Shown in pieces: positions 1 to 64,000 of a stretch of 64,000 nucleotides of DNA (positions are counted from its first letter, which is position 1; every line of letters starts with the position of its first letter). The stretch is from sequence record NZ_CP090789.1. One strand, written 5' to 3'. The position numbers and the translations under genes were made by a program. This DNA is from a plasmid. A model generated the notes under the pieces. That model had not been told where the DNA came from, made no database searches, and saw only the letters and a program-made list of their open reading frames with translations.

Positions 1-24
1 CCAGCGCTGGTCGAGCAGGTCCTG

Positions 25-1059
25 ATGGCCAACTACGACAAGCTTGGCAGCGCGGTCTCGCCGATCGCGGTCGGCTTGGCGTCCGGCTGGCTCGGAGTAA
101 AGGTAATCAGCACATGGATTGGTCGAGAGCCGGCCGACATCTGGCCGTGGGTTCGCGCAATGCTTCTCATAACGTTTGTCTTCGCCGCGCTGAGCTGGGG
201 AGGGGTGGCAGGAAAGGTCTACCACTCCTACAACGAACTCAGGTCAGATACGACACGAGCGCTGATGGGTGGGAAAGGATTGCTCGAGTACATGGGAGAC
301 GCAAATGATGTGTTCTCCAAGGCCAGCGACGACCTTATGAAGCACTCTTGGATGGACTTGGGAATCGTATTGATAGGCGCCGTTCTGATGGTCCTGAATT
401 CGATCTTGGCAGTCCTCGTCCTCGTTCTCGGGATTTCTTCTGACGTTGGCACGGGGATAACGATGTTGCTCTTTCCCCTCTTTGTCCCCGCATTGTTCTT
501 CAACAGCACGCGTGGTAGCGCAATGGCTTGGTTTGGCGCGATGTTGAAGTTCGCGCTGGTCGGCGTTGTACTGGTGGTTTCGGTGTTCTTTGCGACCGAG
601 CTGTCGAAGGTCGGCCTCGCGAGTGTTAAGACCGCTGAACTGCAGGTTGAAGATGCGCAGATTGTGCTGGGACTCGAGATCTTCATGATCGTCTTTATAG
701 CAATCGGAGTGTGGCCGCTGGCATCTGCGTTGGCGTCGAGCCACGCGGCAGGCTCTGGAGTCGCGAGTGCCGCGATGTCGTTTGCTGGAGGGAAGCTAGG
801 TCAGGCTCTAGGCTTTGGCAAAACGGCGGCAAGCGTCGCGAAAGCGCAAGACGCAGCGTCGCAGGCGCTGACTCAGCTCGCGCAAGGTCAGGGCGAATCG
901 ACACGTGTCCTTCAGCAGATCAATGAGCAGCTTCATCGTGGTGGATTGAACGGCACGACGAGCGCTCAAGCGCTTCAATCTGGTGCCGGACAACCAGGGG
1001 GAGCGGGCGGTCAAATGGCGAGCACCGGTTCGCGTGCTCCTGCTAAACCGAAGTGGTGA
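25..1059 (+). CDS. virB6: VirB6/TrbL-like conjugal transfer inner-membrane protein (possibly 5'-partial; frame open to window start)
   Basis: Multi-TM hydrophobic protein with Gly/Ala/Gln-rich C-tail, directly upstream of virB8-virB11 in operon order; no in-frame stop before position 25. Confidence 0.65.
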   Translation: MANYDKLGSAVSPIAVGLASGWLGVKVISTWIGREPADIWPWVRAMLLITFVFAALSWGGVAGKVYHSYNELRSDTTRALMGGKGLLEYMGDANDVFSKASDDLMKHSWMDLGIVLIGAVLMVLNSILAVLVLVLGISSDVGTGITMLLFPLFVPALFFNSTRGSAMAWFGAMLKFALVGVVLVVSVFFATELSKVGLASVKTAELQVEDAQIVLGLEIFMIVFIAIGVWPLASALASSHAAGSGVASAAMSFAGGKLGQALGFGKTAASVAKAQDAASQALTQLAQGQGESTRVLQQINEQLHRGGLNGTTSAQALQSGAGQPGGAGGQMASTGSRAPAKPKW

Positions 1060-1064
1060 TTCGA

Positions 1065-1754
1065 ATGAAATTCCTAAACGGTAACAAAAAGAGATCAGAA
1101 CCACGTGGTCGCCCAATCGAAAGCCACGAGGCAATCCGCGTCTCTCGCAACCGCGCGTGGATTCTGGCGCTCGTAGCCTGGCCGGTGATGGGACTTACCG
1201 TGATTGACAACATTGTCGAACGGGCGAACAGGGAGTACGACCCGCCGCTGGTTGTGACTGTTCAAGACCACCACGTTTCGAAGGTTGAAATCGGGACGCC
1301 AGAGGTATTGAGCGCGCAAGCATCGCTAGTCGAGAGCGAGGCCGCGCGATACATGCTCGAGCGTTACACCCTTGATCCAGCGTTCCGCGAGGATCGCATG
1401 AACTACGTCCGTTTGCACTCCGTAGGAGACGTTGCAGACGTGTACAACCAGTTGATGGATCCGGGAAACAAGAAGAACCCGTACTACTCGGTTCCGGATG
1501 GTGTCGCCCGCCGTGTCAAGGACATAAGGATTCGCATCATAGACCCGGCGGCAAAGCGGGGCGAGGCGACCTTCTCGACGCTCGTTGACGGTCAAGCGGA
1601 TTCGGCCGCGGTGTACTGGCATGTGATGTTTAGCTACGACTTCGTCAAGCAGGGACTTCAGCCGAAGAATCGCTACGTAAACGGTACCGGCTACGTAATT
1701 ACCGCACTTACCGACAACACCGAGCCGGGCTTTAAAGGGCCCGCAAGTGAGTAA
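1065..1754 (+). CDS. virB8: VirB8-like type IV secretion protein
   Basis: N-terminal TM then NTF2-like periplasmic region (RYMLERYTLD..., YWHVMFSYDF); position between virB6 and virB9. Confidence 0.75.
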   Translation: MKFLNGNKKRSEPRGRPIESHEAIRVSRNRAWILALVAWPVMGLTVIDNIVERANREYDPPLVVTVQDHHVSKVEIGTPEVLSAQASLVESEAARYMLERYTLDPAFREDRMNYVRLHSVGDVADVYNQLMDPGNKKNPYYSVPDGVARRVKDIRIRIIDPAAKRGEATFSTLVDGQADSAAVYWHVMFSYDFVKQGLQPKNRYVNGTGYVITALTDNTEPGFKGPASE

Positions 1755-1770
1755 CGAGAGAGTGAGCATG

Positions 1771-2541
1771 AAAATATCCTCATATCGCAATGCTGTTGTT
1801 ACCACGGTGTTGATGGTAACGAGCGCGTCTGTGTTTGCCGCGTCGTTTCCGCGCTCCTTGGCTACTGATCCGCGGATCAAACAGCTTCAGTTCGATCCGA
1901 ACCAAGTCGTGGAAGTTGTCGGCGTGTACGGGAACGTAACGACTATCCAGTTCGCGCCGGGCGAGCGAATTCTCAACAAGGCAATCGGCGATTCGATCGC
2001 ATGGCAGACCCGGAAGTTCAGGAATCAAATTGCTATCAAACCGGTTGAAGCGGATGCTCGAACGAATATGACTGTCACGACGGATCGGAACGTGTACTAC
2101 TTCAATCTGTCGAGCACGAAAGACGCGAGCAAGGCGACTTACGCGGTCCGATTCGTGTACCCGAAAGCGGAGGACGATGATGACGGCGATTCTGACGCTG
2201 CGGCCCCGTCTGGCTTTCAACAGCCGCGGTTTGTGAATTCCGACTACTTGGTCTCGGGCAGAGAGGACGCATTCGGCCTACAGCGGGTGGCGGACGATGG
2301 TCAGTTCACGTACTTCCTGTTTGCCGCGGATAAATCTAAGCCGGCAATCTATGTCGTTGAAGAGGACGGCACCGAGGTTCTTCCTGAGATTCGCCGAGAA
2401 GGACCATACCTCGTCGTTCCGCAAATGGCCAATCGGTTCACGATCCGAGACGGTGCGACTGTTCTTTGCGTGATTCGGCGGGCCGCGCTGGTTCGAAAAA
2501 GCCGCGCTAGCGGTGCCTCAGCGTCCGGGAGCGCGCTGTGA
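1771..2541 (+). CDS. virB9: VirB9/TrbG-like type IV secretion protein
   Basis: Signal peptide; DPRIKQLQFDPNQVVEV...TTIQF...GDSIAWQ motif block typical of VirB9/CagX; RBS-like GAGAGAG upstream of ATG 1771. Confidence 0.8.
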   Translation, partial: KISSYRNAVVTTVLMVTSASVFAASFPRSLATDPRIKQLQFDPNQVVEVVGVYGNVTTIQFAPGERILNKAIGDSIAWQTRKFRNQIAIKPVEADARTNMTVTTDRNVYYFNLSSTKDASKATYAVRFVYPKAEDDDDGDSDAAAPSGFQQPRFVNSDYLVSGREDAFGLQRVADDGQFTYFLFAADKSKPAIYVVEEDGTEVLPEIRREGPYLVVPQMANRFTIRDGATVLCVIRRAALVRKSRASGASASGSAL

Positions 2542-3779
2542 ACGACGAAAGTAAAGGGGCGGCGGACCTGCCGCCGGATGACAACTCTGTTCAGGACGAT
2601 CAGGTACGGGAACGCGCTCGTGCCGCAGCTGCGCTTCGGCGCGAGTCGCTTGCGGCGAACAAGTCCCAAGGGCAGGCGAAAGCGGCTATGACGGTTGGAA
2701 CGGTTGCCTTGTTCGGACTGGTAGCGGTGTTCGCGCTCAAACGGCTGCATTCGTCGGATACCTCTTCGCCGCAACCTGCTACCAGCGTGAAGATCGATGA
2801 GAGGCCCGCGCCGGCCGCGCCGCTGAGCGAGCCGAAGGCAGCAGCCGCGGCCCCGGCCTCTTCTGCCGCGTCTTCACCGGTGGTGGCCGACACGCAGTCG
2901 GATGACCAGCTCGCGGCGGAGCGTCGTCGGCGCGAGATCGCCGCTGCGGAGGCAGAGACCGCTCGCCTCAAGGCCGAGCAAGTTCGCCAGATTCGCTTGA
3001 AGTCCGACATTTTCGACTCGGAGGGGGCTTCGGGCGGGGACTCCGACCAGCCGACAGGCGGAGACGGCGCTGGTGCCGCGGGGAACGGCGGAGAGAGGGC
3101 GGTTAACGATCCGAACTCTGCATTCGCTCGGTCGGTTGGCTCCGAGGGCATTGCGGTTGCAAAGGTGCAGAAGTTCGATCGGACCGAGTGCAAGGTCATG
3201 CCTGGCCAGATCATTGAGGCGACGCTGAGGCCACGTGCGACGTCGGATCTGCCGGGGGCTGTGACGTTCCTGGTTACGCGAGACACTTTCGGGCATCAGG
3301 GGCGTATTCCCTTGATTCCATGGGGCACCGTTATCACCGGCCGTACCAATTCCGTGGTTCGGCCGGGCCAAGAGCGAACGTTCATGCCGACTGCAACGGC
3401 GCTGCTGCCGGACGGACAAACCGTTCAGCTCGGATCAAGCGTCAGCGACCAGCTGGGGACCTCCGGCATCGATGGCGACGTTGACCGCCACGTAGGGCAG
3501 ATCATCGGGATGAGCGCAGTTCTGTCCATCCTAGGCGCGGGTGCAGCGACGGCCGGGGTCTCGTCGGACGGCGGGAACAACTCCGCTGCGATGTATCGCC
3601 AAGGCGTTCAGCAGTCGTTCGCTCAGTCATCGCAGCAGCTGCTCGGTGGTTACGCGAATATCCCTCCAACTATCACCAATCGACAGGGAACGCGGGTCCG
3701 AATTCAGGTCGAGCAAGTGCTCGATTTTTCGGAATACTGCGGCTCACACCGTGTGGGGCGAACGAATGACACTGACTAG
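2538..3779 (+). CDS. virB10: VirB10/TrbI-like type IV secretion protein
   Basis: TM, Pro/Ala-rich linker, C-terminal beta-barrel region (VTFLVTRDTFGHQGRIPLIPWGTVITGR); ATGA overlap with virB9 stop. Confidence 0.85.
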   Translation: MNDESKGAADLPPDDNSVQDDQVRERARAAAALRRESLAANKSQGQAKAAMTVGTVALFGLVAVFALKRLHSSDTSSPQPATSVKIDERPAPAAPLSEPKAAAAAPASSAASSPVVADTQSDDQLAAERRRREIAAAEAETARLKAEQVRQIRLKSDIFDSEGASGGDSDQPTGGDGAGAAGNGGERAVNDPNSAFARSVGSEGIAVAKVQKFDRTECKVMPGQIIEATLRPRATSDLPGAVTFLVTRDTFGHQGRIPLIPWGTVITGRTNSVVRPGQERTFMPTATALLPDGQTVQLGSSVSDQLGTSGIDGDVDRHVGQIIGMSAVLSILGAGAATAGVSSDGGNNSAAMYRQGVQQSFAQSSQQLLGGYANIPPTITNRQGTRVRIQVEQVLDFSEYCGSHRVGRTNDTD

Positions 3780-4014
3780 TAAGTCTGAGTTTAATCGTCC
3801 GCTTCATGCTCAACTGGACAGCGCTGTTGGAGAAGCCTTGCATGCGCGGCTGTTGGTGATGGCGGGTGTGGCGTCTGCCATTGATATGTTGGTGAGTGAA
3901 GCTCGTGTCAAGGACATCGCGCGTCGATGCTGGGTCGCGAGCGAATGTCTCGATCGGCCGATCGTCATGTTTGCCGGGGCTGTTGCGCACGGCGAGCGTG
4001 TACGGAGGAAGTGA
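3766..4014 (+). CDS. small hypothetical protein (82 aa) wedged between virB10 and virB11
   Basis: ATG 3766 overlaps the virB10 stop codon; its own stop lies 2 nt before the virB11 ATG; no recognisable domain. Confidence 0.3.
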   Translation: MTLTSKSEFNRPLHAQLDSAVGEALHARLLVMAGVASAIDMLVSEARVKDIARRCWVASECLDRPIVMFAGAVAHGERVRRK

Positions 4015-4015
4015 C

Positions 4016-5026
4016 ATGTCGACTGCGCTCTTACCAGCATGGCATAACAGGACCGGGGCCATCGCGCCACTCCTTGCAGATCCGGATATTACGGAGATCG
4101 CGATCAACGGGCCGACTAGTGTATTCGCGCTCCGACGCGGCGCTCGCCATATGGAGTCGTGCGATGTCGGAAGGATCCCCGTGGACGTACTCGAAGACAT
4201 AGCGAGGTTGGTAGCTCACGAATCGCGCCAGGCCGTCAGCGAGAAGGCGCCGCTGCTGTCTGCTTCGATCTCGTCGGGCCTTACCGGCCACTCAGACTAT
4301 CGGTTTCAGTACGTTCAGGCGCCGGCGGTACCGCACGGGACGGTCTCGATCACGATCCGGAAGCCGTCACCCTTTGACATGGACATCGACTACTGGGCAG
4401 CCTCTGGTGCGTTCGACCGCATTAACACACCGCTTCCTGAGGAAGAAGATCTGGACGCAGGGATTGCACGAGCGTTCGATGAAAGGAAGTGGCCACAGTT
4501 TCTCCGCCTTGCCATACAGGCGAAGAAAAACATTCTGATCACCGCGCCGACGAACGTTGGGAAGACTTCGTTCATCAACATGCTGTGCCGCTTGATCGGT
4601 GAGCATGAACGCATCGTCACGATTCAGGACGCCCTTGAACTCCAGCTTCGCCAGCGCAACGTCGTCCACCTAATTTTCTCGCGGGGCAACCAAGGTGTCT
4701 CGAGAGTCAGTCCCTCGGAGCTGATGGAGGCCACGCTCCGCATGACACCGGATCGGGTGATTCCAGGCGAGTTGCGCGGTGCCGAAGCATTCGTCGCATT
4801 GGAGATGCTGAACACTGGGCATGGTGGCTGGATGACGACGATGCACTCGAACAGTCCGGAGCATATGTGGGGGCGGCTTGCAGATATGGTGATGCGAGCG
4901 GGCACAACGATGCTTCGCGCCGAGATCATCGATTACGCACGCGGTCTGATCGATATCGTTATCCAGATGCATCGCTTTACCGACGGTGTACGAGGAATTC
5001 GGGAAATCTATTATGCAAAAAGGTAA
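4016..5026 (+). CDS. virB11: VirB11-like secretion ATPase
   Basis: Walker A ILITAPTNVGKTSF, conserved GELRGAEA and His-box; strong RBS GGAGGAAG before ATG 4016 (the track ORF extends upstream to 3896). Confidence 0.85.
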   Translation: MSTALLPAWHNRTGAIAPLLADPDITEIAINGPTSVFALRRGARHMESCDVGRIPVDVLEDIARLVAHESRQAVSEKAPLLSASISSGLTGHSDYRFQYVQAPAVPHGTVSITIRKPSPFDMDIDYWAASGAFDRINTPLPEEEDLDAGIARAFDERKWPQFLRLAIQAKKNILITAPTNVGKTSFINMLCRLIGEHERIVTIQDALELQLRQRNVVHLIFSRGNQGVSRVSPSELMEATLRMTPDRVIPGELRGAEAFVALEMLNTGHGGWMTTMHSNSPEHMWGRLADMVMRAGTTMLRAEIIDYARGLIDIVIQMHRFTDGVRGIREIYYAKR

Positions 5027-5753
5027 GTGGATTCTTGCGGTCGCCTTCGCTACGGCCGCGATGGCGTCGGAATCGAGCTATGCAAACACCGATAGCGACT
5101 CGGCGACGAGGGCATTCGACGTGTTGGCAAAGGTCTGCGCTCCCGACGTCCATCCGAAGCTACTCGGGCGCATCGGAACGGTCGAAAGCGGCGGGAACCC
5201 CTATGCGATCGGCGTGGTGGGTGGGCACCTTCTACGACAGCCGAGAACCAAGGCGGAAGCGTTGGCGACTGTTGCAGCGCTCGAGGCGGGTGGTTGGAAC
5301 TACAGCATGGGCCTTGTCCAGGTCAACAAATTCAATCTTGCTCGGTACGGACGCACGCCTTCAGACATGTTTGACCCGTGCCGAAACTTGAGCACGGGGT
5401 CAGCGATCCTGAAGGAGTGCTATGTAAGGGCTTCGCAGAGGTATCCGGAAAACGACGCTGCAGTTCGTGCGGCTTTGTCCTGCTACTACTCAGGCGATTT
5501 CAATCGCGGCCGGTCGTATGCGCTCAAGGTGGCGGCGTCGGCGCCGCTGTCCGATCTAAAGGACGCGCATCCCATCGGGGTGGTGTCGGACGCGAGGGCC
5601 GCCTCAGAATCCCATTCCGCCGGCGGCAAGCGCACGACGGTTGAGGGGGCGGCCGAGCCGAGGCGAGACACGTGGTTCACGACGTACGGAGATGACGATG
5701 ACGACGGCGTTGCGCCAAGTGAGCGGCGGCGTACCGAACAAGGTCGCGAATAA
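5013..5753 (+). CDS. VirB1-like lytic transglycosylase (SLT domain)
   Basis: Signal peptide; GTVESGGNPYAIGV...SMGLVQVN...YYSG motifs of family-1 lytic transglycosylases; overlaps virB11 end. Confidence 0.75.
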   Translation: MQKGKWILAVAFATAAMASESSYANTDSDSATRAFDVLAKVCAPDVHPKLLGRIGTVESGGNPYAIGVVGGHLLRQPRTKAEALATVAALEAGGWNYSMGLVQVNKFNLARYGRTPSDMFDPCRNLSTGSAILKECYVRASQRYPENDAAVRAALSCYYSGDFNRGRSYALKVAASAPLSDLKDAHPIGVVSDARAASESHSAGGKRTTVEGAAEPRRDTWFTTYGDDDDDGVAPSERRRTEQGRE

Positions 5754-5765
5754 AGAGCAGGGGAA

Positions 5766-6398
5766 ATGATGAATCGAGCACTAAACCTAGTGGTTAACGG
5801 ACTCGTCGCCGCAGCGCTTGCGCTCTCGGCCGCGGATGCAGCTGCTGATGACGACTCGTACGGATGCAAAGTGCGCTTGTGCATCTTGAATCCGAATGGT
5901 CCGTGGAACGAGAAAACGCAGTGCGCGCCGGCTATGGACCGCCTCATGGATGATCTGAGCCATGGTCGTGGCTGGCCAGGATGCGCGGGAAGCGAGATGG
6001 AGCTTCACCAGGTTTTGAGTCCGTTCGACCCGTGTCCGGAGGGTACGCACGAAGCAGGCCGCGGCGAATGGGTTGTGGAGGGCGCGCGAAAGGCTGGCAG
6101 TAGGGGAGTCGTGTTCCCAGGGCAAGCTGACCGAAGCTTCATCCTCAAGGGCAAGCCGGAGCGCTCATATGGCGGAAGCGATGGCGTGCCAGGAGTTAGG
6201 CTCGCGTGTGTCGGAAATCGCGTCGGCAATTTCGCCACGTACCTACAAGGGAGTGGTGGGACCTTCGGAAGCGGATATCGCTATGACCAGGAGGTCCTGA
6301 ACGTATACGACCGAGTTATTTGGCAGGACCCTCAGGGTCCATGGGCTGTTGATGTGTACATCAAGGGCGAATTCTTTAAGCGCGTGCATCCTCGGTAA
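5766..6398 (+). CDS. secreted Cys-containing protein, possibly TrbM-like
   Basis: Signal peptide; CKVRLCILNPNGP...C motif reminiscent of TrbM family; Gly-rich. Confidence 0.4.
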   Translation: MMNRALNLVVNGLVAAALALSAADAAADDDSYGCKVRLCILNPNGPWNEKTQCAPAMDRLMDDLSHGRGWPGCAGSEMELHQVLSPFDPCPEGTHEAGRGEWVVEGARKAGSRGVVFPGQADRSFILKGKPERSYGGSDGVPGVRLACVGNRVGNFATYLQGSGGTFGSGYRYDQEVLNVYDRVIWQDPQGPWAVDVYIKGEFFKRVHPR

Positions 6399-6988
6399 TG
6401 GCCATGACGTTTCCTACCCGTGTACTCACTTATGTCGGCGGCGCTCGGATGGTCTGGCCGGTCACTACTTTGATCGCCTTGCTCGCGTTCGGGCCTGGGG
6501 CGTACGCCGATGCGCCGACCACCCAGCCCTCCGTACAGATCGGTTTTTCCCCGGAAGGCAGTGCCGCACGCCTGGTCTTGCAAGTGATTGAGCGTGCCGA
6601 ACGCGAGATCCGCGTCATGGCGTACTCGTTTACGTCGCCAGAAATCGCGCGCGCTTTGGTGGCAGCAAAGCGACGCGGGGTTGATGTTGAGATGGTCGTC
6701 GACGCGGCCGAGAGCCGAAGTCGAGCTGGGACCGCAGCGCTTAACGTGCTGGCAAACGCAGGGATCCCGGTGCGGCTGAATGATCGATACAAGATCCAAC
6801 ACGACAAGGTGATCATTACCGATGGCAAGCATCTGGAGACTGGGTCCCTGAACTACAGCTTGGCGGGGGAGAGGTTGAACAGCGAGAACGTCATTGTTCT
6901 CTGGAACCGGCCAGAGATCGCCGCGGCATATCTCGAGCACTGGCGCTCGCGATGGAGCTCGGGGATCCCCTATAAATCGACGTACTGA
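6398..6988 (+). CDS. nuc: phospholipase-D family endonuclease (Nuc-like, HKD motif)
   Basis: Signal peptide; single HKD motif IQHDKVIITDG ... GSLNYSL; size about 190 aa as in plasmid Nuc. Confidence 0.8.
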   Translation: MAMTFPTRVLTYVGGARMVWPVTTLIALLAFGPGAYADAPTTQPSVQIGFSPEGSAARLVLQVIERAEREIRVMAYSFTSPEIARALVAAKRRGVDVEMVVDAAESRSRAGTAALNVLANAGIPVRLNDRYKIQHDKVIITDGKHLETGSLNYSLAGERLNSENVIVLWNRPEIAAAYLEHWRSRWSSGIPYKSTY

Positions 6989-7092
6989 GGTAGAATCGCG
7001 GATATCCCCAACGGGGATATTTGGCAATCTTGCGCCTGAAGGTTTCGACGCTAGCGGTCAGGTGCATCCGGGGTCCTTTGACGGGGAACAAT

Positions 7093-8850
7093 ATGTCCAT
7101 TCTTGATTCACTCAAGCTGCGCTTCGCAAGCCCGGAGCGCCTACAGGAGCTCGCGCATCGCGAAGCCGCGCTGCAGGAGCGCGTGCAAGCGTTGGCTGCG
7201 CGTGCACAGAATGTCAGCTATCGCGAAGACAAGGCGAAGACGGATCCGGAATCTGTCTATGGCGCGATTCAAGCGGATCGCGAACGCAACGCCAAGGAAG
7301 CTGAACATGCGAAAGCGGCCGACAAGATCAAGCGTGCGTACGGCCTTCAATCCGGCGATTTGATCGATACGCCGGAAATGCGTGCCGCGCTTGAACGGGA
7401 GCTCGGGCGCCTCGAGGTCGAGCAGGACGAAAGGGCGCAGCGAATTGCCGATCGTGCCTCCCTGTTGGCCGGGCTTGAACAATTGGCGGCAATCGATGCC
7501 AGCCGAGCGCGCTCTATCCTGCACGAATACAAGGAAGCGGCCGCGCAGACGTCGTACTCACGAGAAGAGATCGGGTCGATGCTCGGGGCGGCGACGGGCC
7601 GACACGGGAGCCGCGAATACGCACGCGATCTTGACGGATGGGCGCGATCAATCGCCGATCGGGAGAGGGATTTACGGCGGGAAGAAGCCTTGCTGAGTCA
7701 TCGTGAAGACGCCCTAATTGCGAAGCTTGAGCGCGAACTCCACATCGAGCCTAAGTACGAGAAGAAACTCGTAGAAATGCTTGACCGCGCACACGGACTC
7801 TACGACGTCGCGGCGGGGGCCGCTGGCAATGTCGCCACGACGAACGTGCCGCTTGCCGGCGAGCTCGGGCAGCAGGTTCAGGAGGAGAAGACCGCCGAAG
7901 TCACGCAGACGGGCCCGACAGGCACAACGTCGGCTGTTCCCGGCGACGGGAAAGGTGGAATTGCCCAGCATGACGCGGCCGCGACGAGTGTCGGTGCGGA
8001 ACCTCCGCGCGCGGTGGCCGAATACACACTCAAGGAGCTGGAGGACCCCGCGAGGCTGAAAGTCGTCGCGGGCGAGATTGCGAGGAACACGGGAAAGTCG
8101 CTTTCTGATGTCGAAGGCGGATTGCGGGACATGATTGCGAGCGTCAGCAAAGACGTCAGTCCGGAAAAGGCGCGGCTTGATGAGGGGCGTCGAATGTTTT
8201 GGGCGGCCGGCGCTCAGAGCGCGCCGGACGCTAACGCCCACGCCAAATCACGAACTGCTTCGGGCTTGGTCACCGATGTCGGTGAGAACCCGACCAAGGG
8301 GCCCGCAGCAGCGGGAAAAGCGACCCTCGATGTTCTCCCGCGGCTCGACCCAACGGCGCTCGCCGCAATAGCCGATGCGCAAGCTGCCGCGCGATCGATA
8401 CCGTCTACCGAGGTAGCGGCCGAGGACGGTGGCAAGGCGAAGCGGTCGCGAGGTGTTTCTGGATTCAAGTCACTTGGCCGGAACAAGTCGGTCTCTGCTG
8501 TTGAAGTCCAGACGCCTACGGAACTCGGGGAACCTACCGCTGGCGAAGCCAATGCAAAGCCGGTGGCGGGCAAGAAGATGGCCACCGCCGAGACGGCAGC
8601 CGATTCGCATGGCGCGCGACGCGGTGACGCAAACACTGCGGAACAGAAGGCGAACAGCGATGCAACAACTCGGTCGCAAGCGAAATTCCGGGACCTCTCG
8701 CCTGACCAAAAGGCAGAGCGGCGGGCGGAGTACATGAGCGGGTTGAGAAGAGACGCAGGCTTGACGTCGGACGGTAAGGATGTCGCCAAGGAGAAGGGGA
8801 AGGAGGTGGGAAAGCGCAAGGGAAAACAAGTTGACGGCGTCGGGCTGTAA
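7093..8850 (+). CDS. large charged coiled-coil hypothetical protein (585 aa) with basic Lys-rich C-terminus
   Basis: Long ORF, heptad-like E/R/A-rich N-half, disordered G/A/T-rich C-half ending KEKGKEVGKRKGKQVDGVGL; immediately upstream of T4CP gene. Confidence 0.55.
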   Translation: MSILDSLKLRFASPERLQELAHREAALQERVQALAARAQNVSYREDKAKTDPESVYGAIQADRERNAKEAEHAKAADKIKRAYGLQSGDLIDTPEMRAALERELGRLEVEQDERAQRIADRASLLAGLEQLAAIDASRARSILHEYKEAAAQTSYSREEIGSMLGAATGRHGSREYARDLDGWARSIADRERDLRREEALLSHREDALIAKLERELHIEPKYEKKLVEMLDRAHGLYDVAAGAAGNVATTNVPLAGELGQQVQEEKTAEVTQTGPTGTTSAVPGDGKGGIAQHDAAATSVGAEPPRAVAEYTLKELEDPARLKVVAGEIARNTGKSLSDVEGGLRDMIASVSKDVSPEKARLDEGRRMFWAAGAQSAPDANAHAKSRTASGLVTDVGENPTKGPAAAGKATLDVLPRLDPTALAAIADAQAAARSIPSTEVAAEDGGKAKRSRGVSGFKSLGRNKSVSAVEVQTPTELGEPTAGEANAKPVAGKKMATAETAADSHGARRGDANTAEQKANSDATTRSQAKFRDLSPDQKAERRAEYMSGLRRDAGLTSDGKDVAKEKGKEVGKRKGKQVDGVGL

Positions 8851-8852
8851 GC

Positions 8853-10442
8853 ATGCAGAAGCACGAAGTCGTCCAAACGCAATCCATATGCGCCGCTGCC
8901 TCTGTGGCGGTCGGCGCGTGCGCATCTTTGGCGTTGAGCGGCCACGTGCCGCTGCCATTCCCTGCGGGTACGGTGAGGGCAATCCAAGCCGCATTCCATG
9001 AACCGCTTATGCTTTGGGGCGCGTTGCCTGGGACGTGCTTGGCCGCGTACGCTTGGCATGTTTGTCGCGAACAACTCTTCGACGGGTTCGAGGGCGCGCG
9101 ATATGCGAAGTTTATTCGTGGAACGCGTATGCTGAACCGACATCAGCTGGACGCTAAGATCCGCGCGCACAACAAGCGATATCAGAAGGTTGCGCGGAAG
9201 CGCGGCGACGAGCCTCGACCGCCTGTCAAGGTTTGCGGCGTCGAGATGCCGACGGACCTCGAGACGCAGAACATCATGATCGTCGGTGCGCCCGGGACCG
9301 GCAAGAGCCAAGCGATCCAAGGGCTAATCGCAAGCGCGCTAGACCGTGGCGATCGTATGGTCACCGTCGATCCAAACGGGAGCATGTGTTCGCGCTTTTT
9401 TCTCCCCGGCGACATCATCATCAACCCATACGATCGGCGGTGCGTGGGGTGGTCACTGTTCAACGAAGCCGGCCATGACTTTGACTTCGACCGCGTTTCG
9501 CATTCAGCGATTCCGCCGCAGGTAGGCGATCAGGCGGAGGAGTGGGCGGGATATGCTCGCTTTCTACTGTCCGACACGATGACTCGGCTGCATAACGACG
9601 ACATGCCCGACATGCGGGTCCTGGTCGACCTCACAACGCGCGAGCGCCGAGACGTGCTCGCGAAGTTCCACGAACAAACCGGGTCCGCCGGCTTCTTTGC
9701 AAAAGACGCTGAAAGGGCGACGGCGAGCATCATCTTCACGCTGAATAAGTACATCCGACCACTGATAAGGATCCCAGACGGTGATTTTTCGATCCGAAAA
9801 TGGATGCGAGATGAGAACGCTGGGAACATCTGGATCACCTGGCGCGAGGATCAGCGCACTGCTCTTGGGCCGACAATTCCGATTTGGCTGGATCTCGTAT
9901 TCGCGATGATTTTGAGTGATGCACCCAGCTTCTCTCGCCGACTGTGGGTCAACATGGACGAGCTGGCGTCGATCGGCCGACTGTACAGCTTTGAGCCGGC
10001 TGTTTCGAAGGGGCGAAAGCACGGGCTCTGCGTTGTGGGCGGCCTGCAAGATGTGGTGCAACTCAAGATGAACCTGGGGCAGGATCCGGCCGACGCGGCC
10101 CTTGCCTGTTTCCGCAGTCTGCTGGCCTTGGGTGGGGCGAATGCTCACACGACCAAGCGCCTCGCGACGATGTTGGGCAGCCATGACGTCGAGCGGCATC
10201 CGATCGGCGTGAATCCGCAGTGGTGGAATCTCAATACGCGCGAGCGGAAGATCGACCGCGACGAGCTACTGGTGACGCCGTCGGAATTGGCGAACCTTCC
10301 TGACTTACAGGGTTATCTCAAGTACGGGAAGGATTGGCCCCTCACGAAGGTGAAGTTCGGAGCTCGCGACTATCCGGTGCGGCATCCCGATTTCTTAGCC
10401 ATGGACCTGCCTGCGATCGCAAACCTGATCATGGCGACATGA
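8853..10442 (+). CDS. virD4: type IV coupling protein (VirD4/TraG/TraD family)
   Basis: N-terminal TM helices, Walker A IVGAPGTGKS, characteristic T4CP core (WITWREDQ...GGLQDVVQL). Confidence 0.85.
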   Translation: MQKHEVVQTQSICAAASVAVGACASLALSGHVPLPFPAGTVRAIQAAFHEPLMLWGALPGTCLAAYAWHVCREQLFDGFEGARYAKFIRGTRMLNRHQLDAKIRAHNKRYQKVARKRGDEPRPPVKVCGVEMPTDLETQNIMIVGAPGTGKSQAIQGLIASALDRGDRMVTVDPNGSMCSRFFLPGDIIINPYDRRCVGWSLFNEAGHDFDFDRVSHSAIPPQVGDQAEEWAGYARFLLSDTMTRLHNDDMPDMRVLVDLTTRERRDVLAKFHEQTGSAGFFAKDAERATASIIFTLNKYIRPLIRIPDGDFSIRKWMRDENAGNIWITWREDQRTALGPTIPIWLDLVFAMILSDAPSFSRRLWVNMDELASIGRLYSFEPAVSKGRKHGLCVVGGLQDVVQLKMNLGQDPADAALACFRSLLALGGANAHTTKRLATMLGSHDVERHPIGVNPQWWNLNTRERKIDRDELLVTPSELANLPDLQGYLKYGKDWPLTKVKFGARDYPVRHPDFLAMDLPAIANLIMAT

Positions 10443-10489
10443 CCGTGAATATTGAATCCACCAGCTACGGGCAACATCAAGGAGAAGCG

Positions 10490-11764
10490 ATGGCCGTAAC
10501 TCATGAGTATCGATTCGACGATGTGTTGGTTGCAGCCAACGCGCCGGATCTGCAGGACTATCTTCGAGACGCGCACGGCGGGAAGGAACGGCCACTATGC
10601 ATGTGCACGTCGGCCGGCGTTCCGATGTACATCGCTCGTGTCGGTGAGCATTTCGCGATCAAGCGGATGCCGAACACCGGCGCCATACATGCTCCCGAGT
10701 GTGCCTCGTACGAGCCGCCTGCCGAGCTGTCCGGCCTGGGCGAACTGAAGGGGCAAGCGATTAAGGAGAACGTCGAGGAGGGCGTCACCGAATTGCGTTT
10801 GGACTTCGCGCTTTCGAAATCCGGCACCCGGATGACGCCCGAGCCTTCCGGTGTGCAGGGGGATACCGTTCGTACGGACGGCGCGAAGCTGACGCTGCGC
10901 GGCATGCTGCACTACCTCTGGGATGAGGCGGGCCTCAACCGGTGGCATCCCGCGATGGACGGCAAGCGAAGTTGGTACGTCGTTCGGAGAGCGCTGCTGC
11001 AGGCGGCCTTCGATAAGGTATCGAAACGTGCGCCGCTTCAGCAAAATCTGTACATCCCCGAAACGTTCTCGCTCGATCGCGAGACCGAGATCGCGCAGCG
11101 TCGAATTGCGCACATGGCCGATCTTGTTGCACCGGGCAAGACCAAGAAAATGATGATCGTGATCGGGGAGGCGAAGGAGATCACGGCGTCCCGATATGGC
11201 TTCAAGATCGTAGCGAAGCATCTGCCGAAGTTCCCGTTCATGATGAACGAGGATCTGCACCGGCGATTGCAGAAGCGATTCGCAAACGAGCTGGCGCTCT
11301 GGGACAGCATGGAGGACACGCAACTGGTCTTTATTGGCACATTCTGGATGGGGCCGACCGGCGTTGCGACGCTCGAGGCGCTTTCCGTGATGGTCGTGTC
11401 CGCGAACTGGATCCCCTTCGAGCACACCTACGACAAGCTTGTTCTCGACGCGCTCACATCGGGCAGCCGTCGATTCGTGAAAGGGTTGCGATACAACCTT
11501 GCAGATGACAAGCCCCTGGCGACCGCGGTGCTGGTCGACGTCGACGGGCCGCCGACGGCCATGTACATCTGTCCTCCTGGCGACGATGAAGAAGCAGATC
11601 AGGCGCTTGACGAATTGATCGAATCGAGTGAAATGCCTGCGTGGATCTGGCGAGCGGGCGATGAGATGCCCGTCTTTCCGCCGGCGGGCGAAAATGCAGA
11701 TCGGATTGCGACGACCGCTGCCGAAGGCCGGCGCGCGGACAGCGAGACCGATTCGGCATGGTGA
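10490..11764 (+). CDS. DUF1173-like hypothetical protein
   Basis: RBS AAGGAGAAG before ATG 10490; conserved Cys cluster CMCTSAG...HAPEC; this family is commonly next to T4CP genes in ICEs/plasmids (from memory, unverified). Confidence 0.55.
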   Translation: MAVTHEYRFDDVLVAANAPDLQDYLRDAHGGKERPLCMCTSAGVPMYIARVGEHFAIKRMPNTGAIHAPECASYEPPAELSGLGELKGQAIKENVEEGVTELRLDFALSKSGTRMTPEPSGVQGDTVRTDGAKLTLRGMLHYLWDEAGLNRWHPAMDGKRSWYVVRRALLQAAFDKVSKRAPLQQNLYIPETFSLDRETEIAQRRIAHMADLVAPGKTKKMMIVIGEAKEITASRYGFKIVAKHLPKFPFMMNEDLHRRLQKRFANELALWDSMEDTQLVFIGTFWMGPTGVATLEALSVMVVSANWIPFEHTYDKLVLDALTSGSRRFVKGLRYNLADDKPLATAVLVDVDGPPTAMYICPPGDDEEADQALDELIESSEMPAWIWRAGDEMPVFPPAGENADRIATTAAEGRRADSETDSAW

Positions 11765-12200
11765 AGAAGCAAAAATACCGAAAGATCGATATTGCTGCTT
11801 TTAATAAAAGGGACAAGTCGTTACAATCTGAAAGATTATCGTCGCGTTTTTATTCTTATCGGAACTGCATAGCGCAAATCCTTATTAAAACGGACCTACA
11901 AAAGAAAAACCCCCGCCGGCAAGCGAGGGTTGTTCTTGGTGGCGCCCAACATGCTACAGCGAAAGAGAGCCAACCGGTCGAATGGATGGCCCGATTCTAT
12001 CGAATCTCCAAAGCGTGTCAAGCGTCGTCTGTAGCCGCTCCTTCTACCTAAAGAGTGCATAGATGACTCAAACCGCCCGCTGCGGGGCGATGCCCCTTTG
12101 TGCGCGGCCGCTTTGTCGTTTCCGACGGCCGCGCACCTTACATCTCGCAAGCACCCGCAAAGCGGGACTGGAACACTGCGCCCAATAACGGAATCGCGCA

Positions 12201-13070
12201 GTGACGCCCCCCCTCGAGCTCCCGGACGTGTTCCAGGCGACGCAATCGGCCATTGCGCCGGCGGCCGCCGCACGCGCTGACGATGCGACGCGGACGGTTG
12301 ATTCCGTTCGTCGGGAGCGCGCGTGGCCGACGGATCTGGCGGAGCCACTGAAAGCGAATTCTCCGCGGATACTGCGGACGCTGAATGTCCGGCTGCAGCG
12401 CTATATTGCGGCTCCCGCAAAGTGGTTGCCGTCTCTGAACGCAGCCAATGGAAGCCGTCGACAGCAACGCAGTGAGCGACGCGTCGCGTGCGTCCAACTT
12501 CTCCGTGCATTGATCAAATACTGCGACCTCGCTTCGCTGCGGGTCGGGGCGCCTGGTGCGCAGGGGTGGGTCGACTTGACGCTCCCATTCTTTGCCTGCC
12601 AAGCGGGACTGCAAATTCGGCGCGCGGAGCGGGCGCTACGTGATCTGCAGGCGGCCGGCCTGGCCAAGGTGCGCCGGCAATGTGAGCGGCAAGAAACCGA
12701 TCAAGGCGAGCGGTATAAGGGCCTCGCGGCGATCAAGTACCTTCCGCCGTCACTCTTCGAAGCGTTTGGCATGGGCGCGTGGCTTCGTCATGAGCGTGTC
12801 CGAGCGCATCTGCGCGCGCAGCGTCGATTGGCGGCCGCACGTAAGCGCGATCGTCGTGTCGCACTCGAGATGAACCAGTTGCGCGCTATCGGCGGGTCGG
12901 TCGGCCGCCGCAAACGCTCGTCGCAAGAGCGGATTGCGGTGCCGGATGCGGACTTCGAGCGGATGATCATGCTTCGTGCCGGTCAGATCAAGGCTCGTCA
13001 ACCCGACCTGGACCGTGAGGCGTGCTACGAGCAGGCACGTCGCGAATTGGCCTCTCCGTGCCGCACGTAG
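12201..13070 (+). CDS. hypothetical basic protein with winged-helix-like region (possible Rep/DNA-binding protein)
   Basis: Arg-rich, predicted HTH (VDLTLPFFACQAGLQIRRAERALRDLQAAGL); preceded by AT-rich intergenic region 11770-11900. Confidence 0.45.
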   Translation: MTPPLELPDVFQATQSAIAPAAAARADDATRTVDSVRRERAWPTDLAEPLKANSPRILRTLNVRLQRYIAAPAKWLPSLNAANGSRRQQRSERRVACVQLLRALIKYCDLASLRVGAPGAQGWVDLTLPFFACQAGLQIRRAERALRDLQAAGLAKVRRQCERQETDQGERYKGLAAIKYLPPSLFEAFGMGAWLRHERVRAHLRAQRRLAAARKRDRRVALEMNQLRAIGGSVGRRKRSSQERIAVPDADFERMIMLRAGQIKARQPDLDREACYEQARRELASPCRT

Positions 13071-14148
13071 CGGTCGCTGTTTCCACTCTTTCCTTCTTTC
13101 TCTAGCTGATCGCGCCCGCCGTGAGGGTAGTGAGCGGACGCGCACAGATTTTCGTGCCGCTTTGGGTGCGAGCTCGCGTCGCTTACACGTCGAATTTCGC
13201 GGTTTTGGAGATCCGATTCGCGTTGTGCCCCACTGGGGTGTGGATAAATTCCCTTAAATGTCGGGACGTGTGCTCCTTAATTGTCGGGTCTTAATCAGAT
13301 CCCATCTCTAACAAGAAGAGTGAAATCCAGCCCCGCGGCTTCGCCGCGAGGTATCACGCGGCGAAGCCGCTTGTCGAAATGGTGGTAGGCGAGCCCCAAA
13401 CTTCGGCGAGCACGGGCGCTGCGTCAGCCAAAGGCTGACGCACCACCACGTACGCGTAAATCGAGAGCGCCCGGCTCGCCGGCCGCTCTCTCAACGCGCG
13501 CGCGTGCGCGCCAACGCCTACCACGCAAACTGGACCCACCCGCCGAGCAGTCTGCAGAAGAGGGGGTAGACCTTGGGACGGGCGGGCCTCTGGTGAGACT
13601 TTCGAGGACGTTGCGGCGCTATCGCGTTGGTCCCGAGGCAGTCTCGACCCTATCGGGGACCGGCCGCTGGCAGTGGCTAGAACAGGTTCTATCCCGGCAG
13701 GATTGTCCAGATCTCGCTGGCCGACGACGAGGTGCACTCGCCGGCCGTGACCCTGGCATTCGGCGCCGGACGTGGTCACCTTGCGCGCGATCGGGCGCAA
13801 GCACGGGGTCAGCGCGGTCGACGCCATCCTCGGCGGACGTCGAGATAGACACGCAGAACTGACGAAGCGCGACCTACGACGCGTTGCATAGAGCTCGAGC
13901 TGGTCGACGTACGGTTCGGTTCTCAGCGGCGGTAACGCGGCCCACCTTGCGAGAAATTCGCGGGAGATTCGAGCCGGAATGGAAACCCTGGTAGGACGAG
14001 ATGGCGCGCGGAAGAATTGACGTGCCGCAGTATTGGCGCGGGCTTTCTACTCACAAATTCGGAACCGGCTAGTGTTGTTTCAAACTCAGGCCGGAAAATC
14101 CAAATCGGAGAATAAAGGTGCAAAGGCGTGAATGGTAAATCCCACCAT

Positions 14149-16971
14149 TTAATCACGCACGCCTCGGCCACCCCGTCGATTTTCATTGGACTGCTCGCGC
14201 TCGATTTCACCCACGCCGGCGGCCTTCCGCTGCCGCTGCAGATATTCGGCGCGGGCTGCTGCGCGTTCCGCCGCGCTCATGCCTGCGAACGGCTTCTTGT
14301 TGATTCGCACACGATCTGTCTCGGCGCGGTCGGCGCTCGAATGCCGCATATTTTCGACAATCGCTTCCGCTCGCGCTTGCCCGCTCAGCGCGACCAATGC
14401 CTTCCAGGCACGATCGTCCCGGCTTGCGAGGTAAGCGAGACGACCGCGGATTGCCGGATCGATATGCTCGAGCGCGGACCCTGACCGCTTAAGTTGAGCG
14501 CGCTCCTTCGCCTGCAGCGGCCGGTTATCCGCACGTGCGCGCTGCCGCTTGTCGAGCGCGTCGACGTATTGGTCCACGGCGTTATCGAGCGTCACTGGTT
14601 GTCGGCGAACCGGTGACGATGCGGCGCTCGCGGTCCGTCGAAGAGCGAGGGTATGTCGGTAGCCCCGCTCGGCGCCGAGTTCGGTTTCGGGTCGAACACC
14701 GTAATACGCGCTGAACGACTTTTCATCAACACGCGACAACGCGCGACTCAGCGCAGCGGCATCGGCAAACTCGTCCTTCCCGGACGCAAGTGTCAGCGAT
14801 GTCTTGTGCCGCGTCATTGCAACGTAGGCGAGCTCCGCATGCAGACTCTTGGTCGCCAGGATGTACGCACGATCGACAGTCATGCCCTGGCTCTTGTGGA
14901 TCGTCAGCGCGTAGCCGTAGTCGATTTCGCCATACGTCGCAGAGTCGATCGAAATGCTGCGACCGTTATCGAGGCGCACGTGTAGGATCGACCCGGGCTT
15001 CGAGCTTTGCTCTCGAGCCTCGATCCGCTCGATGGTTCCAAGCGAGCCGTTCTTTACGTCGATATCGTAGTCGTTCCGGAGGAACATGATCCGCTCGCCG
15101 GCCGCCAGCATCATGGTACGCGAGTGCTGGCTCTCAGCCTGGTCACTACCATCGACGCGCTCGACCAGCTGAACCGCGTGGTCGCTGCCAAGTTCCCCGC
15201 GCGCACGAAGGGCCGAGCGGATCGCGGTGTTGAGCCCGTCACGTTGAGCATTTGTGTGCGTCAACAAGATCTGCGAATCGCCACGGTATGCGTCCCGGTC
15301 TGCCATGAATTGTGCGACGAGCATGTCGCGCGCAGCAGCGAGCGATTCGAACAATTGGACCGATCCACGTTCCGCATAGGCCGACACCGCGGCCGGAATT
15401 TCATGCCTAGACAATGCCTCGGATGCCTGACGTTGCCAGTCTTCCTTCTGGCGCTTGATCTCGGTTAGGCTCGACAGCGCATTCACGGCTTCGGCCTTCT
15501 TGCTGACGGCGCGGAACGCGTCGCCGGCGTCAACCGCATGCAGCTGATATGCGTCGCCGACCATTCTAATGCGGGCATTGGCCCTTTCGATGTGACCGAG
15601 CAGCTTCTCCATTTGCCGAGAACCGACCATCCCGGCCTCATCGACGAAGACCACCGTTCGCTCGTCAAGTATTAAGCTCCCGCGATCCAGAGAGCCGAGC
15701 AGGCTGTGCAGCGTCCGACTTTGAATGCCGGCATCGCGCTCCATGTCGTCAGCGGTTTTCCCTTGGAGAGCCGCGCCGAGGACGCGGAAGCCATCGGATT
15801 CCAGCGCTTCTCGTGCGGCCTTGAGGACGTAGCTCTTCCCCGTCCCGGCCGCGCCGTTCACGACGACAAACTGCCGATCTGATACGAGAAGAGAAAACGC
15901 CGCATCTTGGCCGGCATTGAAGTTTCGCGAGATCCGCAGAACGTCGTGACGAGCCATGGTCCCGGATCGCGTCGGGACGTTGGAGAGACGCTCGGCGCGT
16001 GCAACGAGCCGATCCTCAAGTTCCTGAAGCTCGCCGGAAGTAAACCAGTCGCCTTCTTTGCCGGGGACGCTCAGCGCGATCAACTCTTTCGAGTTCATCA
16101 TGCGAGCATAAACTTGGCGGAATTGCTCTTCTCCGTCAGTGTTGCGGAAAACGAATTGCTCGACGTCGCGACGCGAGAATATCGACTTGGTCGCCGTTAA
16201 CGCGTGCACACCAATCGACGGATTGATCAGAAGACGTTTGCCGTTGCGTTCGGCCCGCGCGCGATTCTCGGCCAGCACGTTTTCCATTACGCCCCGTTCA
16301 CCGGCGTAGCGGGCGACACCAACCTTGAGCGAAGGCTCAAGTTCGATACCGAGCGTCTTGTAACTCCGATGGTCGATGCGAGCCTCGATGCCGTGTCGTG
16401 CCATGAAGTGATTTGCGGTCACCGCCCATTCCTCGCGGACGTCGACCACGAACTGTCTGCTGCTCAGATAGCGGTCTTTGCCAGCCCCGCCTTTCTCAGG
16501 ATGCTCGCGATTCCAGCGACGAAAGAACTGCTCGGGATCTCGTGGAATCCCGTCGTTCACGCGCTCCGTAAACATGATGTGGGCGTGAGGCTGTTCCAGA
16601 CCATCGCTCGCAGCGGGGTTGTGGATTGCCCAAGAATAGGCGTGGCGTTCACCGAGCGTGTTCTGGACAAACTCCCGAACCAATTCGACGCGCTGCTCAT
16701 CGTTCAATTCGCGCGGGATGGAAACCTCGATCTCGCGGTACGGACGACCGTTGACTCGCTCGTACTGATCGGCAGCTTGCCAGAAAGCGCTCGGATCATG
16801 CTCGGCCCATGCCGGCATGTTTCCGCTCTCAGACATCTTCAGATCGCCGCGTTCCTCGTATCGCCCACCACGCGAGATATAGGCGTAGTGATCCTCACGT
16901 GCGATGTACTTGGCATGCTCGCCTGCCTTGGCAGCTTTGCCTGGTTTGACGCTGAGGTGGTAGGTCGACAC
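14149..16971 (-). CDS. traA: MobQ-family relaxase fused to RecD-like helicase (Ti-plasmid TraA-like)
   Basis: N-terminus MSTYHLSVKPGK...HAKYIAREDHY matches the MobA/MobL relaxase signature (Tyr near N-terminus, HxH block HAHIMF); central Walker A GAAGTGKS helicase. Confidence 0.9.
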   Translation of the reverse strand: MSTYHLSVKPGKAAKAGEHAKYIAREDHYAYISRGGRYEERGDLKMSESGNMPAWAEHDPSAFWQAADQYERVNGRPYREIEVSIPRELNDEQRVELVREFVQNTLGERHAYSWAIHNPAASDGLEQPHAHIMFTERVNDGIPRDPEQFFRRWNREHPEKGGAGKDRYLSSRQFVVDVREEWAVTANHFMARHGIEARIDHRSYKTLGIELEPSLKVGVARYAGERGVMENVLAENRARAERNGKRLLINPSIGVHALTATKSIFSRRDVEQFVFRNTDGEEQFRQVYARMMNSKELIALSVPGKEGDWFTSGELQELEDRLVARAERLSNVPTRSGTMARHDVLRISRNFNAGQDAAFSLLVSDRQFVVVNGAAGTGKSYVLKAAREALESDGFRVLGAALQGKTADDMERDAGIQSRTLHSLLGSLDRGSLILDERTVVFVDEAGMVGSRQMEKLLGHIERANARIRMVGDAYQLHAVDAGDAFRAVSKKAEAVNALSSLTEIKRQKEDWQRQASEALSRHEIPAAVSAYAERGSVQLFESLAAARDMLVAQFMADRDAYRGDSQILLTHTNAQRDGLNTAIRSALRARGELGSDHAVQLVERVDGSDQAESQHSRTMMLAAGERIMFLRNDYDIDVKNGSLGTIERIEAREQSSKPGSILHVRLDNGRSISIDSATYGEIDYGYALTIHKSQGMTVDRAYILATKSLHAELAYVAMTRHKTSLTLASGKDEFADAAALSRALSRVDEKSFSAYYGVRPETELGAERGYRHTLALRRTASAASSPVRRQPVTLDNAVDQYVDALDKRQRARADNRPLQAKERAQLKRSGSALEHIDPAIRGRLAYLASRDDRAWKALVALSGQARAEAIVENMRHSSADRAETDRVRINKKPFAGMSAAERAAARAEYLQRQRKAAGVGEIEREQSNENRRGGRGVRD

Positions 16972-16994
16972 GGGAACCGGGTTGAGCGCTGTTT

Positions 16995-17040
16995 TCGGGT
17001 TGTTTCTATGCTAGCATAGAAACGCGTAAGCGCGCGTTGT
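16995..17040 (+). promoter_or_regulatory. oriT: origin of transfer (oriT), MobQ/RSF1010-like: 22-bp perfect inverted repeat plus nic-core
   Basis: GTTTCTATGCTAGCATAGAAAC followed by GCGTAAGCGCGCG; compare RSF1010 GTTTCTCGAAGAGAAACCGGTAAGTGCGCCCT; located directly upstream of the relaxase gene. Confidence 0.7.
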
Positions 17041-17286
17041 ACTTCCCTGTAGACACGGGTTTTTGCGAGCTCCCTAGAGACCTGCGGTTTTGGGGTTTCA
17101 GATCGTGAAATGGGGTTGGATCGCTGGCGCGACGTCGGTATCGTCGGGAGGTGTGTGGTCTCGACGGTGCTGCATCAGGTCCAGTCCTCCATACGGGAGG
17201 GCTGGACTGCGGGCAGTAGCACATCGGACGATTTAGGTGCGGCTGCTGCGGAGTCGAATTCGTTTTTTTTGGGTGAGGTAGAACCT

Positions 17287-17721
17287 ATGTCACGTCCCGA
17301 ATGGTTGGCGGTTCGGTTGCAGTTCATCAAGGGTCTGAATTCTCCGACCGAAGCACAGCGGCTGCTCGTTGAATTGGCTGAGCGGCCCGAACTCGACAAG
17401 TCTGACGCGCGGGTGCTCGACCAGTTGATGCGGATGGAACGTATCAACATGAAGGCCGATGAGGCGAAGGCGGAGACGGAAAAGCTTCTGCGCGCGCGCC
17501 GTCTTGAACAAGATAGGGCGCGCGCGAAGGCACACGCGGAGTTGGGTGCTGTGGTGGCGGGAGTCGGATTTCCGCTGGAGCGGGACTTGTTGGCGGGCGT
17601 GCTGCTCGAAGCGCTCGAACGCCTCAAGGCCGACCCGGCGTTGCGCACGGGTTGGAGTTCGCGCGGCGTGGCACAGGCGAAGCCAAGCGATGCGGAGGAG
17701 AAAAAGGCCGACGCGGCCTAA
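17287..17721 (+). CDS. traD: TraD-like conjugal transfer accessory protein
   Basis: Divergent from relaxase across oriT; C-terminal ELGAVVAGVGFPLERDLLAGVLLEAL resembles the rhizobial TraD motif ELGGLIVKAGL...ALLLGAL; RBS GAGGTAG. Confidence 0.5.
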   Translation: MSRPEWLAVRLQFIKGLNSPTEAQRLLVELAERPELDKSDARVLDQLMRMERINMKADEAKAETEKLLRARRLEQDRARAKAHAELGAVVAGVGFPLERDLLAGVLLEALERLKADPALRTGWSSRGVAQAKPSDAEEKKADAA

Positions 17722-17778
17722 GCCGGGTCGGCCCTGCATTGCTTCTTCGGTGGCCCGGTCTAACGGGCCACCGTGTCG

Positions 17779-19770
17779 TTACTGACCGTCCGGTGCGTCT
17801 GCTGCTTCCGCCTCACGCGTCGGGTGTTCGATCGGGAAAGTCGATTCCCGATTCGTCAGCACATCTGGAAGCCATCCCGATTCAACCAGTTGCATTTCGG
17901 CCGCTGCGGCGGCATCTCCCTTCTTCATCGAACCCAGCGGCATTGCGGCCGTCGCCGAAACCGCCTGTGCCATTACATCGACGATGCGCTGTTTCGACAC
18001 GTGGTTGAGGTAACTCGTCTGCGTCGGCTTCCAGTAGCGCACCATGTCCACGTCGAGCACGTCGGCCAGCGTGTTGACGGCGTGCGGCTTGTTCTCCCGC
18101 GCGATTCCGTTGACCATCGCCGCAACGCAGAAGGCAAACAGGCCCGACAGAGTGTCGTCTGTCGCTTCCAGCAGCCACGGCAGCAAGTGGCGCAGTTCGT
18201 TCGGCATCGTTGCCGCCCATTTCGTGCGCTCGGCGTCGATGATCCGCCATGCCGTACTGTCGGTCATGTCATCCGCAACGCTGGAGAGTTGGTCCAGACT
18301 CGGCCGGAAAGTCGCTTCGAGCGCGTGGTATTCGCGCCAATGATCGTCAAACTGTTCCTCGAACACGTCAGGAATCATCGTGTACAAGAGGTAGGCCATC
18401 GCCACGTCCGGGCGCTTCGCAAGCTCCGCCTGCACAGCAGCAGTGCGATGAGCAGTCAGCCGAACGCAGAGAGTTTCGCTGTGGACGGGGCGGGCTTTCG
18501 TCGTCCGCTCGGCCTGCTCGCCGTGCTGACCACCGGAAACAGCGGCGGCGACTTCCTGCGGTTTGACAACGCCGCGCCTGACTTCAAGTTCGCCATTTGC
18601 GTCGATCCAGACTTGCGCGCCAGCACCGGCTTTTTGCTCGTCGGTCCATACCTCACAACGTTCTTCGAACGCGTCCAGCGCTGCCTGAGCGTCGCGCACG
18701 GCTTGATGGAGCACGTCGCCGTCGGCGTCCGAATCTTCCGTATCGTAGTGCGCGTCGAGCGCAGCATCCGCACTCTGGCACGCCTGTTCCAGCTTGCGAT
18801 GTTCCGCTTTCTCCTTCTTCGTCAGTTCGCGGCGCTCCGGGTCCAACTGGCGCACACGCATCGCCATGAGCGCCTCTCGTCGTACTGCCGCGTCCACCCA
18901 CGCCCAACCCTCGGCGCGCACTTCCTCGGCGGCGGCCGTCAGCTTTTCCACGGCAAGGCGGTTTAGCAATTCGAGGTCGGCCACAAATCCGCCGTTTCCG
19001 TCGCCGCTGAACAGGTCGCGTCGCACATATCCGCCCGCGTCCTCGTAGGCGTCGAGGCCGATGAATCGCGCGAGGGAATTCGTGGCCGCATTCACTTCGG
19101 CTTTGGTGATGACCGCCCGAATCTCGCGGGGGCTGCGCTGCCACTCCTGAATCGATTCGAACCAAATCCGCTCTTGTTGTTCGGTGTCGTCGGACAGTGC
19201 GAGCGCGCACGCCTGCTCGTAATCCATCCCGTCATCACGAAACACTTCTAGCAGCTTCGGCGAAATGTTCGCCAGCTTCAATGCGCGACGGACAACCGTT
19301 TCTGACACGGAAAACCGAGCGGCAATGTCGGGAATTGATCGGCCCTCCGCAATGAGTTCGCGGAACGCGACGCACTGGTCGGCGATGTGCATCCCTTCGC
19401 GCTGGACGTTCTCCGCAAGCGAGATCGCCAGCGCTTCGCCGGCGGAGACGATCAGCACGGGCACGAGATCCGTATCCGACCAGCGGCCTCGGGATTTCAG
19501 GAGGTCCAGTCCGCCCAAGCGGCCTTGGCCGGCGCAGATTCCGAACGGACGAAGGCCGTTCCTTTGTCCATCTTCATCGATCGGATGCCCTACGAGGTTT
19601 TGCAGCAAGCCGTTAGCGTCGATGTCGTCAGCAAGCGCGGGGATGTTCTTGGCGGGCTTCTTCCGCACGTTGCGGGGTGACACGCACAGCTGGCCAAATG
19701 GGATGTAGTTGATTTTCCCGAACGTGTACGGGACGGGGTTGGCGAGGATCGTATCTGCTACTTGGTTCAC
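17779..19770 (-). CDS. ParB-like nuclease-domain protein (664 aa)
   Basis: ParB/Srx N-domain (IPALADDIDANGLLQNLVGHPIDEDG), HTH region, long acidic C-terminal extension; start at GTG 19770 preceded by GGAGAAAAACC. Confidence 0.8.
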   Translation of the reverse strand: MNQVADTILANPVPYTFGKINYIPFGQLCVSPRNVRKKPAKNIPALADDIDANGLLQNLVGHPIDEDGQRNGLRPFGICAGQGRLGGLDLLKSRGRWSDTDLVPVLIVSAGEALAISLAENVQREGMHIADQCVAFRELIAEGRSIPDIAARFSVSETVVRRALKLANISPKLLEVFRDDGMDYEQACALALSDDTEQQERIWFESIQEWQRSPREIRAVITKAEVNAATNSLARFIGLDAYEDAGGYVRRDLFSGDGNGGFVADLELLNRLAVEKLTAAAEEVRAEGWAWVDAAVRREALMAMRVRQLDPERRELTKKEKAEHRKLEQACQSADAALDAHYDTEDSDADGDVLHQAVRDAQAALDAFEERCEVWTDEQKAGAGAQVWIDANGELEVRRGVVKPQEVAAAVSGGQHGEQAERTTKARPVHSETLCVRLTAHRTAAVQAELAKRPDVAMAYLLYTMIPDVFEEQFDDHWREYHALEATFRPSLDQLSSVADDMTDSTAWRIIDAERTKWAATMPNELRHLLPWLLEATDDTLSGLFAFCVAAMVNGIARENKPHAVNTLADVLDVDMVRYWKPTQTSYLNHVSKQRIVDVMAQAVSATAAMPLGSMKKGDAAAAAEMQLVESGWLPDVLTNRESTFPIEHPTREAEAADAPDGQ

Positions 19771-19981
19771 GGTTTTTCTCCGGTTATCGCCTACAGCACA
19801 CCGCCGAGGCATAAAATAATTATAGGACGAAACGTCCTTATAGTGTCGGATTTAAATAAAACCCACAAACCTTTATCGGGTATTCATATTATTTTGCGTA
19901 TAGGGACGAAACGTCCTATAATTACAACCATGCCCTAGCGATTCCGCCGTGGGCGATAACCGGAGAAAAACCGTGAATCAA
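19762..19981. promoter_or_regulatory. divergent promoter/operator region: 30-nt inverted repeat arms (19762-19791 and 19952-19981) flanking two palindromic operators
   Basis: Arms GGCGATAACCGGAGAAAAACCGTGAA(C/T)CAAG carry the RBS and start codon of both divergent genes; operators GGACGAAACGTCC at 19822-19844 and 19900-19920, each overlapping a TATAAT -10. Confidence 0.6.
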
Positions 19982-20392
19982 GTTGAACTGGAAGTGAAGC
20001 GTTACGAGTGGCCCGATCATCAGCGCGCGGCCTTCTTCCCGCATTATCTGAAGCGTCGAGCGGCATGTGCGCAATTGGCCGTCGTGCGCTGGGCCAAAAT
20101 TCTGTTCCCGGCCTATACGACGTCCGGCTGGCACTTTTATGGGCTGGAATCCAAGGGCTTCTATGTCGCTCCGCTGCTGCTGAAGGACGAACAAATCGAA
20201 GTCGGTGGCCACCGCATGAGCGCCGATGCGTTCGGCGTACTGGTTACGCTGGCGGCTCTGGAGGAAATGGGGGAGTCGGAACTGTTCACCGCGTTGCATG
20301 GCTTTGCTTGCCTTCACGATGAGGCACGGGCAATTCTCGGCGGCGGTGAGATCGCCCGCGACGAGATGATTTCGGCAGAAATTCCGTTCTAA
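19973..20392 (+). CDS. ArdB/KlcA-like antirestriction protein candidate (140 aa)
   Basis: Size, and a GWHFYGLESKGFYVAP motif remembered as ArdB/KlcA-like (unverified); position in leading region; GTG start with RBS GGAGAAAAA. Confidence 0.4.
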   Translation: MNQVELEVKRYEWPDHQRAAFFPHYLKRRAACAQLAVVRWAKILFPAYTTSGWHFYGLESKGFYVAPLLLKDEQIEVGGHRMSADAFGVLVTLAALEEMGESELFTALHGFACLHDEARAILGGGEIARDEMISAEIPF

Positions 20393-20433
20393 CGACATGA
20401 GGCAACCCGGCGGAAACGCCGGGCTAAGGCACA

Positions 20434-20637
20434 ATGATCTATTCGATTAGCGAAGTAGAGGCCGCGATCAACATCTGGCGGAACCGGCTCGAATCTGGCG
20501 ACGATGCGGCGCTGTGCGCCCCGGCGCGTGCGCTGGCCGAGCCGTACGGGCTGATGGTGTATGAAGGTCGCGAAACGATCAGCGATCATGAGATGACGGC
20601 GAAGGCTCGCGAAGCAATGGCTGTGCTCGTTGCCTGA
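20434..20637 (+). CDS. small conserved hypothetical protein (DUF3717-like)
   Basis: 67-aa ORF with good codon bias; family call is from memory only. Confidence 0.4.
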   Translation: MIYSISEVEAAINIWRNRLESGDDAALCAPARALAEPYGLMVYEGRETISDHEMTAKAREAMAVLVA

Positions 20638-20955
20638 CGCCGCCTGCGCGACGAGTGCAGCGCGGATACCCGCGATAGACCCTGTGCTTGCCGCGGGCGA
20701 GGGGAGACCCTCCCTCCTGCAAGCCGGGGTTTTGTTGCTCGACCAGGTGTCGCGCGCGCCGCGCGCCCGGATCGAGGCGCACGGGTGCCCCGCGCCCGCG
20801 TAGGCGGGCGCAAGGGAGAGCGCCGGCCCGCCGCAACGCGGCGGGACGATCCGGCTCAGCCTTCGATTATCGGCATGGGGTAGTCAAGCGGCCGTGAGGC
20901 CGCGTGTTTCCTCCGCGGCGAAGCCGTGGGGGCTGGATATGGGATGGACTGAAAA

Positions 20956-21231
20956 ATGACGCAAGATCTACGGGCCACTGTGCGGCCCGAATGTTTGCAA
21001 CCGGCGCGACTGTGGATGGAACCGACGGCGGGTGAAATCCGCCTGGTGCTCGATCGCTGCGGATTCACGCGACGAAACGCAAGCATTTTCCTCGGCATCG
21101 AAGAGACCGGCCGAAGCGTGGGCCGCTGGCTCAGCGGGGAGCACTCGATTCCCTATTCGGCCTGGGCGCTGCTTTGCGCCCGGGCCGGTCTCGGAAACAT
21201 ATGGGAAGAGGGCGGCACCGACGCGTCGTAG
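20956..21231 (+). CDS. small HTH (XRE-like) regulator
   Basis: Predicted helix-turn-helix FTRRNASIFLGIEETGRSVGRWLSG. Confidence 0.4.
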   Translation: MTQDLRATVRPECLQPARLWMEPTAGEIRLVLDRCGFTRRNASIFLGIEETGRSVGRWLSGEHSIPYSAWALLCARAGLGNIWEEGGTDAS

Positions 21232-21366
21232 CGTCGGCTCCGCCCGCGGCTTCTATACCTTCATGTTCGCGTGAGAGGGTTTGTTTTCGATCGCGCCGGC
21301 GCCGATCAGGTCACCGGCCTGGTCGGCGCCGGCGCGATCGAATTACGAGGACGGTGATGCCGGCCT

Positions 21367-21543
21367 TCAAACGCGGCCGCGGAACATTTGGCCGGCGCGG
21401 AAGGCTGCACGCATCGCGTGTTCGATATCGGAAATGCGAACCTCCTCCGGCGTGTACTCCGGAATTTCGCGGTCAATGATCGGATGGCCAAAGGTTGATT
21501 CGGCGATTGCGTTCAACACAGCGTCAACAAGGTAGCGTTCCAT
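21367..21543 (-). CDS. small hypothetical protein (58 aa) downstream of the methyltransferase
   Basis: Manually translated MERYLVDAVLNAIAESTFGHPIIDREIPEYTPEEVRISDIEHAMRAAFRAGQMFRGRV; high GC3; below the 60-aa ORF-track cutoff. Confidence 0.3.
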   Translation of the reverse strand: MERYLVDAVLNAIAESTFGHPIIDREIPEYTPEEVRISDIEHAMRAAFRAGQMFRGRV

Positions 21544-21591
21544 GGTATGTCCAGTTCGGTGGCCCGCGGCGCTTGGCGCCGCAGGCAGTTT

Positions 21592-22236
21592 TTAGGCAGC
21601 GATGGCGAGGCGGTCGATCTCTAGCCGGTCGCAAGCAGCGGCGTAGTAGGTCGGATCGAGCTCGATGCCGATGTAGTAGCGGCCGAGCTCGCGCGCGGCA
21701 ACGCATGTCGAGCCCGACCCAGCGAACGGATCAAGGACGACGTCGCCAGGGGCCGTGTACGTCTCGATGAGTCGCTTGAGGCACGGAACCGGCTTCTGCG
21801 TGGGATGGTGCCGATTGCCGGAATATTCCCAGCGCATCACGTCAGGCAGCGGCGTAGCCGGCACAGCCGGCTGGCCCTTCGCGAGCACGTACGCGGATTC
21901 GTGGCGGTACGCGACAAAGCGCGATTTCGACGCATAGGACTTCGCGAAAACGATGTGGCCGACGACGCGCAGGCCCGCGCGCTTCCACGCGTCGAAAAAG
22001 CGGTCCGTTTTCGTCCAGCCGTAGAAGCTCACGCAAAGCGTGTTCGGCTTCATGACGCGGTACACCTCCGCGAATGCCGGCGCCAGCCAGTCCGATTTCA
22101 CATCGTTTGCGATCGAGCGCCCGGAGCGATCGTGATAGTTGACGAGATAGGGCGGGTCAGTCAGGACGAAGTCGACCACGCCGTCCGGAATGGACGGCAA
22201 CACTTCCAGGCAGTCGCCGTTATAGAGAAAGCTCAT
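21592..22236 (-). CDS. orphan DNA methyltransferase (N4-C/N6-A family, DPPY motif)
   Basis: VLTDPPYLVNY catalytic motif and FAGSGSTCVAA SAM-binding motif (PF01555-type); no adjacent restriction endonuclease. Confidence 0.85.
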   Translation of the reverse strand: MSFLYNGDCLEVLPSIPDGVVDFVLTDPPYLVNYHDRSGRSIANDVKSDWLAPAFAEVYRVMKPNTLCVSFYGWTKTDRFFDAWKRAGLRVVGHIVFAKSYASKSRFVAYRHESAYVLAKGQPAVPATPLPDVMRWEYSGNRHHPTQKPVPCLKRLIETYTAPGDVVLDPFAGSGSTCVAARELGRYYIGIELDPTYYAAACDRLEIDRLAIAA

Positions 22237-22707
22237 GTATGCGCTCCACAGTTGGGGGGCGGATAGCGCGTTTCCGTGTGCGGCTCCGAAATGTCGCTAC
22301 CCGGCGCTTGCGAGCGCCGCGCAGGGGTTGCCGGTCAAGGGACCGTGGAATAACGGGGAGGCAGTCCGTAGGAGGGCACCGTTTATGCCGCGAAAGCCCT
22401 TGAAAGAGTGGGCGCGCGCCGGAGCGTGCGGGCCCGTTCTGGCCGGCGAAACCAGCGCGGCGATCGTTTGCGACGGGTAGCGACATCCATTTAGAACCCC
22501 GGGCGCTTTATCTCCTTTCGGGCGTGGTTAGAGCCACTAGCCGAGGCCTGGAGGGGGAGGTTCGGCGTGCGGTTACTCATGAGGGCGGGCCTCGGTTTAT
22601 GGGCCGCCCGATCTGGAGTGCGCCGCGCGCCCGGAAGGGGATAGGCTGCGGGCTGTGACCATCGTCGATGCTCAGGAACAGGCCCCGGCATGGCCGGGGC
22701 TTCGAAA

Positions 22708-24682
22708 TTACGCCGTCAGGATCATCAGCGCGGTATTGACGGAGCTTGCAGACTCGGCGAACGTATCGGCCGGCAGGTCCACCCACTCTCCACCGTGGGC
22801 CGCCACGAGACGCTGAAGCGCTTCACGCCGGCGCGGACCATTCGCGCAGACCGCCACGAGTCGGCCACCTGGCTTGAGCATCTCGAGCGCATGCCGAATA
22901 TGCCGAATGTCATCGCCGTGCGAGAACGGTGGGTTCATGACGATCCGGTCGAATGGTGTCGGCGCCACGTACGTGAGGAAATCCGTGTTGATCACGTCGG
23001 CGCCGGCCTCGCTGACGCGCAGGTGATCGCACAGGCGGGCGCTGATCTCGACGGCGGTCCGCACCGCAGCGCCACCCGTCGCCTCGCGGATCGCGCGCAG
23101 GATCCGGCCGGTGCCGGCACTCGGTTCGAGAACGGTATGTCCCGGCTCGATCGCGGCCAGCTCGACCATGCGCGCAGCGAGTGATACGGGCGTGGGGAAC
23201 AGCTGCGAGGCGCTCACGACCTGCACCCCATGCTTCAGCTGCTCACGCATTGCATTGAACTGCGCGCCGTCGTCGCCGGCGGCCGCGTGCTCAGTCGTCG
23301 AGCCGTTCGTCGGAACGGTGGTCACATCGCTCGGGCGCTCGACGGATGCGGCTGCCGTGAGATCCGGCGCGGCGAGCTCATCCGTGTTTCCAGCCGGCGA
23401 GATTGCCGGCGGGTTGACGCGTTTAACGTCGGTCAGGTAGACCGCCACCAATGCACCGCGGTGGACCACCGAACGCACGCGGTGCCGGCCGACCGCGCTA
23501 GCGACGTCCGCTGCGCCCTTGATGTCCGGCCGATACCTGCCCGGTCGAACGGCGCCGGCGCCGAGCTCGCGCGAACCCTTGTAGTCGCGATGCGTGGCGT
23601 CCCATTCGGCCTTGGTCATTGCGTGAAAGCCGGTACCGGGGTAGTTGCAAAGGGGCGGCAGCTTGCTTGCTGCCTTCACCGTGGCCGCCACTTCGGCGGA
23701 CGGAGCGCGGTAGTCCTTGATTTCTTCGATGCCCCGTACCGGCACGAATCGCGCGTTGGTGGTCACGCTGCAGATTGCGCCGGCGGAGCGATTCACGCGC
23801 GTCACCACAAGCCACTCGCCGCGTACGAGTACCTGGCCCCCGGGCACGATGTCGAAACCATCGGCCTTGATGCCGCCTTGTTCCGCGAGCATCGCGCGCT
23901 CGTAGTTCAGTCGGCAATCGTAATGCGCAATCCAGCGTTCCCAATGTGCGCGATTACGTCCTTCACGCTCGAGGTACTGGTCACAGGTCGCGCGGAAGTT
24001 ATCGGGGTCCGCGTTGATTGCGCTCCAAAGGCCGTGCAGACTCGACGCCGAAGCCACCATGAGGGCACGCTCTGCGGTCAGCGTCGGCGATCGCAGCGCA
24101 TCAGCTGCAGCCTTCAGGAGATCGAGGCTACGCGTGCACTTGCGGCGGTCGGCCTCGATGCGCTTAATCCGACGATGGCGGACGTCCGCACGCTCCTTGT
24201 ATTTCGCGTGTTGCAGCGCCCCCGCTGCGCGGCGCTCCCAATATTCGTGGGTGTCCCACATCGAGACCGCTTTGCGCATGGCGTTGTCGATGCGCTCCGC
24301 ATCGCGTCGCGCGCGGGCTTCGCTGTGGTGACCGACCAGGATCGGCTGACCGAGTGGGATATGCTCGGTGATCGATGTGACGACGGCATGCGCGGCCTTC
24401 GCGTCCGCCGCGCGCCGTTCGCTATAACCATCGAATCGGTCGGCACGCTCTTCCGCGCGTTCGACGAGCGACGTGTCCTCGTCGTCGATTTCGCCGCACA
24501 GCTCGATGAGAAGATCTTCGCGGGCCGGCGTCCAGCTCGGCGCGACGAACAGATCCTGTTTCGGCGCGAACCGGAACCCGGCATCGTGAACACGTCGATA
24601 CAGGCCTTCCTCGAGGCGCGCGGTGCTGTACAGACGCAGCTTGTTGTCGTCGGGGGAATAGGTTGCCGTCAGGTGTTGCATG
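22708..24682 (-). CDS. DUF3560-domain protein fused to C-terminal N6-adenine DNA methyltransferase
   Basis: N-terminus ATYSPDDNKLRLYSTARL...FAPKQDLFVAPSWTPAREDLL typical of DUF3560; C-terminus VLEPSAGTGRIL...NPPF methyltransferase motifs; RBS GGAG before ATG 24682. Confidence 0.8.
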
Positions 24683-24702
24683 TGTGCTCCAGGTTGGTTT
24701 TT

Positions 24703-25190
24703 GCTGACCGGGACCCAAGATTCTGAGTCCCCGCGTATTGGGTTCTGTCGAGTCGGCGTGCTGCGCTTCGCAGCTGCCGCCGGTCCCCTTAGTTCGTCGT
24801 CCCGCGAACGGACGAGCGCCGGCCGGCGCCGGGTCAAGGGATCACGCGCGGGGTGGGGCGGGAGGGAGCGCAGCGCACGACACGGCCTCGCGCGCCTTGA
24901 CGCGGCAAAGGCCGGCGCTACGGTCGCGGAACTAGGACGACGAGCTCAGGGGACGGGAAGGTCGGTAGCGGCCGCATGCCGATGAGGCAGAACGCCGCGC
25001 GCGGCGAGCGCGCTATCTGAGGCGCGAAGCGGCTCAGGTGGACATGGGGTGGCCAGCGCCGGGGCGTGCTGCGGGACGCAGCTCGGCCCCTAGAGCGTGG
25101 TGGGGTATCCGGGCCGCGGAGAAAGCGGCTCGCGTGGCAAAGCGATCACGTCGGTTTGGTGCGCGAGCCGGCGCGGCTCGGCTCGATCCG
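24703..25190. repeat. about 488-bp direct repeat copy 1 (5' leader of the DUF3560-MTase gene)
   Basis: About 95% identical to 27985-28473; ends about 20 nt before the start codon of the minus-strand gene. Confidence 0.85.
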
Positions 25191-25208
25191 GTTGCTCCGG
25201 GCCATGAG

Positions 25209-25232
25209 AAAAGGGGCTTTCGCCCCTTCCCT
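25209..25232 (-). terminator. rho-independent terminator (GGGGCGAAAGCCCCTTTTCT on the minus strand)
   Basis: 7-bp GC stem, 4-nt loop, T-run on the minus strand; immediately after the 36-aa ORF. Confidence 0.6.
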
Positions 25233-25342
25233 TACCGCAGCACCACGCACATGCGCCGTGGTGTCCACCAGACCAGAAGCGCGTATTCATTGCTGAAAAA
25301 CTCCGCGTTGTCGTGGTCGATGTAGATCACTGGATCGATCAT
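25232..25342 (-). CDS. small 36-aa ORF with strong RBS (candidate leader or small peptide)
   Basis: AAAGGAGATGACC-ATG; MIDPVIYIDHDNAEFFSNEYALLVWWTPRRMCVVLR; preceded by hairpin 25362-25383 and followed by terminator. Confidence 0.3.
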   Translation of the reverse strand: MIDPVIYIDHDNAEFFSNEYALLVWWTPRRMCVVLR

Positions 25343-25552
25343 GGTCATCTCCTTTAAATGTGGGACCGCGAACATGCGGTCCCATCTTTATTTATGCGTG
25401 CACGCCGAATCGGCGCAAAAAATCCGGGCCGCCGACAACTACCCGAACTCGACCGGCCGCGCCGGTGCTGCGCAAGCCATGCCTCGGCAGTTCTTGCCGC
25501 CGCTAAGGCGACCGGTCTGTCTGCCCACCGGGGCACGTGTCCTCTGCCTCCA

Positions 25553-27382
25553 TCACGAGTCGAAGGCAAACTCGAAGGTGGTTTGCGCCCCAGCCGTCGT
25601 AGCCTTGTGCGCCCAGGCATGCCGCGCGTTGTCCGGCAGGTCACCAAAGCGCACCCCTTGCTGGACCAGCTGCTCGGCGTTGTGCCCGAGATTTAGGCCG
25701 AGCCGGTCCTTGAAGTCGGTGCGTCGCGCCACCTCATCGTGCTTGAGCTGCTGCTTGTGGGAAAGCGTCAGCGCGCCGTAGCTCAGATACCACCGATAGC
25801 CGGCCGTGATTCCGCCGGGATGAAAACCGCGATCGTGCATGTCGGCCAGTCGATCGGCCTCGAATTCCAGGATCATCTCGGCCGACTCGACATCGACGTC
25901 GAATCGCGTGCCCGTCCGAACCTCCCATGTGCTCTTGCCGTCACCGAGATCCATGACTGTCGGCGCGCAGGGCGAGCGCTCGGTCAATGCTTCGAACAGC
26001 GGGTCACGAAAGCCCGTCCACTGATCCGCTGTTTCGTCCCATTCAGTGCCGACCTTCAGGAAAAGTGGTTCCGGCAACGGTGCCGGCGCGACCGGCGTGA
26101 TTTCCGGAACGGAATAGCTCATGCCACGCTCGCAGATGTCGCGGTAGTCTGCCCAGATCGCGAAGGGCGCCGCGAGTCCCTGCAGGGACTGCATCGCGTC
26201 GACGGCGATCATCATCGGTAACGGTAACGTCTGGAATTTCGGGCGCGTCCCGGCGCGCCGCGCGCGGATCCTCTCCTCTCGATCGATTGTCAGCATGTAC
26301 CGGACGAGCTCGCGGACGGTCGCGGCGCCGAACGTATCGGGCTCGAGGCAGATGTACCCTTCTCGGATCGTGCGACCGACCCAGTTGCGGCGCGACCAGT
26401 CGTAGCGGATTGCGCGGATGAATCGATTCAGCTGCTGCAGACCGCGCGCATAGGCGTAACGATCTCCGTCGAATCGGATCATCTCGGCAAGCGACCGATC
26501 ATCGGCTTGCTGGCAGGTCCAGCAGCCGGTGCGTGCATCGCAATGTCCGCGGCGCACGCGCTTGCCGGCGGACGCCTCCTCGAAGGTGAGATCCGACACG
26601 ATCGCGCAGCTGCTGTTACCGGCATGCGCGTAGATCCGCTTCGTCTCATCGAAATCCGTGTAGCTGTCGCGCAGACCGGACGATACTTCGCCAATGAACT
26701 CCCAGACGTCTTCGGTCGACCAGCCCGCAATCGGGCAGAGCGTGAGCTCCCCGTCACTGTTGCGGACCGGCGTATCCGCGCGATCGCCGCGCGCGGTCAT
26801 CTTCGCTTTGCGCCGCTCGCTCTCTTCGAACCGTGTGCCGAGCAATACGACCGGCTCGGCATAACCGGCCTTCCGTGCCTCGCGGTACAGCTGGTTGCGG
26901 CCGACGCGGCTCGGCTCGATTTTCAACGAAACCGAGCAGTCGGAGTTCGTGCCAGCGTAGCTTGGCAGGGCGCGGCCGGTCAGCACAGCCAGCTGCCAAG
27001 ACGTCGCAAGCGACGGCGCCACAACCTGCACGCGGACGTCGAAGCCGTGCTCGCGACCGAACGCCCCCATCTTCTCGAGCTCACGCAGTGCATGCTCGAC
27101 CATTTCAGGCGACTCCACCAGGGTGTCAGCCGTGATCACGCAGACGAGCGGCCGGCCGCCGGCGGCCGCGTGCAGGCGGGCGGCATCAAGCGCGAGACTG
27201 GTCACGACTCCGCTATCCTTGCCCGCGCTGAATTGGCAAATCACCATTCGGTTGTCGGTGAAAAGCGCCCCCAGCGCTTCGATCGCGCGCGCAACGCGCT
27301 GGTCGAGAGAGGGGCGCATTTCGGCCTGCAGGAACATTTCGACCGTTTCCATCGAATTCAGCCGAAATACCAGACGTTGCAC
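25553..27382 (-). CDS. PP-loop PAPS-reductase-family protein (DndC/IbrA/BrxP-like) with Cys cluster
   Basis: ICQFSAGKDSGVV PP-loop ATP-pyrophosphatase motif; CDARTGCWTCQ Cys cluster; 609 aa; alternative start ATG 27352. Confidence 0.75.
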   Translation of the reverse strand: MQRLVFRLNSMETVEMFLQAEMRPSLDQRVARAIEALGALFTDNRMVICQFSAGKDSGVVTSLALDAARLHAAAGGRPLVCVITADTLVESPEMVEHALRELEKMGAFGREHGFDVRVQVVAPSLATSWQLAVLTGRALPSYAGTNSDCSVSLKIEPSRVGRNQLYREARKAGYAEPVVLLGTRFEESERRKAKMTARGDRADTPVRNSDGELTLCPIAGWSTEDVWEFIGEVSSGLRDSYTDFDETKRIYAHAGNSSCAIVSDLTFEEASAGKRVRRGHCDARTGCWTCQQADDRSLAEMIRFDGDRYAYARGLQQLNRFIRAIRYDWSRRNWVGRTIREGYICLEPDTFGAATVRELVRYMLTIDREERIRARRAGTRPKFQTLPLPMMIAVDAMQSLQGLAAPFAIWADYRDICERGMSYSVPEITPVAPAPLPEPLFLKVGTEWDETADQWTGFRDPLFEALTERSPCAPTVMDLGDGKSTWEVRTGTRFDVDVESAEMILEFEADRLADMHDRGFHPGGITAGYRWYLSYGALTLSHKQQLKHDEVARRTDFKDRLGLNLGHNAEQLVQQGVRFGDLPDNARHAWAHKATTAGAQTTFEFAFDS

Positions 27383-27948
27383 TGATGGACGGCATCACGC
27401 GTAAAGCTCTCGCGGAGTCCTGGTTCGAGCTCGCTGTTCGCAAGAATCCGTTCGAACAAGTTGAGGATACGGACGCATGCGTCGCCGACGTGCGAATTGG
27501 AATCGCACTCCAAGATCTCGGTGTCGAGCTCGGTCCACAGCGCCGCGTTGATCTTCTGCCGCACAGTGCCTTTCGTCGTCGGCTCGTCTCGTTCCTCTTC
27601 TGGTGGGACCGGGAAACCCGCAGCCGCGAGCTCGCGACGCGCCTGGTCGTCCCATCGAGTCGGCGCTTCGGCGTCGCATCGGAATGCATACCGGATCGCG
27701 GCCTCGCATTCCGGTGTTCCTTCCTCGGTCTCAACCTTCACGGCAACCTCAAAGTAGTTGCCGAAGCCATGCGTGCAGGCCCGGACAATGAATCGTGCTC
27801 CCTGCGGTGGCTCACCCAGCGCCCGCGTAATCACTTTGATGAAGGCGCGACACTCCGCGCGGCTGCGATCTTGATAGTTCTCGTTTCCCAGCTGAACGCA
27901 CGGCTCGTTGGCCGGCGAAGGCCCACAATCAATAATCAGTTTGTACAT
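27358..27948 (-). CDS. hypothetical Cys-containing protein (196 aa), first gene of the operon with the DndC-like gene
   Basis: RBS GAGAGGAAGAGC before ATG; overlaps or abuts the downstream PAPS-reductase-like gene. Confidence 0.55.
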   Translation of the reverse strand: MYKLIIDCGPSPANEPCVQLGNENYQDRSRAECRAFIKVITRALGEPPQGARFIVRACTHGFGNYFEVAVKVETEEGTPECEAAIRYAFRCDAEAPTRWDDQARRELAAAGFPVPPEEERDEPTTKGTVRQKINAALWTELDTEILECDSNSHVGDACVRILNLFERILANSELEPGLRESFTRDAVHQCNVWYFG

Positions 27949-27984
27949 GCTCTTCCTCTCTGGCGTACCGCGCGACGCGGTGTT

Positions 27985-28473
27985 AGCTGCCCGGGCTCCA
28001 AGATTCGGAGTCCCGACGTATTGGGTTCTGTTGAGTCGGCGTGCTGCGCTTCGCAGCTGCCGCCGGTCCCCTTAGTTCGTCGTCCCGCGAACGGACCAGC
28101 GCCGGCCGGCGCCGGGTCAAGGGAACACGCGCGGGGTGGGGCGGGAGGGAGCGCAGCGCACGACACGGCCCCGCGCGCCTTGACGCGGCAAAGGCCGGCG
28201 CTACGGTCGCGGAACTAGGACGACGAGCTCAGGGGACGAGAAGGTCGGTAGCGGCCGCATGCCGATGAGGCAGAACGCCGCGCGCGGCGAGCGCGCTATC
28301 TGAGGCGCGGAGCGGCTCAGGTGGACATGGGGTGGCCAGCGCCGGGGCGGGCTGCGGAACGCAGCGCGGCCCCTAGAGCGTGGTGGGACATCCGGGCCGC
28401 GGAGAAAGCGGCTCGCGTGGCAAATCGATTACGTCGGTTTGGTGCGCGAGCCGTCGCGGTCCGGCTGGATCCA
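27985..28473. repeat. about 488-bp direct repeat copy 2 (5' leader of the 196-aa/DndC-like operon)
   Basis: About 95% identical to 24703-25190; begins about 37 nt upstream of the start codon. Confidence 0.85.
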
Positions 28474-28555
28474 GCTGCGAAAAGAAACTCGCCCCGGTTT
28501 CAGTGCCTAGCTATTTGAGTAAGCGAACCTGATCTGATAGCTTCTTACTCGAGAA

Positions 28556-29002
28556 TTGACCTTCGGCAAATACAAGGGCACGGAAGCTCGAAAACTTCTG
28601 TTCGACGATCCAGCCTACGTCCGCTGGCTTCTAGGAGAATCCGGCGCCTCGGGAGGCATGCTGGCAGCGCAGAAGGAGTTCACGCGACTCATCGCGGCAC
28701 TCGATAAGAAACCGTTTGCCGGCGACTGCGCCGGCGGCTGCAAACAGCCAGCGACCAGGGCGAGTGCGTATGCAAACAGCCCGACACTCTTCTCGTGGTG
28801 CGACGATTGCGATCCGTATTCGAAGGGGGCGCTGGCGGGCAAGTTGCGCATCGTCAGAACGTATGCGGACGCAGAGCGCCACGTCAATTTGACCGCCGAA
28901 GGCCATAGGGCCACGCTCAAAGCAATCATCCGCGAACTGGCAATGGAAAAAGGCATGGCGAAGCGGTTTACGGCATCGGCCCTTGCGGCATTCCTTCCAT
29001 GA
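28556..29002 (+). CDS. hypothetical protein with N-terminal FGKYKG...Y.RWLL motif (DUF3820-like)
   Basis: TTG start; MTFGKYKGTEARKLLFDDPAYVRWLL resembles the 'putative quorum-sensing-regulated virulence factor' family N-terminus (memory-based). Confidence 0.35.
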   Translation: MTFGKYKGTEARKLLFDDPAYVRWLLGESGASGGMLAAQKEFTRLIAALDKKPFAGDCAGGCKQPATRASAYANSPTLFSWCDDCDPYSKGALAGKLRIVRTYADAERHVNLTAEGHRATLKAIIRELAMEKGMAKRFTASALAAFLP

Positions 29003-29204
29003 GACAAGCATAGCGACTAAGCGCTGCTCGCCAGTTTTCTGGCGACCTGAAAACGATTGATGAATACAATTATGTAAAATTATGGATACCTAATCGATTT
29101 GAGTCCCGCCAGCGCCAATGAAATATCGATTCCGCGACACCGCATCGACCGATCGGGTATCCACCTGCGTCGACCGGCCAACGCGACCGTACTAGATTCC
29201 CGTG

Positions 29205-29390
29205 TCAGAGGACCGTCATGCGCCGAGCTTCAAATTGCAGCTTGCTACCGTCCGCAAACACACAGATGTCCACGCACAGTTGCGGAGCCTCTATCGCTAC
29301 AGCGAGGTCACACGCGGTGTCAAATGCTCTGCACACGTCGGCGTCCATGCTGATGCACTCGGCGGTGGTGTATTGCGGTCGGTCCATCAT
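29205..29390 (-). CDS. small Cys-rich hypothetical protein (61 aa)
   Basis: Strong RBS AGGGAAAGG before ATGATG. Confidence 0.3.
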   Translation of the reverse strand: MMDRPQYTTAECISMDADVCRAFDTACDLAVAIEAPQLCVDICVFADGSKLQFEARRMTVL

Positions 29391-29528
29391 CCTTTCCCTG
29401 TTTTCCGGTATCCGTGCGCTTTAGCGGCGGTTGTCGCCTTCGATGATCAGAAGCCTCGCGTTTTCCTTCCAAATTGCATTAACGGCCTCAGCGACTGCTT
29501 CTGACAAAATAATAGTACCGCTGCGGTA

Positions 29529-29831
29529 CTATGTCAAAGCTTTTATCAGTTGCTCAACAATCTGGGGAGCAAGCGTCACGCCGCGGGCGCTCAACTCTGC
29601 CGGTAGTACGGTGCGCATCATGTGACGGCGCACTGCCAAGGGGATACGCTCCAGTGCATAACCGGCTTCTGCCATTTTGGCGGGCCAATTATGTCGGTAT
29701 GCCGTGCCGCACGCAGCATTGATCTCGTCAAGGGTTTGCTTGAGCGGTTTGCCAGCGGCCGCCTCAATTTCCAGCCAGCGCTCGAAGAGGCCTTTAGAGA
29801 GTTTATCTAGTACCATAGCGGTACTGTATAC
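29529..29831 (-). CDS. hypothetical protein (about 100 aa) flanked by AGTACC-N5-GGTACT palindromes
   Basis: ORF with plausible composition; palindromes at 29509-29525 and 29806-29822. Confidence 0.35.
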   Translation of the reverse strand, partial: VYSTAMVLDKLSKGLFERWLEIEAAAGKPLKQTLDEINAACGTAYRHNWPAKMAEAGYALERIPLAVRRHMMRTVLPAELSARGVTLAPQIVEQLIKALT

Positions 29832-29958
29832 CATACGCGCCGTCAAATAGTCTCCTCGAAGATTCGGGACAGAATGGCGCGGCCCAGAAAAGCAACCATC
29901 GGATAATTCGGCGCCGCGCCGATCCGGTACCCTTCCACCGTATCGCAATATCTCGGCG

Positions 29959-30291
29959 ATGATCGTGCTCACTGAACTACAAAACCTACAGGCTCAACTT
30001 CGCGAATTGAATGCTCGGCTCGCGGACGTGAAGAACGACGAAAGGCAGGCGTATTTAGCCCGAGTCCAGGAACACGTTGCCCTCTACGGCATTACCGAAG
30101 ATGAACTGCTCTGCGCAGCTGGCTTCCGGAAAGCGCGCAGATCGCGGGCGCAAGCGAAGTACTACGACCCCTCGTCGGGTAAGCAATGGTCTGGATTCGG
30201 CCCGCGACCGAAATGGCTGGAAGGCAAGAATCTCGACGACTACCTGATTGAGCGTGCTGCGAAACCGTGGTGGCCCGGAGAAGACGCCTGA
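29959..30291 (+). CDS. hns: H-NS/MvaT-like nucleoid-associated protein
   Basis: N-terminal coiled-coil; C-terminal YYDPSSGKQWSGFGPRPKWL matching the H-NS DNA-binding motif (TWSGRGRxPxW). Confidence 0.7.
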   Translation: MIVLTELQNLQAQLRELNARLADVKNDERQAYLARVQEHVALYGITEDELLCAAGFRKARRSRAQAKYYDPSSGKQWSGFGPRPKWLEGKNLDDYLIERAAKPWWPGEDA

Positions 30292-30421
30292 CGACGCGCG
30301 CAAGTGAATTTCGCACCGATAGAGTGCTCCACGGTCGGGGCTTACCTGACGACAGCGATCGCCACCGGCAACCCGATACTTGCGTTACCCTGTTTCGGTA
30401 CGGTTGCCCTGGGAGTCGGCG

Positions 30422-31333
30422 ATGTGCTATTCGGCAAAGATCCAAACCAACTATCGTGAGTACGCGCGACGTTACGGTGCCGACATGGACATCGAGACAT
30501 TCCGCCATCTGTTCTTCGCGCGCGCGGCCGGAAGCGACATCAGAATTCCGAAGGCGGTCGACGCGGCGCTCGTAGGTGTCGACGAAGAAATCTCGGCGGC
30601 GATCGCTGCGTATCGAAGCCAGCGAACACGGAAGCTGGAGACCGATCTGTTCGAGCAGCGAGCGCGCCTCGCCGCGGCCGAGAAGAAGCTCGCCGTGAAG
30701 ACCACGAAGAAGGCGACCGAGGACGTCCGGATCGCCACGGACAAGATCGATGCGGCAACGCGCGGGCTCGACGATCTTCGCCGGCAGGACCTGCAGGAGC
30801 GTGATTCGCGGATCTTCCCCGGCTGGTATGCGCCCGTGCTGATCGAGCTCGAAGGCAAACGCCTAGTCGTGCCGATGCGGTATCGGTGCCGCATACCGGG
30901 CTGGACCGAGGCGGACGAAAAACAGAAGCCGGCAACCTATAATGCCCGCTCGGATTCGCTCGCCACGGCCTGGCGCAAGGTCTTCGGCTTCACGCATGGG
31001 CTCCTGCTCGTCGACGCTTTCTTCGAAAACGTGCGGCGCGACGGCCAGAACGTCGTGCTTCGCTTCGACCCGACGCCCCCGCAACACATGCAAGTCGCCT
31101 GCCTGTGGACCCGCACCGAGATCCCTGGCGCCGACGATTTGTGGTCGTTCGCGGCGATTACCGACGACCCACCGCCGGAAGTGGCGGCAGCGGGCCACGA
31201 CCGATGTATCGTCCCCATTAAATCCTCGAATGTTGACGCGTGGCTCGCACCACATCCAAGCCGGCGCGCGCAGCTGCGCGAGATCCTGGCCGACCGCGAG
31301 CGGCCCTACTACGAGCACCAGCTCGCAGCGTAA
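30422..31333 (+). CDS. SOS response-associated peptidase (SRAP/YedK/HMCES family)
   Basis: Starts MC (Cys2); conserved blocks YNARSDSL...WRKVF...HGLLLVDAFFE, ACLW, AITDDPPPEVAAAGHDRCIVPI...VDAWL; RBS GGAGTCGGCG. Confidence 0.7.
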   Translation: MCYSAKIQTNYREYARRYGADMDIETFRHLFFARAAGSDIRIPKAVDAALVGVDEEISAAIAAYRSQRTRKLETDLFEQRARLAAAEKKLAVKTTKKATEDVRIATDKIDAATRGLDDLRRQDLQERDSRIFPGWYAPVLIELEGKRLVVPMRYRCRIPGWTEADEKQKPATYNARSDSLATAWRKVFGFTHGLLLVDAFFENVRRDGQNVVLRFDPTPPQHMQVACLWTRTEIPGADDLWSFAAITDDPPPEVAAAGHDRCIVPIKSSNVDAWLAPHPSRRAQLREILADRERPYYEHQLAA

Positions 31334-31370
31334 ACGCGGGGGTTGGTGGGGCGGTTATCTCTGTCATATA

Positions 31371-31386
31371 CTGTACAAACATACAG
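31371..31386 (+). promoter_or_regulatory. LexA SOS box CTGT-N8-ACAG
   Basis: CTGTACAAACATACAG 21 nt upstream of the imuA ATG, embedded in an AT-rich -10-like region. Confidence 0.6.
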
Positions 31387-31406
31387 TATTTTGCGTAACC
31401 GACCCC

Positions 31407-32123
31407 ATGCACCCCGCCCTCGCCCATCCTGAAGTCATCCACCCGGCCCTCTGGCGCGCCAGTCAGCTGGCGCGCTCGAGCGTGCGCGGCGTCGACACGG
31501 GCCATCCGGAACTGACGGCCGAACTGCCCGGCGGCGGCTGGCCGGCCGGCGCGCTGATCGAGCTGCTCGCGCCGCAGCCGGGCATCGGCGAGCTTCGGCT
31601 GCTGGCGCCGGTGCTCGCGCGCGCGGCCGGCAAGCCGGTCGTGCTGATCCAGCCGCCGCATGCACTGCAACCGCTGGCGCTCGCGTACTGGGGCATCGAC
31701 CCGTCCGGGTTCGTGACGCTGCCGGCGCCGCGAACGGCCGACGCGCTGTGGGCCGCCGAACAGGCGCTGCGTGCCAGCACGTGCGCTGCCGTGCTGCTCT
31801 GGCAGCCGCATGTCCGTGCGGACGCATTGCGGCGACTCAACCTGGCCGCGCAGAGCGGCCAGGCGCTGTTCTACCTCTTCCGGCCGGCGGCCGCCGCGCG
31901 CGATGCGTCGCCGGCGCCGCTGCGGCTCGCGCTGGCGCCGAAGCGTGACGGCATCGATGTCACGTTCGTGAAGCGCCGCGGGCCTGCACGCGATGCGCCG
32001 CTGTTCGTTCCCTTGTCACCCTCGCCGATTTTGTTGAACCGCCATGCAAGTCTGGATCGGCGTGCATCTGCCGCACCTCAACCTCGAAGTGTTCCGGCCG
32101 CGATCGCCGGCGCCGTCGCCTGA
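31407..32123 (+). CDS. imuA: ImuA (SulA/RecA-fold) mutagenesis protein
   Basis: LWRASQLARS...VDTGHPELTAELPGGGWPAGALIELL...GELRLLAPVLAR...ALWAAEQALRASTCAAVLLW typical ImuA blocks. Confidence 0.7.
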   Translation: MHPALAHPEVIHPALWRASQLARSSVRGVDTGHPELTAELPGGGWPAGALIELLAPQPGIGELRLLAPVLARAAGKPVVLIQPPHALQPLALAYWGIDPSGFVTLPAPRTADALWAAEQALRASTCAAVLLWQPHVRADALRRLNLAAQSGQALFYLFRPAAAARDASPAPLRLALAPKRDGIDVTFVKRRGPARDAPLFVPLSPSPILLNRHASLDRRASAAPQPRSVPAAIAGAVA

Positions 32124-33522
32124 CGATGCGCGCGGGCTCGTCGTGCTCGAGGGCGGCCGCGTCGTGGCGCTCGATCGCGCCGCGCGTGCGCTCGGCGTGG
32201 TCGCCGGCATGCGCCGCGGTGGCGTGCTCTCTCTCGCACCGGACGCGCAGATCCGCGAGCGTGACGCCGCGCGCGAGCGCGAGCTCGTGCTCGGGGTTGC
32301 TTATGCGCTCCTGCAGTTCACACCGAGCGTCGTCGACGCCGAGGAAGCCGTGGTTGTGCTCGACGTGACCGCGAGCCTGCGCCTGTTCCACGGCATCCGC
32401 GCGCTGCGCCAGCGTGTGCGCGATGTCGTCGCGTCGTTCGGCGTCACCGCGGCGATATCCGTCGCGTCCTCGGGTCCGGCCGCGTGGATGGTCGCCCGCG
32501 GCCTGCGCGGCGGCCTCGCGCTGTCCGCGCGATCGCTGCGCCGCGCGCTCGCGCGCGTGCCTCTCGTCGTTGCGCCGGACGCCCGGCGCTACGCGAACTG
32601 GTTCGAGGATCTCGGCTGCGAAACGCTCGCCGATCTGCAGCGCTTGCCGCGCGCCGGGTTGAAGAAGCGATGCGGCACGCAACTGCTCGACTGGCTCGAC
32701 CAGGTCGCCGGCACCGCGCCGGCCGCCTACGACTGGCTCGAAATGCCGCCGTCGTTTGACACGCGCGTCGAACTGATGGACCGCGTCGAGCACGCCGAGG
32801 CGCTGCTGTTCGTCGCGCGCCGGCTGATCCTGCAGCTGACCGGCTGGCTCACCGCTAAGCAGCTGGACGTCGCCGCGTTTGCACTCCTGCTCGAGCACGA
32901 GCGCGGGCGGGACGCGATCGCGCCGACCGAGATCGAAATCGCGTTGGGCGCCCCTACCCGCTTCGAGGAGCACCTCACCCGGCTCGTCAAGGAGCGGCTC
33001 GGCCACGTCGAGCTCGCCGGGCCCGTGATTGCCGTGCGCCTAGTCGCCCACAGCGTGCAGGAAGCTGCCGCGCCGAGCGACTCCCTGTTTCCCGAGCCCG
33101 GTGGCACGCCGCAGGATCACGCACGGCTGCTGGAACTGCTGACGGCGCGGCTCGGCTCCGAGAACGTACTCGTCGCAGCTCCCATGGCCGACTACCGTCC
33201 CGAGCCGGCCGCCCGATGGGTGCCGATGCGTGACGCGCCGAAGCCGTCGCCGCTGCCGTCGGACCTGCCGCGTCCGGCCTGGCTGCTTGGCAGGCCTGTG
33301 CCGTTGCTCACACGCGAGCATCGCCCGTTTTACGGCACGCCGCTGCGCATGGTGTCGCCTGGCGAGCGCATTGAAGGTGGCTGGCAGGATGGGCAGACCG
33401 TGACGCGCGACTACTTCGTCGCCGAGGACGACAACGGCATCTGCTACTGGATCTACAAGGAGCGGCCGACGGCCAGCGACGAAAGCGACGCGCGCTTCTT
33501 CCTGCACGGCCTGTTCGGCTGA
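32044..33522 (+). CDS. imuB: ImuB (Y-family polymerase-like) mutagenesis protein
   Basis: N-terminus MQVWIGVHLPHLNLEVF typical of ImuB; followed by dnaE2. Confidence 0.8.
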   Translation: MQVWIGVHLPHLNLEVFRPRSPAPSPDDARGLVVLEGGRVVALDRAARALGVVAGMRRGGVLSLAPDAQIRERDAARERELVLGVAYALLQFTPSVVDAEEAVVVLDVTASLRLFHGIRALRQRVRDVVASFGVTAAISVASSGPAAWMVARGLRGGLALSARSLRRALARVPLVVAPDARRYANWFEDLGCETLADLQRLPRAGLKKRCGTQLLDWLDQVAGTAPAAYDWLEMPPSFDTRVELMDRVEHAEALLFVARRLILQLTGWLTAKQLDVAAFALLLEHERGRDAIAPTEIEIALGAPTRFEEHLTRLVKERLGHVELAGPVIAVRLVAHSVQEAAAPSDSLFPEPGGTPQDHARLLELLTARLGSENVLVAAPMADYRPEPAARWVPMRDAPKPSPLPSDLPRPAWLLGRPVPLLTREHRPFYGTPLRMVSPGERIEGGWQDGQTVTRDYFVAEDDNGICYWIYKERPTASDESDARFFLHGLFG

Positions 33523-33528
33523 TCCGGC

Positions 33529-36500
33529 ATGGACGCCGGCAGCTTCGGCGCCCTGCCCGCGTACGCGGAACTTCAGGTCGCCTCCGATTTTTCGTTCCTG
33601 CAGGGCGCGTCACGCGCGGAGGAATACGTCGCGCGCGCGGCGCAGCTCGGCTACAGCGCGATCGCGATCACCGACGAGTGCTCGCTCGCCGGCGTCGTGC
33701 GCGCGCACGTCGAAGCGAAGGCAGCGAACATGCCGCTGATCGTCGGCTCGCACTTCCGGCTGACGGCCGCGGACGGCGCGCCCGCGCTCGCCTTCACTGC
33801 GCTGGCGATGAATCGCGACGGTTACGGCAACCTCTGCGAATTCATTTCGCTCGGTCGCATGCGCGGCAAGAAAGGCACGTACCGGCTGGCGCCACTCGAT
33901 CTCGAACACCCGGAAGCGCCGTACACGCACCTGCGCGGCCTGCCCGACTGCGTCGCGATCCTGTCGCCCGACTTCCCAGCCAACGAGCAACGCCTTGACG
34001 CGCAGGTCGAATGGTTCGCGCGCGTGTTCGGCAATCGCGCATGGGTCGCGCTGACGCTGCACGCACGCGCGATGGACGACATCCACCGCGGCGTGGTCGA
34101 GCGCGTCGCCGCGCGGCACGGCGTGCCCGTGGTGGCCACCAGCTGGCCCCTCATGCACGTGCGATCGCGCAAACCGCTGCAGGACGTGCTGACGGGGATC
34201 CGGGTCGGCCGGCCGGTATCGGAGTGCGGGTACGAGCTCGCGCCGAACGCGGAGCGTCACCTGCGGTCGCGTCTGCGGCTCGCCAACCTCTATCCCGCCG
34301 GCGCGCTCGAGGAAACCGTACGCGTCGCGCGGCGTTGCACGTTTTCGCTCGACGACCTGAAGTACGAGTATCCGGATGAACTGGTACCGGCCGGCACCGA
34401 TCCGGCGACGTACCTGCGCGAGCAGACCTACATCGGCGCGCGCCGGCGCTTTCCGGCCGGCATCCCGATCGACGTCCAGGCGCAGATCGAACACGAGCTG
34501 CAGCTGATCGCCGACCTGAAATACGAGGCGTATTTCCTGACCGTCTACGACATCGTGCAATTTGCGCGCGAGCAAGGCATCTTGTGCCAGGGACGCGGCT
34601 CGGCTGCGAACTCGTCCGTTTGCTACTGCCTCGGCGTGACCGAGGTCGACCCGTCGCGGCAATCGATGCTGTTCGAACGGTTCATCAGCAAGGAGCGCAA
34701 CGAGCCGCCGGACATCGACGTCGATTTCGAGCATCAGCGTCGCGAAGAGGTCATGCAGTACATCTACCGCAAGTACGGCCGCGATCGCGCAGCGCTCACG
34801 GCCGCCGTCACGACATACCGGCCACGCAGCGCACTACGCGAAGCCGGCAAGGCGCTCGGCGTGGATCCGGCGATCGTCGATCGCGTCGCGAAGCAGCACC
34901 ACTGGTTCGATTCGCGCGCGGATCTGCTGCAGCGTTTTTCCGAGGCTGGCCTCGACCCCGACGCGCCGCTGAATCAGCAGTGGGCCGCATTTGCCGCGCA
35001 GCTGCTCGGCTATCCACGGCACCTGTCGCAGCATTCGGGCGGCTTCGTGATCAGCCGCGGCAAGCTCACGCGGCTCGTACCGGTTGAAAACGCAGCGATG
35101 GAGGATCGCTCGATCATCCAGTGGGACAAGGACGACATCGAGGCGCTCGGGATTCTGAAGATCGACGTCCTGGCCCTCGGGATGCTGTCGATGGTACGCC
35201 GCGCGCTCGACATGATCTCGGAGAAACGCGGCGAGACATTCGAGCTGCAGGACATTCCAGCCGAGGACAAGGCGACCTACGACATGCTGTGCGATGGCGA
35301 CAGCATGGGCGTGTTCCAGGTGGAATCGCGCGCGCAGATGTCGATGCTGCCGCGCCTGCGGCCGCAGTGCTTCTACGACTTGGTGATCGAAGTCGCGATC
35401 GTGCGGCCGGGCCCGGTGCAAGGCGGGATGGTGCATCCGTTTCTGCGCCGGCGCCAGGGGCTGGAGCCCGTCACGTTTCCGTCGGAAGGCATGGAGAAGG
35501 CGCTGGCTCGCACGCTCGGCGTGCCGATCTTCCAGGAGCAGGTGATGCAGGTCGCGATGCTGGCGGCCGGCTTCTCCGCCGGCGAGGCCGACCAGCTGCG
35601 CCGCGCGATGGCGGCATGGAAGCGCAAGGGGGGCCTCGAGCCGTACCACGAACGCCTGGTGAGCGGCATGCTCGAGCGCGGCTACGATCGCGAGTTCGCG
35701 GAATCCATCTTCGCGCAGATCAAGGGCTTCGGCGAGTACGGCTTTCCGGAGAGCCACGCGGCCAGCTTCGCGCTGCTCGTCTACGCGAGCGCCTGGCTGC
35801 GCCGACACGAGCCGGCCGTGTTCCTGGCCGCGCTGCTCAACAGCCAGCCGATGGGCTTTTACACGCCGTCGCAGCTCCTGCAGGACGCGCGGCGTCGCGG
35901 CGTTGAGGTGCTGCCCGTCGACGTCAACGTGAGCACATGGGATTCGGCGATCGAAGGCCCGACAACGTCGGCGCCCGTGCGTCTCGGCTTCTCGCTATTG
36001 CGCGGCATGCGCGAGGACGTCGCCGGCCGCATCGAGCTCGCACGCGCTGCGCGGTCATTCGTCGACGTCGCGGATCTCGCGCGCCGCGCGCGGCTTGATC
36101 GGCACGACCTGCAGGTGCTCGCGCGCGCGAACGCCCTCCGCTCACTCGCCGGCGGCAATCGACGCGCCGCGCTCTGGCTGGCCGCCGCCGCGGTCCCCGA
36201 TCGGGATCTGCTGCGCGGCACCGAGCGCGACGACGCGGTGCCGGCACTGCCGCAAGCATCGGAAGGCGCGGAAATCGTGACGGACTATCGTTCGATGGGC
36301 TTCACGCTCGGCCGGCATCCGCTGGCGCTGCTGCGCGAACGCCTGGCGCTCGATCGCCTGCAGTCGGCCGAACAGCTGCAGACGTTGCGCAGTGGCCAGC
36401 TCGCGCGCGCGTGCGGACTGGTTACGGTACGGCAGCGGCCGGGCACGGCGAACGGCGTACTGTTCATGACGCTCGAGGACGAGACCGGCCAGGTGAATGT

Positions 36501-36678
36501 GATCCTCTGGCCCGGCCTGCTGGAAAAGTTTCGGAAGGAAGCGCTCGGCGCCGCGCTGCTTGCCGTCTATGGTGTATGGCAGGCCGAAGGGAAGGTGCGG
36601 CATCTGATTGCGAGCAAGCTCGTCGACAGAACTGAACTACTCGGTGCACTGCCGACGACGTCGAGGGAGTTTTGTTAA
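33529..36678 (+). CDS. dnaE2: error-prone DNA polymerase DnaE2 (ImuC)
   Basis: PHP domain N-terminus ([15 protein letters not shown]), Pol III alpha core motifs, 1049 aa. Confidence 0.9.
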
Positions 36679-37253
36679 ATTTGCGCCGGCGCGGCGGAGG
36701 CCCGAATTGCTGCCAGTTCTTCGTCACCAAGCGCGGGGAGTTCAACGGCCGTCACGATCTCTGGGAGAGCAGCCATGATCGCTGTCCATTCGTTCACCGC
36801 GCTTTCGTGATATGCCCTCCTTTGCTCATGGCCATTGCCCTCGTTCGTCGCTTCCGCGATGCAATGTGCGCGCACCTCGGCGTGACCGATCGCTTGCCAT
36901 ACTGCCTGGCGCGCTCCTAGGGCGAGATAGAGGCAGTAATCGTCCATCCATGCCTTGCAATCATCGATCACAGATTGATTGTCGCGAGCCGACAGAAGCC
37001 CCTTTACCTTCTTGAATGCTTGTTGATGTGCATCCATGCGCTTGTCTGCAACAAGCGTCCGAAGCGAATGACGCTGTTTGGATACCTCAATTATTTCGGC
37101 AAATTGATGTTTGATTTCCTCCTGCCGTCTGGTGATCTCGGCAATGTCCTCCTTTGTCGCCAGATTTTCCCCCTTCTTACGGAAGTATCCTGGCAGAAAT
37201 TCCTGTGCGAGCAGAATGATCCCTGCACCAGCGAGCACCCCAATCAAGCTCAT
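36675..37253 (-). CDS. hypothetical membrane-anchored protein (192 aa) in a lower-GC segment
   Basis: N-terminal TM helix; last gene of the PAAR cassette; could be a second immunity protein. Confidence 0.4.
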   Translation of the reverse strand: MSLIGVLAGAGIILLAQEFLPGYFRKKGENLATKEDIAEITRRQEEIKHQFAEIIEVSKQRHSLRTLVADKRMDAHQQAFKKVKGLLSARDNQSVIDDCKAWMDDYCLYLALGARQAVWQAIGHAEVRAHCIAEATNEGNGHEQRRAYHESAVNEWTAIMAALPEIVTAVELPALGDEELAAIRASAAPAQI

Positions 37254-37268
37254 TGTCTTTCCTCGAGT

Positions 37269-38363
37269 TTAAAGACGTTGATCGTCAAGCGTTGATTCGG
37301 ACGTGAGGCGCGGCATCTTCAACAACTTCGCCTTGTAGCTAAACACGTCGCTCTCATCGATGTCGAATCGGCGCAGCCAATCATCGCTTTCGGCAGTCGT
37401 ATCAAAGTATGGTGCGGCGGCCCCCATCAATCCGCGCTGCAAGCGCCACACAGTCTTCGCTCGAATAGCCTTCAACGCATTGTTGAGGACCACGTAGTTC
37501 GCAGGTGCGACGGGCGGCCCCTTCCCTGACTCATCGGCTGCGCCACCGGGCTCGGGTTCGGGGCCGGCCTGAATCACGACCCCACCGTTCATGTCGTACA
37601 GCGCGAACCAGTCCGGCGGCAGTTCGCTTCGTAGCGCTGCGATCCCGCCCGCCTGCTCCAACAGCGACTTGTCCAGGCACGTGAGCCAAGAAACCGTTTT
37701 CAGTTTCGATCGCAGGTGCGTCGCGTTGAGCAGCGGATTGCCGACGTCGAGCGCCAGGTAGCGCCGGGCCAACCAGTATTCCGTCGGTGTGTTGGCCTCA
37801 GCTTCCGTCAGGCTCAGATTCACCGCGAATCCGGCATAGCCGTTGTAGGCGTTCAGCCGTTTCGCGAAGTCGACGAACAGCTGCTGGAACGCGCGAGGAT
37901 GGGCGACCAGAAATGGCACAGGCACCGAGAAGGTCAGTGCGCTGGCGCCCCCTTCGGCCATCGCTTCCTCGTACTCCAGGATCCCGAACACGCGGAACTC
38001 CCACAGCCCTGCATCCTCAGCCTTTTCGCCGGAGGACAGGTAGGCCGTAACGCCCGCGTCGCCGCGCGCGCGGAACGCCTTCGGGTCCACCTGCCCATCC
38101 TTCAGCTGCACGGGCATCCGGCCGTCCTGCGTGAGCCAGCGAAGGCGCGGTCCCGCGTAGGCCGCATACGCCGCGAAGCAGTTTGCAATCTCGCCCTGCA
38201 CGGCTTCCTGATACGCGTTCGGAAAGAACAGCGCCGCGCGCACGACCATCGCTGCGCCGACGTAGTCGTGACGCTGCTTCGGCAGAAGCATGCCCCCTTT
38301 CAATAGGGCGTCAGTTTGGGCATTCTTCGCCCACTCGATCAGTGCTTGTTCGTCCATGGTCAT
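37269..38363 (-). CDS. putative immunity protein (364 aa) of the PAAR-effector cassette
   Basis: Start ATG overlaps the upstream gene stop by 1 nt (TGATG); function inferred from position only. Confidence 0.4.
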   Translation of the reverse strand: MTMDEQALIEWAKNAQTDALLKGGMLLPKQRHDYVGAAMVVRAALFFPNAYQEAVQGEIANCFAAYAAYAGPRLRWLTQDGRMPVQLKDGQVDPKAFRARGDAGVTAYLSSGEKAEDAGLWEFRVFGILEYEEAMAEGGASALTFSVPVPFLVAHPRAFQQLFVDFAKRLNAYNGYAGFAVNLSLTEAEANTPTEYWLARRYLALDVGNPLLNATHLRSKLKTVSWLTCLDKSLLEQAGGIAALRSELPPDWFALYDMNGGVVIQAGPEPEPGGAADESGKGPPVAPANYVVLNNALKAIRAKTVWRLQRGLMGAAAPYFDTTAESDDWLRRFDIDESDVFSYKAKLLKMPRLTSESTLDDQRL

Positions 38364-39127
38364 CAGAATAGCGGAATCGGGCTCGGCGATGGGGCAGGCG
38401 CAGCTCCGTCGGGCGGCCGTGGGCCGAAGACGCTGCGTGAACGTTTCGTCGCGCCCTCGAGCTCGTCGAACGGGCTCCACGGGGCCGGCTTCGACGCGCC
38501 GTCTGTGGCATCTCTCGGCGCGGGCCCGAGTACCGGAAATTCGCTGGTCTTCTCCTGCTTTTTCCCGTCGTCGTCAGGGCACCCGCAATCCTCCGGCGTC
38601 AAAAGGACGGCAGCTGCATTGGGGCCGGCGATAAGTTCGTCTTGCCTTTGATGCCGCGTTGAATACGAATCGCCCTTGAACTTCATTTCGACGACGGCGT
38701 CCAGATTGTCCTGGGTCGGCTCCTTCGCCGGATCCTTGACGATCACCACATCGGGGATCCGCACGTTGCCGACGCCGCGCTCGTACTTTCCGACCCAGTT
38801 GTCCTCGATCCATTGAGGGAGCCAACCGTGCGTCTTGTTCGGCGTGCGCGGGCTCATGATCGGTGTGGGTGGACGAACCGTCATGAGGTACTTCACCTCG
38901 GGTTTGTAGATGCTGGTCTTAAAGTCCGGGTCGTCCTGCTTGAGCTTTGAGGCGACGCAGATCTGTCGAAGATCTTTGCCGTCCACCGACTGCGGCGGAT
39001 TGTTCTTGCACGAGCACATCAGGCTGCACAGCTTCGCCTGATCTTTGGGCCGCAGCTTCGAAGTCAGGTAGACCCGACTGGTTTCGCCGTCGCCGGGCGC
39101 CGTTCCTCCGATCGACCACTTGCTCAC
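38363..39127 (-). CDS. putative effector with PD-(D/E)xK-like nuclease motifs
   Basis: GTG start overlapping the PAAR stop (GTGA); IPDVVIVKD...VVEMKF resembles a restriction-endonuclease-fold core. Confidence 0.4.
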   Translation of the reverse strand: MSKWSIGGTAPGDGETSRVYLTSKLRPKDQAKLCSLMCSCKNNPPQSVDGKDLRQICVASKLKQDDPDFKTSIYKPEVKYLMTVRPPTPIMSPRTPNKTHGWLPQWIEDNWVGKYERGVGNVRIPDVVIVKDPAKEPTQDNLDAVVEMKFKGDSYSTRHQRQDELIAGPNAAAVLLTPEDCGCPDDDGKKQEKTSEFPVLGPAPRDATDGASKPAPWSPFDELEGATKRSRSVFGPRPPDGAAPAPSPSPIPLF

Positions 39128-39654
39128 GCTTCGGCACTCCCGTCGCCGTGAAACGTAATCGACGCGGGCTCGGCAGACTCGTGCCACTGCGTGAAGCCTT
39201 GGGCGTCGGTCTGGCCGGAGATCATGGAGCCATCCGGCGCCTGGAACGAGTACGGGTGGTTGGGAACGGGGCTTCCCGTTTCGCTATTCAGGACTTGGAA
39301 CCGGCCGCGGTACCTATCGGTCGCGCTCGGATCCTGTTGCGGGACAACGTTCTTTCCGCCGCCAATGCCGCCCGCAGCACCGGACACCTGCTCGACATGC
39401 GCAGAGCCTTGCGATGCGATCAGCGAGGCGCCGCACGCCGTCTTGTCCCCTTCGGTCGCCACCGGGCGGCCGCCGAAGGTCATGCTTCTCACCTTCACGT
39501 CGACGATCGGATAGACGCCACCGCATTTCGGACATGCCACCATGTCGCCGAGTAGTGCGACGGGTTTGCCGAACATCATGTTCGTTGATGTGCAGGCGAG
39601 TACACGTCCACCATGCGACGTCGTATCGCCTTCGCGAATAAACGCGTAGGTCAT
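39124..39654 (-). CDS. PAAR-domain protein (T6SS spike tip) with C-terminal extension
   Basis: REGDTTSHGGRVLACTSTNMMFGKPVALLGDMVACPKCGG matches the PAAR motif pattern; RBS GAGGG. Confidence 0.75.
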   Translation of the reverse strand: MTYAFIREGDTTSHGGRVLACTSTNMMFGKPVALLGDMVACPKCGGVYPIVDVKVRSMTFGGRPVATEGDKTACGASLIASQGSAHVEQVSGAAGGIGGGKNVVPQQDPSATDRYRGRFQVLNSETGSPVPNHPYSFQAPDGSMISGQTDAQGFTQWHESAEPASITFHGDGSAEA

Positions 39655-40123
39655 AGCCAGCCCTCGGATTGTTATGTCGGACGAATTTAGCACCAATTCG
39701 CTACCGCACATCACCCTCGCCGGCTCGATCAACCGTCAAAGTTTGTTAGCTGCGCTCGAAAATTCGGTGCGGCGTCAAAACAATGAGAGCTGGCGTGGGT
39801 CGCGCTCTGGCACCGCCGGCGGACGCGTACCGCCCCCAACTTTGCGCATACGCACGATCAGCGGCACGACTTTGTTGCTCACCGTGAGGGTGACCTCGAA
39901 TGCAGTCAAATTTGGCGTATCGAACGTCGGCATCCGCTTCCAGATCGGTCGCCATTCTAGTTTTCGCATACGCGAGTGCAGCTGCTCCTTGCTCGGTCCC
40001 GGGACAGATGCCGCGACGAATTGCGCGAGCGGCGCTGGTACCCGCTCGGGAGGAAACGACTCCGGAAGTCCGAATGAAACAAGTTCAAGCGTCGCTGCCA
40101 CGGTGCTCTCTCCCGATCGAAAG

Positions 40124-40558
40124 TCAAGAAATCAGTTCAAGATGCTTCGCGCCATTCGGCACGGCGTCGACAACCAAGCGCCTGTCAAAGGTCGCCAACT
40201 TGCCTTTGTGTGCGCGCGCGAGCGCGAGGAGGTAAGTGTCGGTCAGCTGAGCCGATGACAGCAAGCGCGTAGCATCGACGTGCTTTTCGTCGAGCAGGCT
40301 CACATCGTCCGACCAGAACGTGTGCCCGGTATGAGACCGTAGTTGTGCAACAAGCGGCGCAACGGATGCCGGAGATCCCATCGTGTTCGGGTATTTCGGA
40401 TTGCCGATAATTCGAAGCACGCCGTTTTCGGTGAGCGGGCACGTCGCCCACGCGGAATGGCCTACCCGGCCAAACCACGCATGCGCCGGCTCGTGTTGAA
40501 CGTGTGCCGGGTCGAGCAAAGCAATGAGTACGTTGACGTCGAGAAGGTAGGCCATCAA
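40124..40558 (-). CDS. vapC: VapC PIN-domain toxin
   Basis: MAYLLDVNVLIAL...FDRRLV PIN signature; overlaps the vapB stop. Confidence 0.8.
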   Translation of the reverse strand: MMAYLLDVNVLIALLDPAHVQHEPAHAWFGRVGHSAWATCPLTENGVLRIIGNPKYPNTMGSPASVAPLVAQLRSHTGHTFWSDDVSLLDEKHVDATRLLSSAQLTDTYLLALARAHKGKLATFDRRLVVDAVPNGAKHLELIS

Positions 40559-40782
40559 AGCGAGTCGTCGCGAAGTTGATTAACGGTATCAAGGGTGACC
40601 GGACGGGCCGTCGCGGAAACCGGCATCAACGGCAAGCCGTTTCGGCTCGACTGGTTCGTTGTCCCGCGCTGCAGGGCCGCACGGGCGAGATCGGAAATGA
40701 CCTTCCCGATACTCGTGCCGGGCTTTGCACGCTCCCGCGCGAAGGCAAGGACGTCGTCGTCGATATCAATAGTGGTACGCAT
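40555..40782 (-). CDS. vapB: VapB antitoxin
   Basis: MRTTIDIDDDVLAFARE...: small DNA-binding antitoxin N-terminus; ATGA coupling with vapC. Confidence 0.65.
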   Translation of the reverse strand: MRTTIDIDDDVLAFARERAKPGTSIGKVISDLARAALQRGTTNQSSRNGLPLMPVSATARPVTLDTVNQLRDDSL

Positions 40783-40866
40783 ATGGCGCTCCTTATAAGC
40801 ATCAAACATCACGCATCATCATTATAGCGACGCATCATCAAACATCAAGCATCAAGCATCAAATGT

Positions 40867-40980
40867 GTTGTAAACGCTGCTGCCGGACGCTATACTGGCC
40901 GCGCACCTGAAACAACAGGCGCCGGGTTTGGCGACCCGAACGGTTAATGCGCACAGCCGCGTTCTGCGGCTTTTTTGTGC
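40867..40980 (+). ncRNA. candidate small RNA or leader: promoter (TTGTAA-17-TATACT) plus intrinsic terminator
   Basis: -35/-10 at 40867-40894; hairpin AGCCGC-GTTCT-GCGGCT then TTTTTTG at about 40953-40980; no ORF between. Confidence 0.25.
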
Positions 40981-41126
40981 GGTATGCCTTTGCACGTCGG
41001 TTTCTATGGGCGGGCCTGGGTGGGGAGACCTTCGGGTCTGCCGGTGTTCATTAGCCGCCGGTTCGCCAACCCCGCTCTGCGCCCGCTCACCCCGTTTGGC
41101 GACGGGAGCGGGTTGAAACCCTGCTA

Positions 41127-42341
41127 ATGAGGCCGCCCATGCACAGCCATCCTTCCGTTGCGCGTATCGCGCCGCGCCTTACCCTCCCCCGCCTAATCGC
41201 ATTGGCCCTCGCTCTAGGTGCCACTAGCACGTCCGCGTGGATCTCGATCGTCGCCGGTATTGAACGCGGCGGCACATCCGCCGAACGGATCGCGTGGGCC
41301 GCTGTTGCCCTCGTCGTCCTACTTGCCGCCCACCTTCTACCCGCCTTGACGCGGGGCGAGCCGCTGCAGCTCAAATTGCCTGCGATGGCGCTCTGGTTGG
41401 TGTGCCTCGTTGGCACTGGCTACGGCCACGCGACGTTCTTCTTGTCGGCCCAGCAACACGCTGGTGCGCGGCGAGCAAGCGCAATCGAGACTGTCGAACC
41501 GAATGCGCCGACCCAAGCCGAGCTGGGCCGGCCGCGCGATGTCGTCGCACGCGACCAAGCCCGAGTGACGCAATTACTCGCCAACGCGCGCGCCGAAAGC
41601 TGCGTGACCCGCTGCGCACAGCTGCGCGCTCGGCGGGAAGCGCTCGCGGCCCAGCTAACCGCGCTTGGCGTCGAGGCAGAAATGGCGCAGCGGCGCGAAC
41701 AAGCAGCCGATCGCGTGGAAGCCGAGCGCCAGCTGACACGCGCCCGCAAGGATAAGGCTCGCATCGACCCGGTTACCTCACGGGTTGCCCAGCTTTTCGC
41801 CCTCTCCCGCGATGGTGTCGATCTCGCGATCGCGCTGCTGTTCGGGCTGCTGCTCGAGTGCGTCGCGTGCCTTGGCTGGCTGCAAGGCTTGCCTCGGCGC
41901 GTGGACGCTCCGGTGGGCGGCCTTGATCCTGCAGGTCGAGATGAGCCGCGGAGCGGCCCTCGTCACGGCTCTTCCCACGACTACCGGCCCACCGAGCAAC
42001 CAGTCACCGACGTCGCGGCTGTAGAGAGCACGCCTGTCATGCAGACGCAGGAGGCGCTCGCCCCACTCGAATCGACGGTCGATCGCTTGGCGGCACTACC
42101 CGCGATCGACGCTGACGTGCTCAGGCTCGCAAACGCGATAGCCGCCGGCCACGTCCGGGCGACGGTGGCCGACATTCGTCGCTACATGCGCTGTTCTCAG
42201 GCCCGAGCGTCGCACCTGCGTCGCCGCGTGCTGTCGCTGGCCGACATCGACACGCCGGCCGTCATCGACCGCGAAGCCGTCGACACGGTCACACCGTCAA
42301 GGCCGCGTCTGGTGCATTCGCTGCCGGCGCGCGTCGCATAG
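41127..42341 (+). CDS. hypothetical membrane protein (404 aa)
   Basis: Several TM helices in N-half, coiled-coil middle. Confidence 0.5.
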   Translation: MRPPMHSHPSVARIAPRLTLPRLIALALALGATSTSAWISIVAGIERGGTSAERIAWAAVALVVLLAAHLLPALTRGEPLQLKLPAMALWLVCLVGTGYGHATFFLSAQQHAGARRASAIETVEPNAPTQAELGRPRDVVARDQARVTQLLANARAESCVTRCAQLRARREALAAQLTALGVEAEMAQRREQAADRVEAERQLTRARKDKARIDPVTSRVAQLFALSRDGVDLAIALLFGLLLECVACLGWLQGLPRRVDAPVGGLDPAGRDEPRSGPRHGSSHDYRPTEQPVTDVAAVESTPVMQTQEALAPLESTVDRLAALPAIDADVLRLANAIAAGHVRATVADIRRYMRCSQARASHLRRRVLSLADIDTPAVIDREAVDTVTPSRPRLVHSLPARVA

Positions 42342-42440
42342 ACCGCCCGAACCACCCGGCTCGGTACCGGCACGCCTCAAGTTTTCTCGAAGGCGTGCCG
42401 ATGAACAGTTTCTACACACAAATACAGAGGAAACGCCAAA

Positions 42441-42992
42441 ATGCGGAAAACCTTGCTCGTCGCGGCCGCCATCGGCTCGTTCAGTTCCTTCGCACTCGCG
42501 AGCTCGCCTGCCGCGGCCCCGGACACCGTTCATGTGAAGCTCGAAGTGAAGTCCAACCTCTACGGCTCATTCACTGAGGAGCGCGACGTCCCGGTCGGCC
42601 AGCCGAGCGTGTTTGAGCGCACCAGCGGCGAGCATAAGCGCGTTGACTACAGCGGCCCGTGCAAAGTCGATCTGCCGGTCGGCATGCCTGCGACGATTCT
42701 CGATCGCACCCGGATCGTAGTCGCGCCGTTCGGTGGTCCCGACGACGGCAAGATTTTCGCGCAAACCAGCATAGAGGCATCGAAGTTCACGGGCCGGCGC
42801 GAAACCGAAGTCAAGAATTGCGGTACCGTCGCGTTCGGTAACAGCACCCATGCAGAGTTCGGCAACACCTGGCGCTATCGACTCGGCCACGCCGAAACGG
42901 TCTACCAGGCTGACGAGTCACCGATGACCGCCGCGGCACACAACCTGATCGTCAAGCTGACCTTCACGCCGGCGGCGTCTAAGGCCGACTGA
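42441..42992 (+). CDS. hypothetical secreted protein (183 aa)
   Basis: Signal peptide MRKTLLVAAAIGSFSSFALASSPAAA. Confidence 0.5.
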   Translation: MRKTLLVAAAIGSFSSFALASSPAAAPDTVHVKLEVKSNLYGSFTEERDVPVGQPSVFERTSGEHKRVDYSGPCKVDLPVGMPATILDRTRIVVAPFGGPDDGKIFAQTSIEASKFTGRRETEVKNCGTVAFGNSTHAEFGNTWRYRLGHAETVYQADESPMTAAAHNLIVKLTFTPAASKAD

Positions 42993-43299
42993 CGCGAACC
43001 GCGCGATCGCTAGCGATGCCCGCCGCTCTCCGGCGGGCATCGCAGCTAACGGAAAGCACTTTGAACGTGATGCTAGCAGCACGAAGACCGGTGCGTTCAG
43101 CCACTCGCGGCCACGTGTATTCGGCGGGTTATCCGCCTTGGTGATCAGGGGTCCGCCACGCTCACGGGCTGCCACACGAGGCGTCGACCGCTCGACACGG
43201 CCCCGCGCGGAACGGCGCAGGACGGACACTGAATCGTCGTCACCCCGATAACGACCCAGCGAAATTGGCGGGTGTCGGCATCCGGCAGATGAGCGGGTG

Positions 43300-44009
43300 C
43301 TAGGAGCGCTCCAACGCATCTGCAAATTCGTCCCAAAACCTGATCGTCGACGCACCGTATGCCTTGATGTCCCCCACGGTTAGATACAGGTCTTCACCCG
43401 ACATGGGCCGGTATACGCTCGGGGTGACACGGAACGGCATCGCAGCAAGCTGTCCATTCATTCGGGTGGGGTCGAAAAAATCGGGCCGTTGCGCCTTCAG
43501 GATATCGGCCGACTCGCCATCGGCATGCTTCACGGTGTTCGCGACTACACGCAATTGGTCGATGTCCGACCAGGTCGAAAGTTGGGAAAGGTCGATCCCT
43601 GTTGCAGCAAGCCGCTTTCTCAGCACGGACAGCTTCAAGAGCGCATTGCTGTGCTCTTCGGTCGGATCCAGCATTTCCTTCCGGTGAAACGCCAGCAGTT
43701 GCTGCTCCCACGTGTGGTAGAGCATTGGGGCAAACGAATTGACGAGTGCCTGCCGGATCGCATCCATGCCGGCATAGTAGTCAAAGCCCGCTTCGAACGC
43801 CGCTTGTGCAAGCATCGATTCGTCGGCAGCATCGTGCTCGATTGGCATCGATACCAGGTCTTGGTAGGTCTGCTCTCGAAGCGCCGTCGCTTCAGCCTCG
43901 ATACCGTCGAAGGACGGGAGCAGGCGCTCCTCGAGCACCTGCAAGGTTCGCTCGAGATGTGGTTTGAAGCTCGTCCTGAAGTATCCGCGCCAAAAATTCG
44001 CGTTGTGCA
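43300..44009 (-). CDS. hypothetical protein (236 aa)
   Basis: ORF upstream-adjacent to the integrase gene; no clear domain. Confidence 0.45.
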
Positions 44010-44056
44010 TATCACCGTTCTCTTCTTGCTTCGCAACGTGTCGCCCAGGATTGCTA

Positions 44057-45889
44057 CTACGACTGCATGAGGCGTGCATGGTATTTCGCGATTTCTGCGC
44101 GGCGGCGCTTTTCCTCTGCGGTCACGTAGACCGACGTCGTCTGCAGTGACGCGTGGCCGAGCAACTGCTGGACGACGTCGAGCGGCACATCGGTGGCCAC
44201 CGACTGCGTGCCGAACGTATGGCGGAACGCGTGCGGCGACAAGCCCGCCAGCCGCCGGCGTTCCGGCTCGGTCAGATCCGGCACCGTCTCGAGCAGCTGC
44301 TCGACCGCCCATTGCACCAACCCGCGCGCGCCCCGCACTGAGTACCCGACCGTCGCCTTTATCGCTGTGCCGTCGCCGTCCTCGCGCGCGAACTTCTCGT
44401 ACGCCCGCGGCGTGCGCGGAATCACCAGTGGCGCGACCAGGGCCAAGGCCGGCTCCGCCGCGTCGTCCGGCGCGTCGAAATCCAGTCCACGATCCTGCCA
44501 GTGCGCCCGGAGCGCGTCGACGCACGAGCGGCTGATCGGCACGACCCGCTCCTTTTTCCGCTTGCCGATCACGCGCAACTCCCAGGTTGCCGGAATCTCG
44601 CCGTCGGCCGGATGCCACTCCAGCGCATCACGGGCGGCACTCACCGCCTCGGCGATGCGCAGGCCCGCGTCCCCCATCAGCAGCAGCAGCGCGCGCGCTG
44701 CACGCCAGCGGGACGCGTTCGGTCCCGATCCTTCGCTCCTGTCGGCCAGCACGGCACGCGCCCGCGTCCACAAGTCGAACGGTAAGGCGCGACCGACCTG
44801 CAGGCGCTTCGCGCGCTGGATCGGCTTCGGATCGACCACGGCCGACCACGGATTACCCGCGAGGTAGCGCACCTGCACCAGCCATTCGAACGCCGCGCGG
44901 ATTGCCCGGATCGCGTACCGCTGGCTGTCGAGTGACAGGCCAGCCGGTGTGAACGGGCGCCAGCGACCTGAGGCCCGCGACACGGCGGGACCGGTGAATG
45001 CCGCCGACGGCGCGGCGAGAAACGCCTTGTACGCCTCGCAATCGTCGACCAGCAGCGCCGACAACGCGACGCCGCGCTCGACGACGGCCCACAGCACCAA
45101 CCGCTCAAGCTCCCGCCGGTACGCGCGCTGCGTCGCTTCCTGGCCAGCGTAGCGGCTCAGGTAGGCGCGCACTGCCGCGAGATCGTGCGACGCCTTGATA
45201 TAGGGAAACAGCGGTGAGCGGTTGGCACCGCTTGCCCCCGACAACGGGTGCGGCACCGCCATCCGCTCCAGCGGCACCAACTGGCCGCGCACCGGCTCGA
45301 TCGCCTGGCCGACGTCGGCCAGCGGTTCGGCCGTGTCGACATCGACGTCGACCGACAGACCGATCGTCACGGCGTGTCGGCGCAACCACGCGACCACCAC
45401 GCGCGCCCGGCCAGCGCCCACGCGCGGCACCGAGCGCCACCAGCTGCCGCCGCGTCGATTGCAGAGTGCGACGAGCTCGCCGATCGTCACAACGCCCTCG
45501 CCGGCCAGGCGCTGCGCTACCAACGGGCGAAGCCAGCGGCTCACCGGGTGATCGGCTGCCGGCGCCGCAGTCGCCCACGCGCCGGCCACCTGCTCGATCA
45601 TCTGCAGGGACACGGGCGTCAGGCGCGGCTCGCCGTACTTCGTGATCGCCGCCTGCAGATGCGCGACGAGCACCGACGAGCCCTGCTGAAGCGCGTGTGC
45701 GATCAGGTCGTCACGCATCGTGCGCAGCAGCCGTTCGACCTCGAGCGGTTCGGTGGTGTCGGTGTCGAAGTAGAGCCGCGCGATCGTCGCGATCGGCAAG
45801 CCTTTCACGCGTGCGCGTAGCGCCGTGAATTCGGTGCGGCTATAGGTGCGCAGCGGGGGCAGCGTCAGCTGCTGAGGTCGGTTTGCCAT
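44057..45889 (-). CDS. int: large tyrosine site-specific integrase (ICE-type, 610 aa)
   Basis: C-terminal catalytic region HAFRHTFG...LLGHASLQTTSVYV with the Tyr; size typical of the ICEclc/PAPI-family integrases. Confidence 0.85.
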   Translation of the reverse strand: MANRPQQLTLPPLRTYSRTEFTALRARVKGLPIATIARLYFDTDTTEPLEVERLLRTMRDDLIAHALQQGSSVLVAHLQAAITKYGEPRLTPVSLQMIEQVAGAWATAAPAADHPVSRWLRPLVAQRLAGEGVVTIGELVALCNRRGGSWWRSVPRVGAGRARVVVAWLRRHAVTIGLSVDVDVDTAEPLADVGQAIEPVRGQLVPLERMAVPHPLSGASGANRSPLFPYIKASHDLAAVRAYLSRYAGQEATQRAYRRELERLVLWAVVERGVALSALLVDDCEAYKAFLAAPSAAFTGPAVSRASGRWRPFTPAGLSLDSQRYAIRAIRAAFEWLVQVRYLAGNPWSAVVDPKPIQRAKRLQVGRALPFDLWTRARAVLADRSEGSGPNASRWRAARALLLLMGDAGLRIAEAVSAARDALEWHPADGEIPATWELRVIGKRKKERVVPISRSCVDALRAHWQDRGLDFDAPDDAAEPALALVAPLVIPRTPRAYEKFAREDGDGTAIKATVGYSVRGARGLVQWAVEQLLETVPDLTEPERRRLAGLSPHAFRHTFGTQSVATDVPLDVVQQLLGHASLQTTSVYVTAEEKRRRAEIAKYHARLMQS

Positions 45890-45921
45890 CGATCAGGCAG
45901 CAAGGCCGGGGTGACGTTCCG

Positions 45922-46215
45922 TCATTGGAGCACTCCTTTTTCGATCAACCAGTTCCATTGCGCATGCAGGAGATCTCGAAGTTCGTCGTCATGCAGCTCG
46001 ATGTATGTGCGAACGATGAACGACTGAAGGTGTTGAAGCGGCGTCAAGCCATTAGCATCGCCTACCGCCGTCTCGCCATTTCGAACGGCACTGAGGACCA
46101 TGTCCACACCATCGCGAAACGAGTCGATGGTGACCCGATCGTGCGCGTCCAGCGGCATCAACCGGCTGCAGCTGACGATGTACTCGCGAACGTGTCGGAT
46201 CTCTGGAAAGGTCAT
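45922..46215 (-). CDS. hypothetical protein (97 aa), last gene of the Abi-like operon
   Basis: Overlaps the upstream gene stop. Confidence 0.4.
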   Translation of the reverse strand: MTFPEIRHVREYIVSCSRLMPLDAHDRVTIDSFRDGVDMVLSAVRNGETAVGDANGLTPLQHLQSFIVRTYIELHDDELRDLLHAQWNWLIEKGVLQ

Positions 46216-47150
46216 TGCACGGCCTTCGGCGACACTTGGCCGTCACCGTTCTTGTGCCGATCGATCAGGAAAATTGCGGCGGCCGCGCAGGTGTTCTTTG
46301 CCAACATGCCGAACGCCGCATCGAGGGGGGCGAAGTGGCTGGTCGCGCCGTGCGCGGTGCCGAAGTGCGTGCGCAGTGCAGCCGCCCCGCCACAAATGGA
46401 CGCGACGCCTCCGAGCAGCTGCTTCAGATCCGGCTGCAATTCCGGTAGAGCCGGCAAGCCTAGGTTGCTCAGGCACTCCTTGAGCAGCGGCGATAGCGAC
46501 TTATCCTTGGGAAGTGCAACGCCGCGCTCCCTCAGGATCGCGGCGCACACCGACTCCAGCATTCGCGTTGAACGCGTGAGCGCGTCCGCCGTTTCCACAT
46601 GCGTGGCGTCGAGCGCGTCTTGCCAGTTCTTCGCCACGGCATCGCTGTTCAGCGCCGCCAGGCTTGCCGTCATCTGGTCGTTGATTTCGCTCGAATCGGC
46701 CGAGAGTATGCTGTCGAGTGCCGCATGTGACTGATCGGCATACCCCTTCCGCTTATTCAATTCGGCACCGAGATTGGCGAGTAGCGATTGCAGCGGCTCT
46801 ATCGCCAGCACGCGGTCGAGCCACAACTGCGAACAGTTGGCGATCGGCTTCCGATGGTAGGAGCGCTCCTCTTCGGCAAGACCCATCGCGTCGTCCGACA
46901 TGTCCTCATCCGAATGGCGGTAGAGCACAAGGAGCTCTTCGCCGTTGTAGCACAGTCGGCCATAAACACCTTCGCCTGGCGCGTCGTACTTGAGCATCGT
47001 GTCATTGCCGGTGACGTAAATCTGTCCGTCACCGAACGCGGCGTTCAGGTCGGCCTCCAACTGCTTGGCCTTCGTGAAGAGCCCGGCTCGGCTCGCCTGA
47101 GTCTCTTGGTGCAGGGCGGCCAGCGCCTTGATCGAATTTTCGGACGTCAT
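46212..47150 (-). CDS. abortive-infection-like protein (Abi_C-like C-terminus)
   Basis: C-terminal LRTHFGTAHG resembles the Abi_C R..G.AHG motif (memory-based); start MTSENSIKAL. Confidence 0.45.
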   Translation of the reverse strand: MTSENSIKALAALHQETQASRAGLFTKAKQLEADLNAAFGDGQIYVTGNDTMLKYDAPGEGVYGRLCYNGEELLVLYRHSDEDMSDDAMGLAEEERSYHRKPIANCSQLWLDRVLAIEPLQSLLANLGAELNKRKGYADQSHAALDSILSADSSEINDQMTASLAALNSDAVAKNWQDALDATHVETADALTRSTRMLESVCAAILRERGVALPKDKSLSPLLKECLSNLGLPALPELQPDLKQLLGGVASICGGAAALRTHFGTAHGATSHFAPLDAAFGMLAKNTCAAAAIFLIDRHKNGDGQVSPKAVQ

Positions 47151-47401
47151 CAGGCGGTCACCGTCCGTTTCGCATAGGCCAGCGCCTCGAATCGGGCGCG
47201 GTCGCCACGCACGCGGGTCGGATCGACTGCGTCGATCGTCGTGACGAGCGCATCCCACAGCGCCAGTGCGCCGCGTGCTTCGCCCATTGCAAGTCCGAGG
47301 CCGTAGGTTCCGATCTCGCACGCAGCCGCGCGTTGCGTCGCGTCGCGGATCTCGCGCTCGGCGCGGTTCGTGAGGGTTTCGTAAATCAAGGTCATCTTCA
47401 A
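47150..47401 (-). CDS. small hypothetical protein (83 aa)
   Basis: Start-stop overlap with the downstream gene. Confidence 0.35.
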   Translation of the reverse strand: MKMTLIYETLTNRAEREIRDATQRAAACEIGTYGLGLAMGEARGALALWDALVTTIDAVDPTRVRGDRARFEALAYAKRTVTA

Positions 47402-47425
47402 GGGTTCTTGTGAATGGGAATGCGG

Positions 47426-47833
47426 TCAACCCGCGACGAAGGCACCGGCATAACCAAGCGCGATCGCGCGACGGTACGCTTCTTGGACGGCGGCCGGCTG
47501 CTCGGTCAACGGTTGGTCGTTTGCCGACCCGGGATGGTAAGCGCTGAAGCCGTCAACTTCCGTGACCCGGCGTGCCATCAGGGTTGCCGGCAAGTCGTCG
47601 CCCAGGCACAGCGTCAGCTCGTGATCGTCGAAGTAACCCAACGGCACAATGTCATCGGACGCGACAGTCGGCGCCGGTGAAGCGGCCCACGCGGTCGACC
47701 AGCGAACCTGTTCGGCGGGCGTGCCTTCATTCACGAGCTTCGAGCCAGTCAGGACGATGCCCCACTCGCCAAATTCGATCAGTGGGCCGGGAATCGTGAT
47801 GCGCTCGACGGTACTGCGAGGGTGATAAGTCAT
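47426..47833 (-). CDS. hypothetical protein (135 aa), first gene of the operon
   Basis: RBS AGGAGA before ATG. Confidence 0.5.
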   Translation of the reverse strand: MTYHPRSTVERITIPGPLIEFGEWGIVLTGSKLVNEGTPAEQVRWSTAWAASPAPTVASDDIVPLGYFDDHELTLCLGDDLPATLMARRVTEVDGFSAYHPGSANDQPLTEQPAAVQEAYRRAIALGYAGAFVAG

Positions 47834-47875
47834 GGTGGTGTGGTCTCCTGCAGGTTGATCAGTAGATTCGGCTGT

Positions 47876-47982
47876 TCAGTTGAACAGCGTCGATAGCGTA
47901 CTAAGCAAGACGGCCAGGGCCGTCAGGCCGGCGGCGATCATGTTCAAGGTCGCCAGCCCTTGCGACCGGGACGGCGAGCTCA
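47876..47982 (-). CDS. 35-aa hydrophobic peptide translationally coupled to the upstream gene
   Basis: ATGA overlap; MSSPSRSQGLATLNMIAAGLTALAVLLSTLSTLFN (single TM). Confidence 0.25.
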
Positions 47983-48789
47983 TGGCCGACGCTCCATGGG
48001 TTCCGCCGCGCACTCGGGGACAGTCGCAGCAGCCGCGCTAGGTGTCGCGGAAGGGAGCGCGCCGGTTCTGAGCAGTGCAGCCGAGCGTCGATCGAACTCG
48101 TTAGGCCGAAGCGCCATCCGGACCCGGTGGCACCATCGTGGCCAGCGCGAAAACACGAAGCGATCGAGGAAGTAGTTCGCCAGCGTCGCGTGCTCGACGC
48201 ACAGCCGCCAGTCCGCGTAGCGCTGCGCGTCGGAGGTCGGGATGGAAACGAACCGTGCCCGGCCCTCGACCCCTGCTCCTGGGGCTGCCTCGTACGCGAC
48301 GCGACGTGCGCCCATGCTGTCCTCGAAGGCGCGGTGAATCATCTGGCACTGGGACAGGTGGCTGTACAGGCGGGGGTCGATGTCGGACAGCTGGCCGATC
48401 GCCGGCGTGTGCAGCGCGAACAGGCTCGGCCGCCGATCGGCGAGCTTCCCGACCACGAACATGACCCGGCCCTTGGCCCGAAGCGGTGGGTCGACGCCCG
48501 CCACCTGCTGCGACGCCTCGGCGGCTCGCGCCAGGCTCATGCCGGCCGCGGTCAGCTGTTGCAGGTCGGGCAAGATCATGCCGGCCGCGATGCGGCGTTC
48601 GCGACTGCGGGCGGCGCCGGCCACGATCCATGCGCCGGCCACGCCGAGCAGACCGCCGGTCGTCGCACCGATCAGGGTCTGCCAGCGGTCGAGCTGGTCC
48701 CAAAAGCCGTCCGGCGCGGCGGCCGGGACCGACACCGGCTGGCACATCTGCGCGGCCGTGGCGGTCAGTTGATAGAGCATGGCGGTCAT
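47980..48789 (-). CDS. hypothetical membrane protein (269 aa)
   Basis: N-terminal TM segment; good coding statistics. Confidence 0.5.
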   Translation of the reverse strand: MTAMLYQLTATAAQMCQPVSVPAAAPDGFWDQLDRWQTLIGATTGGLLGVAGAWIVAGAARSRERRIAAGMILPDLQQLTAAGMSLARAAEASQQVAGVDPPLRAKGRVMFVVGKLADRRPSLFALHTPAIGQLSDIDPRLYSHLSQCQMIHRAFEDSMGARRVAYEAAPGAGVEGRARFVSIPTSDAQRYADWRLCVEHATLANYFLDRFVFSRWPRWCHRVRMALRPNEFDRRSAALLRTGALPSATPSAAAATVPECAAEPMERRP

Positions 48790-48836
48790 CTCAGGTGTTG
48801 TTCTCAGACAAGGTCGTGTCGATCAGCGAGTGCGCT

Positions 48837-49275
48837 TCAGGTCGCGAGGCCGTGGTCGGCCAGGAATCGCTCGAGGCGCTGCAGGATGTTTTTGCCGAAT
48901 GCAACCATCTCCAATCGCGTGCCGTCCGGCCAGCTCACCCACCGCTCCCCGTCGTCGTTGATGGCGACCGCGTTGATGGCTGCCCCGCCTATGGCACCGC
49001 TGTTGTGGTCGGTTGCCGGGTCCGGCCGCTTGAACTCCAGTTTCATGTGCTTCGCCTTGTTGGCGACGTCCGCGCAGAGCAGCAGGTCCGGCTCCTGCCG
49101 CAACGCGTGACGGTCGGCTTCAGCGATTTCCCCTTTGAGGTAGTCGGTGACGTGGTACGCAGTGACGAAGAAATTGAACACGTGGTCGATCGACGGCTCG
49201 CGGGCCAGGCGGGCGAGCTCGCGCCGAGCCTTGCGCAGCATCGCCGCGGCGTCCGTCAGTTCGAAAAAGCCCATG
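48837..49275 (-). CDS. hypothetical protein (146 aa)
   Basis: Start MGFFELTDAAAML; no domain call. Confidence 0.4.
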
Positions 49276-49775
49276 CGTGACCTCTCGGGGGCCGCCCGCC
49301 CCTCGCGGGGCGGCCCAAGGTTGAACAACCTGCAGCCCGCAAGGTATCCGACTCGGAGACGGCGCACCACAGGGACACGGGTCGCGGCCGCTACGCCGCG
49401 GGACTCACAGGGGCTGCAGCCGCGCAGTTGCGCGAACAGCAGCCCGAGCATCAGGACGGACACCGCCCAACCCCGCCAATCATCTGGCATGGGACACCTC
49501 GCTACCGGATAGCCGACCGGGTCGCCCGCCGGCGGTCTCGGGGCAGGTCGCGCATCGGCCTGCGCTTCGTATAGCTCGGCCGAGCCGCGTGTTCGACGCC
49601 AAACCGCCGAAACTGCGCGAACCTAGGGAAACTACCTACTTTCCGCCCCTCCCCGCTCAGGGCCAAAGCGCACTCTCGGGATTCTATGGGATTAAATGCA
49701 ATGCCGCTAATAAGAATTAGCGGCATTGAGTGGCTTAAAAGAAAAACCCGACCGCGGCCGGGTTCTTGCTGCATC

Positions 49776-49976
49776 TTACTGCTCGACGTTGCTTTGCGTG
49801 ACCGATTTCGGCAGTGGAACACCCCATTCCGTCATCAGTTTCGCTGCTCCGTCCCAGATGAGATCGAGAACGTGGCCGTCCTCGTCATCTGGATCCAAGT
49901 GTTGGTCCTTGGCGGATTCCCGCCAAGCTTCATGCCAAGCTTCTTCGCGCTTGGCTTCTTCAAGGTCGATCGACAT
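49776..49976 (-). CDS. small acidic hypothetical protein (66 aa)
   Basis: RBS AGGGAG; followed by hairpin terminator 49745-49768. Confidence 0.45.
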   Translation of the reverse strand: MSIDLEEAKREEAWHEAWRESAKDQHLDPDDEDGHVLDLIWDGAAKLMTEWGVPLPKSVTQSNVEQ

Positions 49977-50380
49977 TGGATCGGCTCCCTACTGGTTTGC
50001 CGCCAGGTCTGCTCACTGCCACGGCCGCCGGGCGCTTCACGCCACGATAGCGATCTCGCGGGTTCCGGCGCCGCAATTTTACAGAACCAGGAGCCATTCG
50101 TCACTCCCGGACCGGCTGCGGTCCTCAGGGCGTCGCCCCAAGCGGCTTGGCGGGCCTTTCTCGGTCCACGGTTCTCGCCGGCTTCTGCGTCCACGCAGCG
50201 CATGAAAATACGGTTCGCGCAGCTGGCCTGTCTGGCTTAAACCTCCATCGCGCCCCGCTCGAGTTCTTTGAGCGCGATCGCATCTGTCTCCGCCTCGCCC
50301 ATCGCTAGCTTTGCCTCACTTCGGGAATCCGCCGCGTCGTTGCGCGGCAAATTAGCTGCGTAGTTTCGTATCAGCTCATA

Positions 50381-51115
50381 CGATAGCTATCCGATAGCTT
50401 ATGCCGCAATAGCCGGAGCCCACGACAAGCCCGAACGCTCGCGTCTCAGCGAGATTGATAGACGATATCGGATAGCTATCTGATAGCATCGTCGCGCCAT
50501 TAAGGACCGGTTCCGTTGAAGCAGTCACCGGCGGGTCACCGCCCTGTCATGGCGACCTCAGTAGTTGTGCAAGGGCATTCCGCCGCTTTAGGCGGTATCG
50601 GATAGCTAGCTAGTAGCCACCTGATAGCGCAGGTCAGATCTCTGCGTCTTTACGATGCGCCGAAGCGGGCTTACCCGTACCGCCCCAATAAAAGCTATCG
50701 GATAGCTATCTGATAGTAGCGGTAGCGTACCCCGTGACTGCGTCCGGTCCCGTAGTCACGGCAGAGTCACGGTCTCCGTGACTCCATTGTCACGCGTAAG
50801 GCAAACGACGTGACTGGGCCGTAGCGTCAAAGGACGGGTCTCCGCTTACCTTGATATCCGCTAGCTATCTGATAGCCGAGATCTCCAAACAAGATAGCTG
50901 ATAGCTATCCGATAGCATCAGCGCTTGAAAAACAATCATCGGTCACCGCTCGGCCAGCTTGCGGCTATCCGATAGCTACCTGATATCATTCCGATACATG
51001 GCCCGCGCGGTATTGGAAGCTATTCAATGCAGGCTCGGTTCGAAGTATGCGCCATGGTATCCGATAGCTATCGGATACCTATTGTCTCCCTTTATCGGGT
51101 AGCTATCCGATAGCT
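50381..51115. repeat. parS: centromere-like array: at least 9 copies of the GATAGCTATC(C/T)GATAGC-type palindromic repeat upstream of parA
   Basis: Copies at about 50381, 50467, 50597, 50694, 50853, 50893, 50963, 51057 (perfect 24-bp palindrome GGTATCCGATAGCTATCGGATACC) and 51095. Confidence 0.7.
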
Positions 51116-51142
51116 TACGTTTGATGCACGGAGGTACAACTG

Positions 51143-51829
51143 ATGCCAGTTATCGTATTCGTTAGCCCTAAGGGTGGGGTCGGAAAGACGACCTCCGCCT
51201 TGGTCTTGGCGGACCAACTCGCTCGCCAAACAGAAGTTACCGTCATTGATGCAGATCCGAACAAGCCGGTCGCGATGTGGGCCGCAGGGGGCGCTAAGCC
51301 GGAAAAGCTGCATGTTGTCTCTGACGCGGACGAAGAAAACATCATCGACAAGATCGAAGAAGCTGCAGCGAAGACGCCTTTTGTGATCGTCGACCTCGAA
51401 GGCACTGCTGCAAAGATCGTCATTCTTGCGGTAAGCCAGGCGGACCTGATTGTGATCCCAATGCAGGGATCGCAGCTCGATGCCTCTCAAGCATCTCGTG
51501 CTCTCAAGGTCGTGCAACAACAGGAAAAAATGTCCCGTCGGAAGGTTCCATATGGCGTGCTCCTGACGCGGACAAGTCCCATCATCAGGACCAAAACGAT
51601 GAAGCATCTGACGGGCTCTTTTGAATCAGCTGGGATTGATCTCTTCTCCACGGAGTTGAACGAGCGTGAAGCATTCAAGGCGATGTTTTCGTTCGCCGTT
51701 CCGCTCGACAAGCTTGATCCAAAAGAAGTATCGAACCTCGACAAAGCCGTCGCCAACGCCGAAGAGTTCGCGAGCGAAGTTATCGCGAAGCTGCGGAAAG
51801 AAATGGCTCAATCGCAACAGGTGGCATAA
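51143..51829 (+). CDS. parA: ParA partition ATPase (small type Ib)
   Basis: Deviant Walker A SPKGGVGKTT; 228 aa. Confidence 0.9.
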   Translation: MPVIVFVSPKGGVGKTTSALVLADQLARQTEVTVIDADPNKPVAMWAAGGAKPEKLHVVSDADEENIIDKIEEAAAKTPFVIVDLEGTAAKIVILAVSQADLIVIPMQGSQLDASQASRALKVVQQQEKMSRRKVPYGVLLTRTSPIIRTKTMKHLTGSFESAGIDLFSTELNEREAFKAMFSFAVPLDKLDPKEVSNLDKAVANAEEFASEVIAKLRKEMAQSQQVA

Positions 51830-52270
51830 ATGGAGCGCAAAAGTCCATTTGACTTGGCTGGCTTTGAGCCGCGCCAACCTAGTCGACAAGAAACTCGGCC
51901 TTCTCCCGAGGTAGTGGACCGGATCGCGGCAGAGACGGGCTTCCCGAGCAGATCCCCAGCGCTCGATTCCAAAAGCGGCGGTGGTGGAGTAGCGGAGACG
52001 GAGCCCACCTTCGCACCGGTCAGTGCGCGAACAGTTGCGACGGTGAGCTCGCAAGCAGCCGCGAGATTCGAATCAGGACCGACGGACCTCCCCGCAGATA
52101 ATCGTCGGAGAACCGGCCGGAACATTCAAAAGAACTTCAAACTGACCGCTCAGAACATCGTCGACCTCGAGTTCGAAGCTTCTCATGCGCGGATCACGTT
52201 CGGCGAGGTCGTCGAGCGAGGGATCGCTGCAATTCGGAAACTCCGTGAAATGGGGATAGACGATTACTGA
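51830..52270 (+). CDS. ParG/ParB-like small partition protein (ribbon-helix-helix type)
   Basis: Directly coupled downstream of parA; disordered N-terminus and structured C-terminus. Confidence 0.5.
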   Translation: MERKSPFDLAGFEPRQPSRQETRPSPEVVDRIAAETGFPSRSPALDSKSGGGGVAETEPTFAPVSARTVATVSSQAAARFESGPTDLPADNRRRTGRNIQKNFKLTAQNIVDLEFEASHARITFGEVVERGIAAIRKLREMGIDDY

Positions 52271-52276
52271 TTCCCC

Positions 52277-52330
52277 TCTGATAGCTAGCTGATAGCTAGC
52301 TGATAGCTATCCGATAGCCATCGGATACTA
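52277..52330. repeat. second cluster of GATAGC-type centromere repeats downstream of parG
   Basis: CTGATAGCTAGCTGATAGCTAGCTGATAGCTATCCGATAGCCATCGGATAC. Confidence 0.6.
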
Positions 52331-52452
52331 GCTAGGGCAAAAGAAGGGGTAGCGGCGCGACTCGAGAGATCGGTTAAGGACTTTCTATCTCTACTTAGAG
52401 CAAGCCCCGTAGGGGCGCGCAGGCCCGTAAGGGCGTGGCCGCGGGGAGGCGG

Positions 52453-52620
52453 TGGGCAACTTGGGGACCCCGGAGCGAAGCTTCCGGGGCTGTGCACAAC
52501 CCTGTGTTGTGCGCAGCCAAGTTGTCCACGGACGGGCGCGATACAACCGCTTGCCCTTGATAGCTCACTGGTGTTGTTATTTAAGAAACAACAACCTTTT
52601 AAAACCTTTAGGACGCTGAG
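52453..52620. promoter_or_regulatory. oriV: oriV-associated structure: nested inverted repeats, DnaA-box-like TTGTCCACG and an AT-rich stretch
   Basis: GTGGGCAACTTGG...CCAAGTTGTCCAC (13-bp arms) enclosing GCACAACCCTGTGTTGTGC; AT-rich GTTGTTATTTAAGAAACAACAACCTTTTAAAACC. Confidence 0.45.
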
Positions 52621-52811
52621 ATGCCCACGGGACGTGCCTTTGCGGGCATATAGGTCGTACTTTGTGGGTCGTACGGTCGGAGTCTATGGGGCCGTATCGG
52701 ACTGAATGGTCGGGCTTTATGGGAAAGGTCAGGGTTCATGGGGTGAATTAGAAGGTTCAAATGTACGTCATAACCCCCTGAATCTATGAAGTTTTCAATG
52801 CCGTCCTCTCA

Positions 52812-53410
52812 GAGGTCATGGTTTGTGGGGCGATGGGTCGGCGTTTGTGGGGCATGGCTTCGCAAACTTGGTGAAACTCGGTGCGCATGGTCGAAAAGTC
52901 GTTCTTTATGGGGCGGACATGCGCGGAGAGTGACCGCTAACACACGCGTAAGCCATTGATTCACAACAAGCTAGCAAGAGGTCATGGTTTGTGGGGCGGC
53001 TGGCCGATGTATCGGCCGGCAGTTCTTGCGCTGCAGAAAGGTCATAGTCTGTGGGGCGGAGGCCGCGCCTCGACTGCTCTACGCCTCCGGCTAACCTCTC
53101 CCCCCGGGATCGGCGAAAAGTCATGGTTTGTGGGGCAACCCGACAAAGTAGACGAGGTGCCACGCGAGTTTAGAAGTCGTGGTTTGTGGGGCGCGTAAAA
53201 GGTCGTGGTTTGTGGGGAGTCGAAAGGTAATGGTTTGTGGGGGGGCGGGCGAAAGGTCGGTGTTTATGGGGAATTCAGTGCGCCCGTCCATGAGCTGGAT
53301 ACGCGGCTGACCGTGACGTTCGAGACGCCGCACTAATAGGTCATGGTTTATGGGCAGCCGAAAGGTCGGGATTTGTGGGGATGACATCAAAGGTCATGTT
53401 GTTTGGCTTG
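52812..53410. repeat. iteron array: at least 13 copies of A(A/G)GTC(A/G)TGGTTTGTGGGG upstream of repA
   Basis: Copies at 52812, 52896, 52979, 53039, 53118, 53174, 53199, 53225, 53254, 53339, 53363, 53391 and more; degenerate copies also at 52640-52790. Confidence 0.8.
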
Positions 53411-53459
53411 AAGGCATTACCTTTCGCGTCTAGAATGAAGCGCAAAACGCGAGGTAATA

Positions 53460-54680
53460 ATGGGATCACCAAAAGCAGCTTCGACCGCGAGCTCAAACGC
53501 GGTATCCACTGAGCTTCGCAAGCATGTCGCGACGGTCCACGTAGGGGGTGACCTCGGGCTCCTTGATCGCAAGCTGGTGAACGTCTTGGCCTTGAACGCT
53601 TACGACGAACTACTTACCAAGAAGACACATTCAATCCCAGTCAGAATCATGAGCGAAATGCTCGGATTCGATAGCAAAAATACCGACGCGCTGAAGAAGG
53701 CGCTCAAGAAGATCACGACTACGCCGATCGAGTTTGACTTGCTGCACGCGAGTGGCGAGAGTGACTGGGACGTGTCGACGTTGCTAAGCCACGCAGGTAT
53801 TAAGAACGGGGTTTGTACCTACGAGTACAGCAATTGGCTGGCAAACAAGCTAGCCAATCCGGACATCTACTTGCTGATCAACATCAACGTGCAGAAGCAG
53901 TTCAACGGTGCATATGCCCTCGCGCTGTATGAGAATTGTCTGCGCTTCAAGCGCACCGGATCTACGGGTTGGATTTCCGTGGAAATGTGGCGGAAGCTGC
54001 TTGGCGCAGAGGCAAGCACCTACGACGAGTTCAAGCATTTCAATGGCGAAGTGATCAAGAAGGCGGTGAAGGAGGTCAATACCGTTTCCAATATCATTGT
54101 GACGCCTGAATATAGGCGCGCCAACCGACGCGTAACAGACATCAGATTTCTGATAGAGGAGAACCCTCAAGCGTCCGTCTACGACGGGAACGATGACACT
54201 GAGCACGCGGCGATCCGGTCTTCGGAGACATACCGGCGCCTTCGCGATCTCGGCATCGCGGATCGCCTCGCGACGCTATGGATCCAGCAAGAGCCAGACC
54301 GAGCCGCAAGGGCTGTTGACTACGTCGAGGACAAACGCCGCCGTAACCAGATTAAGGGCAACGCTGCGGGCTATCTACGAACTGTTTTCGAAGGCGGTAG
54401 TAGCCTAGAGGTTGATTCGGCGCCGCCACGCGAAAAGGCAGGGCAGCCCGCCGTCGCCAGTAAAGAGCGTGAGACTGAAGCGGAGCAACGGGCGGCAGCA
54501 ATCTCCGCCGCGATCAGAGCCCTTACGACAGAGGAGCGGCATGCATACGTGATGCAGTACGTTGCTGATGGTGGGAAGGCAACGTCCTACTTGGAAGCGA
54601 ACGCCACGTTTCGGAATGTGCTGGAGCGCACCGCGTACACATCGTGGTTGCGAGCGAAGATCGGGGCGACCCTCGGGTGA
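53460..54680 (+). CDS. repA: iteron-type plasmid replication initiator RepA
   Basis: 406 aa; located directly downstream of the iteron array; winged-helix Rep-like composition. Confidence 0.75.
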   Translation: MGSPKAASTASSNAVSTELRKHVATVHVGGDLGLLDRKLVNVLALNAYDELLTKKTHSIPVRIMSEMLGFDSKNTDALKKALKKITTTPIEFDLLHASGESDWDVSTLLSHAGIKNGVCTYEYSNWLANKLANPDIYLLININVQKQFNGAYALALYENCLRFKRTGSTGWISVEMWRKLLGAEASTYDEFKHFNGEVIKKAVKEVNTVSNIIVTPEYRRANRRVTDIRFLIEENPQASVYDGNDDTEHAAIRSSETYRRLRDLGIADRLATLWIQQEPDRAARAVDYVEDKRRRNQIKGNAAGYLRTVFEGGSSLEVDSAPPREKAGQPAVASKERETEAEQRAAAISAAIRALTTEERHAYVMQYVADGGKATSYLEANATFRNVLERTAYTSWLRAKIGATLG

Positions 54681-54761
54681 ACGGCTGATAACCAAACGAA
54701 TGGTTGCAATGGCTCGGAGTGGGCCACCGTCTCGGTCCGCATCCGATAAAGCTGTAAGCGG

Positions 54762-55013
54762 CTATTCGTCGGACTCGTTCGGTTCAACGCCGCGTTGATG
54801 CCATTCGAGAATTTCTCGAACATACGCCCGGCCCATTGCGGGAAGTGCCCGAAAGTCTGATGATTCGGAGGGAAGTAACCACTTATCCAGGGTGCGGATT
54901 GGAACGCTGATGCGCGCGGCAAACTCGGCGCGCGTCATACCGAGCACCTCCATTGCATGGCGGAGCTCATCTTGCTGCGATACGTCGACGGACTTCTTCT
55001 TTCTCGTGGCCAT
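54762..55013 (-). CDS. small HTH (XRE-family) regulator
   Basis: LGMTRAEFAARISVPIRTLDKW helix-turn-helix; start MATRKKK. Confidence 0.5.
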   Translation of the reverse strand: MATRKKKSVDVSQQDELRHAMEVLGMTRAEFAARISVPIRTLDKWLLPSESSDFRALPAMGRAYVREILEWHQRGVEPNESDE

Positions 55014-55335
55014 GTGTTGGCTGAGTGGCCTGGATACCAGGCAAATTGTTATCTCAACTGGCGTGCCTCGACCCATCGCGCAGTAGTGCTCGATGCGTTT
55101 GTGAAGATGTTCGGAGCACGCCGCGTTCCCCCTTCCTGCTTGCCATATCCCCGGTGGGGATATAACATGGAGCGGTGGCGATAGTGTATCTGAACAGTGT
55201 AGCAGCGGATAGTTCGCGCTCACCCGCACTCCCGCTGACCACGGTTACGTATGAAAAATCTGAGGTATTTGGTCGCATCCGCAGTGCGTTGCTCCGGAGC
55301 GGCCCCGTTTATCGCCGTTCCTGCTACCCACCGAC

Positions 55336-55698
55336 ATGAGATCTATCAGCGTTGAAAAGATCCTCGTTGCGAAGCGACACGCGATGGGCTTGTACTTCCA
55401 TGTCGTCTGTCCGTTTGATGACGACGATGGGTATGACAGGTTCTTGTCGTTCCGATCGAGTGAAGAGATGGTTGCGAGTGAAGAGTGGGGCGACATCACT
55501 CTTCAGGCCGCGTCCAGGCTATACGCGCTCGAGCAGCTGCAGAAAATTGTCAGAAGCGAAGCCATACGTACCTTGTGCGTTTTCCTCGACGTCAGCCCGG
55601 ACATCGCCGCGACGGCGCTAGCCCGCGTCAAGACCTCAGGCTCTGGCGAGACGGGCATTTATACCCGCTGCCGATACGATGGCGTAATTTTCGAATAA
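55336..55698 (+). CDS. hypothetical protein (120 aa)
   Basis: ORF with typical codon bias. Confidence 0.4.
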   Translation: MRSISVEKILVAKRHAMGLYFHVVCPFDDDDGYDRFLSFRSSEEMVASEEWGDITLQAASRLYALEQLQKIVRSEAIRTLCVFLDVSPDIAATALARVKTSGSGETGIYTRCRYDGVIFE

Positions 55699-55717
55699 CG
55701 GTAGAGAAGAGGGCACA

Positions 55718-56326
55718 ATGTCACGATCCGGTTACAGAGAAAGAACGGCGACAGCGGCGCTGCACGGCGGTCAGGTTTCCCGCTCAGTCCGCGATGACTG
55801 GGCGGGCGTCGAGCCCGCGCATACATACAAAGAATGCGCGCCCCAGCTTGTGCTTCGACCCGACGGGGCACAGCTCGTGCCGACAGTCTCGCGACTGCTT
55901 ATTGAGCTCGTTGCTCTGATATCGATCGCAAGGTACGCTCATTTGCACCATTGGAACTTTCCTTGGTGGCTCCCTCTTGGAGCAGCGACAATTCTCTTTG
56001 CCCGCGCCGGCTGGATTTGGTTGGGGCTGAAGACTGACAGCGCCGTAGTTGACCGGGCCAGGATCACCTTCCATCGCGGCGTGCTAAATCGGGCCTCTTC
56101 GAGTGTGGAGTTCGCGAGAATTCAGAACGTTCTGGCGTATCAAGCCTGGTGGCAGCGGCCGTTCCGAATCGGCACGGTGCTGATTCAGACCACCGACAGG
56201 TCGTCGAAGAATTGGGCGATCGCAGGCGTGTCGCGCCCGCATGAGATGCGCGAGCGCATCCTCCGTGCCGCACTGGCGACACGCCACTATCACGGCACTT
56301 CTGAAGCCCTTATTGGGGCGTTGTGA
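55718..56326 (+). CDS. bacterial PH-domain (YdbS/YdbT-like) membrane protein
   Basis: Two TM helices followed by a PH-like region (RITFHRGVLNRASSSVEFARIQNV). Confidence 0.45.
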   Translation: MSRSGYRERTATAALHGGQVSRSVRDDWAGVEPAHTYKECAPQLVLRPDGAQLVPTVSRLLIELVALISIARYAHLHHWNFPWWLPLGAATILFARAGWIWLGLKTDSAVVDRARITFHRGVLNRASSSVEFARIQNVLAYQAWWQRPFRIGTVLIQTTDRSSKNWAIAGVSRPHEMRERILRAALATRHYHGTSEALIGAL

Positions 56327-56746
56327 CAGAACCGCTAAAGTTCTGGCTGCTACTGCCGTAATCCGAAGAAGACCCCGACTGGGGGGCGTCGGAGCCACTC
56401 CGGTCGCCCCCAGTTCACATTCCCGCCCCTCCTGTTTCTCCTCGAGCGCCAGCCGCCGGCGGCCGATTCAATCCGGCCGCGAAACGTCAAATTGTAACAA
56501 ACCCACCGCTGTCCCCAATGGGGATATATAATAGCGTCGCTCTGGTGCGGCCCAGCTTCCCGGCGCCGACGCCTCCCGCGTGATTTGAATCATTCGCGTT
56601 GACGTTTGATGCTATTCATCGTATTGTTTGATGCGATCCGTTGTCACGAATCGTATCAAACGTGAAAAAAACCGATGAAGCGTGGAAGGCTGCCGGCCGA
56701 CGTGGCATTACTCGTCCTTTCTTTGATTACGAGGAAAGGGTCAGAT

Positions 56747-57025
56747 ATGCCCGCGGTAACGAGAAAGGAGCTGCTGCAACTTGGGCAGGTTTTCGCGAGC
56801 TACGAAAAGTCCCCGTTGGCGATTTCGTTGAAAGAAGTGTCGATCGATGGGAATCGCTGGTGGCGAATGGTCGTGACTTTGCCGGACGGCCGAGAGTTTG
56901 ACGTTCAGACTGCGCTGGCGAAAACGAAGTTGTTCCGCAGGGCGGATATCGCCCTCGACTTCGTGAAAGACACCCTGCCCAGCGTGGCCGACGTACGATT
57001 CGAGTTTTCGAAGCAGGAACAGTGA
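56747..57025 (+). CDS. hypothetical small protein preceding the pilus cluster
   Basis: RBS AAAGGG before ATG 56747. Confidence 0.35.
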   Translation: MPAVTRKELLQLGQVFASYEKSPLAISLKEVSIDGNRWWRMVVTLPDGREFDVQTALAKTKLFRRADIALDFVKDTLPSVADVRFEFSKQEQ

Positions 57026-57117
57026 TGTAGGGAATTTACAGCCTGAACAGGTGTTGGCGCACCTGGAAAGGAAGTGGCCGCATCAGGTGTTGGCGCACCC
57101 GATACGGCCTGACCAGT

Positions 57118-57735
57118 GTGAAATTTGCGAGCTCACCCATGGCTGCCCGTATTCTACGGCAACAATGGCGCTGCGGCGCGTCCTTACGCGTCGCGGTCGC
57201 GTCCGTTTTGTTACAAGTTGTACCCGCGCACGCTGATTGTCTAGACGACGCGGCGGCGTACCACCGCGTCAATCCATTGCTGCTCCGGTCAATCGCGGCG
57301 GTTGAGTCCGGCTTCAACCCATCGGCATTGAACGTCAACAGCAACGGGTCGACGGACCTCGGTCTGATGCAGGTCAATTCGTGGTGGTTGCCGAAACTCG
57401 CACCGTATGGAATTACGCGGAACGATCTGCTCGACGCGTGCAAATCCGCCTACATCGGGGCGTGGATTCTCTCCCAAAACATCGCAAAGCTGGGTCTGAC
57501 ATGGACGGCCGTTGGCGCGTATAACGCCGTCACGCCCGCAAAACGGATGCGCTATGCGCGTCGCGTGTACGACAAGCTCACTCAACTTTCTCAAGACACT
57601 GCCAGCCCTGGCCGTGTCCCGCCTGTAACGCAACAAACTCGTGCCCGGATTCAGGCGGCTTCGCCGCGCGCGTGCTCAACGCGCGCGGCATTTTCTATTC
57701 CAGAGTGCAACCAGCAAAGTGAGGTCATGCAATGA
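57118..57735 (+). CDS. lytic transglycosylase (SLT domain; PilT-like of type IVb pilus clusters)
   Basis: Signal peptide; AAVESGFNP...GLMQVN...AYNAV motifs. Confidence 0.75.
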   Translation: MKFASSPMAARILRQQWRCGASLRVAVASVLLQVVPAHADCLDDAAAYHRVNPLLLRSIAAVESGFNPSALNVNSNGSTDLGLMQVNSWWLPKLAPYGITRNDLLDACKSAYIGAWILSQNIAKLGLTWTAVGAYNAVTPAKRMRYARRVYDKLTQLSQDTASPGRVPPVTQQTRARIQAASPRACSTRAAFSIPECNQQSEVMQ

Positions 57736-58241
57736 CTAGAGGTGCGATGGCCGGGCGCGCCGTGTTGCTTTCGCTATCGACGCTCGCGCTGAGTGCATGC
57801 GGCGCGCCAGCTTATCACTCGATCGGCCTGCAGGATGCGTCGATCCCAGCAACAGAAGTTGTCGTGGTCGACGATGCCTATTTCAAGCCTCTGAAGAATA
57901 AGCGACGTGCTGCGACGTCCGTTGAAGTGAACTCCGGCGTAGCCGTGGCCGCGGCAGGGAGCCCGCAAGGTTTCGAGCTCAAGGCAACGGACCGAACCCT
58001 CGCTGTTGCACTTAAGCGGTGGGTGGAAGGCGAAGGCGGGACGCTGCGCTGGGAGAGCCCGATCGAAGTGCCGATTACGGCCGATAGCCGTGTGCCCGGT
58101 GACTTGCCGAACGCATTGTCTACGGTACTGCACGCAATGACGGACGCCGGATATCCGTTGACCGTTGCACAAGTCTCCGGACGAAAGGTTTGGATAGTCC
58201 TTGACGCGCCGAGCGACGAACCGAAGAAGGAGAAGAAATGA
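57732..58241 (+). CDS. lipoprotein (PilL-like)
   Basis: Lipobox LALSAC; overlapping gene junctions in the operon. Confidence 0.5.
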   Translation: MTRGAMAGRAVLLSLSTLALSACGAPAYHSIGLQDASIPATEVVVVDDAYFKPLKNKRRAATSVEVNSGVAVAAAGSPQGFELKATDRTLAVALKRWVEGEGGTLRWESPIEVPITADSRVPGDLPNALSTVLHAMTDAGYPLTVAQVSGRKVWIVLDAPSDEPKKEKK

Positions 58242-58726
58242 ATTCAGCCAGTAAAAGCCTCACAGTTTTCTTCGGAGTCCTTTCTTGGTCTGCGGCCGTT
58301 GCTGCGGTTGAAGTCGGTGGTGCAGGCCCGAGCAGCGTTGTGCATATCGCGCCGTATAGGGGCGCTGTGGTGCGCGGTGCTGAGCTAAGCGCTCAGACCC
58401 ATGGCGTTTCGACGACGACATCGACCGCGCCTATTGAGGAACCGACCGTTGTTGCGACACCCGACAAAGGCATCGAAGCGTTTGCCCTGGTGGCTGGGAA
58501 GTCGATTCAATCCCAGCTTCAATCGTGGGCTGTGCGTGCGGGATGGACGGTTGTTTGGGATGTACAGCAAGACTGGATCGTACCGAACGCCGCGACTTTT
58601 GCCGGCGATTTTGTTTCGGCTGCACAACAGGTCGTCGAAGCCCTCGCGTCGAACGGTGCAGATGTCCGTGCTGATCTCTACACCGGAAATCGGTCGATGG
58701 TGGTTCATCAAGCGGGGAATGAATAA
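58238..58726 (+). CDS. TcpQ/PilM-like pilus biogenesis protein
   Basis: Signal peptide; size and position upstream of the secretin. Confidence 0.4.
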   Translation: MNSASKSLTVFFGVLSWSAAVAAVEVGGAGPSSVVHIAPYRGAVVRGAELSAQTHGVSTTTSTAPIEEPTVVATPDKGIEAFALVAGKSIQSQLQSWAVRAGWTVVWDVQQDWIVPNAATFAGDFVSAAQQVVEALASNGADVRADLYTGNRSMVVHQAGNE

Positions 58727-60369
58727 TGGGCGCAAGCACTTTGTCACGAGTAACGGTCGCAGTGACGGTCCTATCGACCGTCCTTTCTGGCTGCGGCTTG
58801 CAGCAGATCACACATTTACAGGAATCGATCGCCGACGAAGCGAAGGATCAGGCGGCGTCCAAACCGGCAGCGCGCACGGTCGTGCGGGTTCACGGTTCTT
58901 CGTGGTTGATGGGGGAAGAGATCCGCGCAAGCAAGCCGCAGCCAGCGATCTACGAGACCGACATCGTCTTTAATCGTCCCGTTAGATCGCTTCAGGACGT
59001 CGCTGATTGGATCAGCAGCCGCGTTGGCGTGCGAGCGGTTGTCGACCAGTCCGCGCTTACTGTGACGCCGGCGGTTCCTATATCGACTAGCCCAGCGAAC
59101 TCTGCTGCGTCGGGCATTATGCCGCCGCTGCCCCCTGGCATGCCGATTGGTGGGGCGCCTATTACGCCGATGACCGGTACGGCAACCGGCCCGCTGGATG
59201 GAGGGCGCGAGTTCCGATACAGGGGCCCTTTGAAAGGTCTGTTGGACCGGGTCGCAACTGCATACGGAGTGTGGTTCAACTACCGCGATGGCGTCGTGAC
59301 GTTCTATCGAACCGAGACCCGGACTTTCGACGTGTCGAGCCTCAATGAGGGTTCGACTATGAATGGCTCGATAACGACACAGGATTCCTCTGCCGTCGGT
59401 GGATCCAACACCCTCGCGACGTCGAGCGTGGGAGGTTCAAGTAGCGGCCAGACGATGACGCTGTCGGCGTCCGTGAAGCCGTGGGATACCATCGAAGCGA
59501 CCGCGAAATCGATCGCGGGTCCGGGCGCAGAGGTTCACTCTGACCGAGAACTCGGCGTTATCACCGTAACCGGAACGCCACCGCAATGTGATCGGCTCGA
59601 TCGCTGGATCAAAGACCTCAACGCTCGATTCTCAAAGCAGATCGCGATCGACGTCCACGTATACGAAGTGCATCGCGCCGAGAACGAGAACTACGGCGCC
59701 AATCTTGCACTCGCTTACAAGCCAGGCAGCGGGCACACTGGTATCAGCTTTACTGGCGCGTCGGTTCCGAAGGTATCTGGCGCTGCATCGGCCATGTCCC
59801 TCGGCGCTACGATTCTCAGTGGGCCGCTCGCTGGGTCAAACGCAGCGATCCAAGCGCTCTCTTCCCTGGGCAATGTATCTCAGGTTGTGCAGCGGTCTGG
59901 TGTCACGCTGAATGGTAAGACGTTGAATCTTCAGGCCTCGACCAATCAAGACTACGTCAATCAAACACAGAGCACCCTAGCAGCGAACGTCGGAGCGACG
60001 AGCGGCACTCAAACTGCAACAGTGACGCCTGGATTCACGGGCGCGTTTCTGCCGAGTTTTAAGGACGGAAAAATCTACGTGGTATTCGACATGACGATGT
60101 CGAACCTCACAGCACTCGAGCCATATCCACCGAACCCGAAAGAGAACCAGGCAGCCGTGCAGCTGCGCACGCTACAACAGTCTCGATTCCAGCAATCCAT
60201 CTCGTTGAAATCGGGCGAGTCGCTCGTGATCACCGGGATGTACCAACAAACCGCCAGCGTCAACAAGAACGGCGTCGGGGCGCCCTCGTTTCCGTTGCTA
60301 GGAGGGGGCGTCGACGCGCAAAAGAAGGACACGATTCTCGCGATCGTTATCTCCGCACGACTCCTGTGA
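58726..60369 (+). CDS. pilN: PilN-family lipoprotein secretin (type IVb pilus outer-membrane channel)
   Basis: Lipobox LSGCG; C-terminal secretin domain (...SGESLVITGMYQQ...GVGAPSFPLLGG...ILAIVISARL). Confidence 0.8.
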   Translation: MGASTLSRVTVAVTVLSTVLSGCGLQQITHLQESIADEAKDQAASKPAARTVVRVHGSSWLMGEEIRASKPQPAIYETDIVFNRPVRSLQDVADWISSRVGVRAVVDQSALTVTPAVPISTSPANSAASGIMPPLPPGMPIGGAPITPMTGTATGPLDGGREFRYRGPLKGLLDRVATAYGVWFNYRDGVVTFYRTETRTFDVSSLNEGSTMNGSITTQDSSAVGGSNTLATSSVGGSSSGQTMTLSASVKPWDTIEATAKSIAGPGAEVHSDRELGVITVTGTPPQCDRLDRWIKDLNARFSKQIAIDVHVYEVHRAENENYGANLALAYKPGSGHTGISFTGASVPKVSGAASAMSLGATILSGPLAGSNAAIQALSSLGNVSQVVQRSGVTLNGKTLNLQASTNQDYVNQTQSTLAANVGATSGTQTATVTPGFTGAFLPSFKDGKIYVVFDMTMSNLTALEPYPPNPKENQAAVQLRTLQQSRFQQSISLKSGESLVITGMYQQTASVNKNGVGAPSFPLLGGGVDAQKKDTILAIVISARLL

Positions 60370-60953
60370 GGCCGACGATGAAATTCGCTCAAAGCTTTGC
60401 CATGCCAATCTTCGCAATCGTCGCGAGCCTTTCAGCTCATGCCGGCCCCGCTGCGGCCCCTATCGCGCCGTCGACAGTTGTGAAGCCTGCAGCGCAACCA
60501 GATGCGCAAATGCCAGGCGCGATCAAGGGTGGACAACCGCTAGATGTAGCCGAGTCAGATGGGGCGCGACTTGCGTCGATCCAGAGGCGGATTCCGATCC
60601 TTGAAGCCGAGAAGCGCATCGCCGAGCTCGAGAAAGCTATACGCGACGCCAACGCCTCTACTGGACTCACCGCTATCCCGGCCGGCGTGCCGGCGCCTGT
60701 GGGCGGGCCTCCTGGCTTCAATCGTGTTCCATCGAATCCGCCTATGGAACTCGATAGTGGCTTTGTGGAAGTCAAAGGCATCGACTCATACAACGGGAAG
60801 TTTTGCGCCACGCTGGCGGCCGCAGGCCGCGTCGACGATGTGCATGTGGGAGACACGTTCGCCGGATGGCGTGTGGTGAAAATCACGGCCGCGGACGTCA
60901 CGGTTACTCGGCGACGAGCTGGGAAAACCGAAACTCGCGTGGTGAGGCTTTAA
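60366..60953 (+). CDS. pilus assembly protein, PilO-like N-terminal part
   Basis: Signal peptide, coiled-coil; the next ORF starts 1 nt after its stop in the +1 frame. Confidence 0.4.
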   Translation: MRPTMKFAQSFAMPIFAIVASLSAHAGPAAAPIAPSTVVKPAAQPDAQMPGAIKGGQPLDVAESDGARLASIQRRIPILEAEKRIAELEKAIRDANASTGLTAIPAGVPAPVGGPPGFNRVPSNPPMELDSGFVEVKGIDSYNGKFCATLAAAGRVDDVHVGDTFAGWRVVKITAADVTVTRRRAGKTETRVVRL

Positions 60954-60954
60954 C

Positions 60955-61671
60955 GTGCTCGAGATAATCTCGCTTCCGGAGGTCCGGAAACCTTTCGTGA
61001 TCGGTCTAATTTGGCGCTATGAAGAGCATGCGCCTTCGCTGGGTGTGCTCCGAAAACTCGCCGAATCTGACGGCGCTTGGGGGATCGTACGCAAAAGCGC
61101 ACATGGCGTTGTGCAGGTCGGACAGGGGGAGCCAATCCCAGGGTGTAAGGCGGGCGAGTTTCGTTCGCTCGCCGCGACGATTGCCGACGCACATCCCCAG
61201 CCATGGGTCGGGCGCTATGCGCTCGGCGATGGCCGCGAGTGGCTCGTGGCAGTTCATGATGAGCACGGAATCTTGCCTGACGGCGACCGAGTCGGTACGC
61301 CGGAGGAGATTGACGAGGCAATCCACGGGTTCGGTTCCGAAAGCGAATGGAATCAGGTTAGTGGGGGAATCGACGATCTCGTTGATCTGGTCCGGGGCGC
61401 TCGCAAAACGCCTGCTCTGCAGGATCTTACGGTAGGGCCGTGGCGTCGCTGGGGTGTCCCGGCGGCCTGCCTTTCATTAGTTGCGGTAGTAGGAGCGGTA
61501 GGCGCGATCGTGCACGCCCGTCAGGTAAGGCTCGACGAGCAGGAGCGAACTGCAAGCATCCGGGCGTTCAACCAGAGGCAAGCGGTGGCCGCACAAGCTG
61601 CTCGTGCTGCATCACCGTGGGCACACGACGCAGGTGCGAATACGGTGATCCGTACGTGCGGCGATCGATAG
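60955..61671 (+). CDS. pilus assembly protein, PilO-like C-terminal part (possible frameshift split)
   Basis: GTG start; TM segment near the C-terminus; combined length with the previous ORF is about 433 aa. Confidence 0.4.
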   Translation: MLEIISLPEVRKPFVIGLIWRYEEHAPSLGVLRKLAESDGAWGIVRKSAHGVVQVGQGEPIPGCKAGEFRSLAATIADAHPQPWVGRYALGDGREWLVAVHDEHGILPDGDRVGTPEEIDEAIHGFGSESEWNQVSGGIDDLVDLVRGARKTPALQDLTVGPWRRWGVPAACLSLVAVVGAVGAIVHARQVRLDEQERTASIRAFNQRQAVAAQAARAASPWAHDAGANTVIRTCGDR

Positions 61672-61701
61672 GACAGTCAACGCTTCGAACGTGATGGCTG
61701 G

Positions 61702-62193
61702 TTGATATCGAGTTGGAGCTGTGAAGTGCATGCCAGGAAAGTGAGCGTGAACGTTGGCTGGAATAGGGCCGGCGGCCTCGCTGCCGATGCGCCTGGATCG
61801 CTCGAAGCTGGTGGCGAGCGCTCGGTCGAGACCATCGATGGCCCTTCATTGCCGGCCGCCGCCGCTGGGAATGCACTAATTGAATCCGAAGCCCGCCGCG
61901 CAATCTGGACCTTCGCGCAAAAGTACGGTCTGAAGCTGGTATTGACTGGCGGTGGGATGCCGAAACTTCCAGGTTCGTCCGTAGCAGACGATGCCGCTCC
62001 GATGTGGGGAGTTACTACCGTTACTTTCCAGACATCAGCTCCGCCATGGATGCTCGGAGCGGACTTCGACGAAGTTCCGGCACTTCGTGTGCAATCGATA
62101 TCGTTCGATTTCCAAAAACAAATGTGGCACATCGAGGCTGATATGTACCACTCGATCCACGCAGTAACAGCCGGCACAAGGGCGAGAAAATGA
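61702..62193 (+). CDS. PilP-like pilus biogenesis protein
   Basis: Position and size; ATGA overlap with the downstream ATPase gene. Confidence 0.4.
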   Translation: MISSWSCEVHARKVSVNVGWNRAGGLAADAPGSLEAGGERSVETIDGPSLPAAAAGNALIESEARRAIWTFAQKYGLKLVLTGGGMPKLPGSSVADDAAPMWGVTTVTFQTSAPPWMLGADFDEVPALRVQSISFDFQKQMWHIEADMYHSIHAVTAGTRARK

Positions 62194-64000
62194 GCGAGGG
62201 AATTGTACGTGCCGCCGTTGCGTTGGGAGAGAGCGCACGCCAGATTGAGCCATTGCGTCGCGACGGGGAATCCAGGGTCCACTCAGCGCTGCGTGCGCGG
62301 CAACAATCCACCGATTCGGGTGACGACAGGGCGAGTCTTGGGATGGTCGAATTTCCGGAGCCGCCGACGCCGATTAAGCCCCAGGTTTTGTACTCGCGGC
62401 ATATCGGAAAGGGATTTGCCGACGCCGTTGTTGCGCTCGGAATGATGCCTGCAAAACAGTTGGTTCAAGGGGAAACGCGCGCAGCAGAGACAGGTCGAAC
62501 GTTGGAGGAGGTGCTTGTCGAGTCAGGACGGTTGACGGTGGAGCAGGTCCGTGACGTTCATCAGGCAATCTCGCGCGACCTGTTCGTGGACCAACGGCTC
62601 AAGTTCAACCCGGCATTCCTCACATGGACGCGAGACCTGAAGCGCGCGGGCATTGACGCTCGCGTTGAGTATGTTTCGGCCGAACGGCTTGCCGCACTCC
62701 GCGATGCAAACGGGGGCGAGGTAGCAGGACCAGTGGCGAACGATCAGCGGACGTTGCAACGGACTCGGCAACTCTTTGCATCGCTCGCTGCCATGGGCAT
62801 CAACGACCTCGCGATCACTACTAGGAAGCAACATACCGAGATCCAAGTTCGGTATAGAGGCGACATTATGGATGTCGTCGATTCCCACCTAAGTATGGAT
62901 CGCGCCAGCGGCGAAGAAATGATTCGGTGCATTTGCACCGGGTTGTCGACGTCATTCGATTCCTACTACAAGCCGACCGAGTTTCAGAACGGACAGATCG
63001 ACGGAGCAGTGTTCGGCGACGTCGGGATGGACAGCGTGCGCTTTATTCGAGGCCCGGCCTGGCCCGACGGCGTGGGTGGCTTCCTTAGAGCGCGCCTTCA
63101 GTATTCCGAGCATGAGTCCACGCGGCGAGCGGGAAGGGTCGACACTCGCCCGTTGAAGCTCCGTGTTCCTGCAAAGCCGGACGGCGAGCCGCAGTTTGCG
63201 AAGATGGGGTTCACGGCGCGCCAGATTAGCTTGATCGACGAGATCCTCTGGAAGCCAATGGGGCTGTTTATCGTGCTCGGTCCCACGAACAGCGGCAAGA
63301 CGACGACGATCCACGAGCTGCTTAAGCATCAGAAGCGGCTATTCCCGGCAACCAGTCAGATCGCGATTGAGAACCCGACGGAACTGCCGATGCCCTGGGC
63401 GCTACAGCTAACCACCGACGACTTTGTTGAGTACGTGGCGCACGCCCTCCGCATGGATCCGGACACGATCGTGGTTGGTGAGATTAGACGGTCCCCTGAG
63501 GCGCTTGCCGCGATGCATGCTGGGCGAACCGGCCACTTCGTCGTCTCGACGCTGCACGAGAACGATCCATTCGGTCTGATCGATCGACTTGAGGGGCTTG
63601 ATGTCGAGGAGTTGCCGCGACGGGTAACGTGTGCGCCGGGCCTGCTCGCTGGCTTCATGGGCCAACGTGTCGTGCCGATCTTGTGCCCGACGTGCCGGCG
63701 CCCGCTCAATCCCAGTCATGACCTGCCGCCTCATATTGCGAAGGCGTTGCCGAGCTGGGGCGATACCTCATTAATGAACGTTCGGGGGCCGGGTTGCGAG
63801 ACGTGCGACGGCAGTGGCGTCATCGACCGGCGCGCCGTTGCGGAAATAGTAGTCGCCACCCCTCAGTTGCTCGACGATCTGCGCGTGCACGGGTCCGCAA
63901 TTGCCGCTAAGAATCATCGCGCCCGGCCGGGTTCCGATCTGTCCATGCTCGAGAACGCGATGAAGCTGGTCACCGACGGAGTTGTGAGCCCGATCGACGT
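62190..64000 (+). CDS. pilQ: PilQ/GspE-family pilus assembly ATPase (3'-truncated by the window end)
   Basis: Manual translation with no stop to the window end: Walker A LGPTNSGKTTT, Walker B DTIVVGEIR, His box, tetracysteine CPTC...CETC; absent from the ORF track because it has no stop in the window. Confidence 0.8.
   Translation, partial: MSEGIVRAAVALGESARQIEPLRRDGESRVHSALRARQQSTDSGDDRASLGMVEFPEPPTPIKPQVLYSRHIGKGFADAVVALGMMPAKQLVQGETRAAETGRTLEEVLVESGRLTVEQVRDVHQAISRDLFVDQRLKFNPAFLTWTRDLKRAGIDARVEYVSAERLAALRDANGGEVAGPVANDQRTLQRTRQLFASLAAMGINDLAITTRKQHTEIQVRYRGDIMDVVDSHLSMDRASGEEMIRCICTGLSTSFDSYYKPTEFQNGQIDGAVFGDVGMDSVRFIRGPAWPDGVGGFLRARLQYSEHESTRRAGRVDTRPLKLRVPAKPDGEPQFAKMGFTARQISLIDEILWKPMGLFIVLGPTNSGKTTTIHELLKHQKRLFPATSQIAIENPTELPMPWALQLTTDDFVEYVAHALRMDPDTIVVGEIRRSPEALAAMHAGRTGHFVVSTLHENDPFGLIDRLEGLDVEELPRRVTCAPGLLAGFMGQRVVPILCPTCRRPLNPSHDLPPHIAKALPSWGDTSLMNVRGPGCETCDGSGVIDRRAVAEIVVATPQLLDDLRVHGSAIAAKNHRARPGSDLSMLENAMKLVTDGVVSPID

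What the first reader, a model, noticed from the sequence alone, without database searches (positions are those of the whole stretch)
17030..28560. Leading region next to oriT is an anti-defence gene island on the strand complementary to the transferred strand
The oriT inverted repeat and nic core are written on the + strand in the same orientation as the nicked strand of RSF1010. The + strand should therefore enter the recipient 5' to 3', starting at about 17030 and running rightwards. The first 11 kb to enter encode a TraD-like protein, a large ParB-like nuclease-domain protein, an ArdB/KlcA-like candidate, an orphan N4/N6 methyltransferase, a DUF3560–N6-adenine methyltransferase fusion and a DndC/PAPS-reductase-like enzyme. 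Most are on the minus strand, so the incoming single strand is their template. This matches the recently described pattern of anti-defence islands in plasmid leading regions, but with an uncommon gene set (no ardA, ssb or psiB).
Basis: partly seen in the sequence, partly recalled or inferred. Interest (0 to 1): 0.8.

Follow-up and report, generated by a model that had tools for sequence, protein, structure and literature searches.

The report
Plasmid entry region with hairpin promoters
This is the first stretch of a Burkholderia conjugative plasmid to enter a new host; it carries the same establishment and anti-restriction genes as the classic F plasmid, and it also holds two copies of an undescribed folded-DNA element that looks built to switch those genes on while the DNA is still single-stranded.

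Summary
A perfect 11+11 nt palindrome at 17002-17023 is followed by GCGTAAGCGCG|CGTTG. This matches the RSF1010 oriT in sequence, spacing and gene geometry, with the relaxase on the left minus strand and the accessory gene on the right plus strand. The + strand should therefore enter first, running rightwards.

The gene set is not unusual. Four genes are homologues of F/IncI1 leading-region genes: the ParB-like HerB/YfjB, the 214-aa MTase of the M.EcoGIX/M.BceJIII family, YdbA-YdcA (DUF3560 plus an N6-adenine MTase), and ArdB. ArdB, DUF3717 and the relaxosome gene traD lie on the + strand, so incoming single-stranded DNA cannot express them. The PAPS-reductase protein is DndC-like but is not DndC.

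There is also a new feature. Two 96%-identical ~490-nt non-coding elements (24705-25195 and 27988-28478) sit 25-40 nt upstream of the two minus-strand operons. They belong to a family found in 243 plasmid records, with up to 14 co-oriented copies per leading region. Each folds into a ~300-nt hairpin supported by covariation. One arm carries TTGnnn-16-TAnnnT, which faces the genes only when the + strand folds on itself. This is most likely a new class of single-stranded-DNA promoter, but it has not been tested experimentally.

The parts
14149..16971 (-). Relaxase, Ti-type TraA (MobA_MobL nickase plus RecD-like AAA_30 helicase). By polarity this is the last gene to be transferred.
   Evidence: Pfam MobA_MobL 2.8e-30 and AAA_30 1.8e-52. 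NCBIfam TraA_Ti scores 577 bits against a cutoff of 590.
17002..17040 (+). oriT core: perfect 11+11 nt inverted repeat (17002-17023), then GCG-TAAGCGCG|CGTTG. The predicted nic lies between 17034 and 17035, and the + strand leaves 5'->3' rightwards.
   Evidence: RSF1010 comparison. MOBQ consensus.
17179..17207 (.). Conserved small hairpin, GTCCAGTCCTCC-loop-GGAGGGCTGGAC, in the traA/traD divergent control region. The stem is invariant and the loop varies. Its role is unknown.
17287..17721 (+). Ti-type TraD-like relaxosome accessory gene. It is a donor function and not part of the island.
   Evidence: Pfam TraD 4e-5, above the cutoff. PGAP names it traD in the relative P1Bm2009.
17779..19770 (-). 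HerB/YfjB-like ParB-family protein, 663 aa, with a GTG start at 19770.
   Evidence: 31% identity over 636 aa to F YfjB, E 2e-65. PHROG 7783 1.5e-86. The start codon matches the PGAP call in pINT23. HerB function is described.
19760..19983 (.). Near-perfect 224-bp palindrome holding mirrored herB and ardB promoters, identical RBSs and GTG starts, and two operator-like AGGACGAAACGTCCT sites. The right arm reads TTGCGT-17-TATAAT. As + strand ssDNA it would fold into a hairpin that could also drive herB.
   Evidence: The DNA fold gives -63 kcal/mol with z -12.4. It is conserved in four plasmids, with one compensatory change.
19973..20392 (+). ArdB/KlcA-family antirestriction gene, on the same strand as the T-strand.
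   Evidence: Pfam PF03230 7e-10. PGAP calls it 'antirestriction protein' in relatives. 30% identity to the F antirestriction protein.
20434..20637 (+). DUF3717 small protein.
   Evidence: Pfam 2e-21. [quoted passage not shown]
21016..21231 (+). Possible XRE-family regulator and candidate repressor of the palindromic operators. The assignment is uncertain.
   Evidence: Synteny with the PGAP-annotated XRE gene of pB1701. There was no Pfam hit.
21592..22236 (-). Orphan beta-class N6-adenine DNA MTase (DPPY motif) of the M.EcoGIX/M.BceJIII leading-region family.
   Evidence: Pfam N6_N4_Mtase 1e-36. NCBIfam PRK13699 scores 322 bits against a cutoff of 244. 71% identity to the J2315 plasmid MTase, probably pBCA072 = M.BceJIII. 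60% identity to the F leading-region methylase.
22237..22707 (+). Second conserved structured non-coding element, directly upstream of the MTase gene. It has a ~200-nt hairpin (22291-22486) with a GGTCAAGGG/CCCTTGAA stem. Its -10 is not conserved, so its class is unresolved.
   Evidence: Conserved in six plasmids of two relaxase types. The DNA fold gives z -5.4 on the + strand and -4.4 on the - strand. The covariance model R1 does not detect it.
22708..24681 (-). DUF3560 fused to a gamma-class N6-adenine MTase (motif I VLEPSAGTG, motif IV NPPF). It is the homologue of F ydbA-ydcA.
   Evidence: Pfam DUF3560 7e-37. tblastn finds 43-46% identity over 89-98% of the length in at least 5,000 IncF/IncI records. 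The MTase domain matches M.TaqI. The motifs are visible.
24705..25195 (+). Hairpin element copy A, a candidate ssDNA promoter for the operon DUF3560-MTase ... MTase. The -35 TTGACG is at 24897-24902 and the -10 TACGGT at 24919-24924, both on the 3' arm.
   Evidence: The covariance model scores 183 bits on the + strand and 39 on the - strand.
25207..25226 (-). Intrinsic-terminator-like hairpin, GGGGC-GAAA-GCCCC followed by TTTTCT, read on the minus strand. It ends the PAPS-reductase operon just before copy A.
   Evidence: Read directly from the sequence. The simple scan did not list it.
25232..25348 (-). Unannotated 38-aa ORF (MTMIDPVIYIDHDNAEFFSNEYALLVWWTPRRMCVVLR) with a strong RBS (AAGGAG), lying between the PAPS reductase gene and the terminator.
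   Evidence: It is present in pINT23 and pB1701, but these are close relatives, so the conservation says little.
25553..27382 (-). PAPS-reductase/DndC-like PP-loop protein, 609 aa. It has the motif SAGKDS, a C-x6-C-x2-C cysteine cluster, and a ~270-aa C-terminal part of unknown type.
   Evidence: Pfam PAPS_reduct 1.7e-8. NCBIfam DndC scores 96 bits against a cutoff of 290. PADLOC DndC 4e-28.
27358..27948 (-). 196-aa protein of unknown function, overlapping the PAPS-reductase start by 25 nt (probably translationally coupled).
   Evidence: No significant family hit in Pfam, NCBIfam, PADLOC or PHROGs. It is not LPD29-like.
27988..28478 (+). Hairpin element copy B, a candidate ssDNA promoter for the orf196-PAPS reductase operon. 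The -35 TTGACG is at 28180-28185 and the -10 TACGGT at 28202-28207.
   Evidence: The covariance model scores 178 bits on the + strand and 38 on the - strand.

Best explanation
The window comes from a Rep_3 conjugative plasmid of the Burkholderia cepacia group. It has a VirB-type T4SS, a TrwB-type coupling protein and a Ti-type (MOBQ) TraA relaxase.

TraA most likely nicks the + strand after 17034, in GCGTAAGCGCG|CGTTG, 3' of the inverted repeat. It then pilots that strand into the recipient 5'-first. Under this reading, 17035 to about 28500 is the leading region (inferred).

This region is a compact version of the F-type leading region. It encodes:
- HerB/YfjB;
- the short single-strand-specific-type m6A MTase;
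- a YdbA-YdcA fusion MTase;
- ArdB;
- a DndC-like PP-loop enzyme that recurs in Burkholderia plasmids.

The two distal minus-strand operons are each preceded by a ~490-nt element. On the incoming + strand, this element folds into a ~300-nt imperfect hairpin. The 3' arm supplies the non-template -35 (TTGACG) and -10 (TACGGT, with the -11 A unpaired). The 5' arm is the template and runs directly into the genes. Host sigma70 RNA polymerase could therefore transcribe the MTases and the PP-loop enzyme before second-strand synthesis (inferred). The transcripts may also prime that synthesis.

Once the DNA is duplex, the gene-ward reading has no -10, so expression should stop (inferred). herB and the inverted ardB-DUF3717 unit instead use mirrored, operator-bearing TATAAT promoters inside a 224-bp palindrome. 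These are probably repressor-controlled and zygotically induced after duplex formation. The palindrome could also act as a hairpin promoter for herB.
For: Polarity.
- The oriT core is unique in the window and invariant among relatives.
- Its strand, arm-to-nic spacing and flanking gene geometry equal RSF1010's.
- The Ti-type oriT is related to that of RSF1010.

Module identity.
- Homologies to F genes are shown.
- The same module lies beside oriT in MOBF plasmids, including the Ptw plasmid, whose oriT was mapped experimentally.

Hairpin elements.
- Two copies are 96% identical, and each lies 25-40 nt upstream of a start codon.
- The family occurs in 243 plasmid records, 217 of them conjugative, with up to 14 copies per record.
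- All 10 copies of pBPSE01 and all 14 of the P. dioscoreae plasmid lie in the stretch next to mobF/oriT, in one orientation.
- In nine multi-copy contigs of other genomes, up to 39 copies show no mixed orientation.
- The + strand folds at -176 kcal/mol, z -7.9.
- For the core hairpin, 97.4% of cells are paired. There are 60 double-change cells against 20 in shuffles (0 of 500 shuffles reach the observed value), and the slid-partner controls score 0.049 or less against 0.195.
- T.G wobble cells number 60, against 8 A.C cells. This favours folding of the + strand over folding of its complementary RNA.
- In 31 of 31 copies the 3' arm carries TTGnnn, exactly 16 nt of variable sequence, then TAnnnT, and the -11 A is unpaired in the MFE fold.
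- In the duplex gene-ward reading, 0 of 31 copies have TAnnnT at a spacing of 15-19 nt.
- The covariance model scores about 180 bits on the + strand and about 38 on the - strand.

This architecture parallels Frpo/ssp of F and pESBL.
Against: - Nothing here is experimental. The nic site, the transfer polarity and ssDNA transcription are all inferred.
- The -10 matches the consensus at only 3 of 6 positions. A plain sigma70 consensus scan flags neither element and finds no excess of promoters.
- Part of the + over - folding advantage comes from base composition: the shuffled means differ by 17 of the 23 kcal/mol.
- The copies are related, so the covariation and wobble counts are not independent events.
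- In duplex form the same hexamers make a rightward promoter. Copy B has a + strand ORF to its right, and copy A has a + strand terminator-like hairpin at 25360-25385. Some conventional rightward activity therefore cannot be excluded.
- There is no sequence similarity to Frpo.
- ardB, the best-characterised anti-restriction family here, is on the wrong strand for early expression.
Confidence: 0.68

Rival explanations
1. The ~490-nt elements act in duplex DNA or as RNA, not as ssDNA promoters. One version is a conventional promoter firing rightwards, giving an antisense or small RNA, or driving the + strand ORF 28556-29002. Another is a long RNA hairpin in read-through transcripts that serves as an RNase III processing site or as an insulator between operons.
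For: On the + strand the hexamers TTGACG-16-TACGGT form a legitimate rightward duplex promoter. A + strand ORF follows copy B. An 11-bp + strand terminator-like hairpin lies about 440 nt to the right of copy A's -10. The minus-strand version also folds significantly, z -6.2.
Against: The promoter spacer is not transcribed from this promoter in either direction, yet it covaries with the opposite arm. T.G wobbles outnumber A.C 60 to 8, so the complementary RNA would carry mismatches. In the MOBF plasmids every copy has only minus-strand genes on both sides, so rightward transcripts would be purely antisense. The left end always lies 22-40 nt from a start codon.
Confidence: 0.13
2. The elements are selfish or recombinogenic dispersed repeats (MITE-like or REP-like) with no regulatory role. 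Their position between operons would then simply reflect where insertions are tolerated.
For: Copies within one plasmid are much more alike (96%; Pd5-Pd10 are nearly identical) than copies between plasmids (about 75%). This suggests recent duplication or gene conversion. The body is palindromic, like many MITEs.
Against: No target-site duplications or terminal inverted repeats were seen. Co-orientation is strict: 34 copies in 8 loci, and up to 39 copies in 9 further contigs. The copies are confined to the oriT-proximal gene array. The -35 and -10 are invariant while the spacer is variable but paired. A fixed distance to start codons is not expected for passive repeats.
Confidence: 0.05
3. Transfer polarity is the opposite. 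The minus strand would be nicked and the relaxase side would enter first, making 17030-28560 the last DNA to enter. It would then be an ordinary maintenance or modification island, with ParB for partition and MTases plus the DndC-like enzyme modifying resident DNA.
For: The nic site is unmapped. The inverted repeat is a perfect palindrome and so is strand-neutral on its own. The nic-region match to the MOBQ consensus is partial, about 9 of 13 specified positions. TraA_Ti scores just under its cutoff.
Against: The TAAG-N-GCGC core exists only 3' of the repeat on the + strand. The geometry is identical to RSF1010's. Relaxase genes are typically transferred last. The ParB-like protein is a full-length HerB homologue rather than a partition ParB, and no parA lies beside it. 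The MTase family is silent in established plasmids and is leading-region specific. The same module sits on the leading side of an experimentally mapped MOBF oriT.
Confidence: 0.05

Closest known systems
F and IncI1 (ColIb-P9, pESBL) leading regions with Frpo/ssp single-stranded promoters
   Same: The gene families match: YfjB/HerB, the 227-aa methylase of the M.EcoGIX type, YdbA-YdcA, and an ArdB-type antirestriction protein. The genes are oriented so that the T-strand is their template. Dispersed, highly similar repeats of ~460-490 nt lie upstream of operons. In F, Frpo1 and Frpo2 are 89-92% identical and about 5 kb apart; here the copies are 96% identical and 3.3 kb apart. Each repeat forms a hairpin of about 300-330 nt on the T-strand that rebuilds the -35 and -10.
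   Different: There is no detectable sequence similarity to Frpo. The elements are GC-rich (74%). The relaxase is Ti-type MOBQ with a VirB-like T4SS, not MOBF or MOBP. There is no ssb, psiB or ardA. ardB is inverted and uses a palindromic duplex promoter. The region also has a DndC-like gene. Related MOBF plasmids carry up to 14 element copies, against three classes and six promoters in pESBL.
Anti-defence islands in plasmid leading regions (Samuel et al. 2024, PMC11541004)
   Same: The region is adjacent to oriT on the side away from the relaxase. It has orphan MTases and an anti-restriction gene, a strong orientation bias, and hairpin promoter candidates.
   Different: Only about three of nine genes have homologues with a demonstrated anti-restriction role. 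The one classical anti-restriction gene is on the non-transcribable strand. Neither DUF3560 nor PAPS reductase is mentioned in that paper's main text.
RSF1010/R1162 oriT and the Ti-plasmid oriT (MOBQ)
   Same: An inverted repeat ending in GAAAC, then 3 nt, then TAAG-N-GCG, then the nic. The relaxase gene diverges on the repeat side and an accessory gene lies on the nic side.
   Different: The downstream half reads CGTTG instead of CCCTC. The repeat arms are 11 nt and perfect. The relaxase is a 940-aa TraA with a RecD-like helicase, not MobA-primase.
M.EcoGIX / M.BceJIII single-strand-specific m6A methyltransferases (Fomenkov et al. 2020, PMC7736820)
   Same: The 214-aa MTase is 71% identical to the sole MTase in the J2315 plasmid leading region. 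By gene order this is pBCA072 = M.BceJIII. It is 60% identical to the F homologue. It has the same leading-region position and orientation.
   Different: Its specificity (SAY) and preference for single strands have not been tested here. Upstream of it lies a different structured element, E2, whose promoter signature is not conserved.
DndC (DNA phosphorothioation sulfurtransferase)
   Same: It has the PP-loop ATP-pyrophosphatase fold signature (SAGKDS) and a cysteine cluster. DndC models are its best named hits.
   Different: It scores 96 bits against a cutoff of 290. There are no dndA, dndB, dndD or dndE genes nearby. It has an extra ~270-aa C-terminal region. It belongs to a separate plasmid-borne clade found in IncHI2, IncC, Pseudomonas megaplasmids and Burkholderia plasmids.

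Membership tests
Plasmid leading-region anti-defence island (Samuel et al. 2024) | Lies next to oriT on the side opposite the relaxase | tested here: met
   The relaxase is at 14149-16971 (-), the oriT at 17002-17040, and the island lies to the right.
Plasmid leading-region anti-defence island (Samuel et al. 2024) | Contains known anti-defence genes or orphan MTases | tested here: met
   ArdB PF03230, an N6_N4 MTase and a TaqI-like MTase. No restriction enzyme gene was found nearby.
Plasmid leading-region anti-defence island (Samuel et al. 2024) | Anti-defence genes are encoded so that the T-strand is their template | tested here: inconclusive
   This holds for both MTases, herB, the PAPS reductase and orf196. 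It does not hold for ardB and DUF3717, which are on the + strand.
Plasmid leading-region anti-defence island (Samuel et al. 2024) | Early, transient expression in transconjugants and protection against defence systems | not testable with these tools
   This needs mating experiments and RNA-seq.
Frpo/ssp single-stranded DNA promoters | Long imperfect hairpin formed by the T-strand, upstream of leading-region genes | tested here: met
   Folds, covariation, and position and orientation.
Frpo/ssp single-stranded DNA promoters | -35 and -10 boxes rebuilt in the stem and facing the downstream genes | tested here: met
   TTGnnn-16-TAnnnT on the 3' arm in 31 of 31 copies.
Frpo/ssp single-stranded DNA promoters | Inactive once the DNA is duplex | tested here: inconclusive
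   At sequence level, the gene-ward duplex reading lacks TAnnnT in 31 of 31 copies. Activity itself was not measured.
Frpo/ssp single-stranded DNA promoters | Sequence homology to Frpo1/2, ssi or ssp2/3 | tested here: not met
   nhmmer with the family profile finds nothing in the F leading region at E up to 10. The covariance model gives no hit in F. ssp2/ssp3 of pESBL were not compared directly.
Frpo/ssp single-stranded DNA promoters | RNA polymerase transcribes from the single strand | not testable with these tools
   This needs in vitro transcription or 5'-RACE in transconjugants.
MOBQ (RSF1010/Ti-type) oriT | Inverted repeat 5' of the nic, with a conserved nic core (NWACCNNTAAGTGCGCCCTYNN) | tested here: met
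   The repeat and spacing are identical to RSF1010's. The core matches at TAAG-GCGC, about 9 of 13 positions from TAAG onward.
MOBQ (RSF1010/Ti-type) oriT | Site- and strand-specific cleavage by the cognate relaxase | not testable with these tools
   This needs a biochemical assay.
Ti-type relaxase TraA (TIGR02768) | Score above the curated cutoff | tested here: not met
   577.4 bits against a cutoff of 590.45. This is a narrow miss, and the domain architecture MobA_MobL + AAA_30 is present.
HerB/YfjB (ParB-like host expression reprogrammer) | Full-length homology covering the ParB N-terminal domain, the HTH and the D3-D4 domains | tested here: met
   31% identity over residues 23-635, against 38-629 of F YfjB, E 2e-65. 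The Arg equivalent to R94 is conserved in the alignment.
HerB/YfjB (ParB-like host expression reprogrammer) | Under an ssDNA promoter (Frpo2 in F) | tested here: inconclusive
   Here it is preceded by a 224-bp palindrome with TATAAT boxes. In MOBF relatives, weak or strong family elements lie about 23-40 nt upstream of herB.
M.EcoGIX/M.BceJIII ssDNA-specific MTases | Sequence membership and leading-region location | tested here: met
   71% identity to the J2315 plasmid MTase, 60% to the F methylase, and PRK13699 above its cutoff.
M.EcoGIX/M.BceJIII ssDNA-specific MTases | Promiscuous SAY m6A methylation of single strands | not testable with these tools
   This needs SMRT sequencing of transconjugant DNA.
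ArdB/KlcA antirestriction | Pfam PF03230 above the gathering score | tested here: met
   39.4 bits against a cutoff of 25.
DndC | TIGR03183 above the cutoff, and dndABDE partner genes | tested here: not met
   96 bits against a cutoff of 290. No dnd partner genes were found in the window ORFs examined.

The most novel reading that the evidence does not exclude
The ~490-nt elements would be a new, sequence-unrelated class of single-stranded-DNA promoter. They are used by conjugative plasmids and Tn4371-like ICEs of Burkholderiaceae and their neighbours, at 2-14 copies per leading region.

Their logic can be read from the sequence. The -35 is present on both arms. The -10 is present only on the 3' arm, with the -11 adenine held unpaired. 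The spacer is kept paired by covariation.

The same hexamers face away from the genes in duplex DNA. The element may therefore switch direction on second-strand synthesis: sense transcription from ssDNA, and antisense silencing from dsDNA.

Its orientation would also give a purely computational read-out of transfer polarity for plasmids whose nic site is unknown.
Probability: 0.6. Interest if true: 0.72.

Novelty: new variant of a known kind. Interest (0 to 1): 0.6.

Why it matters
In the papers read here, single-stranded promoters have been shown experimentally only in F and IncI1 plasmids of enterobacteria. The authors of one of those studies say they do not know how far their F-plasmid findings extend to other plasmid families.

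A covariation-supported family that is abundant in Burkholderia, Paraburkholderia, Caballeronia and Pandoraea plasmids would show that the strategy has been invented more than once, using different sequences. This group includes cystic-fibrosis and melioidosis pathogens.

The family would also give a clean natural set of mutations for studying how sigma70 recognises a hairpin promoter. It could help annotate leading regions and transfer polarity without experiments.

The gene-level result is useful as well. The F-type establishment core (HerB, the two MTases, ArdB) is shared across MOBF and Ti-type MOBQ backbones in Betaproteobacteria.

Tried and rejected
- Rfam, all families at E up to 1, over 16000-30000: only two chance microRNA-hairpin matches.
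- PADLOC: nothing for the ParB-like protein, ArdB, TraD, orf196 or the small ORFs.
- PDB sequence search: nothing for the PAPS-reductase protein.
- orf196 against the LPD29 protein that occupies the same position in pBCEN1232: no similarity.
- Pfam on the small ORFs 20579-20836, 20856-21098, 20956-21231, 21174-21479, 22220-22486, 22491-22691 and 25038-25325: no hits. The two at 22.2-22.7 kb are rejected as genes because that stretch is conserved as structured non-coding DNA.
- The minus-strand ORF 19922-20434, as a candidate ArdB, was rejected in favour of the + strand ORF.
- The simple sigma70 and terminator consensus scan shows no excess over shuffles and does not flag the elements.
- The family profile and covariance model against F, an IncC plasmid and the B. 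multivorans relative L002: no hits.
- A third family copy in 20640-21590 was not supported. There is only a 33-nt, 73% match, and neither nhmmer nor the covariance model hits it.
- Literature searches for DUF3560, and for Burkholderia leading-region ssDNA promoters, found no description of these elements.

Full report
**What the window is.**
The window comes from a conjugative plasmid of the Burkholderia cepacia group.
- Megablast finds its closest relatives in pINT23 of B. pseudomultivorans (89%), pB1701 of B. contaminans (93% over the distal half) and a B. multivorans plasmid (78%).
- To the left of the finding lie VirB8, VirB10/TrbI, VirB11, an SLT transglycosylase, a PLD nuclease, a TrwB-type coupling protein, DUF1173, and a 940-aa relaxase at 14149-16971 on the minus strand.
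- The relaxase has a MobA_MobL nickase domain and a RecD-like AAA_30 helicase domain. It scores 577 bits on the Ti-type TraA model, just under the 590 cutoff.
- A Rep_3 initiator at 53460-54680 confirms that the replicon is a plasmid.

**The oriT and transfer polarity.**
- Thirty bases from the relaxase start codon there is a perfect 11+11 nt palindrome, GTTTCTATGCT/AGCATAGAAAC, at 17002-17023.
- It is followed on the + strand by GCG-TAAGCGCG-CGTTG.
- The RSF1010 substrate is CAGTTTCTCGAAGAGAAACCGGTAAGTGCG/CCCTCCC. The 3' part stays bound to the relaxase, and conjugative nic sites lie 3' of the hairpin (PMC4814116).
- The window has the same GAAAC-3 nt-TAAG-N-GCG spacing. This places the predicted nic after 17034.
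- The 17-nt core occurs exactly once in 64 kb, on the + strand.
- The 40-bp block is invariant in three plasmids whose flanks have diverged.
- As an independent check, I located the RSF1010 oriT in an IncQ plasmid and oriented it by its nicked strand. mobB and repB (the mobA frame) lie on the left minus strand and mobC on the right plus strand. This is the same geometry as traA, oriT and traD here.
- The Ti oriT between traA and traCDG is known to be related to that of RSF1010 (PMC4700958).
- The + strand is therefore the predicted T-strand. It enters rightwards from about 17035. This remains an inference, because no tool here can map a nick.

**The genes.** Evidence is.

| Gene | Coordinates | Strand | Assignment |
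|---|---|---|---|
| traD-like | 17287-17721 | + | Ti-type relaxosome accessory gene, not a cargo gene |
| ParB-like | 17779-19770 | - | Full-length HerB/YfjB homologue |
| ArdB family | 19973-20392 | + | PF03230, 39 bits |
| DUF3717 | 20434-20637 | + | Small protein |
| XRE-like | ~21016-21231 | + | Probable regulator, by synteny only |
| Short MTase | 21592-22236 | - | M.EcoGIX/M.BceJIII family |
| DUF3560-MTase | 22708-24681 | - | YdbA-YdcA homologue |
| PAPS reductase-like | 25553-27382 | - | DndC-like PP-loop protein |
| orf196 | 27358-27948 | - | Unknown |

Further detail on individual genes:
- *ParB-like protein.* It has 31% identity over 636 aa to F YfjB, E 2e-65. That protein was recently characterised as HerB, a CTP-binding, HTH-bearing ParB-like protein. 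It is induced zygotically from Frpo2 and reprograms host transcription (PMC13370423). Nothing here suggests that it is a nuclease.
- *ArdB.* The gene is on the + strand, as it is in the annotated relatives.
- *Short MTase.* It has a DPPY motif and scores above the PRK13699 cutoff. It is 60% identical to the F leading-region methylase. [quoted passage not shown] By gene order from ptwA = pBCA060, that gene is pBCA072, which is M.BceJIII. Fomenkov et al. showed that M.BceJIII and M.EcoGIX are single-strand-specific, promiscuous (SAY) m6A MTases that protect incoming plasmids.
- *DUF3560-MTase.* It carries motif I VLEPSAGTG and motif IV NPPF, and it matches M.TaqI. It aligns over 89-98% of its length, at 43-46% identity, with the ydbA-ydcA locus of at least 5,000 IncF/IncI plasmid records.
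- *PAPS reductase-like protein.* It has a PP-loop (SAGKDS) and a C-x6-C-x2-C cysteine cluster. Its best named hit is DndC, but it scores far below the cutoff (96 against 290 bits), and no dnd partner genes are present. Full-length homologues occur in 2,560 plasmid records, 2,042 of them conjugative. These include IncHI2, IncC and Pseudomonas megaplasmids. In an IncC example it sits in a co-oriented array next to a C5 MTase.
- *orf196.* It overlaps the PAPS reductase start and has no recognisable relatives.

So five of nine genes, and about 85% of the coding bases, are on the minus strand. The T-strand is their template. The set is not exotic. It is the F-type establishment core plus a PP-loop enzyme that recurs in this plasmid group.

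**The same module beside oriT in unrelated backbones.**
- pBCEN1232, pBPSE01, the J2315/Ptw plasmid and a P. dioscoreae plasmid all have a MOBF relaxase and an F-type T4SS. Each carries DUF3717, herB, the short MTase, the PAPS reductase and DUF3560, plus DUF932, LPD29, PLD and others.
- In each, these genes form an array of 10-34 kb. The array starts just past the relaxase-T4CP-accessory block and is read entirely toward it.
- In the Ptw plasmid a functional oriT was mapped experimentally to exactly that junction (PMC4853378).
- This supports the idea that the module is a leading-region module, whatever the relaxase type.

**The new feature: a hairpin element upstream of each distal operon.**

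*Discovery.*
- A sliding DNA-fold scan showed that the most stable 120-nt windows cluster in the gene-free gaps. The + strand was often 8-10 kcal/mol more stable than its complement.
- The gaps at 24705-25195 and 27988-28478 are two ~490-nt copies, about 96% identical.
- Each begins 25-40 nt upstream of a minus-strand start codon. This also fixes the DUF3560-MTase start at 24681, the same start that PGAP calls in pB1701.
- Rfam has nothing for these elements.

*Distribution.*
- blastn finds the element in 243 plasmid records, 217 of them conjugative, always over unannotated DNA, with up to 14 places per record.
- Hosts are Burkholderia, Paraburkholderia, Pandoraea, Ralstonia and Mycetohabitans.
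- The ~150-nt core also occurs in Pseudomonas megaplasmids and in a Tn4371-like ICE carried on IncHI2 plasmids. There it lies upstream of DUF932-parB.
- All 10 copies of pBPSE01 and all 14 of the P. dioscoreae plasmid lie in the array next to mobF.
- A conserved 20-mer from the 5' arm is found in 31 further stretches of about 15 Burkholderiaceae genomes. Within each of nine multi-copy contigs (up to 39 copies) the orientation never mixes.

*Structure and sequence logic.*
- Positions ~32-330 of the element form a giant imperfect hairpin.
- The + strand of copy B folds at -176 kcal/mol (z -7.9). The minus strand folds at -153 kcal/mol (z -6.2).
- In an alignment of 31 copies the core hairpin has 97.4% of cells paired. 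It has 60 double-change cells against 20 ± 3.5 in shuffles (0 of 500 shuffles reach that). Its covariation score is 0.195, against 0.049 or less when the partners are slid.
- T.G wobble cells outnumber A.C cells 60 to 8. This is the pattern expected if the + strand DNA folds, rather than the complementary RNA.
- The 3' arm carries an invariant CCTTGAC, then exactly 16 nt of variable sequence that stays paired with the other arm, then TAnnnT-CGCG (TACGGT, TACTGT, TACGAT, TATGGT or TAAGGT). This holds in 31 of 31 copies.
- The A at -11 is unpaired in all 31 MFE folds.
- Geometry dictates the direction. In a hairpin made by the + strand, the 3' arm read from loop to base is the non-template strand for transcription that runs down the 5' arm and on into the minus-strand genes. 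The hexamers therefore face the genes only in the folded single strand.
- In duplex DNA, the gene-ward reading keeps a -35 (TTGACC) but has no TAnnnT at a spacing of 15-19 nt in any of the 31 copies.
- The signature CCTTGAC-N17-TA-NNN-TCGCG occurs only twice in the window, both times on the + strand, with none expected by chance.
- A covariance model scores the two copies at 183 and 178 bits on the + strand and about 38 bits on the - strand. It also picks up weak copies about 23 nt upstream of herB in the MOBF relatives.

**Comparison with Frpo.**
- F has Frpo1 and Frpo2. I found them to be 89% identical over 460 nt (92% is the published figure), and they lie about 5 kb apart.
- Each forms a ~330-nt hairpin on the T-strand that rebuilds the -35 and -10. 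Each is required for early expression in transconjugants.
- pESBL has six such promoters in three classes, with mapped start sites (PMC12672017).
- One F promoter, ssp2, also stalls second-strand synthesis.
- The Burkholderia family has the same placement, size and logic, but shows no sequence similarity to the F leading region. I found no description of it in the searchable literature.
- I therefore classify it as a probable new class of a known kind of element.

**Other control elements in the region.**
- *herB-ardB palindrome.* herB lacks the element in this plasmid. Instead, herB and the inverted ardB share a 224-bp near-perfect palindrome at 19760-19983. It has mirrored RBSs and GTG starts, two operator-like AGGACGAAACGTCCT sites and TATAAT boxes; the right arm reads TTGCGT-17-TATAAT. 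As ssDNA it folds with z -12.4. It is conserved in four plasmids, with one compensatory change. The simplest reading is a pair of repressor-controlled duplex promoters, with the nearby XRE-like gene as the candidate repressor. The palindrome would also rebuild the herB-ward promoter on the single strand.
- *Element E2.* A further conserved structured stretch at 22237-22707 precedes the short MTase gene in all six plasmids examined, of both relaxase types. Its -10 is not conserved, so I leave it unresolved.

**Caveats.**
- Nothing here is experimental.
- TACGGT matches the -10 consensus at only three positions, although these are the critical T-12, A-11 and T-7. A plain consensus scan does not flag it.
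- Part of the + strand folding advantage reflects base composition.
- The copies are related, so the pair counts overstate the number of independent events.
- In duplex DNA the same hexamers form a rightward promoter. This could have its own role, such as antisense transcription or driving ORF 28556-29002.
- The anti-defence roles of the PP-loop enzyme and orf196 are guesses from context.

**Verdict.**
- It is only partly right about the genes being anti-defence, and it is wrong about the gene set being uncommon.
- The part worth following up is the hairpin-promoter family.

Noticed in passing
window 19760-19983: A 224-bp near-perfect palindrome between herB and ardB. It has mirrored RBS and GTG starts, two AGGACGAAACGTCCT operator-like sites and TATAAT boxes. 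It folds as ssDNA with z -12.4 and is conserved in four plasmids, with one compensatory change.
   Followed up: partly
window 22237-22707: A second conserved structured non-coding element upstream of the short MTase gene, present in six plasmids of both MOBQ and MOBF type. It has a GGTCAAGGG/CCCTTGAA stem but no conserved -10. The 88-aa and 66-aa ORFs called here are probably spurious.
   Followed up: partly
window 25232-25348 (-): An unannotated 38-aa ORF with a strong RBS, followed by an intrinsic-terminator-like hairpin at 25207-25226. A + strand terminator-like hairpin lies just upstream at 25360-25385. Copy A's duplex-form rightward promoter would read antisense across this ORF, which resembles a type I toxin-antitoxin layout.
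   Followed up: partly
window 21286-21342: A very strong hairpin (25-nt arms, 96% complementary, 7-nt loop) between the convergent xre-like and MTase genes. Its only database echo is a chance microRNA match in Rfam.
   Followed up: no
window 17179-17207: A conserved hairpin, GTCCAGTCCTCC...GGAGGGCTGGAC, in the traA/traD control region. The stem is invariant and the loop varies among three plasmids.
   Followed up: no
window 30380-36678 (+): An SRAP peptidase, an ImuA-like ORF, ImuB (Y-family polymerase) and DnaE2 form an error-prone polymerase cassette at the far end of the leading region, on the opposite strand. The same cassette, with H-NS, ends the leading region of pBPSE01 (L006 33358-40078).
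   Followed up: partly
window 37269-40558 (-): A PAAR-domain protein, a VRR-NUC-like toxin and a TsiV immunity protein form a T6SS effector/immunity set carried on the plasmid. A PIN-domain toxin gene follows.
   Followed up: no
window 44057-47429 (-): A tyrosine integrase with a DUF3701 domain, and an Abi_C (abortive infection) protein. This may be an integrated element or a defence cargo.
   Followed up: no
window 6398-8850 and 10334-11764 (+): A PLD-family nuclease, a 609-aa protein with no family hit, and DUF1173, all embedded among the T4SS and T4CP genes. The same order occurs in pINT23 and the B. multivorans plasmid.
   Followed up: no
L007 8913-9208 (Salmonella IncHI2 plasmid NZ_CP080514): The core of the hairpin element, with TTGACG-16-TACGGT intact, lies upstream of DUF932-parB in a Tn4371-like ICE inserted in IncHI2 plasmids. 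It also occurs in Pseudomonas megaplasmids. The family therefore reaches beyond the Burkholderiaceae.
   Followed up: partly
L002 11464-21817 (B. multivorans NZ_CP048463): This relative replaces herB and the distal operons with about 25 small co-oriented unknown genes. It has no copy of the hairpin family detectable by nhmmer or the covariance model. The leading-region content is therefore highly variable behind an invariant oriT.
   Followed up: no

What the first reader, a model, noticed from the sequence alone, without database searches (positions are those of the whole stretch)
19762..19981. Mirror-image divergent promoter: 30-nt inverted repeat includes RBS and start codon of both genes, enclosing two palindromic operators
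The arms GGCGATAACCGGAGAAAAACCGTGAAyCAAG differ at one position. Both the ParB-like gene and the ArdB-like gene therefore begin with the same leader and the first four codons V-N-Q-V. Between the arms lie two 13-bp perfect palindromes (GGACGAAACGTCC), each overlapping a TATAAT. In ssDNA the arms would pair into a 30-bp stem that closes a 160-nt loop. This is a possible shared repressor or translational control site, or an ssDNA priming structure.
Basis: seen in the sequence. Interest (0 to 1): 0.6.

Follow-up and report, generated by a model that had tools for sequence, protein, structure and literature searches.

The report
Back-to-back KorC-repressed plasmid promoter cassettes
The mirror-image repeat is real: it is two copies, placed back to back, of a widespread plasmid promoter-plus-leader module shut off by a small repressor (KorC), most likely so that an anti-restriction operon and a HerB-like gene fire briefly when the plasmid enters a new cell; this is a known kind of switch in an unusual mirrored layout.

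Summary
Arms 19760-19797 and 19946-19983 are 92% complementary. They carry the same ribosome-binding site and GTG start for a ParB-like gene (leftward) and a KlcA/ArdB gene (rightward), and they enclose two operator-like palindromes next to TATAAT boxes.

The arms are two copies of a modular cassette: a 17-bp 7-3-7 operator overlapping the -10, then a 5'-terminal hairpin, then AACCGGAGAAAAACCG and the start codon.

The same cassette stands in direct orientation before klcA, kleA and a third gene in IncP-1 plasmid pEST4011, each with a TAGGGCAnnnTGCCCTA palindrome. BLAST finds it in 1,166 plasmids.

The small protein at 20956-21231, at the end of the rightward gene row, is a KorC homologue (48% identity) with an XRE-type helix-turn-helix fold.

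Mirrored pairs occur in six Burkholderiaceae lineages. Their operators differ, but the leader is nearly invariant.

The best reading is a KorC-type repressed divergent promoter that gives transient expression after conjugative entry.

The cassette works in direct orientation. The arms differ inside their local hairpins. The -35 would not pair in a single-strand fold. A single-stranded-DNA promoter or priming role is therefore poorly supported.

This is a new member of a known kind, of moderate interest.

The parts
19760..19983 (.). The whole mirror region: two back-to-back promoter-leader cassettes forming a nested imperfect palindrome.
   Evidence: Inverted repeats I1 and I2. The 26-mer arm occurs twice against 0 expected. 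It is an AT-rich island. It is conserved in L001-L005, L010, L013-L016.
17779..19770 (-). Leftward gene: a ParB-like protein of 663 aa with a GTG start. It is a full-length homologue of the F-plasmid leading-region protein HerB/YfjB.
   Evidence: ORF list. RefSeq start in pINT23. Weak ParB HTH Pfam match. Match to Spo0J 1vz0 at 9e-09. 31% identity over 636 aa to F ParB/YfjB, E 2e-65.
19768..19785 (-). Left leader core AACCGGAGAAAAACCGTG: SD GGAG, a 7-nt spacer and the GTG start.
   Evidence: It is matched by covariance model R1 at 75.9 bits.
19789..19810 (-). Left 5'-UTR hairpin GCCUCGGC-GGUGU-GCUGuAGGC. It begins about 2-3 nt after the predicted transcription start.
   Evidence: RNA fold of -11.6 kcal/mol, ending 3 nt before AACCGGAG. 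Covariation across cassettes.
19819..19824 (-). Left promoter -10 TATAAT, read on the minus strand.
   Evidence: Read from sequence. Conserved in the alignment. The strict consensus scan did not call it because the -35 is weak.
19823..19839 (.). Left operator TAGGACGAAACGTCCTT, a KorC-type 7-3-7 palindrome. It overlaps the -10 by 2 bp.
   Evidence: It has the same layout as TAGGGCAnnnTGCCCTA in pEST4011 and Caballeronia.
19842..19849 (-). Weak left -35 candidates: GACACT with a 17-bp spacer, or CCGACA with a 19-bp spacer.
   Evidence: Read from sequence. B. multivorans relatives have the better TTCCCA at 17 bp.
19850..19893 (.). Central AT-rich spacer in the UP-element position for both promoters. 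It holds a partial inverted repeat, AAAACCC 19858-19864 and GGGTATT 19878-19884.
   Evidence: Conserved columns CC..A.A / TCGG.TAT in alignment A1. Its function is unknown.
19894..19899 (+). Right promoter -35 TTGCGT, 17 bp from the -10.
   Evidence: Read from sequence. The geometry matches kleA of pEST4011: -35, 2 nt, then the 17-bp operator overlapping the -10.
19902..19918 (.). Right operator AGGGACGAAACGTCCTA, a KorC-type 7-3-7 palindrome.
   Evidence: The core is invariant in all six close relatives.
19917..19922 (+). Right promoter -10 TATAAT.
19932..19954 (+). Right 5'-UTR hairpin GCCC-ua-GCG-auuc-CGC-cgu-GGGC.
   Evidence: RNA fold of -10.9 kcal/mol. Covariation.
19958..19975 (+). Right leader core AACCGGAGAAAAACCGTG.
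   Evidence: Model R1 scores it at 70.0 bits.
19973..20392 (+). KlcA/ArdB-family antirestriction gene, 139 aa, GTG start.
   Evidence: Pfam PF03230 at 6.1e-10. PDB KlcA 2kmg at 2.3e-11. RefSeq annotation in relatives.
20434..20637 (+). DUF3717 gene, second in the rightward gene row. It is not universal among the lineages.
   Evidence: Pfam PF12512 at 2.1e-21. Distribution across loci.
20956..21231 (+). KorC homologue, an XRE-type helix-turn-helix protein. It is the proposed repressor of both promoters.
   Evidence: tblastn gives 48% identity to annotated KorC genes of IncP-1 plasmids, among 3,078 plasmids with a match. It is present in every annotated lineage. The AF2 model has pLDDT 85.5 and its best structural matches are the Aca1/Aca2/C-protein repressors.
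21286..21342 (.). A 25-nt-arm GC hairpin after korC, between convergent genes. It is a probable bidirectional terminator.
   Evidence: I3. Rfam reports only a sub-threshold miRNA-type match there.
17001..17045 (+). Candidate oriT: the perfect palindrome GTTTCTATGCTAGCATAGAAAC followed by GCGTAAGCGCGCGTT, a MOBQ nick-region-like sequence. It sets the plus strand as the transferred strand and the leading region to the right.
   Evidence: Sequence. MobA_MobL/RecD-type relaxase on the left and TraD on the right. MOBQ oriT consensus NWACCNNTAAGTGCGCCCTYNN, quoted in PMC3832669. The assignment is an inference, matching 9 of 12 in the core.

Best explanation
The region is a pair of sigma-70 promoters placed back to back. 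Each is one copy of a portable cassette found on many plasmids.

Each cassette has these parts in order:
- a -35 box;
- a 17-bp palindromic operator (7-3-7) that fills the spacer and overlaps the first two bases of the -10;
- TATAAT;
- a short hairpin at the very 5' end of the transcript;
- the leader AACCGGAGAAAAACCG;
- the start codon.

The rightward cassette drives klcA/ardB, then DUF3717, and probably korC. The leftward cassette drives a HerB-like ParB-family gene.

Proposed mechanism:
- In an established host, a dimer of the KorC homologue encoded at 20956-21231 sits on both operators and blocks RNA polymerase at the -10. Both operons are then nearly silent.
- The plasmid enters a recipient as the single-stranded T-strand, and this region lies about 2.7 kb from the inferred nick site. 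Once that strand is made double-stranded, no KorC is present and both promoters fire.
- The 5'-terminal hairpin and the conserved leader give stable, well-translated messages.
- Newly made KorC then shuts the system off. This is zygotic induction with negative feedback.

The 30-38-nt inverted repeat exists because both cassettes descend from the same module. The copies stay alike through common selection on the leader and through occasional sequence exchange between them.

What is shown here: the anatomy, the homologies and the conservation. What is inferred: KorC binding, repression, the transcription start sites, operon continuity as far as korC, and the timing after transfer.
For: 1. Anatomy. 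The operators abut and overlap TATAAT on both sides, and the right promoter reads TTGCGT-17 bp-TATAAT. The geometry is the same as at kleA of IncP-1 pEST4011: TTGACA, 2 nt, then TAGGGCATTTTGCCCTA overlapping TATCAT.

2. The cassette is homologous to those in IncP-1.
- pEST4011 has TAGGGCATTTTGCCCTA plus a -10, a UTR hairpin and AACCGGAG before klcA, kleA and a third gene.
- That cassette matches 1,166 plasmids by blastn, before klcA, kleA, antirestriction, DUF905 and other genes.
- Caballeronia pSBC2-6 has a mirrored ParB/ArdB pair with two TAGGGCACTTTGCCCTA sites.

3. The repressor.
- The protein at 20956-21231 is 48% identical to annotated KorC.
- A homologue is present in every annotated lineage, at 44-98% identity.
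- The model is an XRE-type helix-turn-helix, closest to the Aca1/Aca2 and C-protein autorepressors.
- The operator occurs only in this intergenic region of the 64-kb window, which fits local autoregulation.

4. Operators diverge while the layout is kept: TAGGACG, TAGGGCA, ACGGTCA/TAGGACA, ACGGCCT, TAGGTCT. This is as expected if repressor and operator co-evolve.

5. Modularity. The same leader is fused to KlcA, the HerB-like ParB, an 81-aa protein in B. multivorans and a 208-aa protein in pKJ006.

6. The leader is far more conserved than the genes. KlcA proteins are only 32-36% identical between lineages, while AACCGGAGAAA(A/T)(A/C)CCG is nearly invariant.

7. The local UTR hairpin.
- Every genuine cassette folds into a hairpin that ends 3 nt before AACCGGAG, with at least 14 different stem sequences.
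- 6 of 8 pairs show changes on both sides. The covariation score is 0.261, against at most 0.085 for slid partners, and 0 of 500 shuffles reach it.

8. Precedent. klcA is the most strongly zygotically induced RP4 gene, about 120-220-fold, attributed there to KorA/KorC repression (PMC7314908). In RA3, klcAp and orf02p are KorC-controlled and the gene order is klcA-orf04-korC (PMC7783346).
Against: - No binding, repression or transcription-start data exist for this locus.
- The half-site differs from the IncP-1 palindrome (TAGGACG against TAGGGCA), so recognition by this KorC homologue is inferred from layout and co-occurrence only.
- A 318-bp GC-rich gap separates DUF3717 from korC. korC may therefore have its own promoter, as in RA3, rather than being strictly autoregulated.
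- The left -35 is poor, and the strict promoter scan called neither promoter.
- The KorA and KorB operators that accompany the KorC-type palindrome at the pEST4011 klcA promoter are absent here.
- The near-invariance of AACC...AAAAACCG exceeds what a 4-nt Shine-Dalgarno sequence needs. Some function of the leader is therefore unexplained.
- The two operator centres are direct rather than mirrored. This is also unexplained.
Confidence: 0.75

Rival explanations
1. Single-stranded-DNA promoter that works like Frpo. When the transferred plus strand enters the recipient, the 224-nt palindrome folds into a hairpin that rebuilds a duplex operator and -10. RNA polymerase then transcribes the HerB-like gene from the T-strand before the complementary strand is made. 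This could act in addition to the double-stranded promoters.
For: - The plus strand folds at -63.1 kcal/mol, z = -11.
- The region lies about 2.7 kb from the inferred nick site, on the leading side.
- The leftward gene points toward oriT, so it is T-strand-templated, like herB in F.
- In F, herB is reported to be driven by the single-stranded promoter Frpo2 (PMC13370423).
- The mirrored arrangement, with the non-KlcA gene always pointing toward the relaxase where one is visible, is kept in several lineages.
- The plus strand folds more stably than the minus strand in 5 of 7 loci.
Against: - The cassette is equally conserved in direct orientation, where no hairpin can form: three copies in pEST4011 and the third copy in L013.
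- In the fold, the -35 hexamer has 1 of 6 bases paired. In L013 the -35 regions fall in the loop. Frpo candidates are defined by paired -35 and -10 elements (PMC11541004).
- The arms differ by many transversions inside the UTR hairpins, while each keeps its own local pairing.
- Transitions between arms show no consistent G.T bias toward one strand: 3 against 6, 3 against 5, 7-9 against 2-3, 4 against 0, 1 against 4, 1 against 1 and 3 against 1.
- There is no similarity to the F leading region, which holds Frpo1 and Frpo2.
- klcA itself is on the wrong strand for T-strand transcription.
Confidence: 0.1
2. Shared post-transcriptional control site. The identical leaders are recognised by one trans-acting factor, either an RNA-binding protein or a small RNA. 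Alternatively, the small CGG/CCG helix that partly covers the Shine-Dalgarno sequence gates translation, so the two operons are co-regulated at translation as well as at transcription.
For: - The leader AACCGGAGAAA(A/T)(A/C)CCG is nearly invariant across lineages whose KlcA proteins share only 32-36% identity. This is more than a GGAG Shine-Dalgarno sequence requires.
- A 3-4-bp helix pairing CGG(A) of the Shine-Dalgarno region with (U)CCG just before the start codon is predicted in nearly all genuine cassettes, including IncP-1 ones whose loops differ in sequence and length.
- That helix is paired in 97.8% of cells.
Against: - The small helix never varies, so there is no covariation evidence for it.
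- No candidate factor or small RNA was identified.
- There is no Rfam match.
- The pattern is also explained by selection for an efficient initiation region plus a 5' stabilising hairpin.
Confidence: 0.2
3. A single-strand initiation (ssi) structure that primes complementary-strand DNA synthesis in the recipient.
For: It is a long hairpin on the leading part of the inferred T-strand.
Against: - Every segment of the palindrome is accounted for by promoter, operator, UTR and RBS elements that are homologous to non-palindromic cassettes elsewhere.
- There is no similarity to the F leading region.
- The same plasmid carries other, GC-rich hairpin repeats that are better candidates for such roles.
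Confidence: 0.03
4. A neutral relic of an inverted duplication, or a chance repeat with no function of its own.
For: The arms are homologous copies. The extension of identity into the first four codons in this lineage looks like sequence exchange rather than selection.
Against: - The mirrored pair is kept in six lineages whose flanking genes have diverged to 32-59% protein identity.
- The start codon changes to ATG in both arms in Caballeronia.
- Shuffles give 0 expected copies of the arm.
Confidence: 0.03

Closest known systems
KorC-regulated klcA / kleA / kleC promoters of IncP-1 plasmids (RK2/RP4, pEST4011) and klcAp / orf02p of IncU plasmid RA3
   Same: - A KorC homologue is encoded downstream of a klcA-family gene.
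- A 17-bp 7-3-7 palindrome overlaps the -10.
- The -35 / 2 nt / operator geometry is the same.
- The 5'-UTR is the same: a terminal hairpin followed by AACCGGAG.
- Several copies of the cassette sit on one replicon.
- The expected behaviour is strong repression at steady state and a burst after transfer.

   Different: - The half-site is TAGGACG instead of TAGGGCA.
- No KorA or KorB operators are present.
- The two cassettes are mirrored back to back rather than direct.
- The second cassette drives a HerB-like ParB-family gene.
- The host replicon is a Burkholderia plasmid with a MOBQ (Ti TraA-like) relaxase, not IncP or IncU.
- klcA points away from oriT here, whereas RP4 klcA is T-strand-templated.
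Frpo / ssi single-stranded-DNA promoters of F and ColIb-P9 leading regions
   Same: - Both lie in the leading region, upstream of T-strand-templated establishment genes. F herB is a homologue of the leftward gene here.
- Both have a long hairpin potential.
- Both give expression in new transconjugants but not in donors.
   Different: - Here, canonical double-stranded promoters with repressor operators are present.
- The -35 would not be duplex in the fold.
- There is no sequence similarity.
- The cassette also functions in direct orientation elsewhere.
- Silencing in donors would come from a repressor, not from loss of the hairpin.
Aca (anti-CRISPR-associated) and C-protein (restriction-modification controller) autorepressor circuits
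   Same: A small XRE-type helix-turn-helix dimer, encoded in the same operon as an anti-defence or defence gene, binds a palindrome at a strong promoter. It allows an early burst and then shuts the promoter off. These are the best structural matches to the KorC-homologue model.
   Different: - There is no detectable sequence relationship beyond the fold.
- Those circuits are found in phages and restriction-modification systems.
- They control a single promoter rather than a mirrored pair.
ArdK / CUP-element control of leading-region genes in IncN pKM101 and IncW R388 (from my own knowledge, not checked here)
   Same: Repeated promoter-containing elements stand upstream of several leading-region genes, including ardB, and are repressed by a plasmid-encoded regulator.
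   Different: Homology was not tested here. The repressor family and the repeat sequence are different as far as I recall.

Membership tests
KorC-type repressible promoter cassette (IncP-1 / IncU klcA-kleA type) | A KorC-family repressor is encoded on the same replicon, downstream of the klcA-family gene. | tested here: met
   The protein at 20956-21231 is 48% identical to annotated KorC of pEST4011 and a Hydrogenophaga plasmid. Homologues are present in every annotated lineage. The model is an XRE helix-turn-helix with pLDDT 85.5.
KorC-type repressible promoter cassette (IncP-1 / IncU klcA-kleA type) | A 17-bp palindromic operator (7-3-7) lies in the -35/-10 spacer and overlaps the -10. | tested here: met
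   19823-19839 and 19902-19918 overlap TATAAT by 2 bp. Position and length match TAGGGCATTTTGCCCTA in pEST4011 and in Caballeronia.
KorC-type repressible promoter cassette (IncP-1 / IncU klcA-kleA type) | The operator sequence is the IncP-1-type palindrome TAGGGCA-N3-TGCCCTA. | tested here: not met
   The half-site here is TAGGACG, which differs at positions 5 and 7. The shared positions are TAGG..C. This is a diverged-specificity variant, consistent with 48% repressor identity.
KorC-type repressible promoter cassette (IncP-1 / IncU klcA-kleA type) | It controls a KlcA/ArdB-family antirestriction gene. | tested here: met
   PF03230 at 6.1e-10. KlcA structure 2kmg at 2.3e-11.
KorC-type repressible promoter cassette (IncP-1 / IncU klcA-kleA type) | It has the conserved transcribed leader: a 5' hairpin, 3 nt, then AACCGGAG... 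and the start codon. | tested here: met
   Model R1 scores both arms at 70-76 bits and the pEST4011 copies at 50-59 bits. Covariation is seen in 6 of 8 stem pairs.
KorC-type repressible promoter cassette (IncP-1 / IncU klcA-kleA type) | There is co-regulation through KorA and/or KorB operators at the same promoter. | tested here: not met
   No TTTAGCSGCTAAA site was found, and the only GTTTAGCTAAAC-like site is at chance level and elsewhere in the window.
KorC-type repressible promoter cassette (IncP-1 / IncU klcA-kleA type) | The repressor binds the operator and represses transcription, with derepression in new transconjugants. | not testable with these tools
   This needs EMSA or footprinting, reporter assays and mating time courses.
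Frpo / ssi single-stranded-DNA promoter | It lies on the T-strand of the leading region, upstream of a T-strand-templated gene. | tested here: met
   This is met by inference. The MOBQ-like oriT at 17001-17045 places the nick on the plus strand. The leftward gene points toward oriT, as F herB does.
Frpo / ssi single-stranded-DNA promoter | The single strand folds so that both the -35 and the -10 are rebuilt as duplex. | tested here: not met
   The -10 and the operator half-sites pair, but only 1 of 6 bases of the -35 hexamer pairs. In L013 the -35 regions lie in the loop.
Frpo / ssi single-stranded-DNA promoter | It shows sequence similarity to known Frpo or ssi elements. | tested here: not met
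   blastn of 19740-20000 against F 52000-67500, the F leading region said to carry Frpo1 and Frpo2, gave only chance 10-16-nt matches.
Frpo / ssi single-stranded-DNA promoter | The promoter is inactive once the DNA is double-stranded. | not testable with these tools
   By sequence, the double-stranded form carries consensus -10 boxes with operators. This argues for activity in double-stranded DNA unless repressed.

The most novel reading that the evidence does not exclude
The mirrored layout may be functional and not merely historical. On the incoming T-strand, the two cassettes would pair into a 224-nt hairpin that rebuilds one operator and -10 duplex. The HerB-like gene (in other lineages, other small leading genes) could then be transcribed from single-stranded DNA before complementary-strand synthesis. 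This would be a repressor-gated single-stranded-DNA promoter unrelated to Frpo.

A second, less dramatic reading is also open. The hairpin-plus-AACCGGAGAAAAACCG leader, shared by more than a thousand plasmids, could be an undescribed cis-regulatory RNA element that sets the burst size of zygotically induced anti-defence genes.
Probability: 0.1. Interest if true: 0.75.

Novelty: new member of a known kind. Interest (0 to 1): 0.35.

Why it matters
- It shows how a Burkholderia conjugative plasmid probably times two establishment functions, a KlcA-type antirestriction protein and a HerB-like host-reprogramming ParB protein. Both would be controlled by one repressor acting at one compact control region.
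- It shows that the KorC promoter-leader module known from IncP and IncU plasmids is a portable unit that has been fused to many different leading-region genes.
- It gives a contrast with F. The homologous herB gene is reported to be driven by a single-stranded promoter in F, but by a repressor-controlled double-stranded promoter here. These are two routes to the same transient expression.
- The very high conservation of the 5'-UTR suggests an unstudied element that affects mRNA stability or translation, and this can be tested directly.
- The series of diverged operator and repressor pairs (TAGGACG, TAGGGCA, ACGGTCA, ACGGCCT, TAGGTCT) is a natural set for studying DNA-recognition specificity, or for building orthogonal switches.

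Tried and rejected
- Protein-based search of one genome per species with the KlcA-like protein found no relative.
- The exact operator-plus-(-10) 19-mer hit only four unrelated MAG contigs, three of them Vampirovibrionales. These were not used.
- The word-indexed protein search found only 3 clusters for the KlcA-like protein and 3 for KorC. Relatives were instead reached through the plasmid BLAST collection and an exact leader pattern in metagenomes.
- Rfam gave no relevant match in 15-32 kb, only sub-threshold miRNA-type hits on simple hairpins.
- Pfam and NCBIfam gave no significant family for the small regulators, only weak HTH_31 matches.
- I looked for a plasmid-wide regulon of the operator. 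There is none in the window.
- The weak R1 hit at 53628-53683 has no cassette features.
- I tested for a strand bias of G.T wobble between the arms as a signature of single-strand folding. An early impression of bias from fold energies did not hold when transitions were counted. Any such bias would also be confounded by the general G+T skew of the plus strand.
- A literature search for the IncP-1 KorC operator sequence and for the leader string found nothing usable. The DUF3717 search found no paper. That TAGGGCAnnnTGCCCTA is the KorC operator therefore rests on my own recollection, on its position before klcA and kleA next to an annotated korC gene in pEST4011, and on papers stating which promoters KorC controls.
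- Rhizobium locus L017 has a single cassette-like leader and no mirrored partner.

Full report
**1. The observation**

- The repeat finder gives arms 19760-19797 / 19946-19983 (38 nt, 92% complementary). A nested pair lies at 19817-19842 / 19899-19924 (26 nt, 85%).
- The 26-mer GGCGATAACCGGAGAAAAACCGTGAA occurs exactly once on each strand. None is expected in shuffles.
- GGACGAAACGTCC occurs exactly twice in 64 kb. Looser matches are at chance level and lie in GC-rich sequence.
- The 200-bp intergenic region is an AT-rich island, GC 0.42-0.45 against about 0.6-0.65 in the flanks.

Three details need correction.
- The 13-mer is a 5+5 inverted repeat around a non-palindromic AAA. Both AAA centres lie on the plus strand, so the two copies are direct repeats (D1). 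In relatives the unit is a 17-bp 7-3-7 palindrome.
- The shared first four codons are peculiar to this lineage.
- A single strand would fold as one long nested hairpin (-63.1 kcal/mol, z = -11), not as a stem closing a large open loop.

**2. The start codons**

- RefSeq annotation of the close relative pINT23 places the ParB-like and antirestriction gene starts at the positions equivalent to 19770 and 19973.
- In three B. multivorans plasmids the leftward gene is an unrelated 81-aa ORF. Homology of the left arm stops at GTGA, at the module/gene junction.
- In Caballeronia pSBC2-6 both arms carry ATG instead of GTG at that position.
- GGAG lies 7 nt upstream in every copy.

**3. The genes**

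- The rightward gene is a KlcA/ArdB antirestriction protein (PF03230 at 6.1e-10; KlcA structure 2kmg at 2.3e-11).
- It is followed by a DUF3717 gene and, after a 318-bp gap, by the 91-aa ORF at 20956-21231.
- The leftward 663-aa protein has a ParB N-terminal/HTH region. It is a full-length homologue of the F-plasmid leading-region protein annotated as ParB at 59538-61496 (31% identity over 636 residues, E 2e-65).
- That F protein is YfjB/HerB. A 2026 preprint describes it as zygotically induced from the single-stranded promoter Frpo2 (PMC13370423).

**4. Plasmid context**

- The window is a Burkholderia plasmid related to pINT23 and pB1701.
- A relaxase with MobA_MobL and RecD-like helicase domains (14149-16971, minus strand) and a TraD gene (17287-17721, plus strand) diverge from a perfect 22-bp palindrome at 17001-17022. 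This palindrome is followed on the plus strand by GCGTAAGCGCGCGTT.
- That sequence resembles the MOBQ nick-region consensus ...TAAGTGCGCCCT quoted in PMC3832669, matching 9 of 12.
- From what is established for RSF1010-type origins (my own knowledge), the inverted repeat lies 5' of the nick and enters last.
- I therefore infer that the plus strand is transferred, that the leading region runs rightward, and that the mirror region lies about 2.7 kb from the nick.
- Most genes to the right lie on the minus strand. This is the T-strand-templated orientation that typifies leading regions (PMC11541004). The klcA-DUF3717-korC row is the exception.

**5. Related loci**

Mirrored pairs with the same leader occur in six lineages:
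- this plasmid, pB1701 and pINT23;
- three B. multivorans plasmids;
- Paraburkholderia sabiae pPs24235_1, with 74-nt arms;
- Burkholderia sp. pKJ006;
- Caballeronia pSBC2-6, with 26-nt arms at 100%;
- two soil metagenome contigs, with 45-nt arms.

The partner of klcA is the HerB-like gene in four lineages and other genes in two. KlcA proteins are only 32-36% identical between lineages, and the HerB-like proteins 48-59%. Yet the core AACCGGAGAAA(A/T)(A/C)CCG plus the start codon is almost invariant.

Positions just 5' of the core differ between lineages but agree between the two arms of a lineage: GGCGAT, GGCGCT, GGCAAT, GGCCGAT, GGTCACT, GGTCCTT.

The operators differ between lineages but keep a 7-3-7 layout abutting the -10: TAGGACG-AAA-CGTCCTA here, TAGGGCA-CTT-TGCCCTA in Caballeronia, ACGGTCA-TTA-TGTCCTA in the metagenome contigs, ACGGCCT-TTA-AGGCCGT in pKJ006, and TAGGTCT-TTA-TGTCCTT in P. 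sabiae.

**6. The link to a known system**

- A tblastn search of the 91-aa protein finds genes annotated KorC in IncP-1 plasmids at 48% identity. In all, 3,078 plasmids carry a relative.
- A homologue lies at the end of the klcA gene row in every annotated lineage.
- Its AlphaFold model (pLDDT 85.5) is an XRE-type helix-turn-helix. Its best structural matches are Aca1, Aca2, C-proteins and antitoxin repressors.
- In IncP-1 plasmid pEST4011 the klcA, kleA and one further gene are each preceded by TAGGGCATTTTGCCCTA overlapping the -10. A short GC hairpin and AACAACCGGAG / AATAACCGGAG then follow before the ATG.
- At kleA the geometry is TTGACA, 2 nt, then the 17-bp operator overlapping TATCAT. 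That is exactly the geometry of TTGCGT, AT, AGGGACGAAACGTCCTA and TATAAT here.
- The Caballeronia mirror region uses the same half-sites as pEST4011.
- The pEST4011 cassette matches 1,166 plasmids by blastn, in front of klcA, kleA, antirestriction, DUF905 and hypothetical genes.

Each arm of the finding is therefore one copy of a widespread KorC-type promoter-leader cassette, and the finding is two such cassettes back to back.

**7. What is selected in the arms**

- Folding each 5'-UTR on its own gives, in every genuine cassette, a hairpin that ends exactly 3 nt before AACCGGAG. At least 14 different stem sequences are seen.
- A covariance model built from 22 cassettes recovers all copies at 31-76 bits. 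It also finds a third, direct-orientation copy in contig L013.
- On the model alignment, 6 of 8 stem pairs show changes on both sides. The covariation score is 0.261, against at most 0.085 when partners are slid, and 0 of 500 shuffles reach it. The alignment is fitted to the structure, which flatters these numbers somewhat.
- With the -10 ending at 19922 (plus strand) and 19819 (minus strand), the predicted starts fall 2-3 nt before the hairpins.
- From established work on 5'-terminal stem-loops as mRNA stabilisers in E. coli (my own knowledge), I infer that this is a stabilising 5' hairpin followed by an efficient initiation region.
- A second small helix, CGG(A) with (U)CCG, partly covers the Shine-Dalgarno sequence in nearly all copies but never varies, so it is neither supported nor refuted.

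**8. Local hairpins versus arm-to-arm pairing**

- Within the window the two UTR hairpins differ (GCCTCGGCGGTGTGCTGTAGGC against GCCCTAGCGATTCCGCCGTGGGC). Each still folds locally at about -11 kcal/mol.
- Differences between arms include many transversions. The transitions show no consistent direction that would give G.T pairs on one strand.
- Direct-orientation copies are as alike as mirrored ones: three in pEST4011 and the third copy in L013.
- In this lineage the identity runs into the first four codons. The left gene's GTGAACCAAGTAG resembles the KlcA N-terminus of the B. multivorans plasmids. This looks like sequence exchange between the copies.
- The long inverted repeat is therefore best explained by common descent, common selection on the leader and occasional conversion, not by selection for pairing.

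**9. Mechanism proposed**

- At steady state, KorC-homologue dimers occupy 19823-19839 and 19902-19918 and block both -10 boxes.
- After transfer and second-strand synthesis in a repressor-free recipient, both promoters fire. They produce KlcA and the HerB-like protein from stable, well-translated messages.
- KorC then accumulates and closes the system.
- The precedent is direct. klcA is the most strongly zygotically induced gene of RP4, about 120-220-fold, which is attributed to KorA/KorC repression (PMC7314908). In RA3, klcAp and orf02p are KorC-controlled and the gene order is klcA-orf04-korC (PMC7783346).
- The anatomy and the homology are shown here. Binding, repression, transcription starts, operon continuity across the 318-bp gap and the timing are inferred.

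**10. The single-stranded-DNA rival**

It is attractive for three reasons: F herB is reported to use Frpo2, the homologous gene here is T-strand-templated, and the plus strand folds strongly.

Against it:
- The -35 hexamer would have 1 of 6 bases paired in the fold.
- In L013 the -35 regions are in the loop.
- There is no similarity to the F leading region.
- The cassette does not need a mirrored partner elsewhere.
- klcA is on the wrong strand.

I give it about 0.1 as an additional function.

The same leading region carries other long GC-rich hairpins upstream of minus-strand genes. One type is repeated in this window and is present in 251 plasmids. These are better candidates for single-strand functions.

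**11. Unexplained points**

- The operator centres are direct rather than mirrored, both here (AAA/AAA) and in Caballeronia (CTT/CTT).
- A conserved partial inverted repeat lies in the central spacer, AAAACCC 19858-19864 and GGGTATT 19878-19884. In B. multivorans it reads AATATCC-N13-GGATATT. It could be a second operator.
- The leader is conserved beyond what a GGAG Shine-Dalgarno sequence needs.

**12. Verdict**

The feature is real, conserved and functional-looking. It is a member of the KorC-regulated promoter family in a mirrored arrangement with a diverged operator. Novelty: new member of a known kind. Interest: 0.35.

Noticed in passing
window 24696-24995 and 27979-28278 (hairpins 24780-24957 and 28066-28237); also 22291-22486: Long GC-rich hairpins lie just upstream of minus-strand (T-strand-templated) leading-region genes: the DNA methylase, the DUF3560-methyltransferase gene and a 196-aa ORF.
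- Two of them sit in a 300-nt direct repeat (96% identity).
- The plus-strand single-stranded folds are -75.8 and -69.9 kcal/mol (z about -6).
- All contain CCCTTGAC on the sense strand.
- The 300-nt unit matches 251 plasmids, 223 of them conjugative, from Burkholderia, Pseudomonas, Citrobacter, Enterobacter, Klebsiella, Ralstonia and others. Up to 14 places occur per plasmid, and all are unannotated.
- They show no similarity to the F leading region.
They may be a family of single-stranded-DNA promoters or another leading-region element.
   Followed up: partly
window 17779-19770 (-): The ParB-like gene is a full-length homologue of F-plasmid YfjB/HerB (31% identity over 636 aa, E 2e-65). HerB was recently described as a zygotically induced host-reprogramming protein. 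Here it sits behind a repressor-controlled promoter rather than an Frpo element.
   Followed up: yes
window 17001-17045: Candidate oriT: the perfect 22-bp palindrome GTTTCTATGCTAGCATAGAAAC followed by GCGTAAGCGCGCGTT, which resembles the MOBQ nick region. It lies between the MobA_MobL/RecD relaxase gene and traD.
   Followed up: partly
window 19825-19837 and 19904-19916; L016 3842-3858 and 3950-3966: The central triplets of the two operators are in direct orientation on one strand (AAA/AAA here, CTT/CTT in Caballeronia), although everything around them is mirrored. No explanation was found. Conversion between the palindromic operators in direct register is one possibility.
   Followed up: no
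window 19858-19884; alignment A1 columns about 125-155: A conserved partial inverted repeat lies in the spacer between the two promoters. It reads AAAACCC-N13-GGGTATT here and AATATCC-N13-GGATATT in B. multivorans. It may be a second operator or an UP-element-related sequence.
   Followed up: no
window 50382-51116 and 52286-52327: A dense cluster of direct and inverted copies of about 22 nt, GCTATCGGATAGCTATCTGATA. It looks like iterons or a centromere array.
   Followed up: no
window 21286-21342: A near-perfect 25-nt-arm GC hairpin lies between korC and a convergent small gene. It is a probable bidirectional terminator. Rfam reports only a sub-threshold plant-miRNA match there.
   Followed up: no
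L013 2790-2863: A soil metagenome contig carries three KorC-type cassettes: the mirrored klcA/herB pair and a third, direct copy in front of a DUF932-like gene. All three have near-identical operator and hairpin, which shows that the cassette spreads within one element.
   Followed up: yes
L006, L008, L009 (Vampirovibrionales MAG contigs): The exact 19-mer GGACGAAACGTCCTATAAT occurs in three different Vampirovibrionales genome bins. The loci were not examined, so this may be chance or an unrelated conserved sequence.
   Followed up: no

Follow-up and report, generated by a model that had tools for sequence, protein, structure and literature searches.

Why should two consecutive minus-strand operons of a plasmid each be preceded by almost the same half kilobase of non-coding DNA? 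This question is raised by the sequence record NZ_CP090789.1, in the window analysed here (the whole stretch of 64,000 nt), where two copies of a repeat are found at 24690-25195 and 27973-28478 with about 95% identity. The first-pass annotation had placed them at 24703-25190 and 27985-28473, a few bases narrower than our boundaries, and proposed either single-strand promoters of the Frpo/ssi type or a shared structured regulatory RNA. The most likely answer is that the repeats belong to a widespread, formerly undescribed hairpin family acting as an early-gene switch on entering single-stranded plasmid DNA.

The repeat copies and their place in the putative leading region

The duplication itself is real. 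A repeat search gave 96% identity between 24696-24995 and 27979-28278, and blastn aligned 25200-24690 with 28478-27979 at 94.6% over 500 nt, with which the MAFFT alignment concurs. Both copies stand just 5' of a minus-strand start codon, as first described: copy A abuts the ATG at 24681 of a DUF3560-methyltransferase gene, with GGAG 7 nt upstream, and copy B stands before the ATG (27948) of a 196-aa gene, which is followed by a PAPS-reductase-like gene (27382..25553).

24690..25195, unstranded: copy A, entire duplicated unit, 5' of the DUF3560-methyltransferase gene
27973..28478, unstranded: copy B, entire duplicated unit, 5' of the 196-aa gene and the PAPS-reductase-like gene
22708..24681, minus: gene behind copy A, DUF3560 plus methyltransferase domain, 657 aa
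25553..27948, minus: operon behind copy B, 196-aa gene (27948..27358) and 609-aa PAPS-reductase-domain gene (27382..25553)
25013..25195, unstranded: 5' extension of copy A, with small hairpins at 25017-25037, 25068-25082 and 25126-25170
28296-28478: equivalent 5' extension of copy B
17002..17038, plus: oriT-like site, a perfect 22-nt palindrome with GCGTAAGCGCGCGTT, 9/12 identical to the MOBQ nick consensus

The copies proved as rich in GC and palindromes as had been noticed, with a core of about 75% GC and several inverted repeats. The claim that they carry no consistent ORF also holds, since the ORFs inside copy A and copy B are not the same and none of them matched a Pfam family. One- and two-base indels fall within conserved blocks of the family alignment described below, and no annotated feature, CDS included, lies under the family matches among the 40 listed, of 251 plasmid records. 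Neither a conserved frame nor a known domain was found that would make the repeat a protein-coding sequence.

The oriT-like site is similar to that of RSF1010 and sits between the relaxase gene and a TraD-like ORF. Its palindrome and nick motif are on the plus strand, which suggests that this is the transferred strand and that the leading region extends from 17.04 kb upward, an assignment based on the 9/12 motif match and the gene arrangement. The repeats are 7.8 and 11.1 kb 3' of this site and their downstream genes are on the minus strand, in agreement with the leading-region location first supposed. The same arrangement of oriT, copies and genes is observed in pBPSE01, pI, pOLGA2 and the Tn4371-type backbone, and the orientation of the element relative to oriT is the one required of ssDNA promoters.

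A family of modules oriented with their genes

The 3' 330 nt of the repeats represent a family found in 423 places of 251 plasmid records, 223 of them conjugative, and also in many Tn4371-type ICEs. A merely local, recent duplication, an objection raised at the outset, does not fit this distribution. Up to 13 copies occur per plasmid. In the fetched loci, nhmmer and a covariance model recovered 123-125 full members with E-values down to 1e-86, and truncated copies exist as well (e.g., L004 22040-22199). The covariance model built from the family picks out the copies specifically and reports their strand. Each scored copy immediately precedes a gene and shares its orientation, and the strong matches in annotated loci are co-directional with the genes in 45 of 45 cases.

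The copies precede dozens of unrelated genes, 100-130 nt 5' of a start codon with RBS. In pBPSE01, pI and pOLGA2 there are 9-13 copies per plasmid within 25-35 kb arrays of co-oriented genes, and these arrays are directed towards oriT and the genes of the T4CP and the MobF relaxase. The Tn4371-type backbone has a copy 5' of DUF932-ParB that runs in the same direction as the relaxase gene, 14 kb further downstream. Across genera, from Burkholderia to Pseudomonas and Stenotrophomonas, particular bases show strong conservation. With 97.5% identity to its pB1701 counterpart and 94.6% to copy B, copy A is nearer to the former, so the duplication seems to be old and maintained. The 5' extension of the repeat is common only to close Burkholderia relatives and looks like the remnants of another module.

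Hairpin, promoter-like motifs and competing explanations

The core of the family is a hairpin of 180-190 nt, followed in the gene direction by a leader with smaller hairpins.

24773..24961, plus: copy A long imperfect hairpin, covariance-model score 141.9 bits, lower stem 24782-24802 pairing with 24935-24954
28056..28244, plus: copy B long hairpin, 140.4 bits, lower stem 28065-28085 pairing with 28218-28237
24897..24902, plus: copy A -35-like TTGACG in the 3' arm, pairing with 5'-arm GTCAAGG at 24833-24839
24919..24924, plus: copy A -10-like TACGGT in the 3' arm, 16 nt past the -35, first bases in an internal loop
24930-24934: copy A bulge AACTA, 5 nt, after the -10 and over the predicted start region
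28180..28185, plus: copy B -35-like TTGACG
28202..28207, plus: copy B -10-like TACGGT
24711..24731, minus: copy A small conserved leader hairpin, loop GAATCT (gene sense)
27994..28014, minus: copy B, the same small hairpin, loop GAATCT
24760..24774, minus: copy A small leader hairpin GCTGCG-AAG-CGCAGC within a GGCGG/CCGCC stem
28043-28057: copy B equivalent of this hairpin
24993..25006, minus: copy A GC palindrome CGCCGCGCGCGGCG, then TTCTG (gene sense), at the 5' boundary of the family module
28276-28289: copy B equivalent of this palindrome

Folding the copies as ssDNA and as RNA, as had been recommended, revealed a long imperfect hairpin in the ssDNA (z = -6.0 versus shuffles), very stable at about -71 kcal/mol for 191 nt; the gene-sense RNA fold also beats shuffles (z = -4.1). 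The recommended comparison among homologous plasmids gave strong covariation. In 113 distinct sequences, 86.6% of cells pair, versus 33-43% for slid partners, and 35 of the 61 pairs have changes on both sides, a value reached by none of 500 shuffles and in agreement with a 32-sequence set; these shuffle controls overstate the significance because the family members are related to one another. Wobbles on the plus strand are mostly G·T (111-134, versus 38-57 A·C) regardless of the strand used to derive the structure, and the same is seen by column (28 to 11, p = 0.009). This excess indicates that the plus strand is the folding strand.

The -35/-10 pair that was to be looked for in the stem is present, as an invariant TTGnnn-N16-TAnnnT with the -10 partly in an internal loop. 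Written as TT(G/A)nnn-N16-TAnnnT, it occurs on the 3' arm of the plus strand in all 110 unique members; part of the chromosomal set was retrieved by a pattern already requiring the -10 and -35 cores, and the 44 copies found by homology, free of this bias, all have it (44/44). In the -10, the T, the A and the last T are fixed while the middle bases vary. The gene-sense strand has TTGnnn-N16-18-TAnnnT in none of the 110 members: a -35 is present on this gene-facing strand, the -10 is absent, and the segment opposite the -10 is variable in sequence. Nearly all folds have a paired -35; in 25 of 32 the A at position 2 of the -10 is left without a partner, and in 23 of 32 a bulge of 4-6 nt begins 5 nt past the -10. 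Of the 12 hexamer positions, only 8 agree with the consensus, and the hexamers went unreported in a generic promoter scan.

We suggest, with a probability of roughly 0.75, that each repeat is a cassette-type ssDNA promoter working like Frpo/ssi/ssp, a model in which transcription would start from ssDNA. During conjugation, the plus strand would be nicked at oriT near 17.03 kb and enter the recipient 5' end first, so that the 17-29 kb region would arrive early and single-stranded. The inverted repeats at 24773-24961 and 28056-28244 could then snap into long hairpins, in which the 3' arm would be the non-template strand of a sigma-70 promoter (TTGACG-N16-TACGGT) and the 5' arm the template. With the -35 and spacer base-paired, the first -10 bases, including the key A, in an internal loop and a 4-6 nt bulge over the start site, such a hairpin would resemble a partly opened promoter. 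The host RNA polymerase may initiate near the hairpin base (for copy A, probably with a template start near 24800-24803, reading leftwards) and move leftwards along the entering strand. Early mRNA for the DUF3560-methyltransferase (copy A) and the 196-aa/PAPS-reductase-like operon (copy B) would thus be made before the complementary strand. Duplex formation would remove the hairpin and leave a gene-facing strand without a -10, so expression would presumably shut off by itself. A further role of the hairpin, suggested by analogy with F, could be to prime or briefly block complementary-strand synthesis. In the literature we found no reports of RNA polymerase initiation or zygotic induction for this hairpin family. 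The covarying hairpin, the folding strand, the hexamers, the orientation and a layout shared with F ssp2 all favor the single-strand promoter initially proposed, and our verdict is that the family is probably a new sequence class of Frpo/ssi-like ssDNA promoters.

The other initial proposal, a structured 5' leader RNA (cis-regulatory, riboswitch-like or antitermination) transcribed from a conventional upstream promoter, seems improbable to us, although several observations fit it. The element is directly 5' of genes and in their orientation, its gene-sense RNA fold beats shuffles, and a covarying hairpin with an invariant loop is placed between the main hairpin and the RBS; leader antitermination RNAs are used by establishment genes of Gram-positive plasmids, as far as indicated in PMC6294495. 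However, the wobbles favor the opposite strand by about 2.5 to 1, and this strand, complementary to the mRNA, is also the one on which the TTG and the unpaired TAnnnT show sequence conservation. Immediately 5' of the module, the GC palindrome CGCCGCGCGCGGCG looks like the terminator of the preceding operon, so read-through from upstream is not an obvious source of the transcript. Rfam 15 gave no match at the gathering score in the window and none relevant at E <= 10 in 24500-25400, and the leader folds do not stand out (z between +0.1 and -2.1). The idea of a shared structured RNA is disfavored for the main hairpin, which folds on the other strand, and may still fit the conserved leader. There, the loop GAATCT is invariant throughout the family, and its hairpin covaries and would be in the mRNA. 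This hairpin is the most conserved block of the module and is outside what the promoter model accounts for. It might be a hand-off site for the synthesis of primer or complementary strand, or be bound by a host or element factor that sets the timing of expression.

Slightly less probable still is a regulatory region working as double strand, either an outward sigma-70 promoter whose antisense or insulating transcript would enter the operon before it, or a long palindromic operator bound by a plasmid repressor. As duplex, these hexamers make up an ordinary promoter directed away from the gene, so TTGACG-N16-TACGGT could be used on the plus strand and a double-strand role is conceivable. Conjugative plasmids often repeat operators over the promoters of establishment genes (IncP KorB, R388 ArdK/StbA regulons), and a genuine palindromic operator pair is found nearby, at 19817-19924. 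Nevertheless, the arrays of 9-13 copies have almost no genes on the strand that an outward promoter would serve. A protein operator would leave unaccounted for the 35 covarying pairs over 60 bp per arm, with arms 55-130 nt apart, as well as the G·T strand bias and the position of the -10 in a conserved internal loop.

We consider very unlikely that the element is a single-strand initiation or roadblock site alone, priming or pausing complementary-strand synthesis with no mRNA promoter. Frpo was originally defined as a promoter of primer RNA, F ssp2 stalls complementary-strand synthesis at the stem end (bioRxiv 10.64898/2026.01.09.698686), and the hairpins here are very stable. Priming alone would not require a fixed, gene-oriented placement 5' of the start codon and RBS of unrelated genes, which points to gene expression as the selected function. 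This possibility overlaps with the single-strand promoter and the two are not mutually exclusive. Finally, a selfish or neutral repeat (a MITE-like element, an integron attC-like site or a functionless recent duplication) would agree with the many copies per replicon, the cassette-like gene-repeat-gene arrays, the truncated copies and the module remnants in the 5' extension, but it is hardly credible given the orientation and start-codon distance fixed in all copies, which disfavor a MITE, the bases conserved across genera, and the apparent age and maintenance of the duplication. Terminal inverted repeats, target duplications and attC R/L boxes were not noticed on viewing the alignments.

Implications and comparison with known systems

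Single-strand promoters explain how anti-defence genes are expressed within the first minutes after plasmid entry. To our knowledge, they have been experimentally characterised so far only in F and IncI1 plasmids of E. coli, and surveys for them rely mainly on BLAST to a handful of enterobacterial sequences. If the reading of the repeats as ssDNA promoters is true, the mechanism extends to Burkholderia plasmids and to Tn4371-type integrative conjugative elements, which are found in Pseudomonas, Achromobacter, Stenotrophomonas, Variovorax and others with resistance and catabolic cargo. Since the family has many diverged copies, it would be the first among ssDNA promoters to give an alignment in which covariation is clear and the promoter geometry fixed, and would show as essential the paired -35, the 16-nt paired spacer, the unpaired -10 A and the start-site bulge. 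The covariance model could be used to mark where unannotated elements have their leading region and in which direction they transfer, and to flag the genes behind the copies as early-expressed anti-defence candidates. The repeated modules may also be recombination handles that shuffle cassettes.

More tentatively, the family could be a fourth, covariation-supported ssDNA-promoter class, sequence-unrelated to the enterobacterial ones, that serves establishment and anti-defence cassette arrays in Burkholderiaceae plasmids (up to 13 per plasmid) and the DUF932-ParB operon of Tn4371-type ICEs in Beta- and Gammaproteobacteria, with the GAATCT leader hairpin as a second functional module not known from Frpo/ssi.

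Among known systems, conAn of pLS20, a Gram-positive leader antitermination RNA, shares the long structured leaders before establishment or conjugation operons and may offer an analogy for the GAATCT hairpin that follows the promoter. However, it acts as RNA after a normal duplex promoter, whereas our main hairpin is formed by the other strand. Integron attC sites are also imperfect hairpins active as single strand, on one specific strand, between gene cassettes and available during conjugation. They are located 3' of cassettes, have R/L boxes and extrahelical bases and require the integron integrase; in contrast, the family here is 5' of genes, its conserved bases spell a promoter, and no R/L boxes were noticed in the alignments.

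Closer is class 1 of the ssDNA promoters (Frpo1/Frpo2 of F; ssi1-3 of ColIb-P9/pESBL), where a hairpin of the entering strand rebuilds the -35/-10; these elements drive zygotic induction of the leading region and are inactive as duplex (PMC11541004; PMC9849209; PMC12672017). The F Frpo1 region folds with z = -6.7. In the supplementary tables of PMC11541004 the motifs of our family are absent. Unlike the family, to which they have no sequence homology, Frpo/ssi elements have a lower GC content and a greater length and occur only on enterobacterial IncF/IncI-type plasmids. Their detection has relied on BLAST to five known sequences, which would miss the copies described here.

The best parallel in layout is F ssp2, a class 2 ssDNA promoter placed 5' of klcA/ardB in F and 5' of klcA and ardA in pESBL. 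Like our family, it is a long GC-rich hairpin on the transferred strand in the leading region (PMC12672017; PMC13478746), directly 5' of anti-restriction or methyltransferase-type genes, whose 3' arm has a paired TTGnnn, a paired spacer of about 15-16 nt and the start of TAnnnT in an internal loop; in our fold of ssp2 this arm reads TTGCAT...TAAGAT with TAA in the internal loop. The start site of the pESBL counterpart of this class was mapped by 5' RACE (PMC12672017), and ssp2 was later tested directly in F (bioRxiv 10.64898/2026.01.09.698686). In F 50-69 kb, covering the leading-region genes with the Frpo1 and ssp2 regions, no homology was found by blastn with word size 7, nhmmer --max or the covariance model, the best match in the leading region having 11 bits (E ~4) and being located away from ssp2. 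The family also differs from ssp2 in its hosts, Burkholderiaceae plasmids and Tn4371-type ICEs, in its copy number of up to 13 per plasmid, and in adding the start-site bulge and the conserved leader with the GAATCT hairpin.

The repeated modules and their distribution

Two near-identical direct repeats are placed 5' of minus-strand genes, as the first-pass annotation had noted. The repeat search of the window matches 24696-24995 with 27979-28278 at 96%, blastn of the copies pairs 24690-25200 with 27979-28478 (94.6% over 500 nt), and the alignment agrees. Read in gene sense, copy A closes with a GGAG, 7 nt upstream of its gene's ATG.

24690-25195: copy A of the repeat
ATG at 24681, minus strand: DUF3560-plus-methyltransferase gene, behind copy A
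27973-28478: copy B of the repeat
ATG at 27948, minus strand: 196-aa gene, behind copy B, then a 609-aa PAPS-reductase-domain gene

The same annotation saw no consistent ORF in the repeats, and this holds: the ORFs inside copy A differ from those inside copy B, and coding potential was rejected, since these ORFs are not common to both copies and have no Pfam match. A search of the window for further family copies gave none beyond these two. Of the window repeats, only the 3' 330 nt are found throughout the family; the 5' 180 nt are common to close relatives only and look like module remnants. In gene sense, the module is composed of:

Part 1: a short GC hairpin, then T-rich sequence
Part 2: an inverted repeat of 180-190 nt
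Part 3: a leader of ~120 nt, with a GGCGG/CCGCC stem and a small hairpin whose loop, GAATCT, is invariant
Part 4: RBS and start codon

Truncated copies or module remnants adjoin intact copies, at 22040-22199 in L004 (another sequence with a truncated copy) and at 25013-25195 in the window, which suggests that gene cassettes were shuffled by recombination between repeated modules. In the region 25215-25342, a 37-codon ORF starts at 25342 on the minus strand behind a strong AAGGAG RBS; a classic terminator, GGGGCGAAAGCCCCTTTTCTC, comes after it, directly 5' of copy A.

From 72,556 plasmids compared with copy A by blastn, 251 records contain matches at 423 places, with up to 14 places in one record, and 223 of these records are conjugative. 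An annotated feature was found under the match in 0 of 40 among the matches listed. In B. pseudomallei pBPSE01, P. dioscoreae pI and P. phytofirmans pOLGA2, copies occupy ~550-nt gaps between operons, which form a co-oriented gene array of 25-35 kb pointing at the oriT, T4CP and MobF relaxase region. In a Citrobacter plasmid, a copy heads a typical Tn4371-type ICE backbone and has the same orientation as the relaxase gene, which is 14 kb downstream. Plasmid pBCJ2315 of B. cenocepacia J2315 has one copy, located 5' of DUF932. The pattern scan of species-representative genomes gave more than 120 loci, and nhmmer in the fetched loci recovered ~125 full-length members, followed by DUF932 genes (67), a large ParB-like gene (14) or assorted small genes (the rest).

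A conserved hairpin and the promoter signature in its 3' arm

A long imperfect hairpin was found when the repeat was folded as ssDNA (z = -6.0 for the + strand), and individual folds gave a long stem-loop in 17/17 representatives, with a branched central part in 2. RNAalifold on the full MAFFT alignment yielded a poor consensus because of loop indels and was replaced by a consensus of individual folds and a covariance-model alignment. In the 32-sequence alignment, 84% of cells pair vs 32-41% with slid partners, and 31 of the 61 pairs change on both sides. The covariance model built from it aligned 123 matches (113 distinct), and in this set 86.6% of cells pair vs 33-43% with slid partners. The covariation looked for between the copies and homologous plasmids is thus present: 35 pairs change on both sides (520 cells), a level matched by 0/500 shuffles of these sequences, which are related to one another. 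Most swaps are in the spacer helix between the promoter hexamers (one pair, for example, is CG in 60 and GC in 26). We conclude that selection has acted on the structure of the hairpin.

The non-Watson-Crick cells indicate the strand. Read on the + strand, they are G·T in 111-134 cases and A·C in 38-57, an excess that holds for the structure derived from either strand's fold and also by column (28 to 11, p = 0.009). The selected structure is therefore that of the transferred DNA strand, or of RNA with the same sense, rather than that of the mRNA.

The -35 and -10 expected in the stem are indeed carried by the 3' arm of the + strand, as TTGACG-N16-TACGGT (24897-24924 in copy A, 28180-28207 in copy B). 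TT(G/A)nnn, a 16-nt spacer (15 nt in one) and TAnnnT occur in 110/110 unique members, some family sequences having been retrieved with a chromosomal-scan pattern that contained the hexamer cores, and in 44/44 copies retrieved by homology rather than by pattern scan. The middle bases of the -10 vary (TACAGT, TACGGT, TACGAT, TACTGT, TATGGT, TAAGGT). On the gene-sense strand, TTGnnn-N16-18-TAnnnT was found in 0/110 unique members. A generic promoter/terminator scan did not report the hexamers because it demands 9/12 matches. Folded one at a time, the sequences have a paired -35; the A at position 2 of the -10 is unpaired in 25/32, and in 23/32 a bulge of 4-6 nt (AACTA in copy A) opens in the same arm 5 nt past the -10, where transcription is expected to start.

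We propose that the hairpin acts as an Frpo/ssi-like promoter in the newly entered plasmid strand. Since the 5' to 3' direction of the 3' arm is from the loop toward the base, this arm could serve as the non-template strand, and the polymerase would read the 5' arm and continue toward the gene. The predicted start, at ~24800-24803, would give a leader of ~120 nt.

Plasmid context and the transferred strand

The window comes from a conjugative plasmid of Burkholderia type. As a rule, relaxases release the nicked strand 5' end first, and the inverted repeat exits last.

0-10.4 kb, + strand: VirB6, VirB10, VirB11 and T4CP genes
14149-16971, minus strand: MobA/MobL-TraA-like relaxase gene
17002-17038, + strand: oriT-like site, between the relaxase gene and the TraD-like ORF
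17110-17721, + strand: TraD-like ORF

The oriT-like site has a perfect 22-nt palindrome, GTTTCTATGCTAGCATAGAAAC (17002-17023), followed by GCGTAAGCGCGCGTT on the + strand, which is 9/12 identical in the nick core to the RSF1010-type MOBQ consensus, NWACCNNTAAGTGCGCCCTYNN (PMC3832669). With this putative oriT and nick on the + strand, the relaxase rule would then make the + strand the transferred one and the sequence from 17.04 kb upward the leading region, so the minus-strand genes behind both repeats would be templated by the entering strand.

Other elements were found in the neighborhood. Two inverted copies of TATAGGACGAAACGTCCTTATA (19817-19924) separate a ParB-like gene (start 19812, minus) from a divergent ArdB/KlcA-type antirestriction gene (19949-20392, plus), which is on the strand unreadable from entering DNA; the intergenic region resembles a conventional operator/promoter. 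Next to the leading region, at 30380-36678, the plasmid carries a gene for an SOS-response-associated peptidase and then an imuA-imuB-dnaE2-type mutagenesis cassette; many Burkholderia plasmids have this arrangement too. Above the Rfam gathering score, there are matches on the + strand to isrK (40903-40976) and C4 antisense RNA (41002-41094), the P1/P7-type immunity RNA pair.

A second, unrelated long hairpin (22291-22486; 47-nt arms, 79% complementary, ssDNA fold z = -5.0) is 55 nt 5' of a 214-aa N6_N4 DNA methyltransferase gene (22236..21592, minus), and homologous unannotated DNA is found in 67 plasmids. Such DNA is also present in B. cenocepacia J2315 pBCJ2315, 41 nt upstream of a gene for a 217-aa DNA methyltransferase that is probably M.BceJIII, an ssDNA methylase (PMC7736820). 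No clean -35/-10 was found in the 22291-22486 hairpin, which may be another class of ssDNA promoter. Downstream of the 214-aa methyltransferase gene there is a near-perfect 25-nt hairpin (21286-21342, 96% complementary, 7-nt loop).

Alternative readings and known ssDNA promoters

From the first proposal of either single-strand promoters or a structured RNA, the promoter is favoured, and an RNA role may hold for the GAATCT hairpin (24711-24731 and 27994-28014). This hairpin, like the first ~25 predicted transcribed bases (GGGACGAYGAACTCAGGGGA), is better conserved than the promoter hexamers in all genera; it is the best-conserved block of the module and is left unexplained by the promoter reading. 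It could be an element of the leader RNA, for which folding found no unusual stability. A tRNA-like nature was rejected (no ARAGORN match), as was a conventional gene-sense promoter around GAATCT on alignment inspection, since there is no conserved -35. For the main hairpin, a structured leader RNA is disfavoured: the wobble bias points to the opposite strand, the conserved unpaired TAnnnT sits on that strand, and Rfam has no match at the repeats, at gathering score or at E <= 10.

If the hairpin were purely for priming or a roadblock, its fixed distance to the start codons would go unexplained; such activity may be an added role. Neither an operator nor a duplex promoter directed away from the gene would account for covariation across 60 pairs, or for arrays in which the strand read by such a promoter has hardly any genes. 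The fixed orientation and the conservation across genera argue against a selfish repeat.

The ssDNA promoter reading places these hairpins beside known elements. Class 1 comprises Frpo of F and ssi of ColIb-P9; 5' RACE on pESBL and F established two further classes (PMC12672017). Homology to the F leading region (50-69 kb) was rejected, since blastn, nhmmer --max and the covariance model each gave no match there. The family motifs are absent from the supplementary tables of a large Frpo survey (PMC11541004), and we found no prior description in the literature. We therefore treat the family as a new sequence class, with predicted function, within the established ssDNA-promoter concept. The class 2 promoter of F, ssp2, which doubles as a replication roadblock (bioRxiv 10.64898/2026.01.09.698686), resembles the family in its transferred-strand fold, with TTGCAT, a paired spacer and TAAGAT in the 3' arm and the TAA in an internal loop.
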